Part shown: positions 1 through 64,000 of the stretch, one piece after another | How the letters are laid out: every line of letters starts with the position of its first letter | Position numbering within the stretch: position 1 is the stretch's first letter | From: a candidate division WWE3 bacterium | GTDB lineage: Bacteria > Patescibacteriota > WWE3 > 2-01-FULL-39-13 | DNA length: 64,000 nt | Assembly (NCBI GenBank): GCA_943354835.1 | Contig: CALRDH010000001.1 | Location: forward strand, 255,298-319,297 | Direction: 5' to 3' | Made by a program: the position numbers and the translations under genes | The notes under the pieces: model-generated | The model's input: the letters and a program-made list of their open reading frames with translations, nothing else | Database searches by the model: none | Told to the model about the DNA's origin: nothing

Positions 1-197
1 TATTAATAGTAGGCAAACTGGTTTTTGGTTCAACGCTTTCAGACAGGCCACTTTTTACAACAGGAATATTAATGATAATGCTTGGTTTAATAATGGTAAT
101 GTTTGGAATGTTAGGCGAACTTTTGATGAGAATTTATTTCGAATCATCAGGAAGAAAACCTTACATGGTTAGACAGATTTCAAGAAATGGCAAATAA
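1..197 (+). CDS. C-terminal fragment of a GT2 polyprenyl-phosphate glycosyltransferase (GtrB/ArnC/Dpm1-like); 5' end lies outside the window
   Basis: Frame ending in TAA at 195-197 translates to ...GILMIMLGLIMVMFGMLGELLMRIYFESSGRKPYMV, the characteristic C-terminal TM/amphipathic tail of GtrB/ArnC-type GT2 enzymes. Confidence 0.5.
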   Translation, partial: LIVGKLVFGSTLSDRPLFTTGILMIMLGLIMVMFGMLGELLMRIYFESSGRKPYMVRQISRNGK

Positions 198-2268
198 AAT
201 CTTTATTCGCGTAGGTATAAGCTTAGGCTTAATTTCGTATCTACTTTATACTCAAGATTTTGAAAAGATTAAGCTTGGAGTTCTATCATATAATCCACTA
301 TTTTTATTCTTTGCATTAATTTTGCTTTTATCTGGTACATTAGCTTCAAGTCTAAGATGGCAAGCAATTTTATCTACATCCAAAGTTCACGTTAAAGTTG
401 TTGATTTATTTAAGCTCTATATAAAAGGTTATTTTTATAATAACTTTTTGCCTACACAAATGGGTGGAGATGTTTATAAATCGGTAAGCCTCGGTAACAT
501 AATAAAAGACCAGGCAGTTTCTTTATTTAGCGTTTTCATGGATCGTTTTAGCGGACTTATTGTACTTTTGGTAATTGGGCTTTTGGGAATTTCATCTTTT
601 TACGGAATAAAAGGTGTAGCTTTGGCTTTTGGGTTTTTGGTTTTAGGACTTACGCTTTATTTTCCATTTTTGAATTTCTTTTCAAAAAAAGTAAAGTTTT
701 TAGAGAAATTTAAAATTGCAAGCGAAATGTTTGTAAAAGATAAACAGGGCGGTATGAAAGTATTGTTGTACTCAATCTTAGTTCAGCTTATTTCATTTGC
801 CACAACATACGTTTTATTCATGGGAATTGGAGTAAACCTTCCACTATGGAGTGTTTTTGCATACATGCCAATTGCATCACTTTCGCTTTTGATTCCTTCA
901 TTTAACGGCTTTGGAACTCAAGAAACTGTATACGCATTCTTATTTAGTGGAGTTGGCGTTACCTCAGAAGTTTCAATAACGGTTTCATTAATGATGCATG
1001 TAGTAAGATTGATTGTAAGTTTAATTGGTGGGGTGCTCTTAATAGGGGTAGCCCCGATAAAAAAGGGTAGCCCTTATATGAACATACTTCGCATTGTCTA
1101 CGATTGGCCCGATGAAAATGTAATTACGGAAGGATTGGCTCCAGCTCCGTATGAGCTTTCTGTATCACAAGCAAAATTAGGTCATAAAATATTTGTACTT
1201 TGTGGAAATTTAAACGGTAAAAATATAAAGGCAGGAAAATTCCATTATTCACTTGAAGATGGAAAGATTGAAGTTTTTAATCTTCCACGTGCAATAAATA
1301 AACTCGGGCCATTTTTATCGACCTCGATTTTCGTGCTTCCATATTATTTTTATCTAAAAGCAACAAAAAAAATTGATTTAATTCATAATCAGGGACATCT
1401 TGGAGTTTGGCTTTTAGTTTATAAATATATATTTGGTTTTATTGATAAGACTCCTGTTTTAGGTCATATTCACATAACGGCAAAAGGCAGAGAACAAAAA
1501 ATACTCGAACAGGGTAAACCAATTGATTTTTGGACTAAATATTTTGAATATCCAATTCATAAGATGTCCGATTACTTAACGGGTAAAGTTTGTGAAGAGA
1601 TCGTCACAGTTGGAATAGAAAATATAGACGAACTTCATAATTTGTATGGAATTGATAAAGATAAAATTACTTTACTTGAAAGCGGAGTTGATACAAAAAG
1701 ATTTTCAAGAAAAGGCGAGATTAATAAAACAGGATTTGGTAAGGATGATATCGTTTTAGGAAATATAGGAAGACTTAGTAAAAGAAAGAATATTGATGTT
1801 ATCGTTGAATCTTTAACATTTTTGCCAGAAAAATATAAGCTTGTTTTATGGGGAAAATGGGACGGAGAATTCGAGTCTGAAGTTCAGAAAATTATAGATC
1901 AAAAAAAACTTGCGTCACGTGTGAAGTATCTAGGACCTGTCTCTTATTTTTCTGTTGATAAAGCATATCGTGCAATTAATTTATTTTTGTTGCCCTCGAG
2001 TTACGAAGGTTTACCAAAGGTTGTTATAGAAGCTTTAAGCACAGGTTGCAAAGCCATCGCTAGCGGATTTAGCATGGATAAGGATGTTCCAAATATGTAT
2101 TTTCTAGACAAAATAGACCCAAAGACTTTAGCTGATTTAATTTTAAAGGTTTCGAAAAACCCTGATAAATACGAAGAAGCTCGCAAAGTAATTGAAAAAT
2201 ATTATAGCTGGGATTCAAAAGCTCACGACTTAGAAAAAATATATGCCAAGATCATCAAAAAAAATTGA
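187..2268 (+). CDS. Fusion protein: N-terminal polytopic membrane domain (UPF0104/LPG-synthase-TM 'flippase-like') plus C-terminal GT4/GT1-type glycosyltransferase
   Basis: 693-aa ORF. First ~300 aa are multi-TM. C-terminal half has GT4 motifs (…EGLPKVVIEALSTGCKAIAS…). Confidence 0.7.
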   Translation: MANKIFIRVGISLGLISYLLYTQDFEKIKLGVLSYNPLFLFFALILLLSGTLASSLRWQAILSTSKVHVKVVDLFKLYIKGYFYNNFLPTQMGGDVYKSVSLGNIIKDQAVSLFSVFMDRFSGLIVLLVIGLLGISSFYGIKGVALAFGFLVLGLTLYFPFLNFFSKKVKFLEKFKIASEMFVKDKQGGMKVLLYSILVQLISFATTYVLFMGIGVNLPLWSVFAYMPIASLSLLIPSFNGFGTQETVYAFLFSGVGVTSEVSITVSLMMHVVRLIVSLIGGVLLIGVAPIKKGSPYMNILRIVYDWPDENVITEGLAPAPYELSVSQAKLGHKIFVLCGNLNGKNIKAGKFHYSLEDGKIEVFNLPRAINKLGPFLSTSIFVLPYYFYLKATKKIDLIHNQGHLGVWLLVYKYIFGFIDKTPVLGHIHITAKGREQKILEQGKPIDFWTKYFEYPIHKMSDYLTGKVCEEIVTVGIENIDELHNLYGIDKDKITLLESGVDTKRFSRKGEINKTGFGKDDIVLGNIGRLSKRKNIDVIVESLTFLPEKYKLVLWGKWDGEFESEVQKIIDQKKLASRVKYLGPVSYFSVDKAYRAINLFLLPSSYEGLPKVVIEALSTGCKAIASGFSMDKDVPNMYFLDKIDPKTLADLILKVSKNPDKYEEARKVIEKYYSWDSKAHDLEKIYAKIIKKN
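1045..1077. repeat. 33-nt G/C-rich element GGGGTAGCCCC-N8-AGGGTAGCCCTTAT inserted in-frame in the membrane-GT4 fusion gene
   Basis: Same bipartite motif as 13643-13677. A related inverted half (GGGCTACCCCGATAT) occurs in the tRNA-Ala/23S spacer at ~46940-46968. Confidence 0.6.
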
Positions 2269-2869
2269 TGAATTATTGCATGATATTAAAAGTCCTTTAA
2301 CCTCGGCGATTATCTCTTGTGAAGAAGCTTTAGATAAGGACCCACTTAATGAAAATTTGCGAGATGTTCGTGAATCCTTAAAGTATATTGCTAGTTTAAT
2401 AAATGCTGATTCCGGTGATGAGAGATTTAGCGTAAGAGAAGTTATTTCTTCTTCGATTAAGTCCGCAAAAAAATTTAGTATAGACTCGTGTGAAATAAAC
2501 TTTTCGAGTCCTGATAATTATATATATGGAAATACAATTAAATTCAAAAGAGTAATTGATAACATTTTACTTAATGCAATAGAAGCTTTGGCAACCAATA
2601 TTGTTATCAGGGTTGAAATCGTTATGGCGAATTCAGAAAATGCTTCCACGGTAGTTAAAATAAGCGATAATGGACCAGGAATTATGGCAGGTGATTTAGA
2701 AAAGGTATTTGATAACGGGTTTTCCACAAAGGATAAAACTATGGTGAACTCTGGCTTAGGGCTTTATATTTGTAAGTCGATAATTGAAAAAGATTTTGGT
2801 GGTCAAATAAGTGTTGAAAGCAAAATTGGACGTGATCATGGTACGACTTTTACACTGGTTTTCCCGTGA
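2243..2869 (+). CDS. Sensor-less histidine kinase core (H-box plus HATPase_c)
   Basis: H-box LLHDIKSPLTSAI. N/G boxes (NILLNAIEA…SDNGPGI…GLGLYICKSII). No TM or sensor domain. Overlaps upstream gene by 26 nt. Confidence 0.6.
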   Translation: MPRSSKKIDELLHDIKSPLTSAIISCEEALDKDPLNENLRDVRESLKYIASLINADSGDERFSVREVISSSIKSAKKFSIDSCEINFSSPDNYIYGNTIKFKRVIDNILLNAIEALATNIVIRVEIVMANSENASTVVKISDNGPGIMAGDLEKVFDNGFSTKDKTMVNSGLGLYICKSIIEKDFGGQISVESKIGRDHGTTFTLVFP

Positions 2870-2881
2870 TATACTGCGAAT

Positions 2882-4090
2882 GTGAAATACACTTTTCCAA
2901 AGGATTTTGCTTGGGGAACCGCAACTTCAGCTCATCAAATAGAAGGAAATAATATTAATTCTGACTGGTGGGAATGGGAAGACTCAAAGAAATATTTCCC
3001 CCAAAGAGAGTTTCCTTTGGAGTCATCTGGTATAGCTTGCGATTCATATAATAGATACGAAGAAGATTTTGATTTATGCGTTGATTTAAACAATAATGCT
3101 GTAAGGATTTCCGTTGAATGGGCAAGAATAGAACCGACGCAAGGAAATTTTGACGAAAAGGAAATTGCGCATTATAAAAAGGTATTAAAATCAGCAAGAT
3201 CTCGTGGTTTGAAAACTTTTGTTACTCTTCACCATTTTACAAATCCGATTTGGTTTTCGAATCTCGGTGGATGGACAAATATAAATGCTCCAATTTATTT
3301 TGCAAAATATGCAAAAAAATGTGCAAAAGAATTTAACGATCTAATTGATGTTTATTTAACGATTAACGAACCACAAGTTTATGTCTACATGTCATATTTT
3401 CATGGAATTTGGCCGCCAAATAAAGTAAGCGCTGTTTTATCTTTGTGGGTGCAAATTAATCTAGCAAGAGCGAATAATAAGGCGTATAACGCAATAAAAG
3501 GTAATCATTTTAAAAAAGACGATGCTCCAACGGTAGGAATCGTCAAAAACATTGTTTGGTACGAGGCCTCAAATTCATCGAAAAATCCGCTAGATAAACT
3601 CGTCGCAAGTTTTTTATATTTTATTGGCGGCGATTTTTTCTTCCTTATGATTAGAAATAAATTTGACATAATTGGCCTAAATTACTATTTTACTAATCGT
3701 ATAAATAATCTAAAAACAAAAAACCCAGATGATGTTGTAAATGATTTAGGTTGGTGGATTTATCCGAAAGGACTTTACAATGTTCTTTTATCGCTTAAGA
3801 AATACAATGTTGAAATCTATATAACCGAAAATGGCCTTGCCGATGAGAAGGATGAAAAAAGAATACCTTTTATTCGAGACATGTTGGAATCTTGTGCGAA
3901 AGCCATAGATAAAGGAGTCAATTTGAAAGGCTATTTTCATTGGTCGCTTTTGGATAACTACGAGTGGCACCATGGATTTTGGCCATGCTTTGGTTTAGTA
4001 AAGGTCGATAGGGAAACTTTAAAAAGAAGTAAGCGTCCATCTTTTAAATATTATTCAGAAATTTGTAAAACTAGCGAATTAAAACTGTAG
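2882..4090 (+). CDS. Glycoside hydrolase family 1 beta-glucosidase
   Basis: GH1 catalytic motifs TINEP (acid/base) and ITENG (nucleophile). W-rich GH1 signature. Starts with GTG. Confidence 0.85.
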   Translation: MKYTFPKDFAWGTATSAHQIEGNNINSDWWEWEDSKKYFPQREFPLESSGIACDSYNRYEEDFDLCVDLNNNAVRISVEWARIEPTQGNFDEKEIAHYKKVLKSARSRGLKTFVTLHHFTNPIWFSNLGGWTNINAPIYFAKYAKKCAKEFNDLIDVYLTINEPQVYVYMSYFHGIWPPNKVSAVLSLWVQINLARANNKAYNAIKGNHFKKDDAPTVGIVKNIVWYEASNSSKNPLDKLVASFLYFIGGDFFFLMIRNKFDIIGLNYYFTNRINNLKTKNPDDVVNDLGWWIYPKGLYNVLLSLKKYNVEIYITENGLADEKDEKRIPFIRDMLESCAKAIDKGVNLKGYFHWSLLDNYEWHHGFWPCFGLVKVDRETLKRSKRPSFKYYSEICKTSELKL

Positions 4091-4103
4091 TAGAATAAAT
4101 TTA

Positions 4104-5174
4104 ATGCCTAGAAAAGACCTCAAAAAAGATATATCAGTAACAATCTTTTTGTTTAGACGTCTGTTTTTTAATCGAATTGCGAGATTCCTCTTTTTGTTCA
4201 TTTTTATTTTAGTTGCACTCCCTCTAGTTTTGTTTTTTATATTAAAACCGAAAATTCAATCGAATATAAACTACGGAGTTAATTTTAGTGATAAATATGC
4301 AACTGACCTTGGTCTAGATTGGAAAAGTTCGTATATAGAAATATTAGACGGATTAAACGTTAAAAATATTAGACTTGTTGCATATTGGAATGATATTGAA
4401 AAAACTAATGATACTTTTGATTTTAGTAACATTAAATGGCAACTTGAGGAAGCTGAAAAAAGAAATATAAACGTAATTTTAGCAATTGGGCGAAAAGAGC
4501 CAAGATATCCAGAGTGTCATGAGCCAGATTGGTGGAGAAACTCAAGCGACGAGAAACTAAAAGAAATCGAACTTTATGAATTTATTAAAAAATCAGTTCA
4601 AGAATTAAAGTCATATGAATCAATAAAAACTTGGCAAGTCGAAAATGAACCATTCTTTCCATTTGGTGACTGCCAGAAATCGTCCTTTGAGGTTGTTAAA
4701 AACGAAGTCGAAATTGTTCGAAGTTTAGACACAAGAAAAATATTAATTCAGGACAGCGGAGAAGGTGGATTCTGGTATCCAAGTTATAAAATGGCCGACT
4801 ACTTAGGAATTTCGATGTATAGAAAAATTTGGTACGATTTTTGGAAAATATTTTTTGGTAGATTTATATATTTCCAATATCCACTTGCGCATTGGACATA
4901 TAAGATTAAAGCGGATCTAGTTAACGTTCCATATCAAAATATTATTGTTACTGAACTTCAGTCAGAGCCGTGGGGTCCTGGGATAAACTCAAAACTCTCA
5001 CAAGATGAGAAAGATAAAACAATGTCTCGAACTGATTTTCTTGAAACTATAAATTATGCACAAAAGGCAGGCTTTAGTGATTTATACTTTTGGGGAGTTG
5101 AATGGTGGCTTTGGGAAAAGAATGTTAAAAATAACTCTTACTTTTGGGAAACAGGAAAAGCCTTATTTAACTAG
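4104..5174 (+). CDS. Membrane-anchored glycoside hydrolase of clan GH-A (GH5/GH26-like)
   Basis: N-terminal TM helix. Catalytic-type motifs WQVENEP and IIVTELQSEPW. Confidence 0.5.
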   Translation: MPRKDLKKDISVTIFLFRRLFFNRIARFLFLFIFILVALPLVLFFILKPKIQSNINYGVNFSDKYATDLGLDWKSSYIEILDGLNVKNIRLVAYWNDIEKTNDTFDFSNIKWQLEEAEKRNINVILAIGRKEPRYPECHEPDWWRNSSDEKLKEIELYEFIKKSVQELKSYESIKTWQVENEPFFPFGDCQKSSFEVVKNEVEIVRSLDTRKILIQDSGEGGFWYPSYKMADYLGISMYRKIWYDFWKIFFGRFIYFQYPLAHWTYKIKADLVNVPYQNIIVTELQSEPWGPGINSKLSQDEKDKTMSRTDFLETINYAQKAGFSDLYFWGVEWWLWEKNVKNNSYFWETGKALFN

Positions 5175-5971
5175 GATTTCGATTTAATAAGTTCAAGTCC
5201 GCCGATGATTCCATTTTCTTCACCAAGTTGTGAAATTTCTATACTAGGGTAGCTTTTGAAAGGTTCAAGTGAAGCTAACGTATCCTTTGTTTTTTGAAGA
5301 AAAAGTTGAGATTTTTTTGATAAACTTCCGCCTATAACTATAATATCGGGGCGCCATAGAAGAATAATATTGTGAAGGCCGAATCCAAGGTTTTTACCGA
5401 ATTCTGACCAAATATTTTCGTCATTATATTCTTCAGGCGAGACGCCATATCTTTTTCTGAAAGCAGTTCCAGAACATAGATTTTCAAATGTTTCATTTGT
5501 AGTGTAATTCAAAACGTGATGTCCCGGTTCAAAATTAAATATAGTGTCGGGGATTTTTTTGTTTACAATGATTGAACCTCCAACTCCTGTGCTGATTGTT
5601 ATATACGCGACTCTTGAATAGGTTTTGCCGGCTCCGTGAGTTGCTTCTGCAAGGCTTGCTAAAGCTGCGTCATTCTCTATATATATAGATTTATATTTTG
5701 TGTCTGAAACAATTTCTTCGACGAGTCGGTTATTAAGAAATCCTGCGTGAGGTGAATAGTAAATTCGTTTTTCAACTCTATTTACAAACCCGGCAGCTCC
5801 GATTGATATTGCTTCATACGAAGTATTTGATTCAAGGACGCCTTTGATTTTTGATTGAAGTTCATTGAATGTTTTTGGCGTAGGGAACTTTTGTATATCA
5901 AAAAATTGATTTAAATCTTTTGAAAGTCCTATTTTAGTTTTTGTTCCACCGATGTCTATTGATGCGTACAT
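5171..5971 (-). CDS. Sugar kinase of the ASKHA superfamily (ROK/glucokinase-like or BadF-type)
   Basis: N-terminal phosphate-1 motif SIDIGGTKTKIGL. Size and adenosine motif VIGGS. Confidence 0.65.
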   Translation of the reverse strand: MYASIDIGGTKTKIGLSKDLNQFFDIQKFPTPKTFNELQSKIKGVLESNTSYEAISIGAAGFVNRVEKRIYYSPHAGFLNNRLVEEIVSDTKYKSIYIENDAALASLAEATHGAGKTYSRVAYITISTGVGGSIIVNKKIPDTIFNFEPGHHVLNYTTNETFENLCSGTAFRKRYGVSPEEYNDENIWSEFGKNLGFGLHNIILLWRPDIIVIGGSLSKKSQLFLQKTKDTLASLEPFKSYPSIEISQLGEENGIIGGLELIKSKS

Positions 5972-7035
5972 AGTTTTTCAATTGCCGGAAGTTTTTTTCC
6001 AGCTAAAAATTCTAAAGTTGCTCCGCCAGCAAGGCTGATGTAGGAAATATCAGCCTTGCTGGCGAATTTATCTAGGGCGGCGACTGTGTCGCCGCCCGCT
6101 ACTACAGAAAATCCTCCATTTGATTTGATTTTACATATAGCTTCTACAACTTTTTTTGTGCCATTTGAATATTTTTCTTCTTCGTATTTCCCAAGAGGTC
6201 CTGCCCAAAATACTGTTTTTGATTTTTCTATTATTTCAACATACTTCTCGGTTAACTCTGGGCTTATATCGAATCCATCAATCAAATCAGTAGTGCTTGG
6301 AATTATTATTTTTGTTGCATCTATTTTACTTTTAAGTTCTGAAAGCTCCATTCGTGCTGAATTTACATTTCCTCCAACTAATATCATGTCGGAAGTCTTA
6401 TCAAGGTTTTCCATTTCATCAACTTTTTCTGTGATTTTTGCTCCACCAAATACGATTGTGTATGGTCGCATTACATTTTTTAATAATTTCTCAAGTCCTG
6501 ATACTTCGCTTTGAACATAAAACCCAGCATATGTAGGTAAGTAGTCCATGATGCCTGTCACAGATGCGCTATCTCTATGAGATTGAGGAAATGCATCAAA
6601 AACTATTACGTCAGAACCTGTAGTTAACGTTTTAGCAAAGACTTTTGAGTTTTCGGAATCTTCCTTATAAAAACGTGTGTTTTCGAGCATTAGGATATCT
6701 TTTGGATTCATTGCAATTATTGCTGCTTTAACTTTTTCGCCAACGCAATCATTAAGATGGTAAACTTTAGCTCCAAGTAAATTTGAAAGGGCTTTGGCAT
6801 GTGGTTTTGTACTCAAGCTAGAATCAACTCCATTTGGCCTTCCAACCCAAGTCAAAATTACTATCTTGCAGTTATTTTCGAGCAGATATTTTAATGTTGG
6901 AATTGTCGCTTCTATACGGGAATTGTCTTTAACTACATATTCACCATTAACAAGTTCAGTATCAATATCGTAAGGGGATCTGTATAAAACAGTTTTGCCT
7001 TCAATGTTTGCTGTTAAAAGCGATTTTAATTCCAT
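5956..7035 (-). CDS. pgk: Phosphoglycerate kinase
   Basis: Motifs KIVILTWVGRP, ILMLENTRFYKED, VVAGGDTVAAL and SLAGGATLEFL. Confidence 0.85.
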   Translation of the reverse strand: MELKSLLTANIEGKTVLYRSPYDIDTELVNGEYVVKDNSRIEATIPTLKYLLENNCKIVILTWVGRPNGVDSSLSTKPHAKALSNLLGAKVYHLNDCVGEKVKAAIIAMNPKDILMLENTRFYKEDSENSKVFAKTLTTGSDVIVFDAFPQSHRDSASVTGIMDYLPTYAGFYVQSEVSGLEKLLKNVMRPYTIVFGGAKITEKVDEMENLDKTSDMILVGGNVNSARMELSELKSKIDATKIIIPSTTDLIDGFDISPELTEKYVEIIEKSKTVFWAGPLGKYEEEKYSNGTKKVVEAICKIKSNGGFSVVAGGDTVAALDKFASKADISYISLAGGATLEFLAGKKLPAIEKLCTHQ

Positions 7036-7850
7036 GTTTCTGAAATTTCCTTCATTCTATCTACCGCCACGGTTTTCATAAATTTAACTTTATCTTCCCA
7101 TGAACCAAAATCCGAGAATTCTTGCCAAACAGCTCTTCCTACGGCATATCCACTGCAACCGGATGTTTTGGCTATCTTAAGTGCATGTTTGTAATGATCA
7201 AATTTCATTCCGCGGCTTAATAAAATCCATGGAATGTTGATTTCTTCGGAAATTTGCTCTAAGTATGGTATCGCATTTTCAATGTCCTCAATTTTGGGGT
7301 CAACTGGATATTCGAGCTTTAAAATGTCACAGTGATTTTTTAGATCTGTGACAGCCTTTATTATTGAATCTCCTTGGTGATAATAATGACCGTCAATCGG
7401 ATATGTAATTGGTTCGATTAGAAAAGGCAAATCGATTTCTTTTGCTTCAGCTGATACTTTTTTCACAATTTCAATTTGTTCTTCTGCATTTTTTGCATCT
7501 GAATTGTAATAAACGAGTAGCTTAATTGCAGTGGCTCCCATTTCCTTCAGTTTCATTGCTGTAAAGTTTTCGTATAATTCAGTTTCTCTTCCATCTGGGT
7601 TATCAGTGTATCCGCTTTTTTCGCGTCCAAGGAGTATCCCTTTGTTTTGTCCTTGAGCAATTTTAATAGCGTCTGCTCCAAATTCAGGATCGACTAATAT
7701 TGCTGTTGAATAAGGGGAGAATAATTCCGCACATATACTTTTAAATTCAGACATTCTTTCTTTGGATATAAGCTTTTGTAGTGAGTCTCTGTGGTCAAAT
7801 GCCGCAATTTTTATAAATCCGTTTTCATTTGTAAGAGAAGATAGTTCCAT
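7026..7850 (-). CDS. Class I aldolase of the LacD / tagatose-1,6-bisphosphate aldolase family (probable fructose/tagatose-bisphosphate aldolase)
   Basis: Colinear similarity to LacD: AAFDHRDSL, ILVDPEFG, AIKLLVYYN, ILKLEYP and VGRAVW. Confidence 0.7.
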   Translation of the reverse strand: MELSSLTNENGFIKIAAFDHRDSLQKLISKERMSEFKSICAELFSPYSTAILVDPEFGADAIKIAQGQNKGILLGREKSGYTDNPDGRETELYENFTAMKLKEMGATAIKLLVYYNSDAKNAEEQIEIVKKVSAEAKEIDLPFLIEPITYPIDGHYYHQGDSIIKAVTDLKNHCDILKLEYPVDPKIEDIENAIPYLEQISEEINIPWILLSRGMKFDHYKHALKIAKTSGCSGYAVGRAVWQEFSDFGSWEDKVKFMKTVAVDRMKEISETWN

Positions 7851-7876
7851 TAAAGTGAGTATAACATTATAATAAA

Positions 7877-8227
7877 TTGATGCTAAAAGCTAAAATCTCT
7901 GGGTTTGTTCAAGGTGTTAGTTATCGTGCTTTTGTTAAAAAATTCGCAGATCAAAAAGGTATAAAGGGGTACGTTAAGAATCTTTCTGATGGTAGCGTTG
8001 AAGTAGTGGCTGATGGGATAAGAGATGATTTGCTTGAGCTAGTAGATCATTTGAAAAAAGGCCCTATATTTGCAAAAGTGTCACGCGTAGACTATTCTTT
8101 CTTCGGTAAAAATGGTAACTTTATGTCATTCAAAATAGTTAGAGACAGCAGTTATTTAATTGATCAGATTAAAGCGTATCGTATTTTTTTGAAAAACATA
8201 TTTATAAAGAGAAAAAAAGATGGATAA
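7877..8227 (+). CDS. acyP: Acylphosphatase
   Basis: Signature VQGVSYRAF…GYVKNLSDGSVEVVA. Confidence 0.7.
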   Translation: MMLKAKISGFVQGVSYRAFVKKFADQKGIKGYVKNLSDGSVEVVADGIRDDLLELVDHLKKGPIFAKVSRVDYSFFGKNGNFMSFKIVRDSSYLIDQIKAYRIFLKNIFIKRKKDG

Positions 8228-8981
8228 TACAAGCCAAAATATTAACCCAGACAGGTTACCTGTTCATATTGCCATAATTGCAGATGGAAATCGAAGGTGG
8301 GCAAGAAGCAAAGGCCTGATGGATTTTGAAGGTCACAAGCATGGTTTTGAAACAATGCAACAGCTTTCTAAAGATGCAAGGAAGCTTGGAATCAAATATG
8401 TAACCTTTTGGTTTTTCTCGACCGAAAATTGGAAACGTGCGAAAGACGAAGTCGATTACTTGATGAATCTAGCACTTGTCAGAGTTGATAAAATGTCAAA
8501 AGATCTTATAGAAGAAGGTGTCCGGTTTACTCATCTTGGGAGAAAGGATAGGATTCCTAAAAAATTAGCCAAAAAGTTTTCGGAACTCGAAGAGAAAACA
8601 AAGCATTTTGTAGGATATTACCTTAATATAGCCTTTGATTACGGTGGACGAGATGAATTAGTAACAGCCATAAAGGAAATTATTAAATCTGGCGTGAAAG
8701 CAGAAGATGTAACAGAGGAGTTAATTCCTCAATATCTATACACAGGTAAATATATCCCAGATCCAGATCTAATCATAAGAACATCCGGTGAACAACGCTT
8801 AAGTGGATATTTAACATGGCAAGGAATTTATTCCGAACTTTATTTCCCACTTGTTCACTGCCCGGATTTTAATATTGATGAATTAAGAAAAGCCATAGCG
8901 TGGTATCAGGAAAGAGATAGGAAATACGGTGGAAATTCGGTTGTTGAGGATTCAAAATTTAAAAAGGTTTCGGTTTCTTGA
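8220..8981 (+). CDS. uppS: Undecaprenyl-diphosphate synthase (cis-isoprenyl transferase)
   Basis: HIAIIADGNRRWA catalytic motif and conserved C-terminal RXG region. Confidence 0.9.
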   Translation: MDNTSQNINPDRLPVHIAIIADGNRRWARSKGLMDFEGHKHGFETMQQLSKDARKLGIKYVTFWFFSTENWKRAKDEVDYLMNLALVRVDKMSKDLIEEGVRFTHLGRKDRIPKKLAKKFSELEEKTKHFVGYYLNIAFDYGGRDELVTAIKEIIKSGVKAEDVTEELIPQYLYTGKYIPDPDLIIRTSGEQRLSGYLTWQGIYSELYFPLVHCPDFNIDELRKAIAWYQERDRKYGGNSVVEDSKFKKVSVS

Positions 8982-9042
8982 CGATAAGTTATTTTGTCTT
9001 CCATTAGTATACCCATTGCCCCTTGGTATGCCGTGCCGTATC

Positions 9043-9309
9043 ATGTATACCATGAGCGCTTCTTCTAAACTAACAAGCAAATATCAGGTAACACTTCCTT
9101 CTTATGTAAGGGAGAATTTAGGACTTAAGCCTTCTGACAAGGTTACTTTTATTATTAAGAATGATGAGGTTATTATTAAAAAGATACGATCGTTGGATGA
9201 AATTATGGGCTCTATCAAAGGAAGAAAGAGCGTTGATGAAATTGATATTCATGAAGTAGCCGAAGACTACGTAGTTGATATGTATAAAAAGAAATGGCAT
9301 TTGTCTTAA
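9043..9309 (+). CDS. AbrB/MazE-fold antitoxin (VapB-like)
   Basis: SpoVT/AbrB swapped-hairpin motif YQVTLPSYVRENLGLKPSDKV. Start trimmed from ORF-track 8929 to ATG 9043 to avoid overlap with uppS. Overlaps downstream PIN gene. Confidence 0.55.
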   Translation: MYTMSASSKLTSKYQVTLPSYVRENLGLKPSDKVTFIIKNDEVIIKKIRSLDEIMGSIKGRKSVDEIDIHEVAEDYVVDMYKKKWHLS

Positions 9310-9689
9310 TTGATACGAATTTACTTATTAGGTTTTTTACAGGTGATGATCTTGTTAAAGCCAATAAGGTTAAGGCGTTATTGAACTCAACTGAAAATAA
9401 GATACTCCTTTTGGATATGGTTGTTGCTGAGTGTATCTGGCTTTTAACGAGGTATTATCAATTAAATCAAGAAGAAATTGAATCAATGCTAAGTCCGATA
9501 ATTGAGTCTGATACTGTAGTTGGTAATAAGCAGGTTTTAAGACTTGCTTTGGACATTTGGATAAAAGAGAAAATAAGTTTTATAGATGCTTATGAAATTG
9601 CTATGTCGGCAGAGTTAGGCGTTGATGTGATTTATAGCTACGATAAAAAGCTCGCCAAGGTTTCAGAAATCAAAGTCTTAGAGCCTTAA
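9294..9689 (+). CDS. PIN-domain toxin (VapC-like)
   Basis: N-terminal PIN motif FVLIDTNLLIRF with acidic residues downstream. Confidence 0.7.
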   Translation: MAFVLIDTNLLIRFFTGDDLVKANKVKALLNSTENKILLLDMVVAECIWLLTRYYQLNQEEIESMLSPIIESDTVVGNKQVLRLALDIWIKEKISFIDAYEIAMSAELGVDVIYSYDKKLAKVSEIKVLEP

Positions 9690-9697
9690 GTAAAGCT

Positions 9698-10129
9698 TTA
9701 AACTCCAACTACCTCAAATCCATATTTTTCGCCTAGCTTTTTGAAGTGTTTGTCGAATGTTGCCACGGCGGATATTTTATTTATTTTGGCAATGATGGAA
9801 GTAGATAGATCCACATAGCTAATGTTTTTATCTTTGAGTTTGAGGAATTCCAGTTGGATTTTTTTATCAAGGAGTTTGTCTATCCATATCATTTCTATAT
9901 TACTCCCCAAGAACCCCTGAAGCAGTCGATTACTTTCTAGTTTCCCGAGTTTCTGTGAAGACACGGTAGCTATCTCTAAAAATATATAATTCGTAATGTA
10001 TTTCTTTTCAAATGTATCAACTTTGGCGATATAATTTCCTGCGGAATGGTAGTTCGAATCTTTCCATAATGTTGATGAAATTATATAGCTTGTATCGAAT
10101 AGTATGCTAGTAGGCTTATTATATTCCAT
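9698..10129 (-). CDS. PIN-domain toxin (VapC-like)
   Basis: ILFDTSYIIS N-terminal PIN motif. Overlaps upstream small antitoxin gene. Confidence 0.5.
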   Translation of the reverse strand: MEYNKPTSILFDTSYIISSTLWKDSNYHSAGNYIAKVDTFEKKYITNYIFLEIATVSSQKLGKLESNRLLQGFLGSNIEMIWIDKLLDKKIQLEFLKLKDKNISYVDLSTSIIAKINKISAVATFDKHFKKLGEKYGFEVVGV

Positions 10130-10439
10130 ATACTATTTTATCTATGTTCCCAGATATATTTTCTGTTTTTTCGATTGGGACTGGAGGATGTTTGTCTCTC
10201 CAATCTTTCAGAATGTCCATTATATTCTCGCCAATTTTTTTCTTGGGTTTTACTTCCGTGAATACATATTCTGGGAGATATTTATCAGCCGTGGCTTTAT
10301 CAATCATTACAACTTTTGGCTCATTTCTAACTTTGACGACATACATATAATCGCCACTTGCCGACTCTTTTACTACATCGCTGAAATTTGCCCTGATGTC
10401 TTTTAAATTAGAGAATTTGACTATCTTTTTATTTTCCAT
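10119..10439 (-). CDS. Phd/YefM-type antitoxin
   Basis: IRANFSDVVKESASGD…VVMIDKATADKY pattern typical of Phd/YefM. Confidence 0.5.
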   Translation of the reverse strand: MENKKIVKFSNLKDIRANFSDVVKESASGDYMYVVKVRNEPKVVMIDKATADKYLPEYVFTEVKPKKKIGENIMDILKDWRDKHPPVPIEKTENISGNIDKIVYGI

Positions 10440-10477
10440 GTGTACATCCTAGCATGCAGGTGTGCACCTTGTCGCCA

Positions 10478-11533
10478 TTAATTTTCGATCAATTCTGCTT
10501 TTTTGTCTCCGATTCTTCCTATACTGTCGAGGCCACCGATTCTGTTGTCTAATCTTTCATAATTCTTTGTGACTTCATCAGCGCTATTTTTTGCATTTGA
10601 TATGTGCTTTGTCATAACGCGTAGGGAATCAGAAAATTTAATTGAGTCTTCTTTTATGCTTCTTATTGCGGAAAGTATTTCTTTTGCCCTTGATTCGACT
10701 TTTTTGCCTTCAAGTCCGATTAATATTGCTTTTAAATATGAGTAAAAAACGTTAGGTGAAACTGGCAAAACCCTTTGACTCCATGAATATTTTCCGAGTT
10801 CAGGATTATTTACAACGACTTCATAGTAGATTGCTTCGCTTGGAATGTACATTAATGCAAAATCAACAGTTCCTTCAGAAGGCAATATATATTTTTTGGA
10901 AATATCACTTATGTGTTTTTTGACATCTCGGGTAAATGTTTTTCTAATTATTTCGCGGTCTTCTTGCTTTTCAGCTTGTGCCATTTGATTAAAATTTTCC
11001 ATTGGAAATTTAGAGTCTACAGAAATATATCCTTCTTCAACTTTTAGAAGTGCATCAACGCGATCTCCCGTAGAGAAGGTGTGTTGTAGTATGTAATTTT
11101 CAGATGGAATCATTTGCTCGAGTAAGTCTTTTAGAACTTCTTCGCCAATGTTTCCTCGAAGCTTAGGCGATCTTAAAAAATCTTGAAGGTCTTTCATGCC
11201 GCGGCCAATTTCACTCATTGAACCTAATTCTTTTTGAACATTTCCTATTACTTCGGCAGCCTTATCGAGTCGAAAATTCATACTTTTAGCAGACGCATCA
11301 ACTCGGTCATTAAGCGTGGAAGTTGTTTGGTGAAGCTGATCTTGAACATTTTTTAATCTCAAATCCATAGTGCCTTGCATGTTTTCAAGCCATTTGGTTA
11401 GAATCTCATCCTTTCTATCGTTTTGGTTTCCTTCCTGAAGCTTTTTGAACTGTTCTTTCATAAAATAAAAAATCGCTCCAAAAAGGGCAATGCTTACAAA
11501 TATTGAAAAGACGAATAAAATTGAAGTATCCAT
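10478..11533 (-). CDS. rmuC: DNA recombination protein RmuC
   Basis: N-terminal TM, long coiled coil, C-terminal RmuC nuclease-like motif DFALMYIPSEAIYYEV. Confidence 0.7.
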   Translation of the reverse strand: MDTSILFVFSIFVSIALFGAIFYFMKEQFKKLQEGNQNDRKDEILTKWLENMQGTMDLRLKNVQDQLHQTTSTLNDRVDASAKSMNFRLDKAAEVIGNVQKELGSMSEIGRGMKDLQDFLRSPKLRGNIGEEVLKDLLEQMIPSENYILQHTFSTGDRVDALLKVEEGYISVDSKFPMENFNQMAQAEKQEDREIIRKTFTRDVKKHISDISKKYILPSEGTVDFALMYIPSEAIYYEVVVNNPELGKYSWSQRVLPVSPNVFYSYLKAILIGLEGKKVESRAKEILSAIRSIKEDSIKFSDSLRVMTKHISNAKNSADEVTKNYERLDNRIGGLDSIGRIGDKKAELIEN

Positions 11534-11587
11534 ATAAAAACGATTCTAGCACGAGGACTTGACGAGATAATAGGTTAGAATGTTTTT

Positions 11588-11878
11588 ATGAAATCGTATT
11601 TTTTGCTTACTGTCTTTGTTCTTATGCTTCTGGCTTTGGGCGGAGCTTCTTACATCGTGTTTATGATTCCTCCGGCCGGATATTTAATATATCTATTACT
11701 TTTTTTATTTTGGGCTTTTATAAGTTTATTTCTATCCATCATCTTTTATAAATTTAGTTCTTCACTTGGTCACGAAAGTGATAGGGAAAGATATAGAAGG
11801 CAGTTTAAAAAGGCTGTTTTTGTGGGGTTAATAATTATTTTGATTCTAATTCTCCAGCGTCATTTTGATATCATTTAG
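11588..11878 (+). CDS. Small membrane protein, hypothetical
   Basis: Two to three predicted TM helices. No recognisable family. Confidence 0.4.
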   Translation: MKSYFLLTVFVLMLLALGGASYIVFMIPPAGYLIYLLLFLFWAFISLFLSIIFYKFSSSLGHESDRERYRRQFKKAVFVGLIIILILILQRHFDII

Positions 11879-11881
11879 CAT

Positions 11882-12550
11882 ATGTTTCATAAAGTTATAA
11901 ATACAATCAAGTCACATATCTCAAAAGATTTGATGTTTTTCATTTTGATAAGCATTGTTATGATGCTTGGATATCTTTGGTTTATAAATTCATCATATGC
12001 GACTTCACTTAATGAATATGCCGATGATAATTTTGTGTTGTTTTGTTCTGTTTTAATTTTTATTAAATTTTTTGGAATTGTTTATCCGCCAATTTCTGGA
12101 GGATATTTTACGCTTGCCGCAATTCCTATTATTGGTTGGGAATATGCTTTGATCTGTGATTTAACAGGTTCGATATTAGGAGGTTCAGTAGATTATTATA
12201 TCGGCAGAAAATATGGCATTAAAATTGTTAAAAAGTTTTTTGGCGAGAAAATTGCAGATAAAATCGGGCTTATCAAAATTAAAAACGGGAAAGAAATTGA
12301 AGGCTTGATAGTTTCAAGAATTTTAGCTGGGGCAACAGTTGTTGAAGCAATTCACTACGCAGCCGGACTTTTTAAAATAGATTTTGCTAAATATACAATT
12401 GCTATGTTGGTTTCACATTTGATTATTGGTCTTCCTGTTTATTGGATTTTTGGAGGAGTTCTAGGAACAACTTTAACTTTATTTATGGTTCCAGTTTTAA
12501 TATTGGCACTAATTATCCTTTATAAGATGCGTGGAAGATATCTTGAATGA
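11882..12550 (+). CDS. DedA/TVP38-family membrane protein
   Basis: DedA-type motif G…VDYYIGRKYG inside a multi-TM protein. Confidence 0.55.
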   Translation: MFHKVINTIKSHISKDLMFFILISIVMMLGYLWFINSSYATSLNEYADDNFVLFCSVLIFIKFFGIVYPPISGGYFTLAAIPIIGWEYALICDLTGSILGGSVDYYIGRKYGIKIVKKFFGEKIADKIGLIKIKNGKEIEGLIVSRILAGATVVEAIHYAAGLFKIDFAKYTIAMLVSHLIIGLPVYWIFGGVLGTTLTLFMVPVLILALIILYKMRGRYLE

Positions 12551-12562
12551 TATACTTTTGCC

Positions 12563-13942
12563 ATGTCTGACCGTTTTTACATTACAACTCCAATTTATTA
12601 TGCGAATGATGTTCCACATATTGGACACACAGGAACAACGATTTTTGCAGATATTATTGCAAGATATCAAAGATCGCTAGGTAAGGACGTCTTTTTTCTA
12701 ACAGGAACCGATGAGCATGGTGAAAAGGTTGCAAAAGCAGCGGAGAGTGCAGGAAAGAATCCACAGGAATTTGTCGATGAACTTGCATTAAAGTGGCAAG
12801 AATACTGGAAAAAATTAAATATAAGTAATGACCAATTTATGCGAACGACGCTGCCTGGGCATGAAAAGGTTGCTCAAGAATTACTCGTTTTGCTTCAAGC
12901 AAAAGGCGACATCTACAAAGGTGTCTATAAAGGCATTTATTGTTGGGGATGTGAGGAATTCAAATCAGAAAAAGATTTAGTCGATGGAAAATGTCCAGAG
13001 CACAGGCCTGATCAAGTTGAATATCGTGAAGAAGACAATTACTTTTTTAAACTTTCAAAATATATTCCGCGTGTTAAGGATCTAATTGAAAGCGGTGAAC
13101 TTTCTGTTGAACCAGAAAATAAGAAGGCCGAAATGTTGGCAAGAATAGAAGGTGGCGTTAATGATTTGTCGGCTTCTCGTCAAAATGTTACGTGGGGAGT
13201 TCCGATTCCTTGGGATACATCGCATACAACATATGTTTGGATTGAAGCTTTAATGAACTATTATTCTGCAACAAAAATTTGGAATAAAGAAGGATTTTGG
13301 CCAGCGGATGTGCATTTTCTTGGAAAGGGTAATAACTGGTTTCATTCCGTGATTTGGCCAGCACTTTTATTGGCTTTGGATTTGCCTTTGCCAAAAAGGG
13401 TTTTTGTTCATGGATATTATAATGTTGAAGGTCGAAAAATGGGTAAATCTTTGGGAAACGTTATATCTCCTGGGGAATTAATGGATAGGTATGGGGTAGA
13501 TGGTACAAGATATTTGCTTGCTGCAAGCATGCCATATGCTGATGACAGCGATGTAAGTATGAAATGGTTTGATGAAAAATTCAATTCTGATTTAGCAAAT
13601 GGCTTGGGGAACTTGGTTTCAAGAGTGGCGAAGTTCGTAAATGGGGGTAGCCCCTCAAAAGAAAGGGTAGCCCTTATTAATACATACTATGACAATTTTA
13701 AGCTAAACGAGGTTATTTCTGAATCCCAGAAGCTTGTTAAGTTCGTTAATGACTATTTTAGTAGTGAAGCACCTTGGAAGCTTGAAGGCGATGCTAGGAA
13801 AGTTGTTATAGACGCAGCGGTTGAGAAAATAATTGAAATCGCAAATCTTTTAGAACCGGTTATGCCGGAGTCTTCATCAGAAATTAGAAAAATATTAAGT
13901 GGAGAAGTCCCATCAAAAAATCTTTTTATGAGAATTGTTTAG
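12563..13942 (+). CDS. metG: Methionyl-tRNA synthetase, short form
   Basis: PIYYANDVPHIGH (HIGH), KMGKSLGN (KMSKS), CWGCEE…CPEH zinc knuckle. Carries an in-frame G/C-rich insert at 13643-13677. Confidence 0.9.
   Translation: MSDRFYITTPIYYANDVPHIGHTGTTIFADIIARYQRSLGKDVFFLTGTDEHGEKVAKAAESAGKNPQEFVDELALKWQEYWKKLNISNDQFMRTTLPGHEKVAQELLVLLQAKGDIYKGVYKGIYCWGCEEFKSEKDLVDGKCPEHRPDQVEYREEDNYFFKLSKYIPRVKDLIESGELSVEPENKKAEMLARIEGGVNDLSASRQNVTWGVPIPWDTSHTTYVWIEALMNYYSATKIWNKEGFWPADVHFLGKGNNWFHSVIWPALLLALDLPLPKRVFVHGYYNVEGRKMGKSLGNVISPGELMDRYGVDGTRYLLAASMPYADDSDVSMKWFDEKFNSDLANGLGNLVSRVAKFVNGGSPSKERVALINTYYDNFKLNEVISESQKLVKFVNDYFSSEAPWKLEGDARKVVIDAAVEKIIEIANLLEPVMPESSSEIRKILSGEVPSKNLFMRIV
13643..13677. 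repeat. 35-nt G/C-rich element GGGGTAGCCCC-N9-AGGGTAGCCCTTAT inserted in-frame in metG; near-identical copy inside the gene at 187-2268
   Basis: Direct sequence comparison with 1045-1077. The two copies are read in different frames in the two host genes. Confidence 0.6.
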
Positions 13943-13956
13943 CTTTCCTTTGAATT

Positions 13957-14286
13957 TTATCTGTATTCTTCGACTTTTTCGTCAACGTGTGTAGGAAGGT
14001 CTTTTTCTGCTAATTGATCTGATCTTACTTGAAGTAATTCAGTTAAAGTTTGTATCGCCTCTGTGACTTTTTCCTGGTCAACAAAAATTGCATCACTACT
14101 TTCAGCTTCGGCTTCTAGCTCATCTTGTACTTGCTCAATAAGTTTTCCAAGTTTATTTAGGTAGTCATCACGTGCGGATTCTTCATCGTCGCTTATATGA
14201 ACTGTTGAATCTGAATCGTCATCGTCGAAATCGGTTTGTGATGACACGACTAAGTCATCATTATATGAGGTATCTTTTTTAGGCAT
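13957..14286 (-). CDS. Highly acidic hypothetical protein
   Basis: ORF with D/E-rich N-terminus. No known motif. Confidence 0.4.
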   Translation of the reverse strand: MPKKDTSYNDDLVVSSQTDFDDDDSDSTVHISDDEESARDDYLNKLGKLIEQVQDELEAEAESSDAIFVDQEKVTEAIQTLTELLQVRSDQLAEKDLPTHVDEKVEEYR

Positions 14287-14362
14287 TGCATTGATGTTAT
14301 CAAGATTAAAACTGGTCGTCTAGACCTTAAAAGTGCCCAAATTATTGTGCTAAAATCAATCT

Positions 14363-15457
14363 ATGAATCAAGCTGTCCTGTCCATCGGAGATACTCCTGA
14401 TATTTCTAAAGCTTTAAACGAAACTGCTGTTTTGAAATCGAAAATCGAAAGCACATTTGTTCCAGACGAATTAAAAACTACATGTTTTGCTATGATTTCT
14501 AGGTTAGACAAAATGACTGAATCAGGAGTTTATTCTCGTGAGTACGATATTATAAGTAATTATATTAACTGGATCATTTCATTTCCATGGAAAAACACAG
14601 CTGAAGAGGTTTTTGATATAAATCGAGTACGAACGATATTGAATAAAAATCATTATGGTCTTGATGTTGTTAAAGACAGAATCGCTCAATATTTGGCAGT
14701 AAGGCAACTTCTTTTTGAAAAGAAAGATTTTGTTGCTTTAGAAAGATCTCCTGTTATTTGTATGGTCGGTCTTCAAGGTATAGGAAAAACGACAATGGCA
14801 AAAAGCATTGCTGAAGCTTTAAATCGTCCATTTTATAGAGTTTCCATGGGTGCAATTGGTTCTGTTTTAGAAATTAGAGGAAGAGATAAAGCCGTTGAAG
14901 GAGCAGAGCCAGGTCAAATTATAAAGGCAATTATTAGAACCGGAGTCAGAAATCCAGTTATTTTATTAGATGAGCTTGATAAAGCAAGCGGTCAAAGTGG
15001 ACTCCTTGCCGACATTATGGCAACGATGCTTGAAGTTTTGGATCCTGAACAAAACACTTCGTTTAGGGATCATTATTTTGATTATCCAATTAACCTGTCG
15101 CAAGTTATGTTTATTGTATCTGCAAACAAAATTGGTACGTTTAGTGCAGCACTTTTAGACCGTTTAGAAGTTGTAAGAATGCCTTCATATACAGACGACG
15201 AAAAACAAGTTATAGCTAGAGATTATTTATTGCCAAGAGTTAGAGCAACAACAGGTCTTGATGAAAGCCAATTAGAATTTTCCTCTGATGTGTGGGCTTC
15301 TATATTAAGACCTTTAGGATTTGATAGTGGAATTAGATCTTTGCAAAGAACACTTGAAAACATGGCTAGAAAAGCAGCCCTTGAAATAGTCGAAAAGAAA
15401 GCTATAAAAGTAATTATTGATGCCTCTAATTTCCAGTCATATTTGCCGAAGTACTAA
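14363..15457 (+). CDS. Lon-derived AAA+ ATPase module with no LAN domain and no S16 protease domain
   Basis: Colinear with Lon residues ~230-590: pre-AAA helix (…NYINWIISFPW…HYGLDVVKDRIAQYLAV), Walker A GLQGIGKTT, Walker B ILLDELDK, sensor/lid (…GIRSLQRTLE…). Stops right after the lid and is translationally coupled to pcrA. Confidence 0.65.
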   Translation: MNQAVLSIGDTPDISKALNETAVLKSKIESTFVPDELKTTCFAMISRLDKMTESGVYSREYDIISNYINWIISFPWKNTAEEVFDINRVRTILNKNHYGLDVVKDRIAQYLAVRQLLFEKKDFVALERSPVICMVGLQGIGKTTMAKSIAEALNRPFYRVSMGAIGSVLEIRGRDKAVEGAEPGQIIKAIIRTGVRNPVILLDELDKASGQSGLLADIMATMLEVLDPEQNTSFRDHYFDYPINLSQVMFIVSANKIGTFSAALLDRLEVVRMPSYTDDEKQVIARDYLLPRVRATTGLDESQLEFSSDVWASILRPLGFDSGIRSLQRTLENMARKAALEIVEKKAIKVIIDASNFQSYLPKY

Positions 15458-17340
15458 TGGATTTATTAAAGGAGTTAAACCAGGAACAAAAAGATGTTGT
15501 GTTGCATGATGGGGGGCCGGCTATGATAATAGCCGGCCCAGGTAGCGGTAAAACAAGAGCTTTAACTCATAAGATTGCTTATTTGATTCAAGATAAAGGT
15601 TTAAGTCCAGATCAAATTTTGGCTGTCACTTTTACGAATAAAGCCGCAAAAGAAATGAAACAAAGAGTAGAAAGTTTGCTCAAAGACACAGGTCTTAGTG
15701 CTCCTTCATGGATTGGAACTTTTCATGCAATTTGTGTCCGAATATTGCGTATCGAAGGCACTTCCTTAGATTTAGCTCCTGATTTTGTTATTTATGATAC
15801 AGATGATTCATTAAAAATTATAAAAGAAGTCATGGATGAAATAGGCGATTCTATGAGCGATTTAGCTCCAAAAGCAGTTTTGTCCTCAATTTCTAGAGCA
15901 AAAAATGAACTTATCGATCCAAAGGAGTATACAAAGCAATCAGGGGGAAATTATTTTTTTGATCGCGTAAGCAAGATTTATCCCAAGTATCAAGACCGGT
16001 TAAAAGATAACCATGCTTTGGACTTTGATGACATATTATTCGCGGTAGTAAAGCTTTTTCATGGTAACCCAAATGTACTCGAAAAGTATCAAAAAAAGTT
16101 TTTGCAGGTCCTCGTTGATGAGTATCAGGACACTAATCGAGTACAGTATAGCCTAGTAAAAATGATTGCAAAGACGCATAGGAACATAACTGTCGTCGGC
16201 GATGTTTCTCAATCCATCTATTCATGGAGAGGGGCTGACTATAGAAACATGCTTCAGTTCGAAAAAGATTATCCTGGGGCAAAGGTTTATAAACTTGAAA
16301 AAAATTATAGATCGACGAAAAACATTCTTCTTGCGGCAAAAACTCTAATTGAGAATAATTCAACGCATATTTCTATTGATCTTTATACTGATAATCCAAC
16401 TGGCGAGAAGGTCTATTTGTATGAAGCAGAGCATGAAAAGTCTGAAGCAGGTTATGTAGCGGATACAATTGCAATGAGTTTTGCTTCAAGTACTAGCCAT
16501 AGTCCTGAATATTTATCGAAGTCGTCATACAGTGACTGTGCTGTTTTATATAGAACAAATGCTCAATCAAGAGCTATCGAGGAATCATTTATTTCAGCTG
16601 GAATTCCGTACAGAATAGTTGGCGGTGTTAGATTCTATGATAGAAGAGAAATTAAGGATGCATTGGCTTATTTAAGAGTTTTTCAAAATCCAAGAGATAC
16701 GGTTTCTTGGGATAGGTGCGTGAATACTCCAGCAAGAGGAATCGGCAAAAAGGGAATGGAAAGGATCAAGGAGTCTAGTTATGATGTTTCTTTAATAGAG
16801 GAATTAACTCACCTAGATTGGAATAAGTATATAAATGTAGCTTCAGAAAATGCTCCAATTGTTCTTATAGATGCAGTTTTAAAATATTTTAATTATCTAG
16901 AATATCTAAATGATGGCACTGAAGAAAGTCTTTCTCGTATAGAAAATATAAAAGAGCTTCGTACAGTTGCCGGCCAATTTTCTAGTCTTTCTGAATTTTT
17001 AGAAAGCGTTGCTTTGGTCGAGTCTTCGAACAGGGCATTGGATGCTGTTTCAGATGCAGTTACTTTAATGACTCTTCATTCAGCAAAAGGTCTCGAATTT
17101 GATAATGTCTTTATAGTAGGAATGGAAGAAGGCATTTTTCCTCATTCAAGGGCTATGACTGATCCAAAAGAGTTAGAAGAGGAACGCAGACTTTGTTATG
17201 TTGGCATAACAAGAGCAAAGAAAACCCTTTATTTAACGTATACAAGAAGACGAACTTTATATGGTCAATCAGGCACTTCAATTGTCTCAAGATTTATAGC
17301 AGAATTGCCTGAACATGTATTGAAATTCAGTTTTAGTTGA
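15457..17340 (+). CDS. pcrA: UvrD/PcrA/Rep-family ATP-dependent DNA helicase
   Basis: Motif I AGPGSGKT, Ia TFTNKAA, II VLVDEYQDTN, III QSIYSWRGA, IV YRST, V/VI LHSAKGLEF…VGITRAK. Confidence 0.85.
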   Translation: MDLLKELNQEQKDVVLHDGGPAMIIAGPGSGKTRALTHKIAYLIQDKGLSPDQILAVTFTNKAAKEMKQRVESLLKDTGLSAPSWIGTFHAICVRILRIEGTSLDLAPDFVIYDTDDSLKIIKEVMDEIGDSMSDLAPKAVLSSISRAKNELIDPKEYTKQSGGNYFFDRVSKIYPKYQDRLKDNHALDFDDILFAVVKLFHGNPNVLEKYQKKFLQVLVDEYQDTNRVQYSLVKMIAKTHRNITVVGDVSQSIYSWRGADYRNMLQFEKDYPGAKVYKLEKNYRSTKNILLAAKTLIENNSTHISIDLYTDNPTGEKVYLYEAEHEKSEAGYVADTIAMSFASSTSHSPEYLSKSSYSDCAVLYRTNAQSRAIEESFISAGIPYRIVGGVRFYDRREIKDALAYLRVFQNPRDTVSWDRCVNTPARGIGKKGMERIKESSYDVSLIEELTHLDWNKYINVASENAPIVLIDAVLKYFNYLEYLNDGTEESLSRIENIKELRTVAGQFSSLSEFLESVALVESSNRALDAVSDAVTLMTLHSAKGLEFDNVFIVGMEEGIFPHSRAMTDPKELEEERRLCYVGITRAKKTLYLTYTRRRTLYGQSGTSIVSRFIAELPEHVLKFSFS

Positions 17341-17366
17341 GCTAGTCTTGGTGCTATACTCGAATT

Positions 17367-19643
17367 ATGGCAAAACGTGGTCGCAAGCCCAGGAGGCGCA
17401 TAGTTTGGGAATCCCATAAAACAACATTAATATCGGCTGTTTCTTTAGTCTTTATTTTGTTGTCTGTTTTATCTGTGATTTCTATTTTTGCTGGAGTGGG
17501 TGATTCAGCAGGTTTTCTTATTTCAAAACTTAGGTATTTTGTTGTCGATGGATTTGGATTCGCATCATTTATGGTTCCAGTTGTTCTTTTATATGTAGGT
17601 TTGCTTTTTATTGGAAGTATTAATTGGAAATTTTTGAACTCTAGAATTTTAATTGGTATAGGATTTTTCTTTTTAGGATTTTTAGGAATGTTTGGAGAAA
17701 ATGGGGGAGGATTTGTAGGCGGTTTTGTTACAAACAAAACCGCCCTTTTGCTGTCCTATGCTGGTGCTGTTTTCTTTTATTTCATATTGTCCGTGTTTGC
17801 TGTGATTTTAATATCAAACACAGGTCTTAATGTTTTTATTGAAAAGATAAAACCGTTTTTTGCTTTGATCTCAAATAAAGTTTTTAAGATTAATAGCGCT
17901 TCGGATTCTTCGGAACCCACAGATGTTCTCGAAACTTCTAGCGGTTTGATAAGTGATACTTTTGAATCTCCTATTATTGATTATTCAGCGCAAGATTTAA
18001 ATATCACCACAGAAGAAGATTTGTCTGCTTTGCATGATAGCGATTTTCAGTTGATATCTCCGCCTTCTGGACCCGTTGATGATTTAGAAGGTTCGTCTAC
18101 TGTTGAAAAGCCTGTGGTTTTGGTTCCTGATGTTTCGTACGAAGATCTTCCTGAAGCAGAAAAAAAGACTTCAAGATTGCCATTTTCTAATAAATTGTGG
18201 GAATATCCTCCGCATAGCCTTTTGTCTGATACTCCAAATCGTCCACCTGATGCAGGTGATATAGAAGGAAGAGCAAGAATGATAGAAGAAACTTTAAGGG
18301 CTTTTGGAATTAATGCTACAACAGTTGATAAGCATGTGGGTCCTGCGGTTACACGTTATGCTTTAAACCTTCCAATTGGAGTAAAGGCAAGTAAGGTTCA
18401 AGGTTTAAGTACGGACCTTGCATTAAGGCTTAAGTCACCAAGTGGTTCTGTTCGTATAGAGGCCCCAATTCCCGGAACAAATTTAGTTGGTATTGAGGTT
18501 CCAAATTTTACGCCTTCTTCTGTTTCATTAAAAAGTGTTTTAGAAAGTGATGAGCTTAAAAAATCAAAAGGTAAGTTATGTATTGCAATAGGGCACGATG
18601 TTTCTGGTAAATCGGTTGTTTCTGATATGTCAAAATGGCCGCATGCTTTAATTGCTGGAGCGACTGGTACAGGTAAATCAGTCTTTTTGAATGAGATTAT
18701 TGCAACTCTTCTTTTTAGATGTTCTCCATCTGAATGTAGGTTTATTATGATTGACCCAAAGCTTGTCGAGTTAAGTCAATATAATGGTATTCCACATTTA
18801 TTAACGCCAGTTGTTACGGATATGGAGCAAAAAGCAGTTTCAGCACTTGCTTGGGCAGTTTCTGAAATGGAAAGAAGGTATCAGTTGTTTGCAAATGCAG
18901 GAGTCAGGAATATTGCTGATTTTAATACTAAGTCTGGTTTTCAAGCAGAGCCGTATATTGTTATTGTTATCGACGAGATTGCCGATATGATGATGGTTGC
19001 TGCAAGTGAAGTCGAAAAGTATATTATTAGACTTGCTCAAAAATCTAGGGCCACAGGGATTCATTTGATTTTGGCTACACAAAGACCTTCTGTAAATATT
19101 TTGACAGGAACTATTAAGGCTAATGTTCCAACACGTTTTGCTTTTAAGGTTACTTCAAATGTTGATTCTAGAGTTATTATTGATCAAGCAGGCGCTGAAA
19201 CACTTATTGGTCGTGGAGATATGCTTTTTGTACCTCCTGATGATAATAAACCAAAGAGGCTTCAAGGTGCTTATGTTAGCGATGATGAGATTACACGTCT
19301 TGTTGATTATTTAAGAAATACAGGCATTGAGCCAGATTATAAAGACGAGATTTTAAAGCATAAGGTCGAGGTTAAGTCTTCTTCTGGAAGGCCTTCTGGT
19401 GATATTGACCCTAAGATTGTTGAGGCTTTGGAGATAATTTTGTCTGAAGGAAAGGCTTCTGCTTCGTATTTACAAAGGAAGCTTGGACTTGGTTATTCAA
19501 GGGCCGCAAGAATTATTGACGAGCTTCAAGATACTGGTATCATAGGGCAGGCAAATGGAAGCAAGCCAAGAGAAGTTTTGGTTTCCGGTCTTGACGAAGC
19601 TATTTCGCGTTTAAGTAGTGAAGATAAAGATAAAAACGAATAA
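17367..19643 (+). CDS. ftsK: DNA translocase FtsK
   Basis: N-terminal TM domain, linker, FtsK motor (GATGTGKSV; ILATQRPS…VPTRFAFKV), C-terminal gamma winged helix (ASYLQRKLGLGYSRAARIID). Confidence 0.9.
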   Translation: MAKRGRKPRRRIVWESHKTTLISAVSLVFILLSVLSVISIFAGVGDSAGFLISKLRYFVVDGFGFASFMVPVVLLYVGLLFIGSINWKFLNSRILIGIGFFFLGFLGMFGENGGGFVGGFVTNKTALLLSYAGAVFFYFILSVFAVILISNTGLNVFIEKIKPFFALISNKVFKINSASDSSEPTDVLETSSGLISDTFESPIIDYSAQDLNITTEEDLSALHDSDFQLISPPSGPVDDLEGSSTVEKPVVLVPDVSYEDLPEAEKKTSRLPFSNKLWEYPPHSLLSDTPNRPPDAGDIEGRARMIEETLRAFGINATTVDKHVGPAVTRYALNLPIGVKASKVQGLSTDLALRLKSPSGSVRIEAPIPGTNLVGIEVPNFTPSSVSLKSVLESDELKKSKGKLCIAIGHDVSGKSVVSDMSKWPHALIAGATGTGKSVFLNEIIATLLFRCSPSECRFIMIDPKLVELSQYNGIPHLLTPVVTDMEQKAVSALAWAVSEMERRYQLFANAGVRNIADFNTKSGFQAEPYIVIVIDEIADMMMVAASEVEKYIIRLAQKSRATGIHLILATQRPSVNILTGTIKANVPTRFAFKVTSNVDSRVIIDQAGAETLIGRGDMLFVPPDDNKPKRLQGAYVSDDEITRLVDYLRNTGIEPDYKDEILKHKVEVKSSSGRPSGDIDPKIVEALEIILSEGKASASYLQRKLGLGYSRAARIIDELQDTGIIGQANGSKPREVLVSGLDEAISRLSSEDKDKNE

Positions 19644-20029
19644 TGACGCCAATCAATTTTAATTTAGAAACCGTTTTAATAGTTGTAATTTCACTTATTA
19701 CATTAAATTTGCTTTTTATTGGATTTTATATCGCAAGCGTTTTGCGTGAAGTTAAAAAAACGATTCGTAAAGCAGGGGACGTAATAGATGAAGTCGATCA
19801 AACAGTAAAAGATGGAATCGAAAAAGTAAGCGCCATGGAAAAACCACTACAAGCACTTGCAATGACAACAGCAGCCTTTGGAGGAATCATAAAAACCGCA
19901 GGAGCCATAAGAAATGCAACTCAAACAATAATGGGATCAAATGCAGAAGTCGTTTCGGATGTAAAGTCAGAAACCACGCCCGCCAAAAAACCAGCCAAAA
20001 AACCAAAATTTTTTAAGAAGGGGAAATAG
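19643..20029 (+). CDS. Small membrane protein with lysine-rich tail, hypothetical
   Basis: One TM helix, C-terminal KKPAKKPKFFKKGK. Confidence 0.35.
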   Translation: MTPINFNLETVLIVVISLITLNLLFIGFYIASVLREVKKTIRKAGDVIDEVDQTVKDGIEKVSAMEKPLQALAMTTAAFGGIIKTAGAIRNATQTIMGSNAEVVSDVKSETTPAKKPAKKPKFFKKGK

Positions 20030-20303
20030 ATTTGATGCTAGTTTTTTCTGCCCTGGTTTTAGCATATTCATTATCAGAATATGGGTCCATAACAGTAAAA
20101 AAACTTTTTCCTGTTATCTGTGTATATAGTTTTGCGAATCCGGTTACTGTTTTTCCGTTAATTTTATATTCTTCATAAAGGTTTCCTGTGTATGCAGTTC
20201 CAAAAACTGATCTTAGTGCATCTACTTTAGTACATCCTGAGGCAATAATTTCATTAAACATAATGTCTAATTGCTTTACTCCATATTTGTACCCATTACC
20301 CAT
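20013..20303 (-). CDS. Hypothetical protein, possibly a detached C-terminal part of the upstream HExxH gene
   Basis: Follows the previous ORF after a 53-nt gap in a different frame. Confidence 0.3.
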   Translation of the reverse strand: MGNGYKYGVKQLDIMFNEIIASGCTKVDALRSVFGTAYTGNLYEEYKINGKTVTGFAKLYTQITGKSFFTVMDPYSDNEYAKTRAEKTSIKSISPS

Positions 20304-20356
20304 AAATGTAACTGGCGACTTTGTCCTAGTCCTAGGTATTCCTACTGCAGTGTAAT

Positions 20357-21142
20357 CTACAAAAAACCGTATTGTCTTCTAGAATTTTCAAATACAGTAT
20401 GTTTGTAGTGTCCTTCTTCATGTGCGATTACTTCTCCTAGTGATTGTATGTATTTATAATTTACTGATTTTGGCTGATAACTGTATTTTTCACGAGTTGA
20501 TGCAAGCAAAATGTTTGGATTAATCAATATATTTAATAGATTGTTTTGTGTATCTGATTTAGATAATCCTGCAAAGTCAATTACATCTGTAAAAATCATT
20601 ATTCTGGACTTGTCGTGCCTTGTTGTAAGTGGCGTTTCGAATAGTTCGTTTTCTATTTCCCAACGTGTCTGCTGAAGTTGTAATGCTGCATTTTCTGCTT
20701 GTGCTAGTCCGTTAAGGTAGATCGACTCACGTGAGTTTTCTCCTGTTCCGCTTAGTAGCGAGGGGTCGATTGACTGTGATGTGCAAAATGCATCAACTCC
20801 TAAACAATAATTTTTTAATGCGAGATAATATCGTTGTTTGGGATAAGACATTTCTTTAAATGTTGTTTTTTCATCATCATTTTTTATTAAACGCTCGTAT
20901 ATAAAGACAAAAAAACTTTGGTCGATATCATTAATTATTTTTGATATATGTGGAGAAAAAGAATCTTTGCCATAAAGGATTTCTTCGTTTGTTAACCATG
21001 GATAATCATATTGCAAAATTTGTAGTATTTCGGCTAAATCTTTAGGACGATTTATCTCATTAAGTTCGGGTTGACTATCAGGGTGGTCAAAATTTTCTGG
21101 GAGAAGTGTAGATATTGCAGTGGTAGGATAGTTGGGATACAT
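20357..21142 (-). CDS. Hypothetical protein with HExxH motif (possible zinc metallopeptidase)
   Basis: C-terminal …VIAHEEGHYKH. No further family signal. Confidence 0.4.
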   Translation of the reverse strand: MYPNYPTTAISTLLPENFDHPDSQPELNEINRPKDLAEILQILQYDYPWLTNEEILYGKDSFSPHISKIINDIDQSFFVFIYERLIKNDDEKTTFKEMSYPKQRYYLALKNYCLGVDAFCTSQSIDPSLLSGTGENSRESIYLNGLAQAENAALQLQQTRWEIENELFETPLTTRHDKSRIMIFTDVIDFAGLSKSDTQNNLLNILINPNILLASTREKYSYQPKSVNYKYIQSLGEVIAHEEGHYKHTVFENSRRQYGFL

Positions 21143-21206
21143 ATTTCATTTCATTTTATCATTTTTACAAATTGTGTTTTTAGTTGTGTAATGCTATTGT
21201 GTATGC

Positions 21207-21455
21207 ATGCTTATTAGAACTCAGTTAATGTTAGATAAAGGAATAAAGGCTGATTTGGAGGTTTTGTCTAAAGCTTCAGGGAAGTCTTATTCTGAATTGG
21301 TTCGTGTTTTTTTAAGAGAAATGATTGAAAAAGAGAAGGTTAAGAAAAACGCTCGATTAACTGGAAGGCAGTTGGCATTAAAAGCGAAAAAGTTTGCAGT
21401 TAAGGGTGTTGCGACCACTGTTGAGTTGCAGGATGAATATATATATGGAGTGTGA
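21207..21455 (+). CDS. Ribbon-helix-helix (CopG/VapB-like) antitoxin
   Basis: Short basic N-terminal strand plus helices (…SYSELVRVFLREMIEKE…). Immediately precedes a PIN gene. Confidence 0.5.
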   Translation: MLIRTQLMLDKGIKADLEVLSKASGKSYSELVRVFLREMIEKEKVKKNARLTGRQLALKAKKFAVKGVATTVELQDEYIYGV

Positions 21456-21461
21456 AGTCAA

Positions 21462-21854
21462 ATGAAAATTTTTATTGATACATCAGCCTTATATGCTATG
21501 TACAATATTTCTGACCCTTTGCACGAGAAATCTATTGTTTCACTCGATAATATACCAGATGAAGCGGAATTAATTACAAGCTCGAATGTAGTTGGTGAAA
21601 CCATATCTTTACTTTCTATGAGACTTTCTAAAAATGATGCTTTATCGTTTTATAACGAAGTTTTATTTGGAATTGAAACAGTAATTGTTGATTTAGAGAT
21701 ATTCAATGATGCTATTGCTCTTTTTAAAAAGATCAAATCGAAAAATGTTTCGTTCGTTGATTGTACAAGCTTTGTGATTTGCAAAAATCAAAAAATTGAT
21801 TTTGTATTTACCTTTGACAAGCACTTCGGAAAACAGGGGATTAAGGTTCTTTAG
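21462..21854 (+). CDS. PIN-domain toxin (VapC-like)
   Basis: MKIFIDTSALYAM N-terminal PIN motif. Confidence 0.65.
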   Translation: MKIFIDTSALYAMYNISDPLHEKSIVSLDNIPDEAELITSSNVVGETISLLSMRLSKNDALSFYNEVLFGIETVIVDLEIFNDAIALFKKIKSKNVSFVDCTSFVICKNQKIDFVFTFDKHFGKQGIKVL

Positions 21855-22116
21855 TTTTTGGACGTACTTTTTGTGGTTTTTCTAAGGTTGGAAAAACATA
21901 AAAGTCTTAGGCATGAGTTGATTTGAGGTGAATGAGTGCTTGCTTGTATAGCTATTTGCTATAATTCCGACATGGATTATTCAATCAAAACTATATCGCC
22001 GACTGTTCACCCAGAGAGTCTAGCCTGCCCCAATGACGTAAGAATTATTGAATTTTCTAAGTTAGAGAATATATAGTGACGAGGGATCTAGCGCGCTAAT
22101 ATATATATATCCAACA

Positions 22117-22587
22117 GTGCCAGGTATTGTATATAAGGTCTATAAGGCAGATAGTGAATTCGAGGATTTTATGCGTGTTGGTAGATTAGAAATGGAATTA
22201 GAGGAAATACAAATGGCAATGCGTCTTAGCAAAAAAATGTTGGCTCCTCATTTCTATGGTGTCGTTGCATCGACTGATGGTCGTTTGGGTTTTGCGATGG
22301 AGAGAGTTAATCTATTTCAATTTGACGAACTTCCAGAAGACGTATTAAGAACATACAACGATAGGATTAGGCAATATAGAGATTATTTATGGCAAGAAGG
22401 TTTTACTTGCGGTGGGGATATAGAATTGGTCGGTCGTTTAAATGATACAGGCTCGATTCCTGAACCAGATAATGTCGAGATATTACTCGTTGACTTGTCA
22501 TCTGTAAGTCGAACTTCGGGTCTTAATGATGTAGAGTTGGCAAGGAAGACGCATTTGGATACGTTCAATTCACGTTACATTAAGTAG
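22117..22587 (+). CDS. Hypothetical protein; start uncertain (GTG at 22117 or ATG at 22171)
   Basis: ORF only. Follows a 260-nt intergenic region. Confidence 0.35.
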   Translation: MPGIVYKVYKADSEFEDFMRVGRLEMELEEIQMAMRLSKKMLAPHFYGVVASTDGRLGFAMERVNLFQFDELPEDVLRTYNDRIRQYRDYLWQEGFTCGGDIELVGRLNDTGSIPEPDNVEILLVDLSSVSRTSGLNDVELARKTHLDTFNSRYIK

Positions 22588-22599
22588 ATTCGATTTTTA

Positions 22600-24384
22600 T
22601 TAAGACACCATTGCAAGGAGTTTAGCTTCGGTTATCACTTTGATGCCTAGCTTTTTTGCTTTTTCTAGTTTTGAGCCGGCGTTTTCGCCGGCGATTAGGT
22701 AGTTTGTGTTTTTGGTTAGGGCGGCGGCGTACTCGCCGCCGCCTTGTTCTATTATTTCTATTAGTTCTTCACGTGAGTATTTTTGTTTTTTACCCGTTAT
22801 GCAAAAGGTGAGTCCTGCAAGTTTTGCGGATGTTAGTTCCTTTTTAAAACTTAGGCCTTTTCTAAATAAGCTTTCCGCTATTTGCCATTTTTCTTTTATG
22901 TCTTGAATAAAACTTTCCGCTTTGTTTGGGCCGATTCCTTTAATATCTTGAAGATCTTCTTTTGTGAGAAGGTTGAGCTTCTCGATTCCGTATTTCTTTA
23001 TTATCCATTTGCTTGAAGCCCTTCCAATATCCTTAACTCCAAGCGCTTCAAGAAGTTCGAATTCAGTAATTGTTTTATCTAGTGTTTTTTGAATTCCTGA
23101 CACAATGTTGCTTGCACTTTTATCTCCAAATCCATCAAGTGGAGCTATTTGTTCTACTTTTAGATTGTAAAAATCGATAGGGGAAGTTATTTCAAATACA
23201 TCCATAAATTTCTCAATTGTTTTAAGTCCAAGCTCTTGTACGTTTAGTGCCTTAAAAAAATGCTCTATTTCCTGAGATTTCCTTGCAGGACATTTTTGAT
23301 TAATGCATTCAAGATATTTGCCATTTCTTGTTATTTTTGATTTACATATTGGGCATACGTTTGGTATCAAAAATGGAGAATCCGAAGCCTTAACGTTTGT
23401 AATAAAAGGGATGACTTCTCCTGATCTACAAACTTCGACATCAGATCCAATTCCGATTTTTGTTTTTTCAACAAAATCGATATTGTGCAACGTAACATTT
23501 TTTATTGTGGCACCGCTTAAATCGATAGGTGTTATCACTGCAACGTTTGTAATGCGACCTGTTCTTCCGACTTGGCTTTTAATATCCAAAACTTTGCTCC
23601 ACTTTCTTTCAGCGGGTAATTTGTATGCAACCTGCCACTTTTCATGATGTTCGGTTGCTTCAAACTTATCTCTGATTTTATTATCAGCAACTTTTATGAC
23701 GACTCCATCAAGAGGGTAGTCAACTTGAAGTGTTTCTTCCAGAATTCCTTCCCATTCATCTTTGTCCAAAAGGCTATCGATACTAACAGTTTTTGAGTTC
23801 GCCTCATCATAAATAATAAAGTGAACGCCTTTATCCATAAGAGCTTTTATGCCGGATTCACTGACTTTTTTCGATTTAATAATTCCGACAACTGCATTGC
23901 GTGGATTTTTGTATTCCTTAGCAAGATTTTTATTAAAATATGATAGGGGAATTATGATTTCGCCTAAAACAGCTTCGCTTTTTTTTGGTAATTTGCCGAT
24001 TATGTTTAGGTCCTTAAGTCTTTTAGAAATATCTTCTCCGACAAGTCCATTTCCACGAGTAGACAGAACGCCGTTTTGATATTTTGCCGCCATGCCGTCA
24101 TATTTAGGTTCAATAATGTATTTTTTATCGCCTGTCGAAATAAGCCATTTTTGAATTTCCTCATATGAATATCTTTTTTCTATCGAAAGCATAGGCTTTT
24201 CATGAGTTACATCTCCAATTTCACCGACTAACTCAAAAAGAGTAGGGTTTGAAGGGTCAAGCTTTCTTAATCCTTCGACTAATTGGTCAAATTCTTGATC
24301 GCTAATTTGTGGATTATTGTTGATAAAATATAGCTTATTGTGAAGTTTTATTTCTTTTTCGAGAGTTTGAATATTTTTTTGCAT
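22600..24384 (-). CDS. ligA: NAD-dependent DNA ligase
   Basis: KYDG adenylation motif (IIEPKYDGMAAKY), Cys4 zinc finger (CPICKS…CINQKCPARK), HhH region, C-terminal BRCT (LAGLTFCITGK). Start trimmed to MQKNIQTLEKEI… at 24384 (LigA-like N-terminus). Confidence 0.9.
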   Translation of the reverse strand: MQKNIQTLEKEIKLHNKLYFINNNPQISDQEFDQLVEGLRKLDPSNPTLFELVGEIGDVTHEKPMLSIEKRYSYEEIQKWLISTGDKKYIIEPKYDGMAAKYQNGVLSTRGNGLVGEDISKRLKDLNIIGKLPKKSEAVLGEIIIPLSYFNKNLAKEYKNPRNAVVGIIKSKKVSESGIKALMDKGVHFIIYDEANSKTVSIDSLLDKDEWEGILEETLQVDYPLDGVVIKVADNKIRDKFEATEHHEKWQVAYKLPAERKWSKVLDIKSQVGRTGRITNVAVITPIDLSGATIKNVTLHNIDFVEKTKIGIGSDVEVCRSGEVIPFITNVKASDSPFLIPNVCPICKSKITRNGKYLECINQKCPARKSQEIEHFFKALNVQELGLKTIEKFMDVFEITSPIDFYNLKVEQIAPLDGFGDKSASNIVSGIQKTLDKTITEFELLEALGVKDIGRASSKWIIKKYGIEKLNLLTKEDLQDIKGIGPNKAESFIQDIKEKWQIAESLFRKGLSFKKELTSAKLAGLTFCITGKKQKYSREELIEIIEQGGGEYAAALTKNTNYLIAGENAGSKLEKAKKLGIKVITEAKLLAMVS

Positions 24385-24426
24385 TACCTGGAAATTATAC
24401 AGATAATATAATTGACATGATAGTGT

Positions 24427-24442
24427 ACAAGTGTACACTTGT
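24427..24442. promoter_or_regulatory. Perfect 16-bp palindrome ACAAGTGTACACTTGT between divergent ligA and the antitoxin/PIN operon; probable operator
   Basis: Exact inverted repeat read from sequence, just upstream of the antitoxin start. Confidence 0.45.
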
Positions 24443-24445
24443 GTT

Positions 24446-24745
24446 ATGGGAAAAATTAATACAGGTGAAAAAATAATCGGTAAAACATATGCAAGATATA
24501 ACTGGGCTTCTATAGTCAAGGAGGCCTCTGAAGGTCAAGTTTTTTACTTAACTGATAGAGATAAATCTTCTGATGTTGTCATTACATCTGTCAAAAATTT
24601 TGAAAAAGCAAAAGGCGAAAAAAAATCTTTTTCGATAGAAAATTACGAGATCTTTGGCGCATTTGCTGATAGAACAGAAATGAAAGATTCTGTTGATTGG
24701 GTAAGGAAAAGAAGATCAGCACGAAGGGAACGAGTGTATGAATAA
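24446..24745 (+). CDS. Phd/YefM-type antitoxin
   Basis: …YNWASIVKEASEGQVFYLTDRDKSSDVVITSVKNFE… Overlaps downstream PIN gene by 8 nt. ORF-track start 24431 is GTG; ATG at 24446 preferred. Confidence 0.5.
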   Translation: MGKINTGEKIIGKTYARYNWASIVKEASEGQVFYLTDRDKSSDVVITSVKNFEKAKGEKKSFSIENYEIFGAFADRTEMKDSVDWVRKRRSARRERVYE

Positions 24746-25121
24746 ACTGTTGCTGTTAGATACTAATATTATTATTGATGCTTTAAGAAAATATTCAAGT
24801 GCAGTTGAATATATAAATTCTTTACAAGGAGAAGTTTCTATTTCTATTGTTTCAGCTGTCGAGCTTATCTATGGAACAAAAAACTTGAAAGAACAACGAG
24901 ATATGGAAGACTTCTTAGCAGATTTGAATGTGATTCATATAGATGAAAAGATTAGTAGGTTTGCGTATCTATTAATAATAGAAAATAGGTTAAAAGAAGG
25001 TATTGAATTTGATGATGCTATTATCGCTGCAACAGCGGTTGTTTTTGGATACACGTTTGTATCAAGGGACATAAAACACTTTAAGAAAATTCCTGGATTA
25101 AAGCTTAGCGTGCCTTATTAG
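24738..25121 (+). CDS. PIN-domain toxin (VapC-like)
   Basis: LLLLDTNIIIDAL N-terminal PIN motif. Confidence 0.7.
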   Translation: MNKLLLLDTNIIIDALRKYSSAVEYINSLQGEVSISIVSAVELIYGTKNLKEQRDMEDFLADLNVIHIDEKISRFAYLLIIENRLKEGIEFDDAIIAATAVVFGYTFVSRDIKHFKKIPGLKLSVPY

Positions 25122-25127
25122 CTTCTT

Positions 25128-26021
25128 TTAGGATTTACTGCTTTTAATTTGTTCCCATTTTCCCTTTGAGTAGCTTTTTTTATGATGTTGAATATAAATT
25201 AATATCCAAAGGTGAAGTCGTAATAGATAAATTCCGAGTAGGAAGAAGTATTCTTTTGGTGTCTTGGCGAATTTTATCGGTATAAGTGCATTTTGAAGAT
25301 CTTCGAAGATACTTCTTTGGTTTTTGATTTGAATATTTCCACCAAGTGATCTTTTCTTTTGATTGATCCAATCTTTTAGATTTTTCGGAAATTTTACGTA
25401 GGCAAGTGCATTTGTTGCATAGTTTATTTTGTATCCCATTCCAGCTATTTTTTTAGAGATATACGCATCTTCTGCACGGATTTCTGTGGGAAGTGGAAAG
25501 AGCTTTGCTACTGCATTCGTCATTTTTATAGCGTATAAATAGCCACTCATAGGGGACGAGGGTGATGCGGGCCAGGCCGCAGAGGGCCTGGCCCGCATAG
25601 TATGCGCACCAAAGCAGAACAGGTGAGAAGTAAATCCCCAGAAGGTATTTCTATCATCAAGCGATACTGGATGTCCTGAAACACCGGTCACTTTTTCATC
25701 CGTAAAGCCTTCAATCAAAAGGGAAATGGCATTATCAGATATGTACATGTCTCCATCGGTAAAAATTATAATTTCACCTTTCGCATAGGGGATAGCTGTA
25801 TTTATAGCGTTTGGTTTTCCAATTCCAGCGTCCTTTATGATTTTAGATTCTTTTAATTGTTGATGTTTTGCGATTTCATCTTTCGCGATTTCGATTGTTT
25901 TTTGATCAGGTGCGACGACTAAAAGTTGAAGATTATTTACATTATTTTTTGCAATTTGAGAAATCGCTTTTGCGATAGATCTGTGTTCATCATATGAAGT
26001 CAATATAATAGAAACGTTCAT
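25128..26021 (-). CDS. Family 2 glycosyltransferase
   Basis: N-terminal VSIILTSYDE and IIFTDGDMY (DxD). Contains an in-frame GC-rich palindromic insert at 25567-25596. Confidence 0.75.
   Translation of the reverse strand: MNVSIILTSYDEHRSIAKAISQIAKNNVNNLQLLVVAPDQKTIEIAKDEIAKHQQLKESKIIKDAGIGKPNAINTAIPYAKGEIIIFTDGDMYISDNAISLLIEGFTDEKVTGVSGHPVSLDDRNTFWGFTSHLFCFGAHTMRARPSAAWPASPSSPMSGYLYAIKMTNAVAKLFPLPTEIRAEDAYISKKIAGMGYKINYATNALAYVKFPKNLKDWINQKKRSLGGNIQIKNQRSIFEDLQNALIPIKFAKTPKEYFFLLGIYLLRLHLWILIYIQHHKKSYSKGKWEQIKSSKS
25567..25596. repeat. GC-rich perfect hairpin GCGGGCCAGGCC-GCAGAG-GGCCTGGCCCGC inside the GT2 coding sequence
   Basis: 12-bp perfect inverted repeat in a ~60-nt island of >70% GC. 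Encodes low-complexity ARPSAAWPASPSSP. Confidence 0.6.
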
Positions 26022-26065
26022 GTTTATATTTTAGAGTAAATCTCTTTGTGATACTATAGCTATAG

Positions 26066-26263
26066 ATGGAAAACTACGATGAATTCAGTGAAACCAGCAG
26101 AAGTAGCATGCTGGCTTCTATACGCTCCTCTGTGATTTTGATAGCTGGAGTAGGCCTTTTTATACTTTTGGTTTTTGTTTTTATCAACATGGTCACGTCG
26201 TGGTCACAAAAACTTGGAACTAATGTTCCTTCCGATCCTGCGGTTTCTTCGGTTGCAAAGTAA
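26066..26263 (+). CDS. Small membrane protein, hypothetical
   Basis: 65-aa ORF with one TM helix. Weak. Confidence 0.25.
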   Translation: MENYDEFSETSRSSMLASIRSSVILIAGVGLFILLVFVFINMVTSWSQKLGTNVPSDPAVSSVAK

Positions 26264-26281
26264 TAAAGTAATTTCATGAAA

Positions 26282-26310
26282 TTTGACAATGTACGTTTGT
26301 TTTTATAGAA
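26282..26310 (+). promoter_or_regulatory. Sigma-70-type promoter (TTGACA, 17 nt, TAGAAT) driving the leader RNA
   Basis: Near-consensus -35 and -10 hexamers with 17-nt spacer. Confidence 0.55.
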
Positions 26311-26319
26311 TCTCCCTTG

Positions 26320-26650
26320 TTTGATAAAGCGTTAATGAAGGAATAGTACATTTGGTTTGTTATCTTTAGCGAAAAGGGGACGGTGTAAGCCCTTGATAAT
26401 ATCCACTTGGAACACGCCTTCGAGCCTAATTTATTTAGCGCGCAGTTAAGAGAAAAGCATTTGCAAAATGCATAATCTTAAACGGAAGCAAACCGTAAAA
26501 TATAGCACCCAGTGTCGGTAAGTTTTTTACCAGAGCCGGGATAAAGTGCCATTTCGCATAAAGCGATTTGGAACAGAGATGGGACCGCGAAGACTTTTTA
26601 TTAAGCCCTCGTTCTCTGATTAAGTAATTAATTAGAGACGAGGGCTTTTT
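26320..26650 (+). ncRNA. Probable T-box riboswitch leader (tRNA-sensing antiterminator), candidate tRNA-His specificity
   Basis: T-box-like core AGAGAUGGGACCGCGAAG at 26574-26591. Antiterminator reconstruction: A1 GAGA(26575-78)/UCUC(26611-14), 7-nt bulge UGGGACC, A2 GCGA(26586-89)/UCGU(26607-10). Competing terminator 26601-26650. AGAGA and hairpin GCAUUUGCAAAAUGC upstream. hisS is in the downstream gene string. Confidence 0.45.
26601..26650 (+). terminator. Rho-independent terminator of the leader (AAGCCCUCGUUCUCU…AGAGACGAGGGCUU plus U6)
   Basis: 14-bp stem with one bulge followed by TTTTTT. Confidence 0.7.
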
Positions 26651-26696
26651 TGTTGGTATAAATCACTTAAAACCCAAAAATCTATGAAAGTTAGCT

Positions 26697-27509
26697 ATGA
26701 GAGGCGGAATAGTTATTGATCGAATACCATATAGTGAAGACTTTGATTTTGTCAGTGAATCAATGTGGTCTAAGCTGCCAGTTATTGATGCTTGTTTGCT
26801 AAACCAACGTATGGAGCAGGCTTATATGTCAGATCAGCCGGTCAATTTCGGTGTAATTTCTTGTATGCCTAATTTGGAGCTTACGTCAACTGGGCCAAGA
26901 GATCTGACATATTCTTATGGTCCATACGGGCTTAAATCAGCAGTTGATTATAAGGCCTCTGAATTAGCAACGTGGAAAAGCTGTGTTTCGTTTGCTTTTA
27001 GTATAGATGTTAATTTAACATGTTTAGTTGCAGATACTGAGGCACGTGTTAAATCTGATGGGCTTTTGTTTCCAAGTACAAAGACCGCAGTATCAAGGGT
27101 TGCTGATAAGGTTGTGAATAGAGTTTCAAAGGTTTTTCCTGGAAACGTCCTTAAAAGGTCTTCTGTATTTCCGGTTTCCGATCCAATTTATCGAAGATAT
27201 TTCAGGCGTACATTTTTGGAAATATATAATGAAATAGTTTTAAATGATCCACTAAATAATCCTAGGGTTACAAGTAGGCTTTCTACAATGCTTGAGTTGG
27301 GATTGGATTATGATTTTGCATATGAGAGATCTTTGAGAGACCTTGCATTACAAGATGCCGAATATGCAATGGAAGGAGCATGGATTGCTTACAGAAGTGG
27401 ATGGACTGGTCTTTTGATAATTGATAATTATCCATTAAGTGCGGCAAAAAGGACATCGCGTTTAGCAGGTATGCCAATTATTTTTCCAGTAAAATATGAC
27501 AAATTTTAA
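26697..27509 (+). CDS. Hypothetical protein, first gene downstream of the T-box-like leader
   Basis: 270-aa ORF with no recognisable motif. Confidence 0.4.
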   Translation: MRGGIVIDRIPYSEDFDFVSESMWSKLPVIDACLLNQRMEQAYMSDQPVNFGVISCMPNLELTSTGPRDLTYSYGPYGLKSAVDYKASELATWKSCVSFAFSIDVNLTCLVADTEARVKSDGLLFPSTKTAVSRVADKVVNRVSKVFPGNVLKRSSVFPVSDPIYRRYFRRTFLEIYNEIVLNDPLNNPRVTSRLSTMLELGLDYDFAYERSLRDLALQDAEYAMEGAWIAYRSGWTGLLIIDNYPLSAAKRTSRLAGMPIIFPVKYDKF

Positions 27510-27984
27510 ATGGACGATATTTAAGATGGAGAGGCAAGAAGACGGTGCATACTTATTTGATTTATCTATTGATGAACGTTGGATCGAAAAACAAAGAAGC
27601 TACCTTATTGCTGAAACGTTTCCCACTTTGATTGTTTTTGCTGATGTTTTTGCGAAATATGTTTATAGGTGTGATTTTCCTATAGATGTGAGAAGTGAGT
27701 ATCTAAATTCAATTAAGAAACCATTACAAGCGAATAAGAATTTGATTGATGTATGTTTCGAGTCGGATTTAATTAATGATGTTTGGAGCATATCTGATTT
27801 CATTCGCGCATGTGATTCCGAAACATTCAAACAAGATGAAATACTTGCAGAATCTATAAAAAGGAAGTCACTGTATAACTACGCAGGTTATCCAATTTCT
27901 TCCAAAGAGCTATTTAATATATCTAAGAAAGCTTTAGCTTGTCTAAACGTAGAGGGATTATTAGAGAAACGATTTAGTGTATAG
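27496..27984 (+). CDS. Hypothetical protein
   Basis: 162-aa ORF overlapping the previous by 14 nt. No motif. Confidence 0.4.
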   Translation: MTNFKWTIFKMERQEDGAYLFDLSIDERWIEKQRSYLIAETFPTLIVFADVFAKYVYRCDFPIDVRSEYLNSIKKPLQANKNLIDVCFESDLINDVWSISDFIRACDSETFKQDEILAESIKRKSLYNYAGYPISSKELFNISKKALACLNVEGLLEKRFSV

Positions 27985-28007
27985 TTATTTAAAAGGTAAC
28001 CATTATT

Positions 28008-29216
28008 ATGACAACAACACAACCATTAAAAGGATTTAGAGATTTTTTGCCAGAGGAAGCATTAAAAAGGCAGTGGCTTAAGTCAAAAATTATCGAGGTT
28101 TTCGAGTCTTGGGGATATGATCCAATCGAGACTCCGACTTTGGAGCCTTTAAGTATTTTTGAGGGGCAAATTGGTGATGATGAAAAGCTCTTTTACAAGT
28201 TTAAAGATGCAGGGGATAGAGATGTTGCTTTAAGATATGATCAGTCGGTTCCAAGTGCTCGGTATGTTGCCGAAAACAAAGATAAGTTAGGGCTTCCATT
28301 TAGAAGATATCAAATCCAACCAGTTTTTAGAGCTGAAAAGCCTCAAAAGGGTAGATATAGGGAATTTATACAGTGCGACGCCGATATATTCGGCGTCGCC
28401 TCAGTCTTAGCCGACGCCGAGGTAATCGCCGTCGGCCTTGATGTGTACAGAAAGCTTGGTTTTAAAAATGCAAAAGTTTTAATAAATGACCGTGCACTGC
28501 TAAAGGAATTTCCATACGCTGCAATTTCCGCAATTGATAAACTCAAGAAAATTGGCGAAGAAGGCGTTATTTCCGAAATGGTTCGCCGTGGAATTCCAGA
28601 ATCAGAAGCTAAGTCGTATTTAGAAAAAATCCAGAACTTAAAACCAAATGATAATGTAAATTTCATTTTGGATTACTTATCTAGGCAGGGATTTGATAAA
28701 TCTTGGTATGAATTTGCTCCAACTATTGCAAGATCATTCTCGTATTCGAGCGGTCCAATTTGGGAGATTGTTATTACTGATTTAGAAAGCGGTTCTGTTT
28801 TAGGTGGCGAACGTTTTGACGGTCTTGTTGAATCGATATCTGGTACAAAAATAGAAGCTACTGGGTTTGGGCTTGGATTTGATAGAACTCTTGAGGCGGC
28901 AGAAGCCCTCGGCCTTGTCCCTGATTTAAAGACTAAAGTTCAAGTATTGGTGACAATATTTAATGAAGATCTGGTGAACAATTCAATAGAGATCTCTAAC
29001 ACACTTCGAGGTTTTGGTCTGAATGTGGAAACATATCCGAACCCAAAAGATAAGTTTGCTAAACAGATTAAATATGCACTTTCAAAAGGCATGAAATGGG
29101 CAGTTGTTTGTGGCCCAGACGAAGCCGAAAAGGGCGTAATCACAATTAAAAACCTGATTCTAAACGAACAAACTGAATGTGATATTAATTCTTCTCGCGA
29201 TTTGTTTTTTAAGTGA
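28008..29216 (+). CDS. hisS: Histidyl-tRNA synthetase
   Basis: N-terminal KGFRDFLPEE, class II motif 2 FRRYQIQPVFRAEKPQKGRYREF, motif 3 …GFGLGFDR, C-terminal anticodon-binding domain. Confidence 0.9.
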   Translation: MTTTQPLKGFRDFLPEEALKRQWLKSKIIEVFESWGYDPIETPTLEPLSIFEGQIGDDEKLFYKFKDAGDRDVALRYDQSVPSARYVAENKDKLGLPFRRYQIQPVFRAEKPQKGRYREFIQCDADIFGVASVLADAEVIAVGLDVYRKLGFKNAKVLINDRALLKEFPYAAISAIDKLKKIGEEGVISEMVRRGIPESEAKSYLEKIQNLKPNDNVNFILDYLSRQGFDKSWYEFAPTIARSFSYSSGPIWEIVITDLESGSVLGGERFDGLVESISGTKIEATGFGLGFDRTLEAAEALGLVPDLKTKVQVLVTIFNEDLVNNSIEISNTLRGFGLNVETYPNPKDKFAKQIKYALSKGMKWAVVCGPDEAEKGVITIKNLILNEQTECDINSSRDLFFK

Positions 29217-29228
29217 TACAATCGAAGT

Positions 29229-29519
29229 ATGAATACAAAAATTTCCCAAGAATCCCGGATCAACGCGGTTGTAAGTTATGTTTTCGTTTTTTCAGTTGTC
29301 CTTTATATAATCAATAAAGAAGACAAGTTCGTTCAGTTCCATTCAAGACAGGGGATTATTATCGCGATGATTATGTTAGTCGGATTTGTTCCAGTATTGG
29401 GAGTTCCATTCCTCTTGTTATCAGTTGTTTTATCAATCATAGGTGCATCGAAAGCATATATAGGGGAGGAATTCAAAATCCCATTTATATATAAGTATGC
29501 CCAGAAGATAGATTTTTAA
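29229..29519 (+). CDS. Small membrane protein, hypothetical
   Basis: 2-3 TM helices. Confidence 0.35.
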   Translation: MNTKISQESRINAVVSYVFVFSVVLYIINKEDKFVQFHSRQGIIIAMIMLVGFVPVLGVPFLLLSVVLSIIGASKAYIGEEFKIPFIYKYAQKIDF

Positions 29520-29520
29520 A

Positions 29521-29778
29521 ATGGAGTCAATTGCTCAGATTTTAGCTAATTTAAAATCTAATGATTCCGGTAAATATTTGGCTCACGAATGGCAATTGTA
29601 TGGATATCGTCTTGCCATGTGGCTTGAAGACGACAAACGAGTTTCAATGTATATGAAGCTTGCCAAAAATGAGAACAGAGATCTTTTGCAAAAGGCCTGG
29701 GATTTTGTTAAGGAATCAAAGGCGAGGTCTAAGCCTAGGCTTTTTTTATGGAAATTAACACAGCTTAAGAAAGTGTAG
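29521..29778 (+). CDS. Hypothetical small protein
   Basis: 85-aa ORF tightly packed with neighbours. Confidence 0.3.
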   Translation: MESIAQILANLKSNDSGKYLAHEWQLYGYRLAMWLEDDKRVSMYMKLAKNENRDLLQKAWDFVKESKARSKPRLFLWKLTQLKKV

Positions 29779-29795
29779 TATTATTTTATTAGGTT

Positions 29796-30341
29796 ATGAA
29801 TGTATTCTTGCAAAGATATAAAATCCCAATTTTAATTTCGCTTGTGTCTGGTTTGGCATTTATCGCTTTAACGCGTGAGTCGAATTGGCTTAATGCTATA
29901 TTTGCATTTTTAGGTGCTTTGTTTGGAATGATTTTGATTGATTCAGAATCTGTAATTTACGCCTATATATTAGATGGAGCTTCTGAAAGGGGAAAGAAAA
30001 TTAAATCCCTTGTTAAAAAATTTGATATTAAAGGTTTTGCCCAATACCTTGAAGAGTATGATTACACATTTGGTGAATCTTCAATAAAAAGTGTATTTTT
30101 TCAACTCATATTATTTGTATTTTCTTTATACGTTATAACAACAGGGTCAATAGTTTTTGTGCAAACATTAACATTGTCTATGTTCGCAAACTTGCTTTAC
30201 TCACAACATATCGAACTTCAAAAAACGTCTACATTGAAAAGATGGTTTTGGTTTAATGACGGAAAAATTTCCGGAAAATTTTTCTCTGGGTATCTAGTTT
30301 TAGTATTATTGTTAGTTATATTTCAATATACTTTTTTGTAA
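29796..30341 (+). CDS. Membrane protein, hypothetical
   Basis: Four predicted TM helices. Confidence 0.35.
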   Translation: MNVFLQRYKIPILISLVSGLAFIALTRESNWLNAIFAFLGALFGMILIDSESVIYAYILDGASERGKKIKSLVKKFDIKGFAQYLEEYDYTFGESSIKSVFFQLILFVFSLYVITTGSIVFVQTLTLSMFANLLYSQHIELQKTSTLKRWFWFNDGKISGKFFSGYLVLVLLLVIFQYTFL

Positions 30342-30380
30342 GTAGGCAACGAGTGTACAGAGTGTTAGAATCGAATTAAT

Positions 30381-30815
30381 ATGGAAGAAAATCTGCCGAG
30401 AGAAGAAAACACAGAAATCACAGGACTATTTGGAGTTCAGGAACAAGCTTCAGGACAGGGTGGAGATGGTTTTAAAGAAAACGAAGTCTCCCTAAAACCT
30501 CAAATACATGGAGGTCAGGGAGAAACTTTAGATAGCGAGGTCGAAAGCTTATTACAAACTGCTGCGCTTGCCGCCGAAAGAACTCCGGATGAACCTACTG
30601 ATAGAGAAGCAGAAGTTAAGCTCACTGAACTTCTAAAAAAAGATGGTGATAATGGGACACAAGAGGTAGCTGGATCTTCAACAGCTTTCACCGCCATCTC
30701 AGCTTTTGTTGCTGGACTTGCTGTTGTTGGCGTAGTTTATGCATTTGCAGTCCAGGGAACTCTTGATCAATATAAATCTGTTGTTTTGGGCGATAGCATT
30801 GAATCTTCTAAGTAA
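30381..30815 (+). CDS. Acidic protein with C-terminal TM anchor, hypothetical
   Basis: E/D/G-rich N-terminus with hydrophobic C-terminal segment. Confidence 0.35.
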   Translation: MEENLPREENTEITGLFGVQEQASGQGGDGFKENEVSLKPQIHGGQGETLDSEVESLLQTAALAAERTPDEPTDREAEVKLTELLKKDGDNGTQEVAGSSTAFTAISAFVAGLAVVGVVYAFAVQGTLDQYKSVVLGDSIESSK

Positions 30816-30840
30816 GATCGTTTGTAATTTCGATTAAAAT

Positions 30841-31809
30841 ATGAATTCTAAATTACCAAGTGTGCATTGTATCGGACATGTAACTCTTGATACTTTTTTG
30901 GAGCTATATGAAGCCGAAGTTGACTGTGATATTAATAGCAAGGAATGTAAGGTTAGTTTTGGATTTGGGGCTAAAGTACCAGTGAAAAATGTTAGGTATG
31001 GCGTAGGTGGAGGGGCTTCAAATGTTTCTGTCGGTCTCAAAAAGCTTGGTATTCAAACTTATTTACATACAACTGTAGGAGATGATCCAAAAGGTGTTGA
31101 TATCAAAAATGAACTTGGTCAACTTGGCGTTGATCTTACATATTTGAAAGTTGATGGTTTTCCTACAGACCAGTCAGCAATACTTTCTTACTTTAGAGAA
31201 AGAACTATATTTACGTATTCTCAAAAGCGAAAAGTAACCTTTGATGTTAATTCCGCTGAATATATATTCTTGTCTTCAATAGGTGGAGAAGTTGCCGAAA
31301 TCTATTCTCAAGTTATTAAACTAAAAAAGAAGAGTCCTTCGCCGGTATTGTTTTTTAATCCGGGATCAAAAGAATTAAAAAATTCAAGAGATGAAATTTT
31401 AAACGTATTAGAATATGCCGATTATTTGATTTGTAACGTTGAGGAAGCCTTGATGATAGTTGATCCGACGCTTACTCGTTCGCAAATCGAAATGCCAGAC
31501 TTGCTTGATATCTTGATACAAAAAGGTGCTGACAATGTAGTTTTAACTGATGGAGTGAATGGTTCTCATGCTTTAATTGATGGCCAATTTTACACAATTC
31601 CTATTCATCAAGTTGAGGTTACAGAAAAAACTGGGGCAGGAGACGCTTTTGCTTCTGGATTTATTAGCGGCGTGGTTCATGGAATTCCAGCTTTAGATTC
31701 TTTAAAAAGGGGAGCTGTCAACGGAGCAAGTGTAATTACAAAGTCTGGTGCTCAAAACGGTTTGCTTGATCTTTCCGAAATGGAGCTAAAGGTCAGAACT
31801 TGGTACTGA
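30841..31809 (+). CDS. PfkB/ribokinase-family carbohydrate kinase
   Basis: GGGASNVSVGL N-terminal motif and PfkB signature TGAGDAFASGF. Confidence 0.8.
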   Translation: MNSKLPSVHCIGHVTLDTFLELYEAEVDCDINSKECKVSFGFGAKVPVKNVRYGVGGGASNVSVGLKKLGIQTYLHTTVGDDPKGVDIKNELGQLGVDLTYLKVDGFPTDQSAILSYFRERTIFTYSQKRKVTFDVNSAEYIFLSSIGGEVAEIYSQVIKLKKKSPSPVLFFNPGSKELKNSRDEILNVLEYADYLICNVEEALMIVDPTLTRSQIEMPDLLDILIQKGADNVVLTDGVNGSHALIDGQFYTIPIHQVEVTEKTGAGDAFASGFISGVVHGIPALDSLKRGAVNGASVITKSGAQNGLLDLSEMELKVRTWY

Positions 31810-32952
31810 TTTTCCAAGCATCGTTAATGTGAATAGTGGAACTAGCCCTAGACCTATTAACATAACTCTAATTAATGTTTCGTCTTTTATATTTATTCCC
31901 AGAATAATAAGCAAAATTAAAGGTATCAGTCTTGCAATAGAAGTTACTAAATCTATTAGAAATTGATACTCGGAAAAAAGGGAAGTCTCATTTTTATCTT
32001 GCGCCATGAGCTTGTCTATTGATCCGTAATAACCGGCATCCTTAATTACAAACATTAATGTTTTTGCAATCAAGAAAATCGCAAGTATATAAAAATTATA
32101 TCTGGCAATGAAAAAAAGGCTTGCAGATGCGTATAATAGAGCGCCTATTGCGTAAAGTGATTTTGAGTTAGTATCGTTTATTATTTGCTCAATCATCAAA
32201 CTTGCAAATATTGAAATTAGAACTAATGCTGTGTTCAATATGCTCCAATTTAGTATGGATCCAACAAAAACCAATATGATTATCGGAAGGATTGTCAGAG
32301 TGACACCCTCTGACAATCCTTCCATGAACACACCCTTTATTAATGTTGCTTTATTAGGGTTTGTGCCTGGAATTGTTAGTATCTCTTTAAGATTGAAATC
32401 AGTTGATTTGTTTTGAACTTGTACAAGAGATGTTAATAGAGATTCGGCGACTAAGAGCAATACAGAAATTTGGAATATTACTGTATATCCGGTTGTTCCG
32501 GTTCCGATTAGTAGGGCACATGATAATGGTATGAATAGTCTTAATAATTCGTTTTGTATTGATCTTTCAGTGTAATATTTTGCCTCATTTGTATGAGATC
32601 TTGTTTGATCTGCGATATCTCGAATAGCAATGTTTTTGAATCCTTCTCCAAGTCCACCAATTATCCCAATTAATATAAGTAGGAATGTATCAAGTGATGA
32701 TGCGAGTACAATAATAAGAATAATTTGGGCGACCTGCATCCAGATTCCAGATAACATAGAAATTTTAGGGGCAATTGCATTTGACAAGGCGCCTCCGATT
32801 AATGACGCAAGTGGAATTGCTGCAAAATATGCAACGCTGAAAATCAAGATAGGGTATAAGTTTTCTGCAGTCTCCCACAAAAATAGGGCTAGGAATGTTT
32901 TTAAAATTATGTCCGATGCGCTTGATAGTAAATCAATGTATTTCCAAAGCAT
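31786..32952 (-). CDS. Polytopic membrane protein (transporter-like, ~10-12 TM)
   Basis: Hydrophobicity pattern only. Confidence 0.4.
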   Translation of the reverse strand: MLWKYIDLLSSASDIILKTFLALFLWETAENLYPILIFSVAYFAAIPLASLIGGALSNAIAPKISMLSGIWMQVAQIILIIVLASSLDTFLLILIGIIGGLGEGFKNIAIRDIADQTRSHTNEAKYYTERSIQNELLRLFIPLSCALLIGTGTTGYTVIFQISVLLLVAESLLTSLVQVQNKSTDFNLKEILTIPGTNPNKATLIKGVFMEGLSEGVTLTILPIIILVFVGSILNWSILNTALVLISIFASLMIEQIINDTNSKSLYAIGALLYASASLFFIARYNFYILAIFLIAKTLMFVIKDAGYYGSIDKLMAQDKNETSLFSEYQFLIDLVTSIARLIPLILLIILGINIKDETLIRVMLIGLGLVPLFTLTMLGKSVPSSDL

Positions 32953-33253
32953 TAATAATTAGTATATTGTAAAAAAACTTGGTTGACTATCCTTCCTCGT
33001 AAACAGTAAATTACGACATTGCGTACATGGCTTCTGATTTGGTTGCGTTCGTGCCCAAGGTTTGTGGTTTTTAGTTTTATTTATTTTTTGTAGGGACTTG
33101 AATTGCAAAAATTAAGCAGGGAAGCCGATTTTTGAAAAAAGTCCTCCCCCGGGGCCTCCCCCGATTTCATTAAAAGTTCATGAACTATGACTCCCCTAGC
33201 GTTTTTCAATATATGACATTTGGAATAGGTAGCCTAGATGTTATGATTTAGTA

Positions 33254-33646
33254 ATGAAAATGATTGAAAAGCTCGCCTTTTGGCTAAGTATCTTAGGAGC
33301 CTTGATCTCGGTGTACTTATTACAAAGTAAAATTTTAGGTTCGGGCATATTGTGTGGAGTTTCATCGTGTGGGGTTGTTAATAATAGTCAGTATTCACAA
33401 CTATTTGGTATTCCTGTTTCTGCGTTTGGTTTGGCTTTTTATATAGGCATGGCCTGTGTATTAACTTTTGGATATAAACGACTTTTTTTGATTGGCTCAA
33501 TTGCTGGCGTTTTATTTTCTGCTTATTTAACTTATATAGAGGCATTTGTTATACATGCATGGTGCCAATGGTGTATTATGTCCGCTTGGATATCATTTAG
33601 CTTGTTTGCTTGTGCATTATCGAGATTCAAATCAAAATGGAATTGA
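33254..33646 (+). CDS. Vitamin K epoxide reductase (VKOR) family thiol oxidoreductase
   Basis: Loop cysteines CGVSSCGVV, SQYSQLFGIPVSAFGLAFY, TM4 CQWC redox motif. Confidence 0.65.
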   Translation: MKMIEKLAFWLSILGALISVYLLQSKILGSGILCGVSSCGVVNNSQYSQLFGIPVSAFGLAFYIGMACVLTFGYKRLFLIGSIAGVLFSAYLTYIEAFVIHAWCQWCIMSAWISFSLFACALSRFKSKWN

Positions 33647-34371
33647 TATATATTTTACTTTCAACAATAACAATCAGCCTGTTTTCATTGATTGGAGTTT
33701 TCTTTATATCTATAAAGGAATCAATAATTCACAAAATCCTATTGTCGCTTGTAGCGTTTTCCACTGGGACGATGCTTGGAGGCGCGTTTTTGCATTTACT
33801 GCCTGAAGCTATAAATGAGCTTGGTGCAGATTCCGCTTTGAAGTTTGCGCTTGGGTCATTTATTGGGTTTTTCCTTATCGAAAAGTTAATTCATTGGAGG
33901 CATTGCCATGATGAGACTTGTGGCGTTCATTCATTCGGATACGTAAATCTATTTGGAGATGCAATACATAACTTTATTGATGGGATGATAATTGCTTCTG
34001 CCTTCTTAGTAAATGTTCCGCTTGGAATTGCGACAACTTTTGCTTTGGCTTTGCACGAAATTCCTCAAGAGATCGGAGATTTTGGTGTTTTGTTACATGC
34101 AGGGTTTTCAAGAAAGCAGGCATTGATGTCTAATTTTTTTGTTGCGTTAACTTCTGTTTTCGGAGGTATTGTTGGTTACTTTATTTCTACAAGTATTGAT
34201 TTTATAGTCCCCTATTTTGTTGCTATCGCTGCTGGAGGATTCCTGTACATTGCGACGTCGGATTTAATGCCAGAATTAATTAAAGAAGTAGCACCTAAAA
34301 AATCAATAAGATCATTTCTGCTTTTTATTGCAGGAGTAGGTGTTATATATCTATTTTCAGTGTTTGAATAA
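33637..34371 (+). CDS. zupT: ZIP-family metal (zinc) transporter
   Basis: ZIP signature ALALHEIPQEIGDFGVLLHAG and His-rich loop. Start chosen at ATG 33637. Confidence 0.8.
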   Translation: MELIYILLSTITISLFSLIGVFFISIKESIIHKILLSLVAFSTGTMLGGAFLHLLPEAINELGADSALKFALGSFIGFFLIEKLIHWRHCHDETCGVHSFGYVNLFGDAIHNFIDGMIIASAFLVNVPLGIATTFALALHEIPQEIGDFGVLLHAGFSRKQALMSNFFVALTSVFGGIVGYFISTSIDFIVPYFVAIAAGGFLYIATSDLMPELIKEVAPKKSIRSFLLFIAGVGVIYLFSVFE

Positions 34372-34376
34372 ACATT

Positions 34377-34452
34377 TGGTCGGGGTGCCCGGACTTGAAC
34401 CGGGGACCTCACAGTCCCGAACCGTGCGCGCTACCAACTGCGCCACACCCCG
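34377..34452 (-). tRNA. tRNA-Pro (anticodon CGG)
   Basis: Cloverleaf folded manually on reverse complement: acceptor CGGGGUG/CACCCCG, anticodon loop UUCGGGA, T-loop UUCAAGU, encoded CCA. Confidence 0.8.
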
Positions 34453-34539
34453 AAGCGAAGCGAGGGGTGCAAGCTTTGCTTCCACCCCGTAATAACTTCC
34501 ACATTGCAAATTGAACTCTCACCATAATATACTACCAAC

Positions 34540-35247
34540 ATGGATTCAGACAAATTAATTTTTTCAATAATTGGCGGTATAACAATATTGATTTTGGTCT
34601 TTATATTAGGTAGTTCCTTTTTAAAACAGCCAGTTGAGATAAATGATGTAGCTTTTATCTCTGGCGGTTCGTCGTCTGATGGGTCATTTTTACTAGACGA
34701 TGTTAGTAGTCACAGAATAGGCCCAGAATATCCTAAACTTATTTTAGTAGAATTTAGTGATTATCAATGTCCGTCATGTAAATTATATGAGCCGATTGTT
34801 AAGTCTTTGCTCGAAAAGTATCCAAATGATTTAAGTTTAGTGTATAGACATTTCCCACTTCCAGTTCACAACATGGCGATTCCTGCTGCAAGAGCGTCGG
34901 AAGCTGCAGCTTTGCAAGGTAAGTTTTGGGAGTATTCATCGATATTATTTGAGCGTCAACCAAGTTTTTCCAATGATGAATTAATAAGCTATGCAAGTGA
35001 ACTCGGGCTTGATATGGAGCAGTTCAAAAGCGATTTTAATAGCCAAGAGGTAGCGACTATCGTAAATAGTGATTATCAAACCGCGACAGATTTAAATCTT
35101 CCAGGAACCCCGACTTTCTTTTTAATAAATGGTGATAAGGTAGAGCAATTGAATTTGCAAAATGACGGGGATTTGGAAAGTAAAATCGCCGAAATTCTTG
35201 GCCCGGGAATTTCTGAGCCAGCAGTCGAGACTTCTATTCCGGAGTAA
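34540..35247 (+). CDS. Membrane-anchored DsbA-like thioredoxin-fold protein (thiol:disulfide oxidoreductase)
   Basis: N-terminal TM, CPSC active site (EFSDYQCPSCKLYEP), DsbA-like helical insert. Confidence 0.75.
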   Translation: MDSDKLIFSIIGGITILILVFILGSSFLKQPVEINDVAFISGGSSSDGSFLLDDVSSHRIGPEYPKLILVEFSDYQCPSCKLYEPIVKSLLEKYPNDLSLVYRHFPLPVHNMAIPAARASEAAALQGKFWEYSSILFERQPSFSNDELISYASELGLDMEQFKSDFNSQEVATIVNSDYQTATDLNLPGTPTFFLINGDKVEQLNLQNDGDLESKIAEILGPGISEPAVETSIPE

Positions 35248-35866
35248 ACGCCGAAGGGCATATTTTATTTAATATACATTCTTTGCAATTTGGCTTTTTT
35301 GCTTTGCAAACATATCTTCCGTGAAGGACAATCGATTGTGAGAAAAATCGCCATTCGTTTTGTGGAATCCTTGACATTAACTCTTTTTCTATCTTTTCCG
35401 CATTTGTTTGATTTTCCACAAGTTTTAGTCGATTCGAAACACGAGTTACATGAGTGTCTACAACAATTCCTTGTGATATTCCCATTGTCTCTTGCAGAAT
35501 AACGTTAGCGCTTTTTCTTCCTATACCTGGGATTTTTATTAGTTCATCTATTGATTTTGGAATCTCTCCATTTAATGATTCTTTAATATATTTGTTTGCA
35601 TCAATAATCCTTGTTGCTTTCGTTTTGTAGTAGTTAATTGATGAAACAAGTTTTTCCATCTCGTTTATGTCTGCATTTGCAAAATCGTCGACAGAGCTGT
35701 ATTTTTCGAATAAGTTTTTTGAGATTTTATTAACCTGTTTATCTGTCGCTTGAGCGCTTAGGATGACAGAAGCTATGAATTGTGGCGTAGTCATCCAGTT
35801 ATCAAGCTCTGTTTTAGGGTTTGTATATTCTTTGTGAAGAAGTTTTAACAAGATTTCTATTTCCAT
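35234..35866 (-). CDS. nth: Endonuclease III (DNA glycosylase/AP lyase)
   Basis: HhH-GPD (LIKIPGIGRKSANVIL…D) and [4Fe-4S] loop C-x6-C-x2-C-x5-C (CKAKKPNCKECILNKIC). Confidence 0.85.
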   Translation of the reverse strand: MEIEILLKLLHKEYTNPKTELDNWMTTPQFIASVILSAQATDKQVNKISKNLFEKYSSVDDFANADINEMEKLVSSINYYKTKATRIIDANKYIKESLNGEIPKSIDELIKIPGIGRKSANVILQETMGISQGIVVDTHVTRVSNRLKLVENQTNAEKIEKELMSRIPQNEWRFFSQSIVLHGRYVCKAKKPNCKECILNKICPSAFTPE

Positions 35867-35905
35867 TTATTGATTGTAACACTGTCAGTTCGATATACTG
35901 AATTT

Positions 35906-36487
35906 ATGAAAATTTATTTTTTAGGAGCCATTTCAGGACTAAGTACGTACAGAAAGAATTATGAAAAAGAAGTACGAATTCTTGAGAAAATGGGACATCA
36001 TGTTCTTTCGGATCATGTTTTGGATGTAGATCACAATCGGCCCGATACTTTTGTTGTAAACAGTGATAAAGAGTACTTTGAGTATATGATCGGAAGAATA
36101 AGATCATCTGATATTGTTGTCGCTGATATCTCGCATCCGACGGCAAATATTGGCTACGAAATTTCATATGCACTAAGTAACAATATACCTGTTTTAGCTT
36201 TGTATTCTGAAAGTAAGGGCCGAAAAGTTTTCCCATTATTAGTTGGGAATCAAAGCGATCTTTTATGTTTGCGCGAATATGATAATAAGAATATTTCAAA
36301 CATACTAAAAGAAGAAATGGGAAAGCTCGAAGATTCCGCTTGTATCAAATTCACAATAATGATAAACCCGCAGATAGCATCTTATTTAGATTGGATTTCG
36401 GAGAAGAATAAGCTGACAAGATCAGCTTTTATAAAAAAATTAATTGAGGATTATATGATGTCCGATAAATCATATAAAAAAAAGTAG
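35906..36487 (+). CDS. Hypothetical protein: nucleoside 2-deoxyribosyltransferase/Rcl-like Rossmann domain plus C-terminal ribbon-helix-helix-like tail
   Basis: MKIYFLGAISG… N-terminus resembles the PF05014 family (weak). C-terminal …LTRSAFIKKLIEDYM is RHH-like. ORF-track start 35870 is TTG. Confidence 0.3.
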   Translation: MKIYFLGAISGLSTYRKNYEKEVRILEKMGHHVLSDHVLDVDHNRPDTFVVNSDKEYFEYMIGRIRSSDIVVADISHPTANIGYEISYALSNNIPVLALYSESKGRKVFPLLVGNQSDLLCLREYDNKNISNILKEEMGKLEDSACIKFTIMINPQIASYLDWISEKNKLTRSAFIKKLIEDYMMSDKSYKKK

Positions 36488-36508
36488 ATCTCGTGATATT
36501 CTAACTTT

Positions 36509-37525
36509 ATGAATATGAAAAAAGTTGTATTTTTTGAAACAAAACCTTGGGAAGTTGATTATGTTAATGGTTCGCTTAAAGACTTTGAGGTTGAATTTTG
36601 TGAAGAAAAACTTACAGCAGAAAATGTCGAAAAATATGCTGATGCAGAAGTCATTTCGAGCTTTATCGGTTCAACTTTTACATCTGAAGTTTTAAGCAAA
36701 CTTAAAAGCCTTAAAATGATTGCTACAAGGTCAACGGGATATGATCATATTGATTTGGATTACTGTAAGAATAGCAATATTTTAGTTTCAAATGTTCCAA
36801 GTTATGGAGAAAATACCGTTGCAGAACATGCTATGGCATTACTTTTGTCGTTATCAAGAAGAATTCCTGAATCTATAGACAGGGTTCGTGCAAATAGCTT
36901 TATACCAGAAGGACTAACAGGAAGAGATTTAAAAGGTAAAGTTATGGGAGTTTTAGGTACGGGTCATATCGGTAAAAATATGATTGCGTATTCACTCGCT
37001 TTTGGCATGAAGGTTTTGGCGTATGACCTTTATCCTGATGAAAAGTTTGCTTCAGAAGCAGGTTTCTCATATGCAGAGCTTGATTATTTGTTTGCTAAAG
37101 CTGATGTAATTTCACTTCACCTTCCTTACACTAAAGAAACTCACCACGTTATAAATAAGGAAGCTATTTCTAAAATGAAAAAAGATGTTGTAATCATCAA
37201 TACTGCTCGTGGGGGTTTGATCGAAACTGACGCTTTATTTGATGGCTTAAGTAGCGGAAAAGTTGGTGGTGCCGGTCTTGATGTCTTAGAAGAAGAGAAG
37301 TTCTTATCTGAAGAAGTAGTGCTTTTGCATATGGATAATCACGGAGAGGTGAATTTTAAAGTGGCTCTTGAGAATCATATGATGGCTCATTTGCCCAATG
37401 TTATAATTACTCCACATAATGCGTTTAATTCCAAAGAGGCTTTGGAAAGAATTATTACTACTACCATTGATAATGTTAAGTGCTATTTCGGTGGTTCCTG
37501 CAAAAATTTAGTCGCACATCAATAA
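36509..37525 (+). CDS. D-isomer-specific 2-hydroxyacid dehydrogenase (D-lactate/phosphoglycerate dehydrogenase family)
   Basis: NAD-binding GVLGTGHIGKNM, catalytic region IINTARGGLI…H. Confidence 0.8.
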   Translation: MNMKKVVFFETKPWEVDYVNGSLKDFEVEFCEEKLTAENVEKYADAEVISSFIGSTFTSEVLSKLKSLKMIATRSTGYDHIDLDYCKNSNILVSNVPSYGENTVAEHAMALLLSLSRRIPESIDRVRANSFIPEGLTGRDLKGKVMGVLGTGHIGKNMIAYSLAFGMKVLAYDLYPDEKFASEAGFSYAELDYLFAKADVISLHLPYTKETHHVINKEAISKMKKDVVIINTARGGLIETDALFDGLSSGKVGGAGLDVLEEEKFLSEEVVLLHMDNHGEVNFKVALENHMMAHLPNVIITPHNAFNSKEALERIITTTIDNVKCYFGGSCKNLVAHQ

Positions 37526-37527
37526 AT

Positions 37528-38481
37528 ATGAACACGGATAAATCTGACATTTACGATGTAATTATAGTAGGCGCTGGGGCCGCTGGATGTTCAGCAGCTA
37601 TTTATGCAACAAGATATGCCATGAAAACGTTAATGCTTGGCGGTCCAATGCCTGGTGGCTTAATTTCAGAGGCAAGAGATGTAGAGAATTACCCTGGCTT
37701 TAAAAGCATTAGCGGTATGGATTTGGCCAAGAATTTTATAGATCAGGCCGTTTCTTTAGGCGCTGAATATAAAATCGACACTGTTTTATCTATTAAAAAA
37801 TCAGATGATATTTTTGAAGTAAAAACCTTTGATGAAAGCTTTTTTGCTAGATCTGTAATTCTAGCAATGGGAGCACATCACCGAAAGCTTGGAGTAAAAG
37901 GCGAAGAAGAGTTTGCGGGTCGAGGTGTAAGTTATTGCGCGACGTGCGATGCGCCATTTTTCAAGAATAAGGTTGTTGCGATAATCGGCGGTGGAAATAG
38001 CGCTGTTGAAGGAGCTCAAGATGTAGCTGTACATGCAAAGCTTGTCTACATTATCTATAGAAGTGAATTAAAAGCAGCTCCTCTATATATAAACGAGCTA
38101 AGGAAAACTAAAAATATTATTGAAGTCCCATTTACTAATATCACTGAAATTTGCGGAGACAATGTAGTTAAAAATATTGTTTTAGATAAGGCGTTTAATG
38201 ACAGCGAGACACTTGATGTTGATGGTGTTTTTGTTCAGATCGGATACGCGCCACAAACAGAATTGGCAGGAAATACCGGAGCAGAGCTCACCAAGAATAA
38301 ATATGTCAAAGTAGACGCTGGCATGTCAAGTAGTATCGCTGGCCTCTTCTGTGCAGGCGACATGAATAATGGGTCAAACCTTTTGCATCAGCAAGTTACG
38401 TCTGCAGCAGAAGGGGCAATAGCTGCTCAAAGCGCTTACCGGTTTATAAAAACAGGCTCATATCTTGTAGAAGAGTTATAA
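37528..38481 (+). CDS. trxB: Thioredoxin-disulfide reductase
   Basis: FAD motif DVIIVGAGAAGCSAAIYA, redox-active CATC, NADPH motif IIGGGNSAVE. Start trimmed to ATG 37528. Confidence 0.85.
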   Translation: MNTDKSDIYDVIIVGAGAAGCSAAIYATRYAMKTLMLGGPMPGGLISEARDVENYPGFKSISGMDLAKNFIDQAVSLGAEYKIDTVLSIKKSDDIFEVKTFDESFFARSVILAMGAHHRKLGVKGEEEFAGRGVSYCATCDAPFFKNKVVAIIGGGNSAVEGAQDVAVHAKLVYIIYRSELKAAPLYINELRKTKNIIEVPFTNITEICGDNVVKNIVLDKAFNDSETLDVDGVFVQIGYAPQTELAGNTGAELTKNKYVKVDAGMSSSIAGLFCAGDMNNGSNLLHQQVTSAAEGAIAAQSAYRFIKTGSYLVEEL

Positions 38482-38490
38482 TCAATCACA

Positions 38491-39588
38491 ATGAAAAAAT
38501 CAAAAGGAAAAGTTTATTTAGGATTAAGCGGTGGTGTCGACAGCTCTGTTTCTGCAGATATTCTTAAAAAACAAGGGTATGACGTGGCCTGTGTATACAT
38601 GAAATGTTGGGACGAAGGCCCCGGCTGCTCTACTAAGCAGGATGTGTCAGACGCAGTCAAGGTAGCGTCCTCTTTAGGATTGCAATTTCAGGAATGGGAT
38701 TTTGTACAAGACTACAAATCCAACGTACTTGATTCATTTATACAATCTTACAAGTCTGGTTTAACTCCAAATCCAGATGTTCTTTGCAATTCTGAAATAA
38801 AATTTGGATCATTTTATAAGCGTGTTAAGAGTATTGATCCTGAGGCATTTGTAGCTACTGGCCATTATGTAAGAACTTTATCTTTAGATGGTCGTAAATA
38901 TTTAGCATCGGGTTTAGATCTTAGTAAAGACCAATCATATTTTCTTTATCGTATTTCTACTTCGTTTGACATTATAAATAGCTGTTTATTTCCAATTGGA
39001 GAGATGAAAAAAGTCGACGTTCGCCGTTACGCAAAGAATATTGGTTTACCAAACATGAGCCGTCCTGATAGCCAAGGTTTGTGCTTTATTGGAGATGTAA
39101 ATATGCGTCAATTCTTAAGTACCTATATAGATAAGACAAACGGACCAGTTGTCAGAGTGGGCGGAGAATTGATCGGGGAGCACATGGGGCTTTCATTCTA
39201 TACGATCGGACAAAGACATGGTTTTTCGCTGTCTGGATATCATGGTGAACCATTGTATGTAATAGGCAAATTGCCACAAAGTAACACTCTAATAGTTGGC
39301 GGTCGTGAAGAAGCGTATTTTGATGAAGTCCATGTTTCGGAGCTTTTGTTTATTGAAAAGTTCAAAGATTTAGATTTATCTGTTCGTGTTAGGAACTTGG
39401 GTAAGAATATTCCATGTTCCGTGACTTTTGATCTCGATGGAAAAAATGAATGTGATGTGAAATTGAAGTTTTCTGAATTCGGAATTGCTCCTGGTCAAAG
39501 TGTTGTTTTTTACCATAAAGATATTGTCGTCGGAGGAGGAATTGTTACAAAGTCAGGTTCCTCAAAAATTCCCCAAACTACTACTTGA
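38491..39588 (+). CDS. mnmA: tRNA-specific 2-thiouridylase
   Basis: PP-loop LGLSGGVDSSV, catalytic Cys regions, C-terminal beta-barrel. Confidence 0.85.
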   Translation: MKKSKGKVYLGLSGGVDSSVSADILKKQGYDVACVYMKCWDEGPGCSTKQDVSDAVKVASSLGLQFQEWDFVQDYKSNVLDSFIQSYKSGLTPNPDVLCNSEIKFGSFYKRVKSIDPEAFVATGHYVRTLSLDGRKYLASGLDLSKDQSYFLYRISTSFDIINSCLFPIGEMKKVDVRRYAKNIGLPNMSRPDSQGLCFIGDVNMRQFLSTYIDKTNGPVVRVGGELIGEHMGLSFYTIGQRHGFSLSGYHGEPLYVIGKLPQSNTLIVGGREEAYFDEVHVSELLFIEKFKDLDLSVRVRNLGKNIPCSVTFDLDGKNECDVKLKFSEFGIAPGQSVVFYHKDIVVGGGIVTKSGSSKIPQTTT

Positions 39589-39637
39589 CACATTTGTGTT
39601 CAATATTGTTAAATAGCTTTAGGACAGGCCAAACACT

Positions 39638-40285
39638 ATGGCCAGAAAAGAGAGTAACAAAAATACCCAAAAGGTAAGCTTCCCAGAACTATTCCAGTTT
39701 ACAGTGATAGAGATGTTCAGTCCTAAATCTGATAAGTCCCTTATTGATTATAATTCGTTAAAGCTGATAAATACTAAAGAATTAGCATTTTTGAATAAAT
39801 CACAGCTTCGTTTTTTTGTTGAATATATTGGTGCTTTCTTTATAACGATTAACTTATCTGTTTTAGCTATGTTGTTTTTGGTTGACTTTAATGGCGTAAA
39901 AAGCGTAGCTCCAAGACAGGTTGCACAGGCATCTGCACCAGTTACAATCGTTGCTGCAACTCCTGCTTCCGCTTCGAATGTTTTAGGAATCAATTCTGAT
40001 TCAAATTCTTTTGGACTCGATAGTTGTTCATTTTCAGTAAACGATGTTATGTATTCATCCCAATCAGAAGTAAGTCTTCGTGGTTTGAAAACTTTATGCG
40101 TTAATCATTCCGTTAAAAATGGGTCCGTTTTGTGGCAGGTCAACATGAAAGATGGTGAGAATCTTGTAATGAAAGGCGATTGTGTGAGTTTTGGAAATCC
40201 ATCAATTGTCAAAAGTATTGAAACTTATATTATAGATTCTTCAAACATTAATAGTGCGTCGTGTGAGTTAGGTTTTTCAAAGTAA
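39638..40285 (+). CDS. Hypothetical secreted/membrane-anchored protein
   Basis: TM segment at ~aa 55-80. No other motif. Confidence 0.35.
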   Translation: MARKESNKNTQKVSFPELFQFTVIEMFSPKSDKSLIDYNSLKLINTKELAFLNKSQLRFFVEYIGAFFITINLSVLAMLFLVDFNGVKSVAPRQVAQASAPVTIVAATPASASNVLGINSDSNSFGLDSCSFSVNDVMYSSQSEVSLRGLKTLCVNHSVKNGSVLWQVNMKDGENLVMKGDCVSFGNPSIVKSIETYIIDSSNINSASCELGFSK

Positions 40286-40420
40286 TCATGACAATAAAGC
40301 TTTATTTATACATATTTTCTTCAGTATTCTTATTTGTATTCTCTCTACTCTCAATCCCATATGCGATTTCGGCGAACGTCGTTTCCATCGCCTCTGCAAA
40401 TACTGATGTGAATATGTGCA

Positions 40421-40450
40421 TTGACCAACGCCTGTAATTATTGTTAGAAT
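40421..40450 (+). promoter_or_regulatory. rRNA promoter candidate (TTGACC, 18 nt, TAGAAT)
   Basis: Near-consensus hexamers ~90 nt upstream of the 16S 5' end. Confidence 0.5.
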
Positions 40451-40537
40451 GGCGCAGTCACAAATTTAGTAGCACTTTAACAATTTAAGAGTCAGCAATA
40501 TATATCGGTTTTTGAATGGTGAAAAGAATTTTATTTA

Positions 40538-41990
<1,453 letters not shown>

Positions 41991-42167
41991 AAGGAGATTA
42001 AAAGGAAGGTTTAAAAGCTTTCCAAACTTACGAGAAGCTTAGTCGGCTTTCGTATTTTACAAGGAAAATTTCTCACGATCTTTTCTAGACAGCTTAACAA
42101 CAAGAGGCTTAAAAGTTGTAGACGAGTTCTTTTCACCGCTTAGAGACTGATATATTGCAAAATCCAA

Positions 42168-42193
42168 AAAGAGTCCGAAAAGGCTCTTTTTTT
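42168..42193 (+). terminator. Rho-independent terminator-like hairpin downstream of 16S (AAAGAGUC-CGAAAA-GGCUCUUU plus U-run)
   Basis: 8-bp stem followed by TTTTTTT. Confidence 0.5.
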
Positions 42194-42217
42194 AGTTTTT
42201 GATGTACTGTTTTCGCA

Positions 42218-42745
42218 ATGACTGATTCAAATAAATCAATTAAAATTCCAAAGCTCACAAGATTCCATCAATTATTAGATAAAGCACTTGAACCAGTAAT
42301 GGTGGTATTAGGAGGATTTGATGGCGATTCTCTACAGGAAACCCACGTGTGGCATACAATAAGAATGGACCCGAGTCTTATTGATCTTGATCTTACCGTT
42401 GAGGTTCCTGGATCGGTAAGTGCTAGAGATTATAAAAATAGGTTTGATCCTCGTTTTCATATTCCAGCTATTGATGGTTGGGGTTGGAATGACTATGTTG
42501 TGCTCGCTCCAAAGTTAGAAAATCTAGAGCCTTGGCATATAGGTTGGCATAAAGTTAGAGATAATGAGCTTTTTTTATGTAAATTACATTTAAAACCAGT
42601 TGAAGATTATGCTCTCAAGTTATTAAAAGGGCCCAATAACAGTTCTTTTTTTGCATTCACAAGCGGTGGCAGTCAGATTCCATTAAAATTCCTTGATGAA
42701 GGTCGACATGGTGATAAAAAATATTCAAAATTAAGATTGTTTTAA
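42218..42745 (+). CDS. Hypothetical 175-aa protein encoded in the 16S to tRNA-Ile spacer
   Basis: Clean ORF with ATG. No LAGLIDADG/GIY-YIG/HNH motif and no recognisable family. Confidence 0.45.
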   Translation: MTDSNKSIKIPKLTRFHQLLDKALEPVMVVLGGFDGDSLQETHVWHTIRMDPSLIDLDLTVEVPGSVSARDYKNRFDPRFHIPAIDGWGWNDYVVLAPKLENLEPWHIGWHKVRDNELFLCKLHLKPVEDYALKLLKGPNNSSFFAFTSGGSQIPLKFLDEGRHGDKKYSKLRLF

Positions 42746-42784
42746 TTTTGGTATAATTTCAACGTTCGGTTTGTTAGTACTTCT

Positions 42785-42861
42785 CGGGCGATTAGCTCAG
42801 GTGGTTAGAGCGCTAATCTGATAAGTTAGAGGTCCATGGTTCGAGTCCATGATCGCCCACC
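42785..42861 (+). tRNA. tRNA-Ile (anticodon GAU)
   Basis: Manual cloverleaf: acceptor GGGCGAU/AUCGCCC, anticodon loop CUGAUAA, T-loop UUCGAGU, encoded CCA. Confidence 0.85.
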
Positions 42862-42876
42862 AGTTATACTCCGTAT

Positions 42877-43449
42877 ATGAAAGTTCAAAAGAGATTTTTT
42901 AAATATTGTTTTGTATTCCTTTTAGTGTTCTTTCTTGTAAACATTTTCGCAATTGTTCTTTTTGGACATTTTGATAGGGTTCGGAATGCAGATGTAATAA
43001 TTGTTTTGGGAAATAAGGTTGAGATGGATGGGAAACCTTCTGAAAGGCTTATGTCGCGTCTTGATAAGGCTTTAGAACTTTATAATTCTGGATATTCGTC
43101 CAATATCTTTGTTAGCGGAGGCCTTGGCAAAGAGGGTTATGAAGAAGTCGAAGTTATGGAGCAATTTCTTTTAGAAAATGGAGTTCAAAAGTTACATATC
43201 CATAAAGATTATCTTGGTTTTGACACAGAGCAATCAGGTTTAAATTTAAAATCCTATATGGATGAATTTGGTTATAAATCGGTTATTGTTGTTTCGAATT
43301 TCTATCATATTCCAAGGTCTGTAATGTTCTTCAAAAAGCTTGGAATTAAAGACACCTATAATTCTCATGCAAATTATTATGAGATTAGGGATGCTTATTC
43401 TTTGGTCAGGGAAGTTTTTGCTTTTTATGATTACTTGGTGTTAAGATAA
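42877..43449 (+). CDS. DUF218 (YdcF/SanA/ElyC-like) domain protein
   Basis: N-terminal TM plus DUF218 core DVIIVLGNKVEMDGKPSERLMSRLDKALELY…FVSGG. Confidence 0.65.
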   Translation: MKVQKRFFKYCFVFLLVFFLVNIFAIVLFGHFDRVRNADVIIVLGNKVEMDGKPSERLMSRLDKALELYNSGYSSNIFVSGGLGKEGYEEVEVMEQFLLENGVQKLHIHKDYLGFDTEQSGLNLKSYMDEFGYKSVIVVSNFYHIPRSVMFFKKLGIKDTYNSHANYYEIRDAYSLVREVFAFYDYLVLR

Positions 43450-44052
43450 TTGTTCTATTATCTCTATATGAAAATCGCAAAATCCAATATCTCCGAAATT
43501 TCAGATGCTCTCCTTTCTGGTTCCGTCGGCATTATGCCTAGCGATACTGTTTATGGTTTGTTTGCAATGGCTATGAATTCCAAGTCTGTTGAAAGGATTT
43601 ATTCGATTAAGAAGCGTGATTTGGATAAGCCTTTTATTGTTTTGATTTCTGATATTTCCGATTTGGAGCTGTTTGGAATTAAAGCGTTTGATTATCAGTC
43701 TAGGTTTGTAAATAAATATTGGCCTGGACCTTTAAGCTTGATTTTTGACTGTAAAAATCCGGAATTCGAATATCTCCATCGTGGAACAAATTCTTTAGCT
43801 ATAAGAATGCCTAAAGATGACTGGTTGTTAAATATTCTTCGTAAAACCGGTCCGCTTGTCGCGCCATCTGCAAATCTTCAAGATTCTCCGACAGTAAAAA
43901 ATATAGGTGAGGCGATTGAGATTTTTGATGATGCTGTCGATTTTTATGTTGATGGTGGAGAAATCGTCGGCGAGCCTTCTACTTTAGCAAAATTCAATGG
44001 AGACAAACTTGAGATATTAAGACTTGGGCAGTTAAAAATCGAATATCCTTGA
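43450..44052 (+). CDS. tsaC: L-threonylcarbamoyladenylate synthase (YrdC/Sua5 family)
   Basis: YrdC motifs …MPSDTVYGL…, KKRD.DKPFIVL. Confidence 0.75.
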   Translation: MFYYLYMKIAKSNISEISDALLSGSVGIMPSDTVYGLFAMAMNSKSVERIYSIKKRDLDKPFIVLISDISDLELFGIKAFDYQSRFVNKYWPGPLSLIFDCKNPEFEYLHRGTNSLAIRMPKDDWLLNILRKTGPLVAPSANLQDSPTVKNIGEAIEIFDDAVDFYVDGGEIVGEPSTLAKFNGDKLEILRLGQLKIEYP

Positions 44053-44064
44053 TACAATTGCACT

Positions 44065-44670
44065 ATGATTTCCCTTTCTAAATCCAAAGAGCTTCACTTA
44101 AAAAAACTAGCAAGTCTTGTCGAAGAAAAATCTAAAGTTGTAAACATCACAGCCATTCGTGATTTTGATGGTATTTGGGAAAAGCATGTTTTAGATTCTT
44201 TGGAGTTTTTGAATACAGAGTTTTTTAAAACGCATACTAATGAGAAGTTTACTTATATGGACTTTGGAACTGGGGCTGGATTTCCTGGGCTTCCTTTGGC
44301 CATAATGCTTCCTGATTCAAAGTTTTCACTTGTAGATGGAACTAGAAAGAAAGTTGAAATCGTTAATGCGTTTGCAAATGAATTAGGTTTAAGTAATGTT
44401 CAAACAATTTGGTCAAGAGCAGAAGACCTTGATCGTAAGTTTGAAATTGTATTGGCAAGGGCAGTGAAATATTTGCCTGAACTTTTAAAAACTGCTGTTG
44501 AATTTGTTTCTAAAGATGGGTACATCGTTGCATACAAAATGTTAAATGATGAAGAAATAAAAGCCGGAGACGACGTTTGTGGGGAGATTTCACTTGTTAA
44601 GGTTGAAGAATATAGATATTCGTTAAGCGGTCAAGATCGTGTGATTTTGATATACCAGAAAAAATCCTAG
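44065..44670 (+). CDS. rsmG: 16S rRNA (guanine527-N7)-methyltransferase
   Basis: GidB/RsmG motifs DFGTGAGFPGLPLAI, SLVDGTRKKVE. Confidence 0.8.
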   Translation: MISLSKSKELHLKKLASLVEEKSKVVNITAIRDFDGIWEKHVLDSLEFLNTEFFKTHTNEKFTYMDFGTGAGFPGLPLAIMLPDSKFSLVDGTRKKVEIVNAFANELGLSNVQTIWSRAEDLDRKFEIVLARAVKYLPELLKTAVEFVSKDGYIVAYKMLNDEEIKAGDDVCGEISLVKVEEYRYSLSGQDRVILIYQKKS

Positions 44671-44689
44671 AAATGATAGAATCGGTTTA

Positions 44690-45706
44690 ATGCCTGTAAT
44701 TGATAAATATCTTTCATATATTTTCGAAAATGGATTTAGTGATCTTCATATTATTCCGGATGTTCATATAATCGGCCGGATTGATGGTGATTTGGTAAAA
44801 ATATCAGAAGATAAATATACCAATGCGGATTTGGAAAAGGTTTTATTTGAAATTATTCCGCAAGGCGATAAAGATTATCTTAACAAACACTTTAATCTAG
44901 ATTTTTCATATGAGGTTCCAGGTGTTTCAAGGTACAGGGCAAATTATTATTGGCATAATGGTGGAATCGGCGCGACTTTTAGAGTAATTCCTAAAAAAAT
45001 ACCAACAATATCAGAACTTGGTTTATCAGAGGCTTCGCTTAGAACAACTCAATTTAAAAACGGCTTAGTTTTAATAACAGGACCGACTGGTTCAGGAAAA
45101 ACTTCTACAATGGCTGCGCTTTTAAATTACATAAACATAAATAGACCTGCTCACATTATTACGATCGAAGATCCAATTGAATTTGTTCACCAAAATGACA
45201 AATTAGGTCTGGTCAGTCAAAGAGAACTTGGAAAGCACACAAAAAGCTTTTCAAGCGCGCTAAGAGCAGCCTTAAGAGAAGATCCAAACGTAATAATGAT
45301 TGGCGAAATGCGAGATATGGAAACAATAGAGTTGGCTATCACAGCAGCTGAAACCGGACATTTAGTTTTTGCATCGCTTCATACTAATTCAGTTGCAAAA
45401 ACCGTTGATCGTTTAGTCGATGTATTTCCAAACGAAAGCAAAGGCGAAGTTAGGGCTTTGCTTGCTGATACGTTAAGAGCAGTTTTATCTCAAACACTTG
45501 TTAAACGTGCAGATGGAAAAGGCAGAATTCCAGTTCAAGAGATTATGTTTGTAAATCATGCAATTTCAAATTTAATTAGGGAAGGTAAATCTTTCCAAAT
45601 CGATGATGTTATACAAACAAGTATGAAAGACGGAATGCTTTTAATGTCTAATGAAATGCAAAGATTAACAAAAGAAGGCAAGATCGGCGTAGAAAAAATA
45701 GCTTAA
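44690..45706 (+). CDS. pilT: Type IV pilus retraction ATPase
   Basis: Walker A GPTGSGKTST, Asp box EDPIEF, Walker B/His box IGEMRDMETI…ETGHLVFASLHTNS. Confidence 0.8.
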   Translation: MPVIDKYLSYIFENGFSDLHIIPDVHIIGRIDGDLVKISEDKYTNADLEKVLFEIIPQGDKDYLNKHFNLDFSYEVPGVSRYRANYYWHNGGIGATFRVIPKKIPTISELGLSEASLRTTQFKNGLVLITGPTGSGKTSTMAALLNYININRPAHIITIEDPIEFVHQNDKLGLVSQRELGKHTKSFSSALRAALREDPNVIMIGEMRDMETIELAITAAETGHLVFASLHTNSVAKTVDRLVDVFPNESKGEVRALLADTLRAVLSQTLVKRADGKGRIPVQEIMFVNHAISNLIREGKSFQIDDVIQTSMKDGMLLMSNEMQRLTKEGKIGVEKIA

Positions 45707-45710
45707 CCTT

Positions 45711-46601
45711 TTAATTTATTTTTGATTTAAGATACTCTTTGAATTTCTGATTATATTCTGGATTTTCGAGCGCTAAGTCTATTGATGTTTGAAGATAATT
45801 GATAGGATCTCCAGTAGTTTTCCATTCTCCGCTTATTGGTTTTACGAGTACTGTTTTTTCTTTTGCCATTCTGTGGATAGCATCTACCATCCAAAGCTCA
45901 CTATCTTTTCCAAGATTTGATGGCGTCGGTTCTAGGTAATTGAAGATTTCTGGTCGTAAAAGATATCCGCTAAAGCTAACTAGGCTTGAAGGGGATTCTT
46001 CTTTTGATGGTTTTTCGATTATGTAATCAAGAACATTTTCAGTTCCTTCTTTTATTTTGATCATTCCATATTTTGTCACGTCGATATTTGGAAGATCTTG
46101 TGCTGGGATTACGCCGTATACATCATCACCGCTGTTTTCGTAGACTTCTATCATTTCTGTTACTCGGGATTTTCCGAAAACCAAATCGTCTGTGTAAATA
46201 TAAACGAATGGTTCGTTTCCAATGTATGGTCTTGCAGAAATTGCAGGTGAGCCATTTCCATATGGAAGATTATTATCTTGTGTAATGACGATTATATTTG
46301 GAAGGCTGAATACTTGGCTAACTTTTCTAAATCTTTCTTCTTTTCCTTGCTTTTGAAGCTGTTGGTAAATATGTTGAACTGTATTGTGAAAATAATCTTC
46401 ATAAATGGATTGTCCTTCTTTTGTTGCGACAATTATGATTTCAGTTATTCCTGCGACCATGCATTCTTCGACAATATAATGCGTAATCGGTTTATCTAAA
46501 ATCGGAATCATTGACTTTGGAAGAGTTTTTGTAATAGGCAAGAATCTTGTTGCGTAACCTGCGTCTGTTAAAACAGCTTTTCTGACTTTTTGTTTTTCCA
46601 T
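45711..46601 (-). CDS. galU: UTP--glucose-1-phosphate uridylyltransferase
   Basis: N-terminal KAVLTDAGYATRFLPITKTLPKSMIPI and sugar-binding region. Confidence 0.8.
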   Translation of the reverse strand: MEKQKVRKAVLTDAGYATRFLPITKTLPKSMIPILDKPITHYIVEECMVAGITEIIIVATKEGQSIYEDYFHNTVQHIYQQLQKQGKEERFRKVSQVFSLPNIIVITQDNNLPYGNGSPAISARPYIGNEPFVYIYTDDLVFGKSRVTEMIEVYENSGDDVYGVIPAQDLPNIDVTKYGMIKIKEGTENVLDYIIEKPSKEESPSSLVSFSGYLLRPEIFNYLEPTPSNLGKDSELWMVDAIHRMAKEKTVLVKPISGEWKTTGDPINYLQTSIDLALENPEYNQKFKEYLKSKIN

Positions 46602-46795
46602 TGAGTCGAAATATACAGCGAACTTTATACTGGTGTCAATTAGTTGGAAAATAGTTGATGCTGTCTATTGTAAATTCGTTTTTGCTGTAGTATATTTTCG
46701 TCCATACAGTTAACGTTGTTGATCAACCTCTTAACATTCCGTATTATATATATCGTAAGGCCAAGAAAGGCTTTAGAAAAAGCCGGCAGAATTTT

Positions 46796-46871
46796 GGGCC
46801 GGTAGCTCAGCTGGTAGAGCGCTACATTTGCAATGTAGAGGTCATGGGTTCGAATCCCATTCGGTCCACCA
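46796..46871 (+). tRNA. tRNA-Ala (anticodon UGC)
   Basis: Manual cloverleaf with diagnostic G3:U70 pair, anticodon loop UUUGCAA, encoded CCA. Confidence 0.9.
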
Positions 46872-46977
46872 GTTTGTAAATCATGGCTTACGATAAGCGG
46901 ATTTTCGCTCTTTAACAACTGAATAGATTATTTAAAGGGGCAGCCACCTTAAAAGGGCTACCCCGATATTGTAAAAA

Positions 46978-49890
<2,913 letters not shown>

Positions 49891-49986
49891 TCTTTTTTAC
49901 AAATAATCTATTCAGCATTTAGAGAGAGAATGGGCGATGGGACGAGGCTCTATAGCCTTCGCCCCATCACTATCTAATGAGTATAA

Positions 49987-50104
49987 TGCTGGTGATTCTA
50001 GCGACGTGGAACAACCTCTTCCCATTCCGAACAGAGTCGTTAAACGCGTCAGCGGCGAAAATAGTGTTTTGGCAACGAAATGCGAAGATAGCTCGTCGCC
50101 AGCA
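49987..50104 (+). rRNA. rrf: 5S ribosomal RNA
   Basis: Helix I UGCUGGUGA/UCGCCAGCA closes the molecule. Loop motif CCCAUUCCGAACAGAGUCGUUAAACGC. Confidence 0.8.
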
Positions 50105-50146
50105 TTATGCTCAGTAGAAAGAGTTTATATAGTTTTAATTTTTATA

Positions 50147-51244
50147 ATGTCAGAAGTTCCCACAAATAATTTATCGGATTTAATTAAAAAGCATTCAAAG
50201 CAAGTTAAGGTTTTTTCAACAGGCGCTGTAATCGAAGGCGTTATTGTTTCAATAGATAAGAAATATGTTTTAGTCGATGTCGGAGCAAAATCTGAAGGAA
50301 TGATTCCAACAGAAGAACTCAAACTCTTGCCTGATAGAGATGTTAAAGTTGGAGACAAAATAACATCTATTGTTGTACAGCCAGAAAATAGACAAGGTAA
50401 TTTAATCCTTTCACTTAAAAAAGCTAAATCTCAACATAATTGGTCATCCTTAGATGTCGTTTTCGAATCTGGAGAACCAATTGAAGTTACAATTATTGAT
50501 TACTTAAAAGGTGGTTTAATTGTTGATACAAACGGGCAACGAGGTTTTGTTCCAATTAGTCATCTAAATCGCGTTCATTTTGAGCAATTCAATATTGCAA
50601 TGGCTGAAGGTACAAGTTCTGACTCTGCACAAAATCTTGGTGGTTTAAAAGGTACGACAATGCAGGTAAAGATTATAGAAATTAATGCAGAAAAAAATAG
50701 ACTCGTAATGTCAGAAAAAGAAGTAATGTCAAAGGAAGAGGCAGCTTCAAAAGATAGAAGATTAGCTGAAGTAAAAGAAGGCGACGTTATAGATGGAACT
50801 GTTTCGACTGTACTTCCATATGGCGTATTAGTTGATTTAGGCGGAATAGACGGTCTTGTACATATTTCAGAAATTGCATGGGAAAAAGTTTCAGCTCCAA
50901 AAGATTATTATAAACCAGGAGATTCTATTAAGGTTAAGATTATTGGAAAAGATGAAGACAAAATAGCTTTATCAGTAAAAGAACTTAAAGATAATCCATG
51001 GAATAAAGTAGAAGAAAGATATCCTTTAGGCAAACGCGTAAAAGCAACTGTTTCTAAAGTCGTACCATTTGGAGCGTTTATCGAACTTGAACCAGGACTT
51101 GATGGACTTATTCATATATCAGAGACTGTTGGTCCATTAAATGTTGGTGATGAAGTAGAGGCTGTTGTCGTTAATGTTGATTCTAAAGATCGTAAACTTG
51201 CCTTAAGCATAAGACAGATCGAAGATTCAAAAATCTACAGATAA
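50147..51244 (+). CDS. rpsA: 30S ribosomal protein S1 (four S1 domains)
   Basis: Repeated S1 OB-fold motifs (G.V.G.V…G.G.LVH.SE…). Start set at ATG 50147; ORF-track 49937 start would overlap 5S. Confidence 0.8.
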   Translation: MSEVPTNNLSDLIKKHSKQVKVFSTGAVIEGVIVSIDKKYVLVDVGAKSEGMIPTEELKLLPDRDVKVGDKITSIVVQPENRQGNLILSLKKAKSQHNWSSLDVVFESGEPIEVTIIDYLKGGLIVDTNGQRGFVPISHLNRVHFEQFNIAMAEGTSSDSAQNLGGLKGTTMQVKIIEINAEKNRLVMSEKEVMSKEEAASKDRRLAEVKEGDVIDGTVSTVLPYGVLVDLGGIDGLVHISEIAWEKVSAPKDYYKPGDSIKVKIIGKDEDKIALSVKELKDNPWNKVEERYPLGKRVKATVSKVVPFGAFIELEPGLDGLIHISETVGPLNVGDEVEAVVVNVDSKDRKLALSIRQIEDSKIYR

Positions 51245-51256
51245 CATTGAACATAA

Positions 51257-53389
51257 ATGCAGAAAATCGATATTCTCGACCGTTTGTCAGAAAAAAGTGT
51301 TCAGTTACTTCGTGAATTAAATCCTGATTTATCTGAAATTAAAGACATCAAAGCCGGTGAAGCAATATCTCTTATGTCAAAAGATAGCGAAGAAATTGCA
51401 CAGGTTCTTCGCGAATTAAAAGTCTCATCCAAATCGAAAAAGAAAATAGATATCGCTGATTGGATAATAAACGCATATAGCGAAGCGTATGTTACGGATT
51501 CAAAAACAGTTGAAGTCCAACATTTATTATTATCTTTGCTACTTGGAATTGATGTTCAAAAATATTACCTCGCAAAACGTAAGATTAATCTAAATATACA
51601 AACATCAAGACAGGGCTATCTTACTAAATATGTCGAGGATTTTACTGAAATAGCCAAAAAATCAAAAACATCCATTTTGTACGGAAGATCAAAAGAATTA
51701 ATACACCTTATGGTCAATCTTTCAACCAAGGGGGGTAAGCCGACCTTGCTAATTGGTGGTTCCGGATCTGGAAAAACAACATTAATGAAAGAACTAGCTC
51801 GTAAAATAGTTGAAAATGATGTTCCAGCCGAACTTATAGGATCAAGAATTCTTGGTATAAAACTTTCAGGACTTGTGAATTCACTTCCAATTGAAAACAA
51901 TACATTGCAAAGTGGCATGCTATCGAGCCTTTTTTCAAGTATTGCTGAAATGAATAAAGATCAATATACAAAAACGATTTTGTTTTTTGATGATCTAAAT
52001 TATGGTGTTAATTTTTTTGTAGGGATTGAGTCTGCTTATCTTTCAAATGATATTTTATTTGTTGGTGCAGCAAGAGATGACAACAGTGAAAAGTTTTGGG
52101 AAAGTCCTATTTCAAAGATGTGGAATATCATCTTTTTGGATGATCAAAGCGATAAAGAAGTTAAAGAAATACTTGTGAATTATGGCAAAAAGGTTAAAAA
52201 GAAAAATAATATTGAATTTTCAGCTGATTCTATAGGCAAAATTGTTGAAATAAATAAAACTGATTTAGCGAATGGTGATGTTATGCCTGGTGCAGGAATT
52301 AAGATGATGGATCTTTTGGCAACATACAAAAGACATGTAATTAGCAATTCCTTGGACCTAGATTCTGAATCGAATGTAATTACATCTTTGGATGTTGACA
52401 CCTTTTTTAATGGTCAAAATTTTGATTCAAAGGATAAATCATCAACAAGTAGAATATTGAATGATAAGCTTGAATCCCTCGAAGATTCGATTAAAAAAGA
52501 AATTATTGGTCAGGATAATGCAATTTCTTTATTGGTTAGTTCGCTTAGAGTTTCTAGCCTAAAATTACACAGTGAACCTCGTCCTGTAGGAACTTTTTTA
52601 TTCTTGGGTCCGACTGGAGTTGGAAAAACTCAACTTTCAAAGGTTTTAGCAAGGCAACTTTTTGGATATAAAGAAGGAACAAAAAAACATCCAGATAAAT
52701 TCCTAAGGATTGATATGACAGAATATTCAGAAAAACATTCAGTTTCAAAATTATTTGGCGCGCCACCTGGATATATTGGTTATGATGATGGCGCCTCATT
52801 ATGTGATTTTGTTTCCGAAAATCCTAATTCTATTGTTCTATTTGATGAAATAGACAAAGCTCATCCTGATGTTCTTAATTCTTTGCTTCATATTATGGAT
52901 GAAGCTGAAATAAGAAGTAATACAGGGGATATGGTCTCATTTGAAGAAGTTATTATCTTGATGACAAGCAATCACGGCGCAAATTTAATAAATTCACATG
53001 AAATTGGGTTTTCAAATGATAAAAATACTCATTGGAAAAATGATCTTAAAACTTACTTAAAGAAGCAATTAAAACCAGAATTTTTGAATAGATTTGATGA
53101 AATAATAATATTTGAGCCGTTAGGCGAGGAGTCATTATTAAAGATTACTGATTCTATTGTTAATCCAATTATAAAAAGTTTGTCGGCAAGGAATATAGTT
53201 TTGAAAGTTTCACTCTCGGTAAAGAGATATTTGGTTAAAAAATCAGGTACAGAATATGGTGCAAGAGAACTTAGGCGTGCGATTAACCGTGATTTAATAG
53301 ATCCTATATCAAAAATCATTTTAAGGTCTAAGGATGTTTCAGAAATCAGGGTATCATATAAGAATGGAAATTTATCTTTTGACAGTTAA
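51257..53389 (+). CDS. Clp/Hsp100-family AAA+ ATPase (ClpC/ClpA-like) with degenerate first nucleotide-binding domain
   Basis: D1 Walker A GGSGSGKTT with atypical Walker B. D2 GPTGVGKT, DEIDKAHPDV, sensor GARELRRAINR. Confidence 0.7.
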   Translation: MQKIDILDRLSEKSVQLLRELNPDLSEIKDIKAGEAISLMSKDSEEIAQVLRELKVSSKSKKKIDIADWIINAYSEAYVTDSKTVEVQHLLLSLLLGIDVQKYYLAKRKINLNIQTSRQGYLTKYVEDFTEIAKKSKTSILYGRSKELIHLMVNLSTKGGKPTLLIGGSGSGKTTLMKELARKIVENDVPAELIGSRILGIKLSGLVNSLPIENNTLQSGMLSSLFSSIAEMNKDQYTKTILFFDDLNYGVNFFVGIESAYLSNDILFVGAARDDNSEKFWESPISKMWNIIFLDDQSDKEVKEILVNYGKKVKKKNNIEFSADSIGKIVEINKTDLANGDVMPGAGIKMMDLLATYKRHVISNSLDLDSESNVITSLDVDTFFNGQNFDSKDKSSTSRILNDKLESLEDSIKKEIIGQDNAISLLVSSLRVSSLKLHSEPRPVGTFLFLGPTGVGKTQLSKVLARQLFGYKEGTKKHPDKFLRIDMTEYSEKHSVSKLFGAPPGYIGYDDGASLCDFVSENPNSIVLFDEIDKAHPDVLNSLLHIMDEAEIRSNTGDMVSFEEVIILMTSNHGANLINSHEIGFSNDKNTHWKNDLKTYLKKQLKPEFLNRFDEIIIFEPLGEESLLKITDSIVNPIIKSLSARNIVLKVSLSVKRYLVKKSGTEYGARELRRAINRDLIDPISKIILRSKDVSEIRVSYKNGNLSFDS

Positions 53390-53409
53390 ATTAATTTTAT
53401 TTAAAAAAC

Positions 53410-54690
53410 ATGGCAAGCAAAGTTAAGGAAATTTTTGTTTGCAGAGAATGCGGAAATGAGTCTCCAAGGTGGGAAGGGCAATGTAGAGCATGTAATTCTT
53501 GGAACTCATATGAAATGTCAACGCATGTTTCTTTCGGCAAATCTTCTAAAAATTCTTCAAAAAAATCTCCTAAAAAATTAAATGATATTAATATTCTTGA
53601 GCAAAGCCGTATTTCAACTGGAATTGAAGAACTTGATCGTACTTTAGGTGGTGGTCTAGTTGCAGGACAAGTTATTCTTTTGGGAGGAACTCCAGGTGTT
53701 GGAAAATCAACTCTTTTATTACAACTCGCAGGACTTTTTAGCCAGAAGGTTTTATATGTTTCAGGCGAAGAATCTGAGTCTCAAATAGCACTTAGGTCAA
53801 ACCGCCTTGGAATTTCAAGCGATTTAATTAGTATAATTTCAACTAATTCAATAGATGACGCACTTATTGATATTGGTCAAAAGCTATTGATTATAGATTC
53901 AATTCAAGTTATGGAAAGCCAGGAGATTCCTTCAAGAGCTGGTTCAGTAACCCAAGTTCGTGAATGTGCTGCTAAAATCGTTAATTCGTCAAAAAATAAT
54001 GGTTATGCAACTATAATTGTCGGTCATATTACAAAAGAAGGTTCGATTGCTGGCCCAAAAATTCTTGAGCATATGGTTGATACAGTTTTGTATTTAGAAG
54101 GTGATAAATCTCATTTATTTAGGATGTTAAGAGTTCATAAAAATCGTTTTGGCGACGACTCAGAAGTTGGAATATTTCAAATGCAATCAAATGGATTGTG
54201 TGGTGTTGAAAATCCTGGCAAATTATTACTTGGGGGTGAGGTTTCACCAAAAAGTGGATCGGCAACAGCAATTGTTTTAGAAGGAAGTCGGCCACTTTGT
54301 ATAGAAATTCAAGCTTTAACAACTAAAACGTCATTTGGATATCCGAAGCGTGCAGTAAGTGGATTTAGCTTAAATCGGCTACAGCTTTTGTGCGCTGTGA
54401 TACAAAAGTGCCTAAATATAAACCTAATCGACCAAGATGTTTATGTTAATGTTGCATCTGGATTAAATGTTAAAGAGCCTGCAGTAGATTTAGCTGTTTG
54501 TGCCGCAATCATTTCGTCTTATAAAGGGGTTGCGATTCCAAGAGAGACAGCCTATTTTGGTGAAGTCGGATTAACTGGTGAAATTAGAAAAGTAGTTGCT
54601 TCTGATAGAAGAATTAAAGAGGCAAAGGCCTTAGGCTTTACTAAAATACTCAGTCCCGACAATGTCAAAAATATAGCGTCCGTGCTATAA
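53410..54690 (+). CDS. radA: DNA repair protein RadA/Sms
   Basis: N-terminal C4 zinc finger CRECG…CRACNSW, Walker A GGTPGVGKST, KNRFG motif, Lon-like C-terminal domain. Confidence 0.9.
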   Translation: MASKVKEIFVCRECGNESPRWEGQCRACNSWNSYEMSTHVSFGKSSKNSSKKSPKKLNDINILEQSRISTGIEELDRTLGGGLVAGQVILLGGTPGVGKSTLLLQLAGLFSQKVLYVSGEESESQIALRSNRLGISSDLISIISTNSIDDALIDIGQKLLIIDSIQVMESQEIPSRAGSVTQVRECAAKIVNSSKNNGYATIIVGHITKEGSIAGPKILEHMVDTVLYLEGDKSHLFRMLRVHKNRFGDDSEVGIFQMQSNGLCGVENPGKLLLGGEVSPKSGSATAIVLEGSRPLCIEIQALTTKTSFGYPKRAVSGFSLNRLQLLCAVIQKCLNINLIDQDVYVNVASGLNVKEPAVDLAVCAAIISSYKGVAIPRETAYFGEVGLTGEIRKVVASDRRIKEAKALGFTKILSPDNVKNIASVL

Positions 54691-54722
54691 TTTTTGCATT
54701 ACAGTTCTGCAAAATATATTCA

Positions 54723-55700
54723 ATGGATGATATCAAGATCAAGGTCATAAACTTTATTTCCAATATTTTCTCTAAGGTCTCGGTCTTTTCAACAATAATT
54801 TGGTCGATAGTTGTTGGTTTGGTTGGTTTATATCTTTCTGAATCCATCTATTTTAAAGAGACATATCTATTCAGCGTTCCATTTTTAGGGGAAGTTATTA
54901 TTGCGTGTACATTATTCCTGCTTACGTATTTTTTTGGTAAAGCTTTAGTTACTTCAATAGGCTCTGCTTTTGAGAATTTTGTAATAAAGACTTTTCGAAA
55001 AGTTTTAAATGAGCTTTGGAAAGTACAGTATCCAAGAATACTTGAAGTAATATCAAGGGAAAATAAAGTTGTTTCGGTTGTGGAAGAAAAAAAGGTTTTA
55101 TATAGTCCGTCGCCAATTGTCCTAGATACTTCTACGATAATAGACGGTCGAATACTTGGTGTTATACAGACCGGATTTCTTGATTCCCCAATTATTGTTC
55201 CACAAAACGTTATTGACGAACTTCAGCATATGGCAGATAAAAGTGATGCACTAAAGAGACAAAAAGGTAGGCGAGGACTTGATGCGCTTAAGACGATAAG
55301 AAAATCTATGCCAAAGGGTGTCTTTAGTGTAGTCGATTTGAAGAGCAAGCCTGAAGATGTTGATAAGTCTCTTGTGTCATATTGCAAAAAGCACAATGCC
55401 AAAATTGCAACCGTTGACTACAATTTGAATAAAGCTGCTCAAGTTAGTGGTGTAAAAGTTCTTAATATAAACAGACTCGCGAATGAGATAAAAACAAATT
55501 TATTGCCCGGAGAAGTTATGATTGTAAAACTTGTACAAAAAGGTAAAGAAGGTGATCAGGCCGTTGCGTATCTCGAAGATGGAACAATGCTTGTCGTTAA
55601 GAATGCTTCCGAACATGTAGGGAGTCATAAAGAAGTGCGTGTTGAAAAAGTTTTACAGACAAGTGCTGGCCGTATGATATTTGCGGAATTGAACTTATAA
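54723..55700 (+). CDS. YacL-like membrane protein with PIN and TRAM domains
   Basis: N-terminal TM helices, PIN (IVLDTSTIIDGR…D), C-terminal TRAM-like beta barrel. Gene order clp-radA-yacL mirrors Firmicutes. Confidence 0.7.
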   Translation: MDDIKIKVINFISNIFSKVSVFSTIIWSIVVGLVGLYLSESIYFKETYLFSVPFLGEVIIACTLFLLTYFFGKALVTSIGSAFENFVIKTFRKVLNELWKVQYPRILEVISRENKVVSVVEEKKVLYSPSPIVLDTSTIIDGRILGVIQTGFLDSPIIVPQNVIDELQHMADKSDALKRQKGRRGLDALKTIRKSMPKGVFSVVDLKSKPEDVDKSLVSYCKKHNAKIATVDYNLNKAAQVSGVKVLNINRLANEIKTNLLPGEVMIVKLVQKGKEGDQAVAYLEDGTMLVVKNASEHVGSHKEVRVEKVLQTSAGRMIFAELNL

Positions 55701-56035
55701 AAAATGAAAAGCCCCCGTATTACCGGGGGCCGATATGATATCTACTTCCTAGGACAGGGAAAGGAAGCAGGTATCACTTCAATAAATGAAATCTATCACA
55801 AGCCCATCAAGTGTCAAGTGCGAGTTTTTGCGAAGGCTCGCAAATTGAGTAAATTTGACGTTTTTCGTTGTGGCGACGGCAATATTTAGCGACTAATTTG
55901 TACTCGGCGGTTATTCGCCGGTAGTATTTATTTTGTATGTTGCAATTTGATTATCATGGTGTTAGCATTTCCCTGTTGAATCTCCGAAAAGACAGCTGTG
56001 AATCCTAATAATTATATATTTTAAATTTTAAAAAT

Positions 56036-57274
56036 ATGGCTAAAGATGATGTAACCACAATTCCTTCAGAAGTTGTTGATTATAATGACCTTGTTGGAAA
56101 ACCAGATCCAGATTTTGCTCCTAAACCAAGACCTCAAACAAAAAGACAAGAAGATGATACTTATCCAGTAGATGGAATACTAGAAGTTAAACAAGATTAT
56201 GGAGTATTAAGACAAGACTCTGAACCTAAAGATCCGAACACTCCTAAAGATGTATATGTTGCCCAAACTCAAATTAATAAATTTGGACTTAGAAAAGGTG
56301 ATCGTGTTGAAGGTGTGGCAAGAAAGCCAAAAGAAGGTGAAAGGTATCTTTCACTATTAAGAGTAGACAAAGTAGAAGGTATTGATTCAGAACAAGCCAG
56401 AAATAGGCCGAGATTTGAGAACTTAACTGCTATTCACCCTAATGTAAGATTAAGATTGGAAACTAAAAATGGTGAGCTTACAACAAGGTTCATAGATCTT
56501 TTGGCGCCTATTGGAAAAGGTCAAAGAGGAATGTTAGTTGCTCCACCAAAAGCTGGTAAAACTTGGTTGTTACAGCATATAGCTACTGGTGTTTCAGAAA
56601 ACTATCCCGAAATTACTTTAATAGTCGTTCTGATAGGTGAAAGGCCAGAAGAAGTTACTGAAATGAAAAGAACAGTTAAGGGAGAAGTTTGGGCAAGTAA
56701 CTTTGATGAGTCCGCTCAAGAGCAGGTTGCTGTTGCAGAAACTGCATTAGAAAGAGCAAAGCGATTAGCTGAAAAAGGTCAAGATGTTGTAATTTTGATG
56801 GATTCAATTACTAGACTTGCTCGTGCATATAATATGGTTGAGGCTCCAAGCGGAAGAACTCTAACTGGAGGTTTTGACCCAGCAGCACTTTATCCGCCAA
56901 AAAAGTTTTTTGGAGCAGCTAGAAATTTCGAAGAAGGTGGATCGTTGACCATAATTGCTACAGCCTTAATAAATACTGGAAGCCGAATGGACGATGTCAT
57001 TTTCGAAGAATTTAAAGGTACTGGAAACATGGAGCTTTTCCTTGATAGAAATTTAGCTGAAAGAAGAATTTTCCCGGCTTTTGATATCAAGTTGTCTATG
57101 ACAAGACACGAAGAGCTTTTATATACGAAAAAAGAAGCTGAAAAAGTTTTGACACTACGAAGAATGATTGACCTTCTCGATGATAAAGAAGCAACGCAAG
57201 TTGTAATCGAGAGAATGAGAAAAACAAAAACGAATGAAGAATTTTTGGACTCTCTTTCTAGCGGCAAGATTTGA
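56036..57274 (+). CDS. rho: Transcription termination factor Rho
   Basis: OB-fold RNA-binding region, Walker A APPKAGKT, Q and R loops, Walker B VILMDSITR. Confidence 0.9.
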   Translation: MAKDDVTTIPSEVVDYNDLVGKPDPDFAPKPRPQTKRQEDDTYPVDGILEVKQDYGVLRQDSEPKDPNTPKDVYVAQTQINKFGLRKGDRVEGVARKPKEGERYLSLLRVDKVEGIDSEQARNRPRFENLTAIHPNVRLRLETKNGELTTRFIDLLAPIGKGQRGMLVAPPKAGKTWLLQHIATGVSENYPEITLIVVLIGERPEEVTEMKRTVKGEVWASNFDESAQEQVAVAETALERAKRLAEKGQDVVILMDSITRLARAYNMVEAPSGRTLTGGFDPAALYPPKKFFGAARNFEEGGSLTIIATALINTGSRMDDVIFEEFKGTGNMELFLDRNLAERRIFPAFDIKLSMTRHEELLYTKKEAEKVLTLRRMIDLLDDKEATQVVIERMRKTKTNEEFLDSLSSGKI

Positions 57275-57499
57275 TAAACTACCTTCAATATGAGAATCCC
57301 AATTGTTTCGAGAGTTCTTGAATTTGTCGGTATATTAGGCTCTTTTGGGGTTTCAGTTTTAGATTATCTATCACATAGAGTTGATCAATGGCTTCATTTT
57401 TTGCATATATTTACTTTAAGAAACACTGAACTTTTTGTGAAAGTAAAATTTCAGACAGCTGCTAGGTTTATCTGGTCGGGTGGAAAACTAGAAAGGCGT

Positions 57500-58426
57500 A
57501 TGAGGGGCGTTCTTGTCTTGGTTCTAGGTTGGTTTGTTTTATTTGCTGGAGGTATATTCCAAAGTAATTTAGTGGAAAAGACAGATTCATCTCAATTTCA
57601 ATTTTTAACTTCTACTGGATCAATATTATTAGCTGAAGCGACTGCATCAACTCAATCTGGAGAAAAAGGACTATCTGACAAGCCAATTGATCATATTGTC
57701 AAAGAAGACGAAACAATAGAGTCAATTGGAAAAGCTTATGGTATTTCTGTTGAGTCACTAAAATTCGCCAACAATTTAACAGGGAGTAAATTAAAAGTAG
57801 GAGAGATCCTTGTTATTCCTCCGGTTGAAGGTACATTACACACTGTTAAACGTGGAGATACTATTAAATCACTTTCTAAGAAATATAATGTTGCGACACA
57901 AACTATCGTTGATTTTAACTATTTAGACGCACCGTACGAATTAGCTGTTGGACAAATAATAACAATTCCAGATGCAAAACTTCCTACTACGCAAAAATAC
58001 TACACTCAAGGTGATACTTACGATACTTCATCATATGGACTTATTCCATATGCTGGTAGTGGGACAAAAGGGACTGGTGCGTTTTTATGGCCATTTTCAG
58101 GCATTATTACGCAAGGTTTTCATAAATATCATCCAGCGATTGATATCGCTGCAAATACGGGAAATATTGTCGCTGCGGATAAAGGAACTATAATAAGGGC
58201 TGGTTGGTGGCAGGGTGGATATGGTAATGCAGTTCAGATTGATCATGGAAATGGGTATGTAACTACGTATGCTCATATGAGTGTAATTTCTGTTTCGAAT
58301 GGTCAAGATGTTTCAAAGGGTGAAAAAATTGGTGTTGTGGGTTCAACTGGTAGGTCTACTGGTCCACATGTTCATTTTACGATTCAGCTTGACGGGAAAT
58401 ATATAAATCCTTTATCTGTACTATAG
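57500..58426 (+). CDS. Secreted M23 peptidase with two LysM domains
   Basis: Signal anchor MRGVLVLVLGWFVLFAGG, two LysM repeats, M23 motifs HPAIDI…HMS…GSTGRSTGPHVHF. ORF-track start 57290 adds an implausible 70-aa leader. Confidence 0.85.
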   Translation: MRGVLVLVLGWFVLFAGGIFQSNLVEKTDSSQFQFLTSTGSILLAEATASTQSGEKGLSDKPIDHIVKEDETIESIGKAYGISVESLKFANNLTGSKLKVGEILVIPPVEGTLHTVKRGDTIKSLSKKYNVATQTIVDFNYLDAPYELAVGQIITIPDAKLPTTQKYYTQGDTYDTSSYGLIPYAGSGTKGTGAFLWPFSGIITQGFHKYHPAIDIAANTGNIVAADKGTIIRAGWWQGGYGNAVQIDHGNGYVTTYAHMSVISVSNGQDVSKGEKIGVVGSTGRSTGPHVHFTIQLDGKYINPLSVL

Positions 58427-58464
58427 TTTTGCGTGATTTGTTTGTCACTCTTTGCCATATTGCT

Positions 58465-60699
58465 ATGCATTGCTCTGTAGTGCAAAATGACAACATGGAC
58501 TTCAATAATTCAAACAACCAAACAGTAAATACTAATTCAATTTTGCAAACGGAAAAATTTGTAGATATACATGGAATTATAGAGAATTTATTGTCAGGAA
58601 TGGTCTTTTTGTTGCCGATATTTTTCTTGCCATTTACTGCGGATGCATTTAGCTTAAATAAAGCCTATTTGGTTATGCTCACAGCTGTTTTATCATTGTT
58701 GCTTTTTTTTGTTGATGCGTTTAGAAAAAAGAAACTACAAATTAGATCATTATCATCATATCTTCCTTTTTTTATTATTTTATTGGGAGCTTTGATTTCC
58801 ACCTATTTTTCTACCAATCGAAGAATTTCGATGTTCGGTTATTTTGGTAATTATGAATCTTCATTTATCTTTATTTTTTCATTGGCATTGATCGGATTTG
58901 TCTCATCTAATGTCAAAATTAATTTTTCTAAATTTATCAAATTCTTCTTTAGTGGTGTATCTTTGTCAGTCTTGCTATCTTTAGTTGCTTTTTATCTTAG
59001 ATTTATTCCAGGACTTGGACAAACTGGGAATTCATTTTCTCTCGTTGGAAGTAATCATTTGCTTGTCGGGCTCGAGGTCGTTGTTATCTTAGGATCTTTT
59101 TATAAACTAGGAAACCTAGCAGTAAAGGACCTCAAATCTTCTTTGTTATTCGGGTTTTTCATATCGATTTGTACAATCCATTTACTTATTGTTGGAAATA
59201 TTTTGGCTTTAGCACTTACTTTTATAACAATATTCTATTTGTTTATTACTTCTAAAGTAGATTTCGCGAAGACAAGAAATGTCTTTATGCCGATTGCTGT
59301 TATGGTTATTTTTGTAACATTTGTTAACTATTTTAATGTTACAAGGGAAGTTTTTGGTATTCAGCCATTTCAGGAAGCGCAAAGATTGCCATTGACCGAA
59401 TCGTGGTTGGTATCGATTCAGTCAGTTCGAGATTTCCCATTTACTGGAACTGGGCTTGGTACATTTATTACTGACTTTACGAGGTATCGACCAGCATCTT
59501 TAAATGTTGGTGATGCATGGGAATCAAGATTTGCATTCCCATATAATGATGTATTTTTATGGCTAGCTACTGCTGGGCTCGTCGGGCTTACTTTATACAT
59601 TTTATTTTGGGTTCTAGTAATAAAAGACAGTTTCAAAATCCTTAGAGAAGGAAAAGACAAATATTTTATTTCCTTCATTGTGGTAATCACTTTTATATCG
59701 TTGATGTTTTTTGGTAATAGCGTTCCACTATATGCATTATTATTTATATTGGTTGGAGTTGTTATAAACCATAAAGAATCAAGCTTTATTACATCTTATT
59801 CGTTAGGCTCGATTGGAGCGGCTTCTTTTATTGCGTTTGTTTTGACATCGGTGTTTGGTTATCAAGCATACGGGGTTTACGCAGGACAAGCCAAATTTTT
59901 ACAGAGCCTTGCAACGAATAATGTTAGTGAGAGATATCAATTGCAGTCTGCTGCAATAATGGCGGATAAAACTGAAAGTGTGTATATGAGGTCTTTTATC
60001 GATACTAGTTTATTTGTGGCAAGATCTATTTCCCAAAATGAGAAGCCTACAGAAACTGATATGTCGGACGTTCAGCAATTAGTTTCTAATTCAGTTGAAA
60101 ATGCCAGATTGTTGACTGAAGTTATTAATCCATTAGATGTTTCAAACTGGGAAATGAGAGGACAAGTTTATGATGCGTTGTCAGGTGTTGCAGAAAACGC
60201 TGACCAGTTTGCCACAAGTGCATATACAAATGCTATTAATCTAGAATCAACAAATCCAAGATTATGGTTAAGACTAGGAAGTGTCTATTATAGACAAAAA
60301 GATTATGCAAGTGCTGTTCAGTCATTTTCAAGATCCGTTCAACTCAAGGCTGATTATGCAAATGCTCAATACAACCTTGCTTTTGCTTTAAGAGATTATG
60401 GTGATTTGTCTAATGCTTTGATTAGATTACAGATTGCGAAGCGCTTAGTGTCTGCAGAAAGTGAAGATGGAAAAAGGCTTGATCAGGATATAGCAGAGAT
60501 GGAAAAGTTGATAGAACAAGCAAAAGCTAATTCAAAGATTCAAGAGAATGAACAGGTCAGTAGTGTTCCAGTAGTAGAGACGGTTGAAGAATCGAAGGTA
60601 GAAGAGGTAGTTTCTGAACCATTAACAAATCCAGGCGAACAAGATGTGAATCAGATAGAGCCTATTGTTGATGCCCCTTTAGCGAATCCTCCGGAATAA
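58465..60699 (+). CDS. O-antigen ligase/polymerase-like (Wzy_C) polytopic membrane protein with C-terminal TPR repeats
   Basis: ~12 TM helices with Wzy_C-like loop, TPR motifs in the last ~200 aa. Start uncertain (TTG 58429 or ATG 58465). Confidence 0.6.
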   Translation: MHCSVVQNDNMDFNNSNNQTVNTNSILQTEKFVDIHGIIENLLSGMVFLLPIFFLPFTADAFSLNKAYLVMLTAVLSLLLFFVDAFRKKKLQIRSLSSYLPFFIILLGALISTYFSTNRRISMFGYFGNYESSFIFIFSLALIGFVSSNVKINFSKFIKFFFSGVSLSVLLSLVAFYLRFIPGLGQTGNSFSLVGSNHLLVGLEVVVILGSFYKLGNLAVKDLKSSLLFGFFISICTIHLLIVGNILALALTFITIFYLFITSKVDFAKTRNVFMPIAVMVIFVTFVNYFNVTREVFGIQPFQEAQRLPLTESWLVSIQSVRDFPFTGTGLGTFITDFTRYRPASLNVGDAWESRFAFPYNDVFLWLATAGLVGLTLYILFWVLVIKDSFKILREGKDKYFISFIVVITFISLMFFGNSVPLYALLFILVGVVINHKESSFITSYSLGSIGAASFIAFVLTSVFGYQAYGVYAGQAKFLQSLATNNVSERYQLQSAAIMADKTESVYMRSFIDTSLFVARSISQNEKPTETDMSDVQQLVSNSVENARLLTEVINPLDVSNWEMRGQVYDALSGVAENADQFATSAYTNAINLESTNPRLWLRLGSVYYRQKDYASAVQSFSRSVQLKADYANAQYNLAFALRDYGDLSNALIRLQIAKRLVSAESEDGKRLDQDIAEMEKLIEQAKANSKIQENEQVSSVPVVETVEESKVEEVVSEPLTNPGEQDVNQIEPIVDAPLANPPE

Positions 60700-60704
60700 T
60701 AAAT

Positions 60705-61802
60705 TTACTCAGCGGATTGTTTTTCAAGAAAAACAATCCGCTTATTTTTTAAGTCTTTTATATTTAGAACCATGTCTTTCTTTTCTACAAATTCAACCTC
60801 ATTATTTTTGTTTTTTTCTACTTCTTCTGCTATTGAGTAGATAAGTTTGTCGAGTTGATATCCTGTTGCCGCTGATATAAAAAGGATGTTTTTAACTCCT
60901 TTTGATGTAAATGTTTTCCTAATTTCTTTTTCTTTTTGAAGAACTTCAGGAATATCACATTTATTTATAACAACGATTTCAGATTTTTTAAGAAGTTCAG
61001 TGTTCCATTCACCAAGTTCATTCCTTATGGTTTTATAGTTTTCGTATATCGAATCGATTGGATTATTAAGAATGAAAGATCCATCAAGTATGTGTATTAA
61101 AAGTTTGGTTCTTTCAACGTGTCTTAAAAAATCGTGTCCAAGACCTTTTCCAGATGATGCACCTTCGATGAGTCCGGGAATATCGGCAAGAACAATATCT
61201 TGACTTTCTAATACTCCAAGATTTGGTTCAAGAGTTGTAAATTCGTAAGACGCAGTTTTGGCTTTAGAGTTTGTGAGAATATTTAGAAGTGTTGATTTTC
61301 CGCTATTTGGCATTCCTATAAATCCTGCATCTGCCAATAATTTAAGCTCTAAATTTATTTTCATGATAGGTGTTTTAACACCTGGCGTTGCTTTTCTTGG
61401 CGTTTGGTTAACTGATGATTTGAAATGCCAGTTACCAAGTCCACCTCTACCACCTTTAGAAATTATATATTCTTCATTGTCGTTTGTTAGGTCTCTTAAA
61501 ACTTCGTTATCTTGATTTTTGATTAGCGTGCCTTTTGGAACTCGTATGATTAAATCCTCGCCTTGTTTACCTGTTCTTAGATTTTTCATTCCATCTTGGC
61601 CATCTTGTGCTTTAAATACTCTTTGTCTTCTAAACGCAGATAAAGTATTAATATGATCGTCGACTAAGAAAATTAGATTTCCACCATTGGCACCGTCTCC
61701 ACCCCAAGGGCCACCTTTTGGAATATATTTTTCACGACGAAAGGAAACTATCCCGTCTCCGCCGTCTCCAGATTTTATTGTAATTAAGGCCGTATCTATC
61801 AT
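60705..61802 (-). CDS. obg: GTPase Obg/CgtA
   Basis: Gly-rich Obg fold (IKSGDGGDGIVSFRREKYIPKGGPWGGDG), G1 GMPNSGKST, G3 DIPG, G4 NKCD. Confidence 0.9.
   Translation of the reverse strand: MIDTALITIKSGDGGDGIVSFRREKYIPKGGPWGGDGANGGNLIFLVDDHINTLSAFRRQRVFKAQDGQDGMKNLRTGKQGEDLIIRVPKGTLIKNQDNEVLRDLTNDNEEYIISKGGRGGLGNWHFKSSVNQTPRKATPGVKTPIMKINLELKLLADAGFIGMPNSGKSTLLNILTNSKAKTASYEFTTLEPNLGVLESQDIVLADIPGLIEGASSGKGLGHDFLRHVERTKLLIHILDGSFILNNPIDSIYENYKTIRNELGEWNTELLKKSEIVVINKCDIPEVLQKEKEIRKTFTSKGVKNILFISAATGYQLDKLIYSIAEEVEKNKNNEVEFVEKKDMVLNIKDLKNKRIVFLEKQSAE
60711..60750 (+). terminator. Rho-independent terminator for the Wzy_C/TPR gene, overlapping the 3' end of convergent obg
   Basis: AGCGGAUUGUUUUU-CAAG-AAAAACAAUCCGCU followed by UAUUUUUU. 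Confidence 0.5.
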
Positions 61803-61846
61803 GCAATAAGTATACAGGATTCTGAGTGGGATATTCTAATTAATAA

Positions 61847-62584
61847 TTATTCGCAGCTCAAGCAGGATAACGTTTTTATGCCAAACTGATATACATTATG
61901 TTGTGATCTTTGGTGTGTGAAAACCATAAGCTCGTCGTGTTTATCGTTTGCTTCTGCGTACAATGTAAGCTGTAAAGCGGGACCGGTTTTGTAGTCGGGT
62001 TTGGTGAATTGTTCGTATACCTCGTTTCGGTCATTGGTTGAAAAAGGTCCAAATGTGGGTAGCCATGGAAATATCCTCGGATCATAAGTTATTATGGCTA
62101 TGCCATCATTTGATAAAAGTGATTTTATTTGCAAAGCGAATTCTCGGAGTTGGCTTTTTGGCATGCATCCAATTGTATAGTCAGCAATTATGATGGAAAA
62201 AATGTTTTCGCCAAATGATGGAGTGCGAAGATCACATTGTACTGCATTTATTATTGATCCACCTTGTGTTTTTTGCTCATAAAAAACATATGGACTTGTT
62301 GTATCTTGTATATTAGTAAATGGCTTTGCGTTTCTGTCTGCGATTACTGCATGGAAAGGTTTACCATAAAGCCTTTCGGTGTTTTCAACAAGATCTACGA
62401 AATCTCCGTAGGTGCCGTTCTTTGGATGCATGCCGCATAAAAGCATCCTGTTTTGGCTCCAAGGGTCTATTTCTTCATCAGGCATAAATCTTTCAATGAT
62501 CTTTTTATAAACTGGGGTTTGACGTCCAAGGTATGTTACAGTTGCGTCTTCATAATAATTATCGTAGTTTCCATATATTCGCAT
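61847..62584 (-). CDS. Hypothetical protein
   Basis: 245-aa ORF with no confident motif. Confidence 0.35.
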   Translation of the reverse strand: MRIYGNYDNYYEDATVTYLGRQTPVYKKIIERFMPDEEIDPWSQNRMLLCGMHPKNGTYGDFVDLVENTERLYGKPFHAVIADRNAKPFTNIQDTTSPYVFYEQKTQGGSIINAVQCDLRTPSFGENIFSIIIADYTIGCMPKSQLREFALQIKSLLSNDGIAIITYDPRIFPWLPTFGPFSTNDRNEVYEQFTKPDYKTGPALQLTLYAEANDKHDELMVFTHQRSQHNVYQFGIKTLSCLSCE

Positions 62585-62643
62585 TTTGTGGCTAATTCTA
62601 TACTATATATTTGTAAAATAAAACTTTTTGATACAATATCAGC

Positions 62644-64000
62644 ATGCCGAAAAACTTTGATAGCAAATCTATAGAAAATAAATGGAGAAAGATTTGGAAA
62701 GATAAAAAAATTTATGAGGTTGATATACAAAACGCCAAAAATCCATTTTATAACTTGTGGATGTTCCCATATCCATCTGGAGCAAGAATGCATGTTGGTC
62801 ATGCATATGCCTCAACCGGTTCTGATATAGTTGGACGTTTTCAAAGAATGCATGGAAAAGATGTCTTGCAGCCAATGGGTTTTGATGCCTTTGGTATTCA
62901 TGGCGAAAATTATGCAATTAAAATCGGAGAGCACCCTTGGACATTAATGGAGGATCTCTGTAATAGGTTTAGAGACGAGCAATTCGATGCAATAGGTAAT
63001 GGGTATGATTGGAGCAAAGAAGTCCGTACGTACTGGCCAGACTACTACAAGTGGACACAATGGATTTTCGTTCAACTTTTTAAACATGGTTTAGCCGAAC
63101 GCAAAAAAGCAAATGTAAACTGGTGTCCTGGATGTAAAACCGTATTGGCTGACGAGCAGGTAATTGCAGGTCAATGTGAGAGATGTCATTCAGAAGTTCA
63201 GCAAAAAGATTTAGAACAATGGTTTTTTAAGATTACAAAATTTTCAGATAAGTTACTTTCTAATCTTGATCACATTGATTGGAGTAAAAAGGTTGTCGAA
63301 GCACAAAGAAATTGGATCGGCAAAAGTGAAGGCGCTGAAATCACATTTAAAATTGATGGAAGTGACAAAGAAATAAAAGTTTTTACAACGCGTATCGATA
63401 CTATCTTTAGTGCGGCATTTTTAGTATTGGCTCCAGAACATCCTTTGGTCGGGGAATTAACATTAGGTGAGGATAAAACAGCTGTTGAGGAATATGTGGA
63501 AGTCTCAAAAAAGAAACCAACTATAGAAAGGACTTCAGAAGAAAAGGACAAGACCGGAGTCTCCCTCGGTAGCTATGCTATTAATCCTGCCAATAACGAG
63601 AAAATCCCTGTGTGGATTGCTGATTTTGTTTTGGGTTCATATGGAACTGGTGCAGTTTTTGGAGATGCTCATGATGAGAGAGATTTCGTATTTGCAAAGA
63701 AATACGAAATCCCTTTAAAAATAGGAATAATTCCAGATACACAAGATGTTTCAGAAATAGATTCGATTAAAAACCAAGAAAAATGTTTTTCCGGATATGG
63801 AGTTCTTATAAACTCCGGCCAGTTTGATGGACAAAAATCAGAAGAAGCAAAGTCAAACATTACAAAGTGGTTGAAAGAACTTGGAAGTGCTGATTTTGTA
63901 GTCAAATACAAACTCCGCGATTGGTTGATTTCTCGTCAGCGTTATTGGAGTGCTCCGATTCCTATGATTCATTGCGAGAAGTGTGGATGGTTGCCTGTTC
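62644..64000 (+). CDS. leuS: Leucyl-tRNA synthetase, 5' part (continues beyond window)
   Basis: N-terminus KWRKIWKDKKIYEV…MFPYPSGARMHVGHAYASTGSDIVGRFQRMHGKDVLQPMGFDAFG and zinc knuckle WCPGCKTVLADEQ. Open to window end. Confidence 0.85.
   Translation, partial: MPKNFDSKSIENKWRKIWKDKKIYEVDIQNAKNPFYNLWMFPYPSGARMHVGHAYASTGSDIVGRFQRMHGKDVLQPMGFDAFGIHGENYAIKIGEHPWTLMEDLCNRFRDEQFDAIGNGYDWSKEVRTYWPDYYKWTQWIFVQLFKHGLAERKKANVNWCPGCKTVLADEQVIAGQCERCHSEVQQKDLEQWFFKITKFSDKLLSNLDHIDWSKKVVEAQRNWIGKSEGAEITFKIDGSDKEIKVFTTRIDTIFSAAFLVLAPEHPLVGELTLGEDKTAVEEYVEVSKKKPTIERTSEEKDKTGVSLGSYAINPANNEKIPVWIADFVLGSYGTGAVFGDAHDERDFVFAKKYEIPLKIGIIPDTQDVSEIDSIKNQEKCFSGYGVLINSGQFDGQKSEEAKSNITKWLKELGSADFVVKYKLRDWLISRQRYWSAPIPMIHCEKCGWLPV

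What the first reader, a model, noticed from the sequence alone, without database searches (positions are those of the whole stretch)
1045..1077. Short G/C-rich bipartite element inserted in-frame in unrelated genes (copy 1)
The element GGGGTAGCCCC-N8/9-AGGGTAGCCCTTAT occurs at 1045-1077 (glycosyltransferase fusion gene) and 13643-13677 (metG). It is translated in different reading frames in the two hosts (…VAPIKKGSPY… versus …GGSPSKERVAL…). This shows it is a nucleotide-level mobile or repeat element, not a protein motif. Its length keeps the host frame (33 and 35 nt; the metG copy would need local compensation). It is strongly GC-skewed relative to the AT-rich background.
Basis: seen in the sequence. 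Interest (0 to 1): 0.55.

Follow-up and report, generated by a model that had tools for sequence, protein, structure and literature searches.

The report
Mini REP hairpin repeats inside genes
The 33-34 nt G/C-rich motif is a real repeated DNA element: a pair of tiny hairpin repeats of the REP type, whose transposase (RAYT) gene lies next to such repeats in sister genomes, and in this ultra-small WWE3/Patescibacteria bacterium it sits inside protein-coding genes and stays letter-perfect across related species.

Summary
GGGGTAGCCCC-N8/9-AGGGTAGCCCTTAT occurs at 1045-1077 and 13644-13677, with none expected by chance. A profile finds a third, variant copy at 46933-46968, just 5' of 23S rRNA.

The organism is a candidate division WWE3 (Patescibacteria) bacterium, and GGGTAGCCC is the most over-represented 9-mer in the window.

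The unit is a 13-nt mini-hairpin, AAGGG-TAG-CCCTT. Units usually come in doublets spaced exactly 20 nt apart, with the loop in either orientation.

In related contigs an IS200-like Y1 transposase gene, whose best named match is the REP-associated tyrosine transposase, is flanked on both sides by these doublets. The repeat variant changes with the transposase lineage. I therefore read the element as a REP doublet of a REP-RAYT system.

- **metG copy:** it lies in a disordered linker. Four lineages keep it exactly, at rare codons, while 64% of other synonymous codons differ.
- **Copy 1:** it sits at the junction of two genes that are separate in every relative. Its phase creates the 693-aa fusion ORF.
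- **Insertion:** a clean 36-nt in-frame insertion is seen in a sister genome, but another copy is length-neutral. Simple insertion is therefore only partly supported.

This is a new variant of a known kind.

The parts
1041..1078 (+). REP-like doublet, copy 1. Unit 1 is GGGGTAGCCCC (1045-1055) and unit 2 is AGGGTAGCCCTTAT (1064-1077). The units are 19 nt apart, and both loops read TAG on the + strand.
   Evidence: Sequence. The doublet profile matches with nhmmer E=4.7e-9. Relatives L008, L009 and L010 carry an element at the same junction, but with a different architecture in each.
187..2268 (+). 693-aa ORF hosting copy 1. It joins an LPG_synthase_TM domain (aa 5-281) to a GT4/GT1 glycosyltransferase (aa 298-693, starting at ATG 1078). 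The element encodes the 11-aa linker GVAPIKKGSPY.
   Evidence: Pfam domains. All 64 listed homologues cover only the glycosyltransferase part. In L008, L009 and L010 there are two separate genes, and the upstream one ends in or just after the element. In L008 its stop codon is the TAG of unit 2.
13640..13678 (+). REP-like doublet, copy 2. Unit 1 is GGGGTAGCCCC (13644-13654) and unit 2 is AGGGTAGCCCTTAT (13664-13677). The units are 20 nt apart and encode GSPSKERVAL.
   Evidence: Sequence. nhmmer E=1.8e-11. The copy is exact in orthologues L001 to L005. All 7 half-site codons are identical in 4 lineages, against a background of 0.355.
12563..13942 (+). metG (methionine--tRNA ligase, 459 aa), the host of copy 2. 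The element lies in the variable linker after GNLVSRVAKF, at residues about 361-371.
   Evidence: Pfam and orthologue alignment. In the AlphaFold2 model, residues 362-371 are coil with pLDDT<50, between helices 333-356 and 373-377.
46933..46968 (+). Third, variant doublet: AAAGGGGCAGCCACCTTAAAAGGGCTACCCCGAT. It has one CAG-loop unit (imperfect, GGGCAGCCA) and one CTA-loop unit. It lies in the spacer between tRNA-Ala and 23S rRNA.
   Evidence: Sequence. nhmmer E=1.1e-3. rRNA and tRNA coordinates. It folds as a hairpin on either strand.

Best explanation
The element is a doublet of very small REP-type hairpin repeats that belongs to a REP-RAYT system of candidate division WWE3 (Patescibacteria).

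**Anatomy.** Each unit is AAGGG-TAG-CCCTT or GGGG-TAG-CCCC, a 4-5 bp G:C stem with a 3-nt loop. Two units sit about 20 nt apart, separated by an A-rich spacer and bracketed by ...ATAA and TTAT.... Because the stem is palindromic, a unit can lie in either orientation, with loop TAG or CTA.

**Proposed mechanism (inferred from family knowledge, not tested).** A single-copy HUH/Y1 transposase (RAYT), encoded elsewhere in the genome and itself flanked by these doublets, would recognise the hairpins in single-stranded DNA and disperse them.

**Why copies sit in genes.** These genomes are about 90% coding. Copies persist where they do little harm: in intergenic gaps, at gene 3' ends, and in frame within disordered or variable protein loops. 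A 36-nt doublet adds 12 codons. In sense orientation only one of three frames avoids the loop TAG. In antisense orientation all three frames are open.

**The two window copies.**
- In metG the doublet forms a disordered linker.
- At 1045-1077 it forms the tail of the upstream membrane-protein gene. Here its 19-nt spacing and TTAT-ATG junction leave no stop codon, so that gene is fused to the glycosyltransferase.

**Shown here:** repeat family, structure, association with RAYT, conservation, and one clean insertion.

**Inferred:** RAYT-driven mobility, and what keeps individual copies exact (host-level selection, or a homogenising process).
For: **1. It is a dispersed family.**
- GGGTAGCCC is the top over-represented 9-mer in the window (93x) and in L007 (188x).
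- 53 of 77 GGGNNNCCC words in 220 kb of related contigs have loop TAG or CTA.
- There are 20 distinct doublets with exactly 20-nt spacing, with consensus AAtAA-GGGNNNCCC-cT.aAAAA.Aa-GGGNNNCCC-TTATttt.
- The metagenome hits alone give at least 7 distinct genomic contexts.

**2. It is linked to a RAYT.**
- L097 3090-3650 encodes a 186-aa Y1_Tnp protein (PF01797, E=3e-13). Its only NCBIfam hit is 'REP-associated tyrosine transposase'.
- The motifs YH..NRG, the HUH motif NHFH, and YIH.NP are invariant.
- This gene is flanked by doublets at 3008-3036 and 3637-3665. The second one encodes its C-terminus, KRVAP*.
- L102 shows the same arrangement and the same synteny next to rplL-rplJ-rplA-rplK-nusG. 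It comes from the sample that yielded the 93%-identical metG relative. The P0188 contig shows the same rplL-rplJ neighbours, but no DNA was retrievable, so its flanks are unknown.
- The repeat variant tracks the RAYT lineage. In L103, GGGTTACCC/GGGTTATCC occurs only within 65 nt of the gene ends, at 5 of 5 sites. In L082, TCCAAGGG-TAG-CCCTTGGA flanks the gene in inverted orientation.

**3. It can insert.** The GT2 gene of L100 has exactly +36 nt (ATAAGGGCTACCCTTCAAAAAGAGGGGCTACCCTTA, encoding IRATLQKEGLPL) compared with the window and L001. In L007 the element accounts for a 57-nt intergenic gap where the window's genes overlap.

**4. It is constrained at the nucleotide level.**
- All 7 half-site codons of metG are identical in 4 lineages, against 35.5% of other same-amino-acid codons (P about 7e-4). 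These are rare codons: CCC 6%, GCC 8%, AGC 10%.
- Arm-to-arm covariation (TAG/CTA versus CAG/CTG) is seen in the uvrD copies.

**5. Its position is tolerated.** MetRS residues 362-371 are coil with pLDDT<50, and the linker varies in length among orthologues.
Against: - No RAYT gene lies in the 64-kb window (tblastn), and the rest of this genome could not be read.
- The NCBIfam RAYT score (42.5 bits) is below the model's cut-off of 80. PDB profile matches are weak: ISDra2 TnpA at 1.4e-3 and E. coli TnpArep at 0.023.
- Density in the window is low, with 3 doublets in 64 kb.
- Classical REPs are extragenic, and REPINs are inverted doublets. By loop orientation both window copies are direct, and they lie in ORFs.
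- Simple insertion does not fit several copies. The GH1 copy in L009 is length-neutral against the window. The uvrD copies add only 3-4 aa. The metG linker is no longer than in outgroups.
- Exact conservation of one copy over this divergence is not explained by selfish transposition alone.
- L097 and L102 are REP-rich regions, so flanking there could be partly incidental. L103 and L082 argue against that.
Confidence: 0.75

Rival explanations
1. It is a DNA uptake signal (USS/DUS-like). On this reading, a short word preferred by the competence machinery accumulates in situ, through biased uptake plus homologous recombination. That would include variable parts of coding regions, with no change in length.
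For: - It is the top over-represented 9-mer and occurs in both orientations in coding and intergenic DNA.
- One appearance is length-neutral: GH1 of L009 differs from the window at 14 of 36 positions with no indel.
- It is exactly conserved at synonymous sites.
- Inverted pairs lie at gene ends, as with Neisseria DUS.
- Patescibacteria are thought to depend on DNA uptake (my own knowledge, not tested here).
Against: - Units almost always come in doublets at a fixed 20-nt spacing.
- They flank a RAYT gene, and the variant co-varies with RAYT lineage.
- There is a clean 36-nt insertion.
- Loop covariation between arms keeps complementarity rather than one fixed word.
- Density is about 1 per 13-20 kb in the window, against about 1 per kb for known USS/DUS.
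- No paper in the library links uptake sequences to Patescibacteria.
Confidence: 0.06
2. It is a host functional site rather than a mobile element. It could be a binding site for a dimeric DNA-binding protein, with two pseudo-palindromic 9-mers two helical turns apart. Or it could be an RNA hairpin, terminator or mRNA-stabiliser placed at gene ends.
For: - The 20-bp spacing is fixed whatever the loop orientation.
- Many copies lie at gene 3' ends or between operon genes.
- Some are followed by T-runs, for example T8 in L050.
- The sense-strand RNA of both window copies folds into a 12-bp hairpin (z = -2.3 and -2.65), and the antisense strand does not.
- The sequence is conserved exactly.
Against: - Copies inside variable loops of metG, uvrD, GH1, GT2 and an aminotransferase gene have no obvious regulatory logic.
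- They occur in both orientations relative to transcription. The CTA orientation loses the G:U-dependent RNA hairpin.
- Most lack a U-tract.
- The element turns over in architecture at one locus.
- No Rfam family matches.
- This reading is compatible with REPs having been co-opted by the host, so it is as much a complement as a rival.
Confidence: 0.1
3. It was generated in place by a palindrome-making mutational process, such as template switching or quasi-palindrome correction, with no transposition. The same process would produce the many other perfect palindromes in this genome's coding regions.
For: - The window's coding sequences hold 11 perfect hairpins with stems of at least 10 bp, against 1.24 in synonymous-codon shuffles.
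- The uvrD Walker-A palindrome is kept by compensatory synonymous changes.
- In PGK a variable segment has become the exact reverse complement of a conserved one, with no length change.
- The GH1 copy is length-neutral.
Against: - Template switching makes local palindromes of arbitrary sequence. It cannot explain the same 13-nt unit, the same 20-nt spacing and the same flanks at more than 20 unrelated loci.
- It does not explain the association with RAYT or the clean 36-nt insertion.
- It may still help keep arms complementary.
Confidence: 0.05
4. It is a chance resemblance or a shared protein motif.
For: Only two full copies lie in the window, and each encodes small Gly/Ser/Pro/Ala/Val-rich peptides.
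Against: - None is expected in shuffles.
- The copies are read in different frames and strands.
- Intergenic copies exist.
- Rare codons are conserved.
Confidence: 0.01

Closest known systems
REP / REPIN elements with their RAYT transposase (E. coli, Pseudomonas; Nunvar 2010; Bertels & Rainey 2011, PMC3116915; Bertels 2017, PMC5581495)
   Same: - Short G+C-rich palindromic units that are highly over-represented.
- Units usually occur as doublets.
- A single-copy HUH/Y1 transposase gene, syntenic across relatives, is flanked by the repeats.
- The repeat variant tracks the transposase lineage.
- The repeats persist over long times at orthologous sites.
   Different: - The units are far smaller: a 13-nt hairpin with a 3-nt loop, and a doublet of about 36 nt. 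In P. fluorescens the REPIN 16-mers are 71 bp apart.
- By loop orientation the doublets are as often direct as inverted.
- About a third of the clusters seen lie inside ORFs, in frame, including in essential genes, so they are not 'extragenic'.
- The host is a Patescibacteria genome of about 36% G+C. My library searches found no report of REP-RAYT in this group.
Rickettsia palindromic elements (RPEs; Ogata et al. 2000; reviewed in PMC10969869)
   Same: Palindromic repeats that lie in frame within unrelated housekeeping genes of a reduced genome. They add a peptide in tolerated, surface-type positions.
   Different: - RPEs are about 100-150 bp and add 30-50 residues, and no cognate transposase is known for them.
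- Here the element is 33-36 nt (11-12 residues) and is linked to a RAYT.
- Several copies here are length-neutral rather than net insertions.
DNA uptake sequences (Haemophilus USS, Neisseria DUS) and cyanobacterial HIP1 (from my own knowledge)
   Same: A short word that is the most over-represented in the genome. It occurs in both orientations and in coding regions at variable protein positions, appears without indels, and forms inverted pairs at gene ends.
   Different: Those are single words at about 1 per kb, with no fixed doublet spacing, no transposase association and no discrete insertions.
Mitochondrial GC clusters and double-hairpin elements of fungi (yeast var1, Allomyces; from my own knowledge)
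   Same: Very short G+C-rich hairpin elements in an A+T-rich compact genome. They are found in spacers, in rRNA variable regions and in frame in protein genes.
   Different: They occur in organelles and their mobilising enzyme is unknown. The sequences are unrelated.

Membership tests
REP/REPIN-RAYT system | The unit is a short (imperfect) palindrome able to form a hairpin. | tested here: met
   The unit is AAGGG-TAG-CCCTT or GGGG-TAG-CCCC. Extended stems are seen in L082 (GTCCAAGGG-TAG-CCCTTGGAC) and L007.
REP/REPIN-RAYT system | The unit is strongly over-represented and dispersed at many loci of the genome. | tested here: inconclusive
   It is the top 9-mer in the window (93x) and in L007 (188x), and more than 20 distinct doublets occur across related contigs. 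No complete genome could be censused, and the window itself holds only 3 doublets.
REP/REPIN-RAYT system | A RAYT (Y1/HUH transposase) gene is flanked by the repeats. | tested here: met
   L097 and L102 carry the same motif as the window. L103 and L082 carry variant or extended motifs. In all four the gene is flanked on both sides. This was seen in related genomes, not in the window.
REP/REPIN-RAYT system | The RAYT is single-copy and vertically inherited, unlike an insertion sequence. | tested here: inconclusive
   The same synteny (rplL-rplJ neighbours) holds in three lineages, and no TnpB gene is adjacent. Copy number per genome could not be counted. L082 has two homologues.
REP/REPIN-RAYT system | The RAYT protein carries the catalytic HUH motif and tyrosine, and matches RAYT models. 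| tested here: inconclusive
   The HUH motif (NHFH) and YIH.NP are invariant in 18 homologues. PF01797 is passed (50.4 bits against a cut-off of 23). NCBIfam REP_Tyr_transpos is the only hit, but at 42.5 bits it is below the cut-off of 80. The PDB match to TnpArep is E=0.023.
REP/REPIN-RAYT system | The location is extragenic. | tested here: not met
   Both full window copies lie in ORFs. Across the family, roughly one third of clusters are internal to a coding sequence, one third at gene ends and one third intergenic. I therefore file it as a variant that works like a REP, not as a classical REP.
REP/REPIN-RAYT system | The doublet consists of two units in inverted orientation (REPIN). | tested here: inconclusive
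   By loop orientation the window copies are direct (TAG, TAG), and all four combinations occur at the same 20-nt spacing. Because the stems are palindromic, the two units can still pair with each other.
REP/REPIN-RAYT system | The RAYT binds, cleaves and mobilises the repeat. | not testable with these tools
   This needs biochemistry or population sequencing. The only evidence here is comparative: +36 nt in L100.
Rickettsia palindromic elements | A palindromic repeat of about 100-150 bp inserted in frame, adding a conserved peptide of 30-50 aa. | tested here: not met
   The element is 33-36 nt. The peptide differs with frame and strand. The sequences are unrelated.
DNA uptake sequence (USS/DUS) | A single fixed word at about 1 per kb that is preferentially taken up by the competence machinery. 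| tested here: inconclusive
   Over-representation is met. Density is about 1 per 13 kb in the window, units come as doublets, and loop variants covary. Uptake bias is not testable here.

The most novel reading that the evidence does not exclude
In WWE3/Patescibacteria, a REP-RAYT system, or a hairpin-dependent homogenising process coupled to it, would act on coding DNA itself. It would write 12-codon hairpin modules into loops and termini of essential genes, fuse neighbouring genes, and keep these and many other in-gene palindromes base-perfect through compensatory changes. On this reading, DNA-hairpin maintenance is a genome-wide force shaping protein sequence in ultra-small bacteria, not merely a tolerated parasite.
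Probability: 0.2. Interest if true: 0.75.

Novelty: new variant of a known kind. Interest (0 to 1): 0.55.

Why it matters
REP-RAYT systems have been studied almost only in Proteobacteria, as extragenic repeats. Here a miniature version appears in a candidate-phyla-radiation lineage with a tiny, gene-dense genome.

Four consequences follow:
- The repeats occupy coding sequence in frame. They supply linkers, C-termini and even stop codons, and in this window they join two genes into one ORF.
- Individual copies are kept exact at synonymous sites over substantial divergence. This bears on the open question of whether REPs are parasites or are maintained by the host.
- For annotation, such elements can create apparent gene fusions and odd low-complexity peptides in genomes assembled from metagenomes.
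- The motif also gives a simple marker (AAGGGTAGCCCTT doublets 20 nt apart) for tracking this lineage and for testing RAYT biochemistry on a minimal substrate.

Tried and rejected
- **Genome-contig scan.** My pattern GGGGTAGCCCC-N4-14-GGGTAGCCC was too strict, because the metG copies of L002 to L005 begin AGGG. It was also too G+C-rich. Of 68 loci, 67 were non-WWE3 genomes: chance matches in mostly G+C-rich genomes, about as many as I had estimated, plus unrelated repeats of an Atopobiaceae MAG and of Segatella copri. Only the profile gave weak hits.\n- **Literature.** I found nothing on this motif, on REPs in CPR/Patescibacteria, or on uptake sequences in Patescibacteria. Papers containing the string GGGTAGCCC use it in primers.\n- **TIGR-Tas arrays.** These surfaced. 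I considered and rejected them, because these are 2-3 units inside genes with no array and no Tas gene.\n- **Extending the element into the shared downstream ACATACT.** Rejected as coincidence.\n- **An RNA-only hairpin function.** Rejected as a general explanation, because copies occur in both orientations relative to transcription, and only one orientation gives G:U pairs.\n- **Rfam.** It gave no family at any copy.\n- **Two contig look-ups (P0004, P0188).** They returned gene tables but no DNA.\n- **Simple insertion for the metG copy.** It could not be shown. Removing 12 codons would leave a linker shorter than in any outgroup.
Full report
**Observation**

Both copies exist as described. Copy 1 is GGGGTAGCCCC-GATAAAAA-AGGGTAGCCCTTAT at 1045-1077. 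Copy 2 is GGGGTAGCCCC-TCAAAAGAA-AGGGTAGCCCTTAT at 13644-13677. A pair of GGGTAGCCC words 5-25 nt apart occurs twice, against 0.00 expected in 100 dinucleotide-preserving shuffles. GGGTAGCCC is the most over-represented 9-mer of the window, with 5 observed against 0.054 expected. Neither length is a multiple of three.

**Context**

The window comes from a candidate division WWE3 bacterium (Patescibacteria/CPR). It has 36% G+C and is about 88% coding. This identification rests on the names attached to the closest MetRS and glycosyltransferase homologues.

Copy 2 lies in metG, in the linker after GNLVSRVAKF. Copy 1 lies exactly between an LPG_synthase_TM domain (aa 5-281) and a GT4/GT1 glycosyltransferase, whose Met is the ATG at 1078.

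**Orthologue comparisons**

*metG.* Five orthologous loci from three further lineages (L001; L002/L003; L004/L005; 84-93% protein identity) keep both half-sites exactly, at the same codons. L006 has a degenerate version with three more codons. L007 (69% identity) has none in metG.

Across four lineages only 118 of 332 same-amino-acid codons are identical (0.355). All seven half-site codons are identical (P about 7e-4), and they are rare codons: CCC 6%, GCC 8%, AGC 10%. The DNA itself is therefore constrained, not just the peptide.

The linker is no longer than in outgroups. In an AlphaFold2 model (mean pLDDT 83), residues 362-371 are coil with pLDDT<50 between two helices.

*Junction copy.* All 64 listed homologues of the 693-aa ORF cover only the glycosyltransferase part. 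In L008, L009 and L010 the two genes are separate, yet an element sits at the same joint in each:
- L008 has GGGTAGCCT-N11-GGGTAGCCC, and the TAG of the second unit is the upstream gene's stop codon.
- L009 has a perfect 15-bp palindrome, GGGGTAGCCCCTCGC-AAAA-GCGAGGGGCTACCCC.
- L010 has three units, with loops CTG, TAG and CAG.

Only in the window do the 19-nt spacing and the TTAT-ATG junction leave the frame open, which creates the fusion ORF.

*Gains and losses elsewhere.*
- A variable loop of uvrD carries inverted doublets in L001, L002 and L004/L005 but not in the window or L007. The length difference is only 3-4 aa. The two arms covary: GGGTAGCCC...GGGCTACCC in one lineage against GGGCAGCCC...GGGCTGCCC in others.
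- A GH1 gene in L009 carries a direct doublet where the window has the same number of bases and no motif.
- The GT2 gene of L100 carries a doublet that is a clean 36-nt, 12-codon insertion relative to the window (25128-26021, minus strand) and L001.
- In L007 the element fills a 57-nt gap between two genes that overlap in the window.

**The family**

In about 220 kb of related contigs, 53 of 77 GGGNNNCCC words have loop TAG or CTA. Units nearly always come in pairs, and in the window-like clade the pairs are exactly 20 nt apart whatever the loop orientation. Twenty distinct doublets give the consensus AAtAA-GGGNNNCCC-cT.aAAAA.Aa-GGGNNNCCC-TTATttt. L007 and L010 use spacings of 17-18 nt.

The metagenome scan found the doublet in at least seven different contexts. 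These include antisense copies inside an aminotransferase gene and a GT2 gene.

A profile of the doublets finds three members in the window: the two reported copies, and a variant at 46933-46968 between tRNA-Ala and 23S rRNA.

**The key link**

L097 3090-3650 encodes a 186-aa IS200-like Y1 transposase (PF01797, E=3e-13). Its only NCBIfam match is 'REP-associated tyrosine transposase', at 42.5 bits, below the cut-off of 80. Eighteen homologues share invariant YH..NRG, the HUH motif NHFH, and YIH.NP. A profile weakly matches ISDra2 TnpA and E. coli TnpArep in the PDB.

The gene is flanked by doublets on both sides, and its last codons (KRVAP*) are the element. L102 comes from the same sample as the closest metG relative. 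It shows the same flanking and the same neighbourhood (rplL-rplJ-rplA-rplK-nusG). The P0188 contig has the same rplL-rplJ neighbours, but its DNA could not be read.

A 52%-identical RAYT on a 48% G+C contig (L103) is flanked by a variant repeat (GGGTTACCC/GGGTTATCC). That variant occurs nowhere else on the contig. On a 45% G+C contig (L082), RAYT homologues are flanked in inverted orientation by TCCAAGGG-TAG-CCCTTGGA.

This is the defining arrangement of REP-RAYT systems (PMC5581495, PMC3116915). No RAYT gene lies in the window itself.

**Interpretation**

The element is a doublet of miniature REP hairpins. The structure, the family, the RAYT association, the conservation and one clean insertion are shown here. 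That the RAYT moves the doublets is inferred from what is known of the family.

Copies survive where they are harmless. In sense orientation only one frame of three avoids the loop TAG. In antisense orientation all three frames are open, which fits the peptides seen: GSP/RVAL/GVAP in sense, and GLP/GYP/RATL in antisense.

Simple insertion does not explain the length-neutral GH1 copy, or the exact conservation in metG. Some replacement, conversion or selection must act as well, and I cannot say which.

**Rivals**

- An uptake-signal model fits the length-neutral gain and the word enrichment. It does not fit the fixed doublets, the RAYT link or the 36-nt insertion.
- A purely host-functional site (protein binding, terminator) fits the fixed spacing and the gene-end positions. 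It does not fit the copies in protein loops on both strands.
- Local palindrome-making mutation cannot explain one shared sequence at many loci.

**Comparison with known systems**

The element works like a REP/REPIN. It fails the 'extragenic' criterion and is far smaller than described REPs. In its in-frame occupancy of housekeeping genes it resembles Rickettsia palindromic elements (PMC10969869), but it is four times shorter and has a candidate transposase.

I found no report of REP-RAYT in CPR bacteria in the library. The absence of a paper is weak evidence.

**Verdict**

This is a real finding.

Noticed in passing
window 187-2268: The 693-aa LPG_synthase_TM plus glycosyltransferase fusion ORF is unique to this window. 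No listed homologue spans both parts, and three relatives have two separate genes. The fusion depends on a 1-nt phase difference within or next to the element, and an A6 run lies at 1059-1064. It could therefore be a real REP-mediated gene fusion or an assembly indel.
   Followed up: partly
window 40531-50104: The rRNA operon is split. The order is 16S, tRNA-Ile, five protein genes at 42877-46601 (DUF218, Sua5/YciO/YrdC, RsmG/GidB and a T2SSE-type ATPase on the + strand, and an NTP_transferase on the - strand), tRNA-Ala, a REP-like doublet, 23S and 5S.
   Followed up: partly
window CDS: 6024-6064, 6075-6097 (pgk); 15514-15539 (uvrD); 17718-17744 (ftsK); 22675-22692, 22720-22743 (ligA); 25565-25598 (GT2); 28375-28436 (hisS-like); 32285-32323: Perfect G+C-rich palindromes with stems of 7-16 bp lie inside coding regions, several within conserved protein motifs (GGDTVAA, GGGEYAAA, AGENAG). 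I counted 11 hairpins with stems of at least 10 bp in coding sequence, against a mean of 1.24 (maximum 5) in 100 synonymous-codon shuffles.
   Followed up: partly
window 15514-15539 and L001, L002, L004, L007 orthologues: The uvrD Walker-A region (GPAMIIAGP) is an 11-bp-stem perfect palindrome in all five lineages. It is kept by compensatory synonymous changes: one pair is UA, AU or GC, and another is GC or CG. All cells are Watson-Crick paired.
   Followed up: partly
window 25565-25598 (GT2 gene, minus strand) vs L100 8038-8086 and L001: At one loop of the GT2 protein, three lineages carry three different hairpin elements. L100 has a triple GGGYWRCCC array. The window has ATGCGGGCCAGGCC-gcagag-GGCCTGGCCCGCAT. 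L001 has GCGGGC-CAG-GCCCGC. This looks like a hotspot for palindromic elements.
   Followed up: partly
L007 4093-4124, 5224-5249, 16670-16678: A second hairpin family in the 69%-identity relative has loop TAA or TTA (GGGGTAACCCC/GGGGTTACCCC). These sit between convergent or divergent genes, and some are flanked by A- and T-runs like bidirectional terminators.
   Followed up: no
L079, L082, L085, L088, L091-L094 (GC 0.44-0.50 metagenome contigs): A different organism carries tandem arrays of GTACAAGGGTAGCCCTATGTAGTACAAGGGTAGCCCTTGTA-type units. Some lie inside long open frames that give YIGLPLY-type repeats. RAYT homologues are present on L082, and the repeats share the same AAGGG-TAG-CCCTT core.
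   Followed up: partly
L012, L020, L026, L038, L041, L048, L049, L052, L073, L076 (Atopobiaceae MAG RGIG5869/RGIG4340); L051, L061, L069, L070, L077 (Segatella/Prevotella and a Lachnospiraceae bin): Unrelated, more G+C-rich genomes have their own dispersed repeats that contain direct pairs of GGGGTAGCCCC. One example is an identical 34-mer, GGGGTAGCCCCGTCCATGTGCCACGGGGTAGCCC.
   Followed up: no
L097 917-3007: The gene upstream of the RAYT encodes a 696-aa protein with an N-terminal intein/Hint splicing domain and a weak match to a phage minor capsid protein. It also contains a single REP unit at 1641.
   Followed up: no
L002-L005, L008 around metG; window 8929-10439: Small PIN/MazE-type toxin-antitoxin pairs come and go between lineages in the otherwise syntenic region around metG.
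   Followed up: no

What the first reader, a model, noticed from the sequence alone, without database searches (positions are those of the whole stretch)
26282..26650. Probable T-box riboswitch leader with canonical antiterminator and UGGG (C73-matching) bulge
A near-consensus promoter (26282-26310) launches a ~330-nt untranslated RNA that ends in a strong intrinsic terminator (26601-26650). Just upstream of the terminator lies AGAGAUGGGACCGCGAAG, which matches the T-box motif AGGGUGGNACCGCG. It can form the textbook antiterminator: helix A1 GAGA/UCUC, a 7-nt bulge UGGGACC, helix A2 GCGA/UCGU, with the 3' strands taken from the 5' half of the terminator. The bulge position that pairs the tRNA discriminator is G, which predicts C73, a hallmark of bacterial tRNA-His. 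hisS is the third gene of the downstream gene string, with two unknown ORFs in between. T-box elements are poorly documented outside Firmicutes, Actinobacteria and a few other phyla, so one in a CPR-like genome would be notable.
Basis: partly seen in the sequence, partly recalled or inferred. Interest (0 to 1): 0.75.

Follow-up and report, generated by a model that had tools for sequence, protein, structure and literature searches.

The report
Histidine T-box riboswitch in CPR bacterium
This is a real tRNA-sensing RNA switch (a T-box leader) specific for histidine tRNA, found in a candidate-phyla-radiation bacterium where database cut-offs miss it, and it controls two unknown genes plus the histidyl-tRNA synthetase gene.

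Summary
The observation and the interpretation both hold. Positions 26283-26651 (+) hold a near-consensus promoter, a ~334-nt leader and a strong intrinsic terminator. Rfam T-box (RF00230) matches end to end at 69.4 bits. That is below the curated cut-off of 93, but E = 5.8e-13 for the whole window. The specifier is CAC (His) in a canonical specifier loop, and the T-box bulge is UGGGACC (G matches C73). Thirteen related leaders from CPR genomes all keep CAC and UGGG. Covariation supports Stem I, Stem III, helices A1 and A2, and a terminator that shares a strand with the antiterminator. tRNA-His genes in two relatives have GUG, G-1, C73 and CCA. The window's element is therefore a canonical transcriptional T-box in a new phylum. 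(1) Among close relatives the leader occurs only where extra ORFs sit upstream of hisS; the nearest relative has neither. (2) The ORF1-ORF2-hisS trio recurs elsewhere behind a His leader-peptide attenuator or next to a TrpR-like gene, and ORF1 has a class-Ic synthetase / cyclodipeptide-synthase-like fold. (3) Eight more distant CPR relatives combine an ultrashort Stem I with a terminator, and two of them place tRNA-His downstream of the leader.

The parts
26283..26311 (+). Sigma-70-type promoter, TTGACA-17 nt-TAGAAT
   Evidence: 11 of 12 matches. A TTGACA-17-TAnAAT promoter is kept at the same place in 4 diverged leaders although the spacer sequence differs.
26318..26651 (+). T-box leader RNA, about 334 nt. 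The start is inferred from the -10 box; the end is the terminator U-run.
   Evidence: RF00230 match at 26323-26619, 69.4 bits, E = 5.8e-13 window-wide. Fold z = -4.3.
26336..26422 (+). Long Stem I. Base helix UGAAGG (26336-41) pairs with CCUUCG (26417-22); upper helices are at 26349-26364 and 26395-26409.
   Evidence: Consensus fold of 4 leaders with two-sided changes in the base and distal helices; MFE fold.
26342..26348 (+). Specifier loop, 5' side: AAUAGUA (the AGUA half of the S-turn)
   Evidence: Invariant in 4 leaders; aligned to the AGUA of the Rfam consensus.
26410..26416 (+). Specifier loop, 3' side: GAA-CAC-G. The specifier codon CAC (His) is at 26413-26415, followed by the conserved purine G26416.
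   Evidence: CAC is invariant in all 14 leaders (12 tabulated; L211 = L001 and L001).
26365..26394 (+). Stem I distal elements: AG bulge UUUAGCGAA (26365-73), helix AAGGG/CCCUU, distal loop GACGGUGUAAG (26379-89). This is the presumed tRNA-elbow platform.
   Evidence: Aligned to the Rfam consensus AGAGA...GGUGaaA; AGCGA and GUG-AAG are conserved in 4 leaders. The 3-D interaction is inferred.
26424..26439 (+). Small linker hairpin between Stem I and Stem II
   Evidence: GCUCA/UGAGC in the relatives; weaker CUAA/UUAG in the window.
26446..26481 (+). Stem II (UUAAGA/UCUUAA plus inner hairpin) with the purine-rich strand AGAGAAAAG
   Evidence: Two base pairs covary (UA to GC and UA to CG against the relatives).
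26482..26496 (+). Stem IIA hairpin ACGG-AAGCAAA-CCGU, followed by F-box-like CCGUAAAA
   Evidence: The IIB pseudoknot pairing is only 2 bp (GC/GC) in the window, but 4-5 covarying bp in the short-Stem-I relatives.
26508..26540 (+). Extra stem inserted between IIA/B and Stem III. It is not part of the Rfam consensus and is treated as an insertion in the Rfam alignment.
   Evidence: Shown as a 35-nt insertion in the Rfam alignment; folds as CCC..GGUAA/UUACC..GGG; two pairs covary.
26544..26573 (+). Stem III (26549-26571) with flanking purines AAGUG (26544-48) and AA (26572-73)
   Evidence: 9 of 9 Stem III pairs show two-sided changes across 10 leaders. The RRRxG-stem-AA motif is as described in PMC7583486.
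26575..26617 (+). Antiterminator: A1 AGAGA/UCUCU, 7-nt T-box bulge UGGGACC (26580-86; UGGG pairs with tRNA 3' CCCA), A2 GCGA/UCGU with a basal G26587-U26612 wobble
   Evidence: A1 is 100% paired with 3 of 5 pairs covarying; A2 is 92.5% paired; the G-U pair is invariant in 10 of 10.
26605..26651 (+). Intrinsic terminator hairpin (26605-26645, -26.6 kcal/mol) plus U-run (26646-26651). Its 5' arm overlaps the 3' strands of A2 and A1.
   Evidence: Equivalent terminators (-20 to -36 kcal/mol, at least 6 U) are present in all 10 leaders examined.
26697..27509 (+). ORF1, 270 aa. First gene after the leader. Rare family with a class-Ic aaRS / cyclodipeptide-synthase / isonitrile-synthase-like fold.
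27496..27984 (+). ORF2, 162 aa, overlaps the end of ORF1. Always follows ORF1 homologs. Function unknown.
   Evidence: The structure model is unusable (pLDDT 38).
27974..27988 (+). Conserved motif TTAGTGTATAGTTAT just upstream of hisS, overlapping the ORF2 stop codon. Candidate resident hisS promoter (inferred).
   Evidence: Present in all 7 close relatives with or without the leader. Not called by the two-hexamer promoter scan.
28008..29216 (+). hisS (histidyl-tRNA synthetase), third gene. No + strand terminator separates it from ORF2.
   Evidence: PF13393, E = 1.1e-33.

Best explanation
The element is a transcriptional T-box riboswitch specific for tRNA-His. Transcription starts at the promoter at 26283-26311. 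The nascent leader folds a long Stem I whose specifier loop presents the codon CAC (26413-15) to the GUG anticodon of tRNA-His. The AG bulge and distal loop (26365-94) are placed to stack on the tRNA elbow. If the bound tRNA is uncharged, its 3' end C73-C-C-A pairs with U-G-G-G of the bulge (26580-83). [quoted passage not shown] The shared strand 26605-17 is then kept out of the terminator, and RNA polymerase reads on into ORF1, ORF2 and hisS, and probably into the genes after hisS. If tRNA-His is charged or absent, the more stable terminator (26605-45 plus U6) forms and transcription stops near 26651. What is shown: the anatomy, a significant full-length match to the family model, the codon and discriminator logic, covariation, and the gene context. 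What is inferred: the tRNA contacts and the actual switching. The unit under control appears to be the ORF1-ORF2 pair together with hisS, not hisS alone.
For: RF00230 matches end to end, 69.4 bits, E = 4.7e-15 locally and 5.8e-13 window-wide, and no other family matches the leader as a whole. The specifier context is canonical (AGUA // GAA-CAC-G-helix), and CAC and UGGG are invariant in 14 leaders from CPR genomes. Covariation across 10 leaders: 91.4% of cells paired against 72.8% in shuffles (0 of 500 reach it) and 43-57% in slid registers; Stem III 9 of 9, A1 3 of 5 and A2 2 of 8 pairs have two-sided changes; the basal G-U pair is invariant. Stem I and Stem II covary among the 4 long-Stem-I leaders. 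Every leader has a terminator that shares a strand with the antiterminator, and the energies (-7.5 and -26.6 kcal/mol) are typical of TBDB entries. tRNA-His genes in L013 and L021 have GUG, G-1, C73 and CCA. hisS lies downstream with no intervening terminator. Independent support for histidine control: the same ORF1-ORF2-hisS trio sits behind a His-rich leader-peptide attenuator in L213.
Against: The Rfam score is below the curated gathering cut-off (69.4 against 93). A K-turn at the base of Stem I is not evident. The window has UGA...GA letters, but the consensus fold pairs them as an ordinary helix, and the relatives lack them. The IIB pseudoknot is only 2 bp in the window. The genome's own tRNA-His is not in the window. 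The closest relative (92% HisRS identity) and one other have no leader, and hisS keeps a conserved upstream motif. hisS therefore does not depend on the leader and may be only partly controlled by it. In tRNA-His, C73 is normally paired with G-1, so pairing with the bulge G has to compete with that pair (established knowledge; not tested here). There are no expression data.
Confidence: 0.9

Rival explanations
1. The leader is a working His T-box, but it belongs to an accessory cassette (leader plus cargo genes) inserted upstream of a hisS that has its own promoter. It would chiefly control the cargo genes (ORF1 and ORF2 here, other ORFs in relatives), with at most an added boost to hisS.
For: Among relatives with 81-92% HisRS identity and the same synteny, the leader is present only where extra ORFs lie between the small 65-aa ORF and hisS: window and L201 (ORF1 + ORF2), L001 and L211 (423 + 328/290 aa), L209 (320 aa). 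It is absent where there are none: L207/L208 and L210. Nearly the same leader precedes three different cargo sets. The motif TTAGTGTATAGTTAT lies upstream of hisS in all of them.
Against: There is no terminator between ORF2 and hisS. The motif is not a recognisable two-hexamer promoter. In more distant CPR genomes the His T-box is again found upstream of hisS with other or almost no intervening genes, although those loci were found by searching for hisS, so the sample is biased. The ORF1-ORF2-hisS trio stays together in distant genomes, which points to one functional unit and not a foreign insertion.
Confidence: 0.45
2. The leader is a decaying relic of a T-box that no longer switches and acts as a constitutive terminator or a leaky leader.
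For: The Rfam score is sub-threshold, there are long insertions, a K-turn is not evident, the IIB pairing is weak, and the nearest relative has lost the leader.
Against: Every functional motif is intact: specifier loop, AG bulge and distal loop, Stem III purines, UGGGACC, the basal G-U pair, the terminator and the promoter. Helices are maintained by compensatory changes across 4 close and 10 wider relatives. That is the signature of purifying selection on structure, not of decay.
Confidence: 0.05
3. The region is an independent small RNA gene (promoter plus terminator) or a different class of riboswitch, and it resembles a T-box only by chance.
For: The promoter-to-terminator unit of about 334 nt could in principle be a stand-alone sRNA. 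Several sRNA families match the terminator hairpin weakly.
Against: Those matches cover only the terminator and have E values of 0.008 or worse. The T-box match spans the whole model at E = 5.8e-13. The His codon, the C73-matching bulge and the hisS context agree with one another, and homologous leaders covary as a T-box.
Confidence: 0.02

Closest known systems
Class I (transcriptional) T-box leaders of Firmicutes, Rfam RF00230, e.g. B. subtilis tyrS and glyQS leaders
   Same: It has a long Stem I with an S-turn specifier loop (codon plus 3' purine), an AG bulge and distal loop, Stem II, a IIA hairpin with an F-box-like CCGUAA, and Stem III with flanking purines. It has the 7-nt bulge UGGNACC between A1 and A2 with a basal G-U pair, a competing intrinsic terminator, and an aminoacyl-tRNA synthetase gene downstream. 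Features are as listed in PMC7583486.
   Different: The host is a CPR/Patescibacteria (WWE3-like) genome, a group not mentioned in TBDB or the papers searched. The score is 69.4 bits, below the cut-off of 93. An 18-nt linker hairpin and a 33-nt extra stem are inserted. A K-turn is not evident and IIB is weak. Two genes of unknown function lie between the leader and hisS.
Class II (translational) ileS T-boxes of Actinobacteria with an ultrashort Stem I
   Same: Eight related CPR leaders (L003, L004, L008, L013, L021, L027, L035, L041) have a very short Stem I. It is a 5-bp helix capped by a 7-nt loop that carries the specifier, and it is backed by Stem II and a covarying IIA/B pseudoknot.
   Different: The window's own leader has the long Stem I, so it is not of this class. 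The short CPR leaders read His (CAC), not Ile, and they end in strong intrinsic terminators with U-runs, not Shine-Dalgarno sequestrators. The review states that transcriptional T-boxes generally need the long Stem I with the elbow-binding motif.
Histidine leader-peptide attenuators (enterobacterial his operon type)
   Same: They have the same physiological logic: transcription read-through rises when charged tRNA-His is scarce. L213 has such a device (peptide MNNQTFNNKIVQLHHHRHI, alternative hairpins, terminator) in front of the same ORF1-ORF2-hisS trio.
   Different: The mechanism is different. A stalled ribosome reads His codons there, whereas here the RNA binds tRNA directly. The window's leader has no leader-peptide ORF of that kind.
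Cyclodipeptide synthases and class-Ic aminoacyl-tRNA synthetase catalytic domains (comparison for ORF1 only)
   Different: There is no sequence-level match to Pfam, NCBIfam or PDB. The CDPS catalytic Ser/Tyr/Glu/Tyr set could not be identified. The serine at the equivalent strand end is not conserved, while the neighbouring Cys56-Met-Pro is conserved in every homolog that covers it. TM-scores are only 0.4-0.5.

Membership tests
T-box leader (RF00230) | Score at or above Rfam's curated gathering cut-off of 93 bits. This is an operational annotation rule, not a structural feature. | tested here: not met
   69.4 bits, model positions 1-219, E = 4.7e-15 local and 5.8e-13 window-wide. The alignment shows large insertions (18 nt after Stem I, 9 nt in Stem II, 35 nt before Stem III), which probably account for the shortfall. 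Membership is claimed on the structural features below.
T-box leader (RF00230) | Stem I specifier loop with an S-turn (AGUA on the 5' side, GAA on the 3' side), presenting a codon followed by a purine | tested here: met
   AAUAGUA at 26342-48 and GAA-CAC-G at 26410-16, directly above the base helix UGAAGG/CCUUCG. These are invariant in 4 leaders, and the flanking helices covary.
T-box leader (RF00230) | Distal Stem I AG bulge and distal loop (the tRNA-elbow platform, IDTM) | tested here: met
   UUUAGCGAA and GACGGUGUAAG (26365-89) align to the consensus AGAGA...GGUGaaA and are conserved in 4 leaders. The 3-D double T-loop itself cannot be tested here.
T-box leader (RF00230) | K-turn (GA motif) at the base of Stem I | tested here: inconclusive
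   The window has UGA (26336-38) and GA (26422-23). The consensus fold pairs UGAAGG with CCUUCG as a plain helix, and L001, L201 and L209 have AAAGAGG/CCUUUU with no GA motif.
T-box leader (RF00230) | Stem II and the IIA/B pseudoknot (an optional module) | tested here: inconclusive
   Stem II (26446-81) and the IIA hairpin (26482-96) are present, and Stem II covaries. IIB pairing is only 2 bp in the window and 3 bp in L201/L209. It is 4-5 bp and covarying in the short-Stem-I relatives.
T-box leader (RF00230) | Stem III flanked by purines (RRRxG-stem-AA) | tested here: met
   AAGUG, stem 26549-71, then AA. 9 of 9 pairs show two-sided changes across 10 leaders.
T-box leader (RF00230) | Conserved T-box sequence forming A1, a 7-nt bulge UGGNACC and A2, with a G-U pair at the base of A2 | tested here: met
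   AGAGA-UGGGACC-GCGA paired with UCGU-UCUCU. A1 is 100% paired with AU/GC swaps, and the G-U pair is found in 10 of 10 leaders.
T-box leader (RF00230) | Mutually exclusive terminator that uses the 3' strand of the antiterminator, followed by a U-run | tested here: met
   26605-45 at -26.6 kcal/mol plus U6, against an antiterminator at -7.5 kcal/mol. The same arrangement is seen in all 10 leaders, and the shared strand covaries with both partners.
T-box leader (RF00230) | Specifier and bulge match one tRNA (anticodon and discriminator base) | tested here: met
   CAC with GUG, and UGGG with C73-CCA. The tRNA-His genes of L013 and L021 have GUG, G-1, C73 and an encoded CCA. The window genome's own tRNA-His is outside the window.
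T-box leader (RF00230) | A downstream gene serves the same amino acid | tested here: met
   hisS is the third gene with no intervening terminator. In relatives, HisG-like fragments, M20 peptidase genes and tRNA-His follow the leader.
T-box leader (RF00230) | Read-through that depends on uncharged tRNA | not testable with these tools
   This needs in vitro transcription or expression data.
Class II translational T-box (actinobacterial ileS type) | Ultrashort or intermediate Stem I without the elbow platform, and a Shine-Dalgarno sequestrator in place of a terminator | tested here: not met
   The window has a long Stem I and an intrinsic terminator. The CPR relatives with an ultrashort Stem I also have terminators.
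Cyclodipeptide synthase (for ORF1) | CDPS fold plus the conserved catalytic Ser, Tyr, Glu, Tyr (PMC7613923) | tested here: inconclusive

The most novel reading that the evidence does not exclude
The leader may be one of three interchangeable histidine-charging sensors (His T-box; His leader-peptide attenuator; possibly a TrpR-like repressor) that CPR and related bacteria place in front of a conserved ORF1-ORF2-hisS module. In this reading ORF1, with its class-Ic synthetase / cyclodipeptide-synthase-like fold, is a previously unknown enzyme that uses histidine or His-tRNA-His and works together with HisRS. The wider CPR His T-box family would also supply the first transcriptional T-boxes with an ultrashort Stem I, and the first T-boxes that drive their own ligand's gene (tRNA-His).
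Probability: 0.25. Interest if true: 0.75.

Novelty: new member of a known kind. Interest (0 to 1): 0.55.

Why it matters
It extends T-box regulation to the candidate phyla radiation. These organisms have minimal metabolism and must scavenge amino acids. It also shows that curated Rfam cut-offs hide these leaders: 69, 64 and 44 bits for the three detected, and nothing reported for the other short-Stem-I leaders scanned. The T-box flags two unannotated gene families (ORF1 and ORF2) as part of a histidine / tRNA-His regulon. That gives a functional handle on CPR 'dark matter' genes, and ORF1's fold points to tRNA-dependent chemistry. The related CPR leaders also form a natural matched pair. They share the specifier, the discriminator domain and the terminator logic, but carry either a long or an ultrashort Stem I. 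This allows a direct test of the current view that transcriptional T-boxes need the elbow-binding platform for fast tRNA capture.

Tried and rejected
(1) The single metagenome scan, with the pattern GGAACACGN{140,170}ATGGGACCGCG, returned 120 chance matches in GC-rich coding DNA and no T-box. The pattern was too loose, the scan was wasted, and loci L081-L200 are irrelevant.

(2) Model R1, run over all 80 CPR hisS loci, found no leaders beyond the nine already found by regex. About one in nine sampled CPR hisS loci therefore has this leader within 4 kb.

(3) ORF2 structure prediction failed (pLDDT 38), so no fold search was run for it.

(4) Profile comparison of the ORF1 family with the other cargo proteins (L209 320 aa, L211 290 aa and 423 aa) was not significant, with probability below 3%. 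BLASTP gave only weak C-terminal hits, E = 5e-4 to 0.2. A shared (E/Q)Y-x-x-(E/Q)G motif is noted but not relied on.

(5) ORF1 has no hit in Pfam, NCBIfam or PDB sequences. I considered Thg1-like tRNA-His guanylyltransferase from memory; no Pfam family, including Thg1, matched.

(6) Literature searches for T-box together with Patescibacteria or candidate phyla radiation found nothing. That is absence in this library only.

(7) RNAfold run on the isolated antiterminator segment prefers to pair GGGA of the bulge with the UCUC/UCCU strand, not the A1 helix. I rejected that pairing as the functional one, because A1 covaries with strict Watson-Crick swaps while the alternative survives only through G-U wobbles.
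Full report
**Observation.**
- A TTGACA-17-TAGAAT promoter lies at 26283-26311 (11 of 12 matches).
- No long ORF starts until the ATG of ORF1 at 26697.
- The motif AGAGAUGGGACCGCGAAG is at 26575-92.
- A long hairpin at 26605-26645 (-26.6 kcal/mol) is followed by UUUUUU at 26646-51.
- The whole leader folds better than all 100 shuffles, z = -4.3.
- hisS is the third downstream gene, 28008-29216 (PF13393, E = 1.1e-33). It follows ORF1 (26697-27509) and ORF2 (27496-27984), which have no Pfam or NCBIfam match.

**Family assignment.** With Rfam's curated thresholds nothing is reported here. With the permissive threshold, RF00230 (T-box) matches 26323-26619 over the whole model (positions 1-219) at 69.4 bits, against a gathering score of 93. 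E is 4.7e-15 for the stretch and 5.8e-13 for the whole window. It is the only T-box in the window, and no other family matches the leader as a whole. A few sRNA and miRNA models hit only the terminator hairpin, at E of 0.008 or worse. The alignment shows large insertions, which probably explain the shortfall: 18 nt after Stem I, 9 nt in Stem II, and 35 nt between the IIA/B region and Stem III.

**Anatomy of the window's leader**.
- Stem I spans 26336-26422. Its base helix is UGAAGG/CCUUCG.
- The specifier loop has AAUAGUA on the 5' side and GAA-CAC-G on the 3' side. This is the S-turn context, followed by a codon and a purine.
- The specifier is therefore CAC (His) at 26413-15.
- The distal part has an AG bulge (UUUAGCGAA) and a distal loop (GACGGUGUAAG), which align to the consensus elbow-binding elements.
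- Next come a small linker hairpin (26424-39), Stem II (26446-81) with a purine-rich strand, the IIA hairpin ACGG-AAGCAAA-CCGU (26482-96) with an F-box-like CCGUAAAA, and an extra stem (26508-40).
- Stem III (26549-71) is flanked by AAGUG and AA.
- The antiterminator follows: A1 AGAGA/UCUCU, bulge UGGGACC (26580-86), A2 GCGA/UCGU with a basal G-U pair.
- These are the features listed for T-boxes in the Zhang 2020 review (PMC7583486).
- The fold energies (antiterminator -7.5, terminator -26.6 kcal/mol) fall within the TBDB distributions of -7.4 +/- 4.2 and -19.5 +/- 7.9.

**Weak points of the anatomy.**
- A K-turn is not evident. The UGA...GA letters in the window are paired as a plain helix in the consensus fold, and the relatives lack them.
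- The IIB pseudoknot pairing is only 2 bp in the window.

**Organism.** All close HisRS relatives come from Patescibacteria/CPR metagenome-assembled genomes. The best genome match is a candidate division WWE3 MAG, at 83% identity.

**Related leaders.**
- The motif UGGGACCGCG lies upstream of hisS in 9 of 80 CPR hisS loci. A covariance model of the discriminator domain (R1) finds exactly these nine and no more.
- Fetching contigs of ORF1 and HisRS relatives added L201, L209 and L211 (identical to L001), plus three truncated leaders, L204-206.
- All 14 full leaders keep CAC and UGGG.

**Two architectures.**
- The window, L001/L211, L201 and L209 have the long Stem I.
- L003, L004, L008, L013, L021, L027, L035 and L041 have an ultrashort Stem I. 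It is a 5-bp helix that covaries (GCGGA/UCCGC, CUGGA/UCCAG, GUGGA/UCCAC, UUGGA/UCCAA) around an invariant loop GUCACGA.
- In most of the short leaders this hairpin sits on a UGA/GA K-turn-like base. It is followed by Stem II and a IIA/B pseudoknot whose loop and downstream pairing covary (GUUG/CAAC, AUUG/CAAU, GCUU/AAGC, GUCAA/UUGAC).

**Covariation.** On the model-fitted alignment of 10 discriminator domains:
- 91.4% of cells are paired, against 72.8% in shuffles (0 of 500 shuffles reach it) and 43-57% when the 3' partners are slid.
- All 9 Stem III pairs, 3 of 5 A1 pairs and 2 of 8 A2 pairs show changes on both sides.
- A1 is paired in every sequence: AGAGA/UCUCU, AAGGA/UCCUU or AAGAA/UUCUU.
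- The G-U pair at the base of A2 is invariant.
- The same pairs hold on the structure-blind MAFFT alignment.
- Each leader has a terminator of -20 to -36 kcal/mol plus at least six U. Its 5' arm is the A2-3'/A1-3' strand, and that strand changes in step with both partners. The two structures are therefore both conserved and mutually exclusive.
- Among the four long-Stem-I leaders, 14 of 88 predicted pairs show two-sided changes. These include the Stem I base and distal helices, Stem II, the extra stem and Stem III.

**The tRNA.** The window holds only tRNA-Pro, tRNA-Ile and tRNA-Ala. In L013 and L021 a tRNA-His(GUG) gene lies directly after the leader's terminator. Both encode G-1, C73 and CCA. 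UGGG is therefore the right partner for the C73-C-C-A end, and CAC for the anticodon.

**Mechanism.** The best explanation is a standard transcriptional T-box.
- Uncharged tRNA-His binds the specifier, probably also the distal platform, and then the bulge.
- This stabilises the antiterminator and allows read-through into ORF1, ORF2 and hisS.
- No + strand terminator separates ORF2 from hisS.
- Otherwise the terminator wins and transcription stops.
- The tRNA contacts and the switching itself are inferred.
- One open detail, from established knowledge of tRNA-His: C73 is normally paired with G-1, so pairing with the bulge G has to compete with that pair.

**What the leader controls.** Seven close relatives (81-92% HisRS identity) share the window's gene order: glycosyltransferase (-), a 64-65-aa membrane ORF, hisS, DUF4870/MamF, then on to PfkB.
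- The leader is present only where extra ORFs lie between the small ORF and hisS.
  - ORF1 + ORF2 in the window and L201.
  - 423 + 328/290-aa proteins in L001 and L211.
  - One 320-aa protein in L209.
- The leader is absent in L207/L208 (92% identity, the nearest relative) and in L210. There, only about 77-115 nt separate the small ORF from hisS.
- All seven keep TTAGTGTATAGTTAT 25-60 nt upstream of hisS. In the window it is at 27974-88 and overlaps the ORF2 stop codon.
- This motif may be a resident hisS promoter, although the two-hexamer scan does not call it.
- So hisS does not depend on the leader, and the leader travels with the extra genes.

**The ORF1-ORF2-hisS trio is a conserved unit.** It recurs in L202/L203 and in the distant L213.
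- In L213 there is no T-box. The 238-nt upstream gap instead has a promoter, an RBS and a 19-codon ORF, MNNQTFNNKIVQLHHHRHI.
- A hairpin CCGACA/UGUCGG overlaps the His codons. A terminator CCGGCAUAUGCCGG plus U6 follows, and its 5' arm can pair with UGUCGG instead. This is a textbook His leader-peptide attenuator.
- In L202/L203 and L212 a TrpR-family gene sits directly upstream of the ORF1 homolog.
- The trio being placed behind two unrelated histidine-charging sensors is independent support both for the leader's assigned function and for a histidine-related role of ORF1 and ORF2.

**ORF1.**
- The family is very rare: 6 proteins at 90% clustering, and 15 representatives among 1.84 billion.
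- It has strongly conserved motifs (CMP, CLVADTEARVKSDG, RSxVFPVSDxIY, DAEYAMEG, IIDNYP).
- These enzymes bind an amino acid or an aminoacyl-tRNA. A Parcubacteria CDPS uses His-tRNA-His (PMC7613923).
- There is no sequence-level match and the CDPS catalytic residues could not be identified, so this is a lead and not an assignment.
- ORF2 could not be modelled.

**Comparison with what is known.** The window's leader is a class I transcriptional T-box with all core features, so it is a new member of a known kind.
- The host group is new as far as I could check. TBDB places T-boxes in Firmicutes, Actinobacteria, Chloroflexi and Deinococcus-Thermus, and elsewhere by horizontal transfer. It searched its class II model mainly in Actinobacteria.
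- No paper in the searchable library combines T-box with Patescibacteria or CPR.
- Rfam cut-offs would miss every leader here: 69.4, 64.2 and 44.3 bits for the three detected, and nothing reported for the other short-Stem-I leaders scanned.
- The short-Stem-I CPR relatives depart from the published generalisation that transcriptional T-boxes need the long Stem I. They lie outside the window.

**Verdict.**
- Confidence is 0.9 that this is a tRNA-His-specific transcriptional T-box.
- The window's element is ordinary in mechanism. It is notable for its host, for the unknown genes it flags, and for the family it led to.
- Interest: 0.55.

Noticed in passing
L013:407-480 and L021:3372-3446: A tRNA-His(GUG) gene lies between the His T-box terminator and hisS. 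The only sigma-70-like promoter nearby is the one in front of the leader (12 of 12 and 11 of 12 matches). The T-box would therefore control synthesis of its own ligand. I know of no described case, and I did not search the literature for one.
   Followed up: partly
L003, L004, L008, L013, L021, L027, L035, L041 (leaders upstream of hisS; e.g. L021:3014-3241): Eight CPR His T-boxes have an ultrashort Stem I, a 5-bp covarying helix with an invariant loop GUCACGA. They also have strong intrinsic terminators with U-runs. This runs against the review statement that transcriptional T-boxes generally need the long Stem I with the elbow platform.
   Followed up: partly
L013:255-272 and equivalents in L003, L008, L021, L035, L041; window 26595-26599: In the short-Stem-I leaders, the A2 loop begins GGUCC-UUUUUU, which can pair with the bulge GGGACC to form a small hairpin plus U-run. 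This could be a pause site or early terminator that hides the tRNA-binding bulge. The window keeps only the U-run (UUUUU) at that place.
   Followed up: no
L213:3814-3966: A His leader-peptide attenuator lies directly upstream of a distant ORF1-ORF2-hisS trio. It consists of a promoter, the peptide MNNQTFNNKIVQLHHHRHI, alternative hairpins and a terminator.
   Followed up: partly
L202:259-564, L203:317-622, L212:666-971: A TrpR-family (PF01371) gene sits directly upstream of ORF1 homologs, where the window has the T-box. It may be a protein regulator of the same module.
   Followed up: no
window 27974-27988: The motif TTAGTGTATAGTTAT is conserved 25-60 nt upstream of hisS in all 7 close relatives, whether or not they have the leader. 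In the window it overlaps the ORF2 stop codon. It is a candidate hisS promoter or other signal.
   Followed up: partly
window 41990-46800: The rRNA operon is interrupted. After 16S come an ORF with no Pfam match (42218-42745) and tRNA-Ile. Then come DUF218, Sua5/TsaC, RsmG (GidB) and a PilT/T2SSE-like ATPase on the + strand, and a nucleotidyl transferase on the - strand. tRNA-Ala, 23S and 5S follow.
   Followed up: partly
window 17151-17249 (+): A sub-threshold Rfam match to RF03531 (n00280, a C. difficile sRNA inside a helicase gene): 50.4 bits against a cut-off of 65.2, E = 2e-5. It is probably conserved coding sequence.
   Followed up: no
L003:2722-3442; L013:698-2427; L027:2858-3982; downstream of hisS in L004, L013, L021, L027, L035, L041: Other genes follow CPR His T-boxes: HisG-like fragments (L003), a GNAT plus an M20 peptidase (L013), and an M20 peptidase (L027). 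A conserved ~300-aa protein, which looks like a membrane protein from its N-terminal sequence (EamA-like by eye, not tested), follows hisS in six of the short-Stem-I loci.
   Followed up: partly
window 26322-26333 with 26592-26603: The consensus fold pairs the 5' end of the leader (UGAUAAAGCGUU) with the U-rich A2 loop in all four long-Stem-I leaders. Both strands are conserved, so there is no covariation either way. It could be an OFF-state contact or an AU-rich artefact.
   Followed up: no
window 26066-26263 (+): A 65-aa ORF with a hydrophobic stretch is conserved (64-65 aa) at the same place in several close relatives (L210, L211, and by sequence L201 and L207). It ends 20 nt before the leader's promoter.
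   Followed up: no

Follow-up and report, generated by a model that had tools for sequence, protein, structure and literature searches.

A conserved gene of an uncurated protein family beside the 16S rRNA gene of a split rRNA locus

How a protein-coding frame comes to lie between a 16S rRNA gene and tRNA-Ile, and what its product might do there, is the question raised by the 64,000-nucleotide stretch of DNA analyzed here (the window). An earlier note described this frame, ORF175, as an orphan resident in the rRNA spacer (ITS) behind a terminator-like hairpin, and offered as explanations a mobile-element remnant, an rRNA maturation factor or a novel family. The reading favored here, to which a probability of roughly three in four can be given, is that ORF175 is a vertically inherited gene of an uncurated family, placed by rRNA genes that are split into separate units.

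The argument begins with the frame itself.

42218..42745, plus strand: ORF175, member of a conserved uncharacterized family of ~170 aa (ORF call, homologues, codon score, model)

ORF175 opens with an ATG 229 nt past the 3' end of the 16S gene, encodes 175 aa and ends exactly 40 nt ahead of tRNA-Ile, just as first reported. The description as an orphan, however, was wrong. An exhaustive search returned at least 268 homologous clusters (50% identity) at E <= 1e-3, with 87 at E <= 1e-10, and nearly all of the clustered relatives are full-length at 160-210 aa. Codon usage is native and frame-specific: ORF175 scores +0.25 bits per codon when read in its own frame, as compared with 0.29 +/- 0.05 for the long genes of the genome, and falls to -0.70 and -1.21 when read in the two alternative frames; its GC content is 35.6% as compared with 36.2% for the window. 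Comparison with a 97%-identical relative gives a dN of 0.012 and a dS of 0.057, with synonymous changes in excess. The identical protein is annotated on a 429,718-bp NCBI contig and in other assemblies, and no paralogue was found in the window. ORF175 is a real, conserved gene, native to the genome, and the claim that it is a genuine protein gene is upheld by its many homologous clusters and its frame-specific codon score. That it should instead be a chance open frame in a non-coding spacer might be argued from the lack of a Shine-Dalgarno sequence and of any match to a curated family, but a Shine-Dalgarno sequence is also missing from most genes in the window, and a chance frame would have to account for conserved motifs shared by the homologous clusters, coding potential specific to one frame, the synonymous excess and a high-confidence predicted fold. 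The set of homologues refutes this reading, the probability of which is next to nil.

The gene's address also requires revision. The gap between 16S and 23S measures 4983 nt (41989 to 46973) and contains six protein genes, one of them on the minus strand. The ITS of a linked rrn operon contains tRNA genes and processing signals alone, all on a single strand, and the published classification limits it to 1500 bp, the mean being ~420 bp; rRNA genes are unlinked where more than 1500 bp separate the nearest 16S and 23S (Brewer et al.), a condition common in Patescibacteria. Because 4983 nt exceeds 1500 bp, the rRNA genes here are unlinked by the published definition; the gap lies far above the linked range and holds protein genes, including one on the opposite strand, so that "ITS-resident" does not describe ORF175. 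Its position beside 16S is best explained by the splitting of the rRNA genes into separate units and not by residence in an rRNA spacer. The rest of the gap and the 23S unit comprise the following features.

42786..42862, plus strand: tRNA-Ile (GAT) (ARAGORN, Rfam)
42877..43449, plus strand: DUF218 (YdcF-like) gene (Pfam PF02698, E = 1.3e-24), with TATACT at -12
43450..44052, plus strand: Sua5/YrdC (TsaC-type) gene (Pfam PF01300, E = 3.5e-44)
44065..44670, plus strand: RsmG/GidB 16S rRNA methyltransferase gene (Pfam PF02527, E = 2.5e-35)
44690..45706, plus strand: PilT-like type II/IV secretion ATPase gene (Pfam PF00437, E = 1.6e-46)
45711..46601, minus strand: nucleotidyl-transferase gene (Pfam PF00483, E = 6.7e-25)
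46796..46871, plus strand: tRNA-Ala (TGC), first gene of the 23S-5S unit (ARAGORN, Rfam)
46907..46918, plus strand: boxA-like motif GCTCTTTAACAA in the 23S leader (direct repeat D11)
46973..50104, plus strand: 23S rRNA (46973-49900) and 5S rRNA (49988-50104) (Rfam)

Any co-transcription from 16S to 23S is interrupted by the minus-strand nucleotidyl-transferase gene, by which a minus-strand promoter-like site is found at 46639-46610 (11/12 matches in a consensus scan). Beyond this opposite-strand gene, tRNA-Ala, 23S and 5S would form a separate unit; the same type of scan places plus-strand promoter-like sites ahead of tRNA-Ala at 46668-46696 and 46719-46747, and 23S has a leader-trailer pairing of its own (46920-46934 with 49900-49914).

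Two known arrangements help to place this organization. The Saccharibacterium Nanosynbacter lyticus TM7x is reported to have pyrD and a gene for a hypothetical protein in its 16S-23S gap. The two loci are alike in that protein-coding DNA parts 16S from 23S by more than 1500 bp and that 23S and 5S remain together, and the organisms are of the same phylum type. They differ in the content of the gap, which here consists of ORF175 and the DUF218, YrdC, RsmG, PilT-like and nucleotidyl-transferase genes in place of pyrD and the hypothetical gene, and in that tRNA-Ile and tRNA-Ala are retained in the gap described here, one at each end. The E. coli-type rrn operon runs from a promoter through boxA, RNase III stems, 16S, tRNA-Ile/Ala, boxA, 23S and 5S to terminators. 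Shared with this plan are boxA-like motifs ahead of both 16S and 23S, a leader-trailer stem enclosing each large rRNA, and tRNA-Ile(GAT) and tRNA-Ala(TGC) between 16S and 23S. Departures from it are the terminator-like hairpin directly 3' of the 16S trailer stem, the six protein genes, one antisense, among the tRNAs and rRNAs, and the separate promoter-like elements before ORF175, tRNA-Ile and tRNA-Ala.

The unit immediately upstream of ORF175 is organized as follows.

40421..40450, plus strand: candidate sigma-70-type promoter of the 16S unit (TTGACC, 18-nt spacer, TAGAAT, TG ahead of the -10; 10/12 matches in a consensus scan), putative in function
40472..40483, plus strand: boxA-like antitermination motif GCACTTTAACAA in the 16S leader (direct repeat D11 with the 23S-leader copy)
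40494..40532, plus strand: leader half of the 16S processing stem, pairing with 42123-42159
40531..41989, plus strand: 16S rRNA gene (Rfam RF00177, 1347 bits, model positions 1-1533)
42123..42159, plus strand: trailer half of the 16S processing stem, including TTCTTTTCACCGCTTAGA (folding and repeat finding)
42166..42199, plus strand: intrinsic-terminator-like hairpin AAAAAGAGTC-CGAAAA-GGCTCTTTTT with a seven-T run (consensus scan, folding), a predicted terminator

With its candidate promoter, boxA-like motif and leader-trailer processing stem, and with the hairpin and T-run beyond them, 16S appears to be a self-contained unit. The gene is uninterrupted, with an end-to-end model match over 1459 nt, and the motif in its leader resembles the boxA of E. 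coli rrn (TGCTCTTTAACAA). Leader and trailer pair at -40.2 kcal/mol, as compared with -27.2 +/- 4.3 kcal/mol for shuffled sequences, of which 4 in 500 reach -40.2. The same inverted repeat was recovered by an independent repeat finder as I2 and I4, and the trailer-half block is kept in three relatives, designated L001, L040 and L041.

The hairpin that the earlier note had placed at 42168-42193 was found again within 2 nt, at 42166-42191, as a stem of 10 bp, 3 of them G-C, that closes a loop of 6 nt and leads into TTTTTTTAGTTTTT (consensus scan). Its layout of A-tract, stem and seven T is canonical, and its stem is weak (-9.4 kcal/mol). Terminator-like sites were not enriched in the consensus scan, with 4 found as against 5.2 expected by chance, so that genome-wide enrichment of intrinsic terminators is unusable as support for this one. 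Its credibility comes instead from its setting and its conservation: of the 11 hairpins with a T-run in the whole 64-kb window, 10 lie inside genes and this is the only intergenic site; it stands directly 3' of the 16S processing stem; and it is kept in L001, in which an A-to-G change preserves the stem through a G-U pair although the flanks, the 5' flank included, have diverged. L041 lacks the hairpin, and in L040 none could be clearly made out. A permissive Rfam search of 41950-42900 gave only tRNA, the 16S end and sub-threshold noise. The reading of this element as a terminator is plausible, and it most likely ends the 16S transcript at this point.

Candidate start signals follow the hairpin, one for each of the next two genes.

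42205..42210, plus strand: candidate -10 element TACTGT of ORF175, a weak match beginning 13 nt before the ATG, which would give a near-leaderless mRNA
42749..42757, plus strand: perfect extended -10 element TGGTATAAT, 29 nt before tRNA-Ile and putatively its promoter, as read from the sequence

A leaderless gene is marked by a -10 hexamer ~6-7 nt ahead of its start codon and by the lack of a Shine-Dalgarno sequence. The genes of the window appear typically to start in this way, from a -10 at -12 or -13. A TANNNT hexamer starting at -12 is present in 18 of the 65 genes, as against 1.5 expected, with a TGn extension in 11 of these 18; a further 6 of 65 have the hexamer at -13, and SD-like motifs occur in 8 of 65. 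ORF175, with its weak TACTGT at -13 (the gene-start peak being at -12), shares this habit, and a check for a ribosome-binding site ahead of it, suggested by the earlier note, found no Shine-Dalgarno sequence. In L001, the homologue is preceded by TGaTACAAT, the end of which lies 9 nt from the ATG. The DUF218 gene beyond tRNA-Ile likewise carries a -10 element of its own, the TATACT at -12. The TGGTATAAT element recurs in another relative, L002, and has TGGTATCAT as its counterpart in L041. From these patterns we infer that ORF175 is expressed on its own, from a weak -10 element as an almost leaderless mRNA, and that tRNA-Ile would be started from an extended -10 element of its own.

Because the -10 candidate of ORF175 has neither a correctly spaced TG nor any -35 element, read-through from the strong 16S promoter could also supply its mRNA. 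ORF175 would then have no promoter of its own and would be carried as a passenger on the pre-16S transcript past a leaky hairpin, an arrangement in keeping with the weakness of the stem and of the -10 candidate, with the only 18 nt that separate the T-run from the ATG, with a boxA-like motif in the 16S leader that could favor read-through, and with the truncated homologue of L041, which is fused directly to the trailer without a hairpin. The hairpin is nevertheless canonical in its A-tract, stem and seven T and is kept in L001, ORF175 has the typical -10 position of the window's genes, and in L001 a 1058-aa gene parts the homologue from the hairpin while the homologue carries the TGaTACAAT element of its own. 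Dependence on read-through is on this evidence unlikely, and independent expression of ORF175 remains the preferred reading.

Conservation of position among relatives, for which the earlier note had pointed to the ITS regions of related genomes, holds within one clade and fails outside it. An orthologue occupies the 16S-23S gap in L001, L040, L041/L042 and L048, with protein identities of 38-54% at a 16S identity of ~90%, and is accompanied by RsmG in every member of this clade; in ~14 other lineages, by contrast, the family gene is found at other sites, away from any rRNA gene. Gap content differs from one relative to another. In L041/L042 the orthologue is 5'-truncated, and it is therefore dispensable there. 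Partial copies of tRNA-Ile with a conserved insertion, candidates for either an att-site scar or a structured leader RNA, are a further feature of relatives. In the scheme proposed here, ORF175 would be an ordinary chromosomal gene, inherited vertically.

Introns and homing endonucleases are known from the rRNA genes of CPR bacteria. A derivation of ORF175 from a mobile element or an intron, for example as a degenerate homing endonuclease inserted by the rRNA, could draw on this fact together with the variable gap content and the partial tRNA-Ile copies, and ORF175 does resemble the intron-borne endonuclease genes in being a protein-coding ORF physically tied to an rRNA gene. Unlike them, it lies outside 16S, which is uninterrupted over model positions 1-1533, and not within an insertion; its product lacks any domain of the LAGLIDADG, GIY-YIG, HNH or His-Cys box type; and its family is chromosomal and mostly far from rRNA genes. 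Searches of Pfam, NCBIfam and PHROG gave no endonuclease, integrase or transposase domain, relatives are absent from IMG/VR viral contigs and from PHROGs, and the gene, native in GC content and codon usage, is not flanked by repeats in direct or inverted orientation. The family is also widespread as a chromosomal gene in one or two copies, with synteny kept within the clade. The earlier suggestion of a mobile-element remnant is contradicted by these observations, and foreign origin of either kind is largely refuted and highly improbable.

What kind of protein has been inherited is a separate issue. The family occurs in Saccharimonadales-type (CPR) bacteria, the relatives in species-representative genomes being in Saccharimonadales in 3 of 3 cases, and its named members are all "hypothetical protein." Neither ORF175 nor sets of 15-48 family members matched any model in Pfam, NCBIfam or PHROG, even at permissive E-values, or in PADLOC, and a sequence profile search of the PDB gave 0 matches at E <= 10. 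The statement that the protein lacks an endonuclease motif and falls in no recognized family is upheld by the empty Pfam, NCBIfam and PHROG searches. Since ORF175 is in no curated family, "novel family" is valid in the sense of uncurated hypothetical proteins for which no curated model exists.

Motifs of the family are conserved over 115 aligned sequences. Near-invariant positions are D21, P26, M28, Q40, T42, H43, W45, H81, G89-W90 and Y93, to which can be added G109-W110, F144-F145, G151, Q153, G162 and G165. The AF2 model of ORF175 (pLDDT 89.3, pTM 0.85) places a helix at the N-terminus, ahead of a beta-rich, sandwich-like domain. Foldseek comparison of this model with the PDB and BFVD gave nothing at E <= 0.001, the top matches, which are not significant, having E = 0.037 with a TM of 0.26 in the PDB and E = 0.015 in BFVD. 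The only structural neighbors, and weak ones, are beta-sandwich binding modules, among them the C-terminal domain of Clostridium perfringens enterotoxin, CBM32/35, calpain domain III and the RetS sensor domain. A beta-rich sandwich-like architecture and conserved aromatic residues are common to ORF175 and these modules, but no match to them is significant (best E 0.037, TM 0.26-0.36, identity <= 15%), and ORF175 is set apart by its additional N-terminal helix, by its conserved Q-x-T-H-x-W motif and by the lack of a signal peptide in most members of its family. About 6% of the family are extended at the N-terminus by a predicted signal, transmembrane or lipobox segment, and export of these members is implied.

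Two apparent resemblances were rejected. P0148, a 4145-aa cadherin-repeat adhesin of Marinomonas, is a spurious relative: its repeats each show 26% identity over 57 aa without the invariant residues of the ORF175 family, and its score was inflated by the near-identity of the repeats. A CoaD-like "GxFD...H" resemblance was considered because coaD is commonly found downstream of rsmD, and was dropped since the predicted fold is beta-rich and not Rossmann-like.

ORF175 is, somewhat more probably than otherwise, a soluble cytoplasmic protein in which a cluster of His, Asp, Gln and Trp residues, conserved in the alignment, would bind a small ligand or a metal, its adjacency to 16S reflecting inherited gene order rather than functional coupling. 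An opposite view of that adjacency is also conceivable. CPR bacteria have only about half of the customary set of ribosome biogenesis factors, so that unrecognized ones could exist. The family could on this basis be a lineage-specific factor for maturation or modification of stable RNA or the 30S subunit, with its position by 16S, RsmG and YrdC a sign of functional coupling. Several placements can be read in this way: the orthologues stay in the 16S-23S gap with RsmG in all members of their clade; in a second, abundant clade the family gene and rsmD, which encodes a 16S methyltransferase, overlap at the rsmD stop codon, with a tandem paralogue of the family gene directly downstream; and in the lineage L006 RsgA is encoded two genes upstream of the family member. 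A role in stable-RNA or 30S biogenesis would explain the retention after 16S by rsmG, the fusion to the rsmD operon and a tendency to lie downstream of tRNA genes. In 4 of ~18 independent lineages, the 500 nt upstream of the family gene contain the end of a tRNA or rRNA gene on the same strand, as compared with 16 of 384 background genes (binomial p = 0.006, post hoc). When both sides are counted, a stable-RNA gene lies within 500 nt in 5 of 19 clusters against a background of 9.7%, an excess that is not convincing because the positives come mostly from one clade.

Other observations weigh against such coupling. Across the neighborhoods of ~19 lineages no conserved operon partner was found and the neighbors are mostly unrelated; 30S-related neighbors alone are not significant by a rough estimate; and neither profile nor fold searches detected an RNA-binding fold or motif. 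The export-type extensions of ~6% of members and the truncation in L041/L042 point in the same direction. A link of ORF175 to stable-RNA or 30S biogenesis is thus weakly hinted at, and its position by 16S could be other than neutral, given its retention in the clade and the modest upstream excess of stable-RNA genes, but a biogenesis factor held in place by functional coupling is distinctly unlikely. The more ambitious proposal, in which an undescribed and possibly new-fold family widespread in Saccharibacteria acts on stable RNA or the 30S subunit and offsets the missing CPR biogenesis factors, is a longer shot still.

For annotation, reading ORF175 as a vertically inherited gene beside separate rRNA units removes a false lead, as the gene is neither ITS-borne nor of intron type, and the locus becomes a further example of the split rRNA loci documented in Patescibacteria, with a clear internal layout. 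The family itself is sizeable, with its at least 268 clusters, and combines a confident predicted fold with the lack of both a curated model and a detectable structural neighbor; it is from uncurated families of this sort that an understanding of CPR biology can be built. Should the weak association with stable RNA and 16S methyltransferases hold, the family would be a candidate for an "unknown factor" of CPR ribosome assembly.

ORF175, described in an earlier note as an orphan ORF resident in the ITS between 16S and tRNA-Ile, is a feature correctly seen and over-interpreted. Its start, length and end are as that note gave them, and a terminator-like hairpin lies after the 16S gene at the place described.

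Features of the rRNA locus in the window
40531-41989, 16S rRNA (Rfam, full-length match)
42166-42191, terminator-like hairpin (10-bp stem with three G-C pairs, 6-nt loop, then seven T)
42218-42745, plus strand, ORF175 (ATG start, 175 aa, ending exactly 40 nt before tRNA-Ile)
from 42786, tRNA-Ile (Rfam/tRNA search)
from 46796, tRNA-Ala (Rfam/tRNA search)
46973-49900, 23S rRNA (Rfam)
49988-50104, 5S rRNA (Rfam)

The 16S and 23S genes are separated by 4983 nt containing ORF175, tRNA-Ile, a DUF218 gene, Sua5/YrdC, RsmG, a PilT-like ATPase, a nucleotidyl-transferase gene on the minus strand, and tRNA-Ala. With protein genes on both strands and a distance exceeding the 1500 bp between 16S and 23S used as the criterion for unlinked rRNA genes, this is a split rRNA locus and ORF175 is not ITS-resident. 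The architecture is of an already known kind: unlinked rRNA genes are reported to be common in Patescibacteria, and in the cultivated Saccharibacterium TM7x protein genes (pyrD and one for a hypothetical protein) are also reported to separate 16S from 23S. RNA-modification genes are grouped around the split rRNA genes, with MnmA (38491-39588) before 16S and Sua5/YrdC (TsaC-type, 43450-44052) and RsmG (44065-44670) in the gap. The presence of rsmG here and in the related loci L040 and L041 is unusual because a recent survey finds it in <10% of CPR genomes. Two ORFs without Pfam match, of 215 aa (39638-40285) and 49 aa (40288-40437), immediately precede the 16S promoter region; L041 has similar-sized genes (235 and 51 aa) at the equivalent place before 16S. 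Divergent promoter-like sites fill 46602-46795, and a long ORF directly 3' of 5S (50148-51244) is apparently ribosomal protein S1-like, with repeated S1-type segments in a translation judged by eye.

ORF175 is a genuine gene, and its description as an orphan does not hold. A word-indexed search returned only two relatives (97% and 52% identity); when 1.84 billion cluster representatives were searched exhaustively with HMMER, 268 were recovered (E <= 1e-3), 87 of them at E <= 1e-10. Almost all are 160-210 aa long and align end to end, a homologue set that rules out a chance ORF. In alignments of 48 and 115 members, D21, P26, M28, Q40, T42, H43, W45, H81, G89-W90, Y93, G109-W110, L136, F144-F145, G151, Q153, G162 and G165 are near-invariant. 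Codon usage gives a frame-specific, genome-typical signal (+0.25 bits/codon in frame vs -0.70 and -1.21 out of frame; 0.29 +/- 0.05 for the window's long genes). The 97%-identical relative differs by six synonymous and five non-synonymous changes (dN 0.012, dS 0.057), and an identical protein is annotated on a 429,718-bp NCBI contig and in independent assemblies.

Pfam, NCBIfam and PHROG yield no family match, endonucleases included, consistent with the initial impression of a protein with no homing-endonuclease motif and no recognisable family. Origin as a mobile-element remnant, one of the possibilities first raised, is rejected: besides the lack of such domains, a search of viral contigs gave no relatives, a repeat search found no repeats bracketing the ORF, and its composition is native (GC 35.6% vs 36.2% for the window, with genome-typical codon usage). 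The full-length 16S match, uninterrupted, is a further ground for rejecting an intron or endonuclease origin.

Throughout one clade, ORF175 orthologues are found in the 16S-23S gap, with varied neighbours.

Gene orders in related loci
L001: 16S end, conserved hairpin, 1058-aa ORF, ORF175 homologue
L040: 16S, tRNA-Ile, ORF175 homologue, DHH, RsmG, SpoU, nucleotidyl-transferase (minus strand), tRNA-Ala, 23S
L048: tRNA-Ile, ORF175 homologue, DHH
L041/L042: 16S, trailer fused directly to truncated ORF175 homologue, split RsmG further on

The 1058-aa ORF of L001 (299-3475), with no Pfam match on record, has no counterpart between hairpin and ORF175 in the window. In L041 (5888-6417) and L042 (650-1179), whose 16S is 89.9% identical to that of the window, the first ~57 residues of the homologue are missing, and with them the Q-x-T-H-x-W motif; the hairpin is absent too, and rsmG is in two fragments. 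This arrangement, found on nine contigs, resembles decay of genes within the rRNA gap. Partial copies of tRNA-Ile adjoin the intact gene in relatives and are absent from the window; they represent the 5' half (L002 592-675, L041 10578-10664, L042 about 5340-5428) or the 3' half (L040 721-812). Each is interrupted, in the D loop or T loop, by an insertion of 46-48 nt whose core, GGTAGCCGAAG, is conserved. The insertion has no match in Rfam; possible readings are a scar left by integration, a small mobile insertion and a structured leader. Group I introns of tRNA genes in Patescibacteria are reportedly the subject of a preprint.

Several signals bear on how these genes are expressed. The leader (40494-40532) and trailer (42123-42159) of 16S form a stem of -40.2 kcal/mol, vs -27.2 +/- 4.3 for shuffles, 4/500 of which reach that value; an independent repeat finder also recovered this inverted repeat, and 23S has a separate leader-trailer pairing of its own. 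Directly 3' of the 16S stem is the hairpin (-9.4 kcal/mol). L001 keeps the trailer blocks and the hairpin, with a 16-nt indel in the intervening sequence and a single stem change to a G-U pair. Hairpin and T-run sites show no enrichment over chance in the window, and it is from the shape, position and conservation of the hairpin that we infer that transcription would terminate at 42199. A direct-repeat search found GCACTTTAACAA at 40472-40483 (16S leader) and GCTCTTTAACAA at 46907-46918 (23S leader), which are boxA-like motifs; their occurrence in both leaders suggests that the rRNA antitermination system has been kept despite the split operon.

Of the 65 genes in the window, 18 have a TANNNT that starts exactly at -12 relative to the start codon (about 1.5 expected), 11 of them with a TGn extension, and six more have it at -13; Shine-Dalgarno-like motifs precede only eight of the 65. 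Examples of the -12 type are the starts at 2882, 12563, 14363, 17367, 29229, 35866 (minus strand), 44065 and 44690. As a pattern in sequence, this implies that leaderless mRNAs, transcribed from extended -10 promoters, are probably widespread in the window; a literature search found no description of such starts for Saccharibacteria. ORF175 has TACTGT at -13, a weak match; upstream of its L001 homologue is a TGaTACAAT that ends 9 nt ahead of the start codon. A perfect TGGTATAAT (42749-42757) stands before tRNA-Ile, and the DUF218 gene carries TATACT at -12. Because -10-type elements precede all three genes, they would most likely form a row of small independent transcription units; production of ORF175 mRNA by read-through from the 16S promoter is a possible alternative.

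In other lineages no rRNA gene lies near the homologues, and neighbours differ; an abundant clade, represented by a cluster of 340 sequences, has two tandem paralogues, of which the first overlaps the rsmD stop codon, downstream of recG (L044-L046 7457-9117; also L017, L019, L020, L022, L026 and L027). In 4 of about 18 independent lineages the family gene has a stable-RNA gene on its own strand that ends no more than 500 nt upstream, vs 16/384 other genes (p = 0.006, a post hoc comparison with lineage independence judged by eye). Since roughly half of the ribosome biogenesis factors found in other bacteria are missing from CPR bacteria, a role linked to RNA is conceivable. The evidence for it is weak, and the truncated copy in L041/L042 and the apparently exported family members speak against it; that the family serves stable RNA or the ribosome as a lineage-specific factor is improbable. 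N-terminal hydrophobic segments occur in about 9/157 (~6%) of family members; most, including the window protein, have no signal peptide. The extensions (signal peptide, membrane anchor or lipobox-like) are found in P0150 (lipobox-like LTGC), P0089, P0077, P0090, P0117, P0005, P0038, P0152 and P0097 and suggest that a minority may be exported; the domain may work on both membrane sides, or the start codons of some members may have been called wrongly. A 4145-aa cadherin-repeat adhesin was discarded as an artefact of repeated weak matches.

The AlphaFold2 model (115-sequence alignment), a confident one (pLDDT 89.3, pTM 0.85), predicts a helix (residues 15-31) and, after it, about nine beta-strands. 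Foldseek found nothing significant in the PDB (best E = 0.037, TM 0.26-0.36, generic beta-sandwich modules) or BFVD, and a PDB sequence-profile search gave zero matches. The family is uncurated, with structural neighbours undetectable by these searches, and all named members are "hypothetical protein". All three matches among species-representative genomes are Saccharimonadales MAGs; source contigs of metagenomic members span 28-60% GC, and the host range of the family may therefore extend beyond Saccharimonadales.
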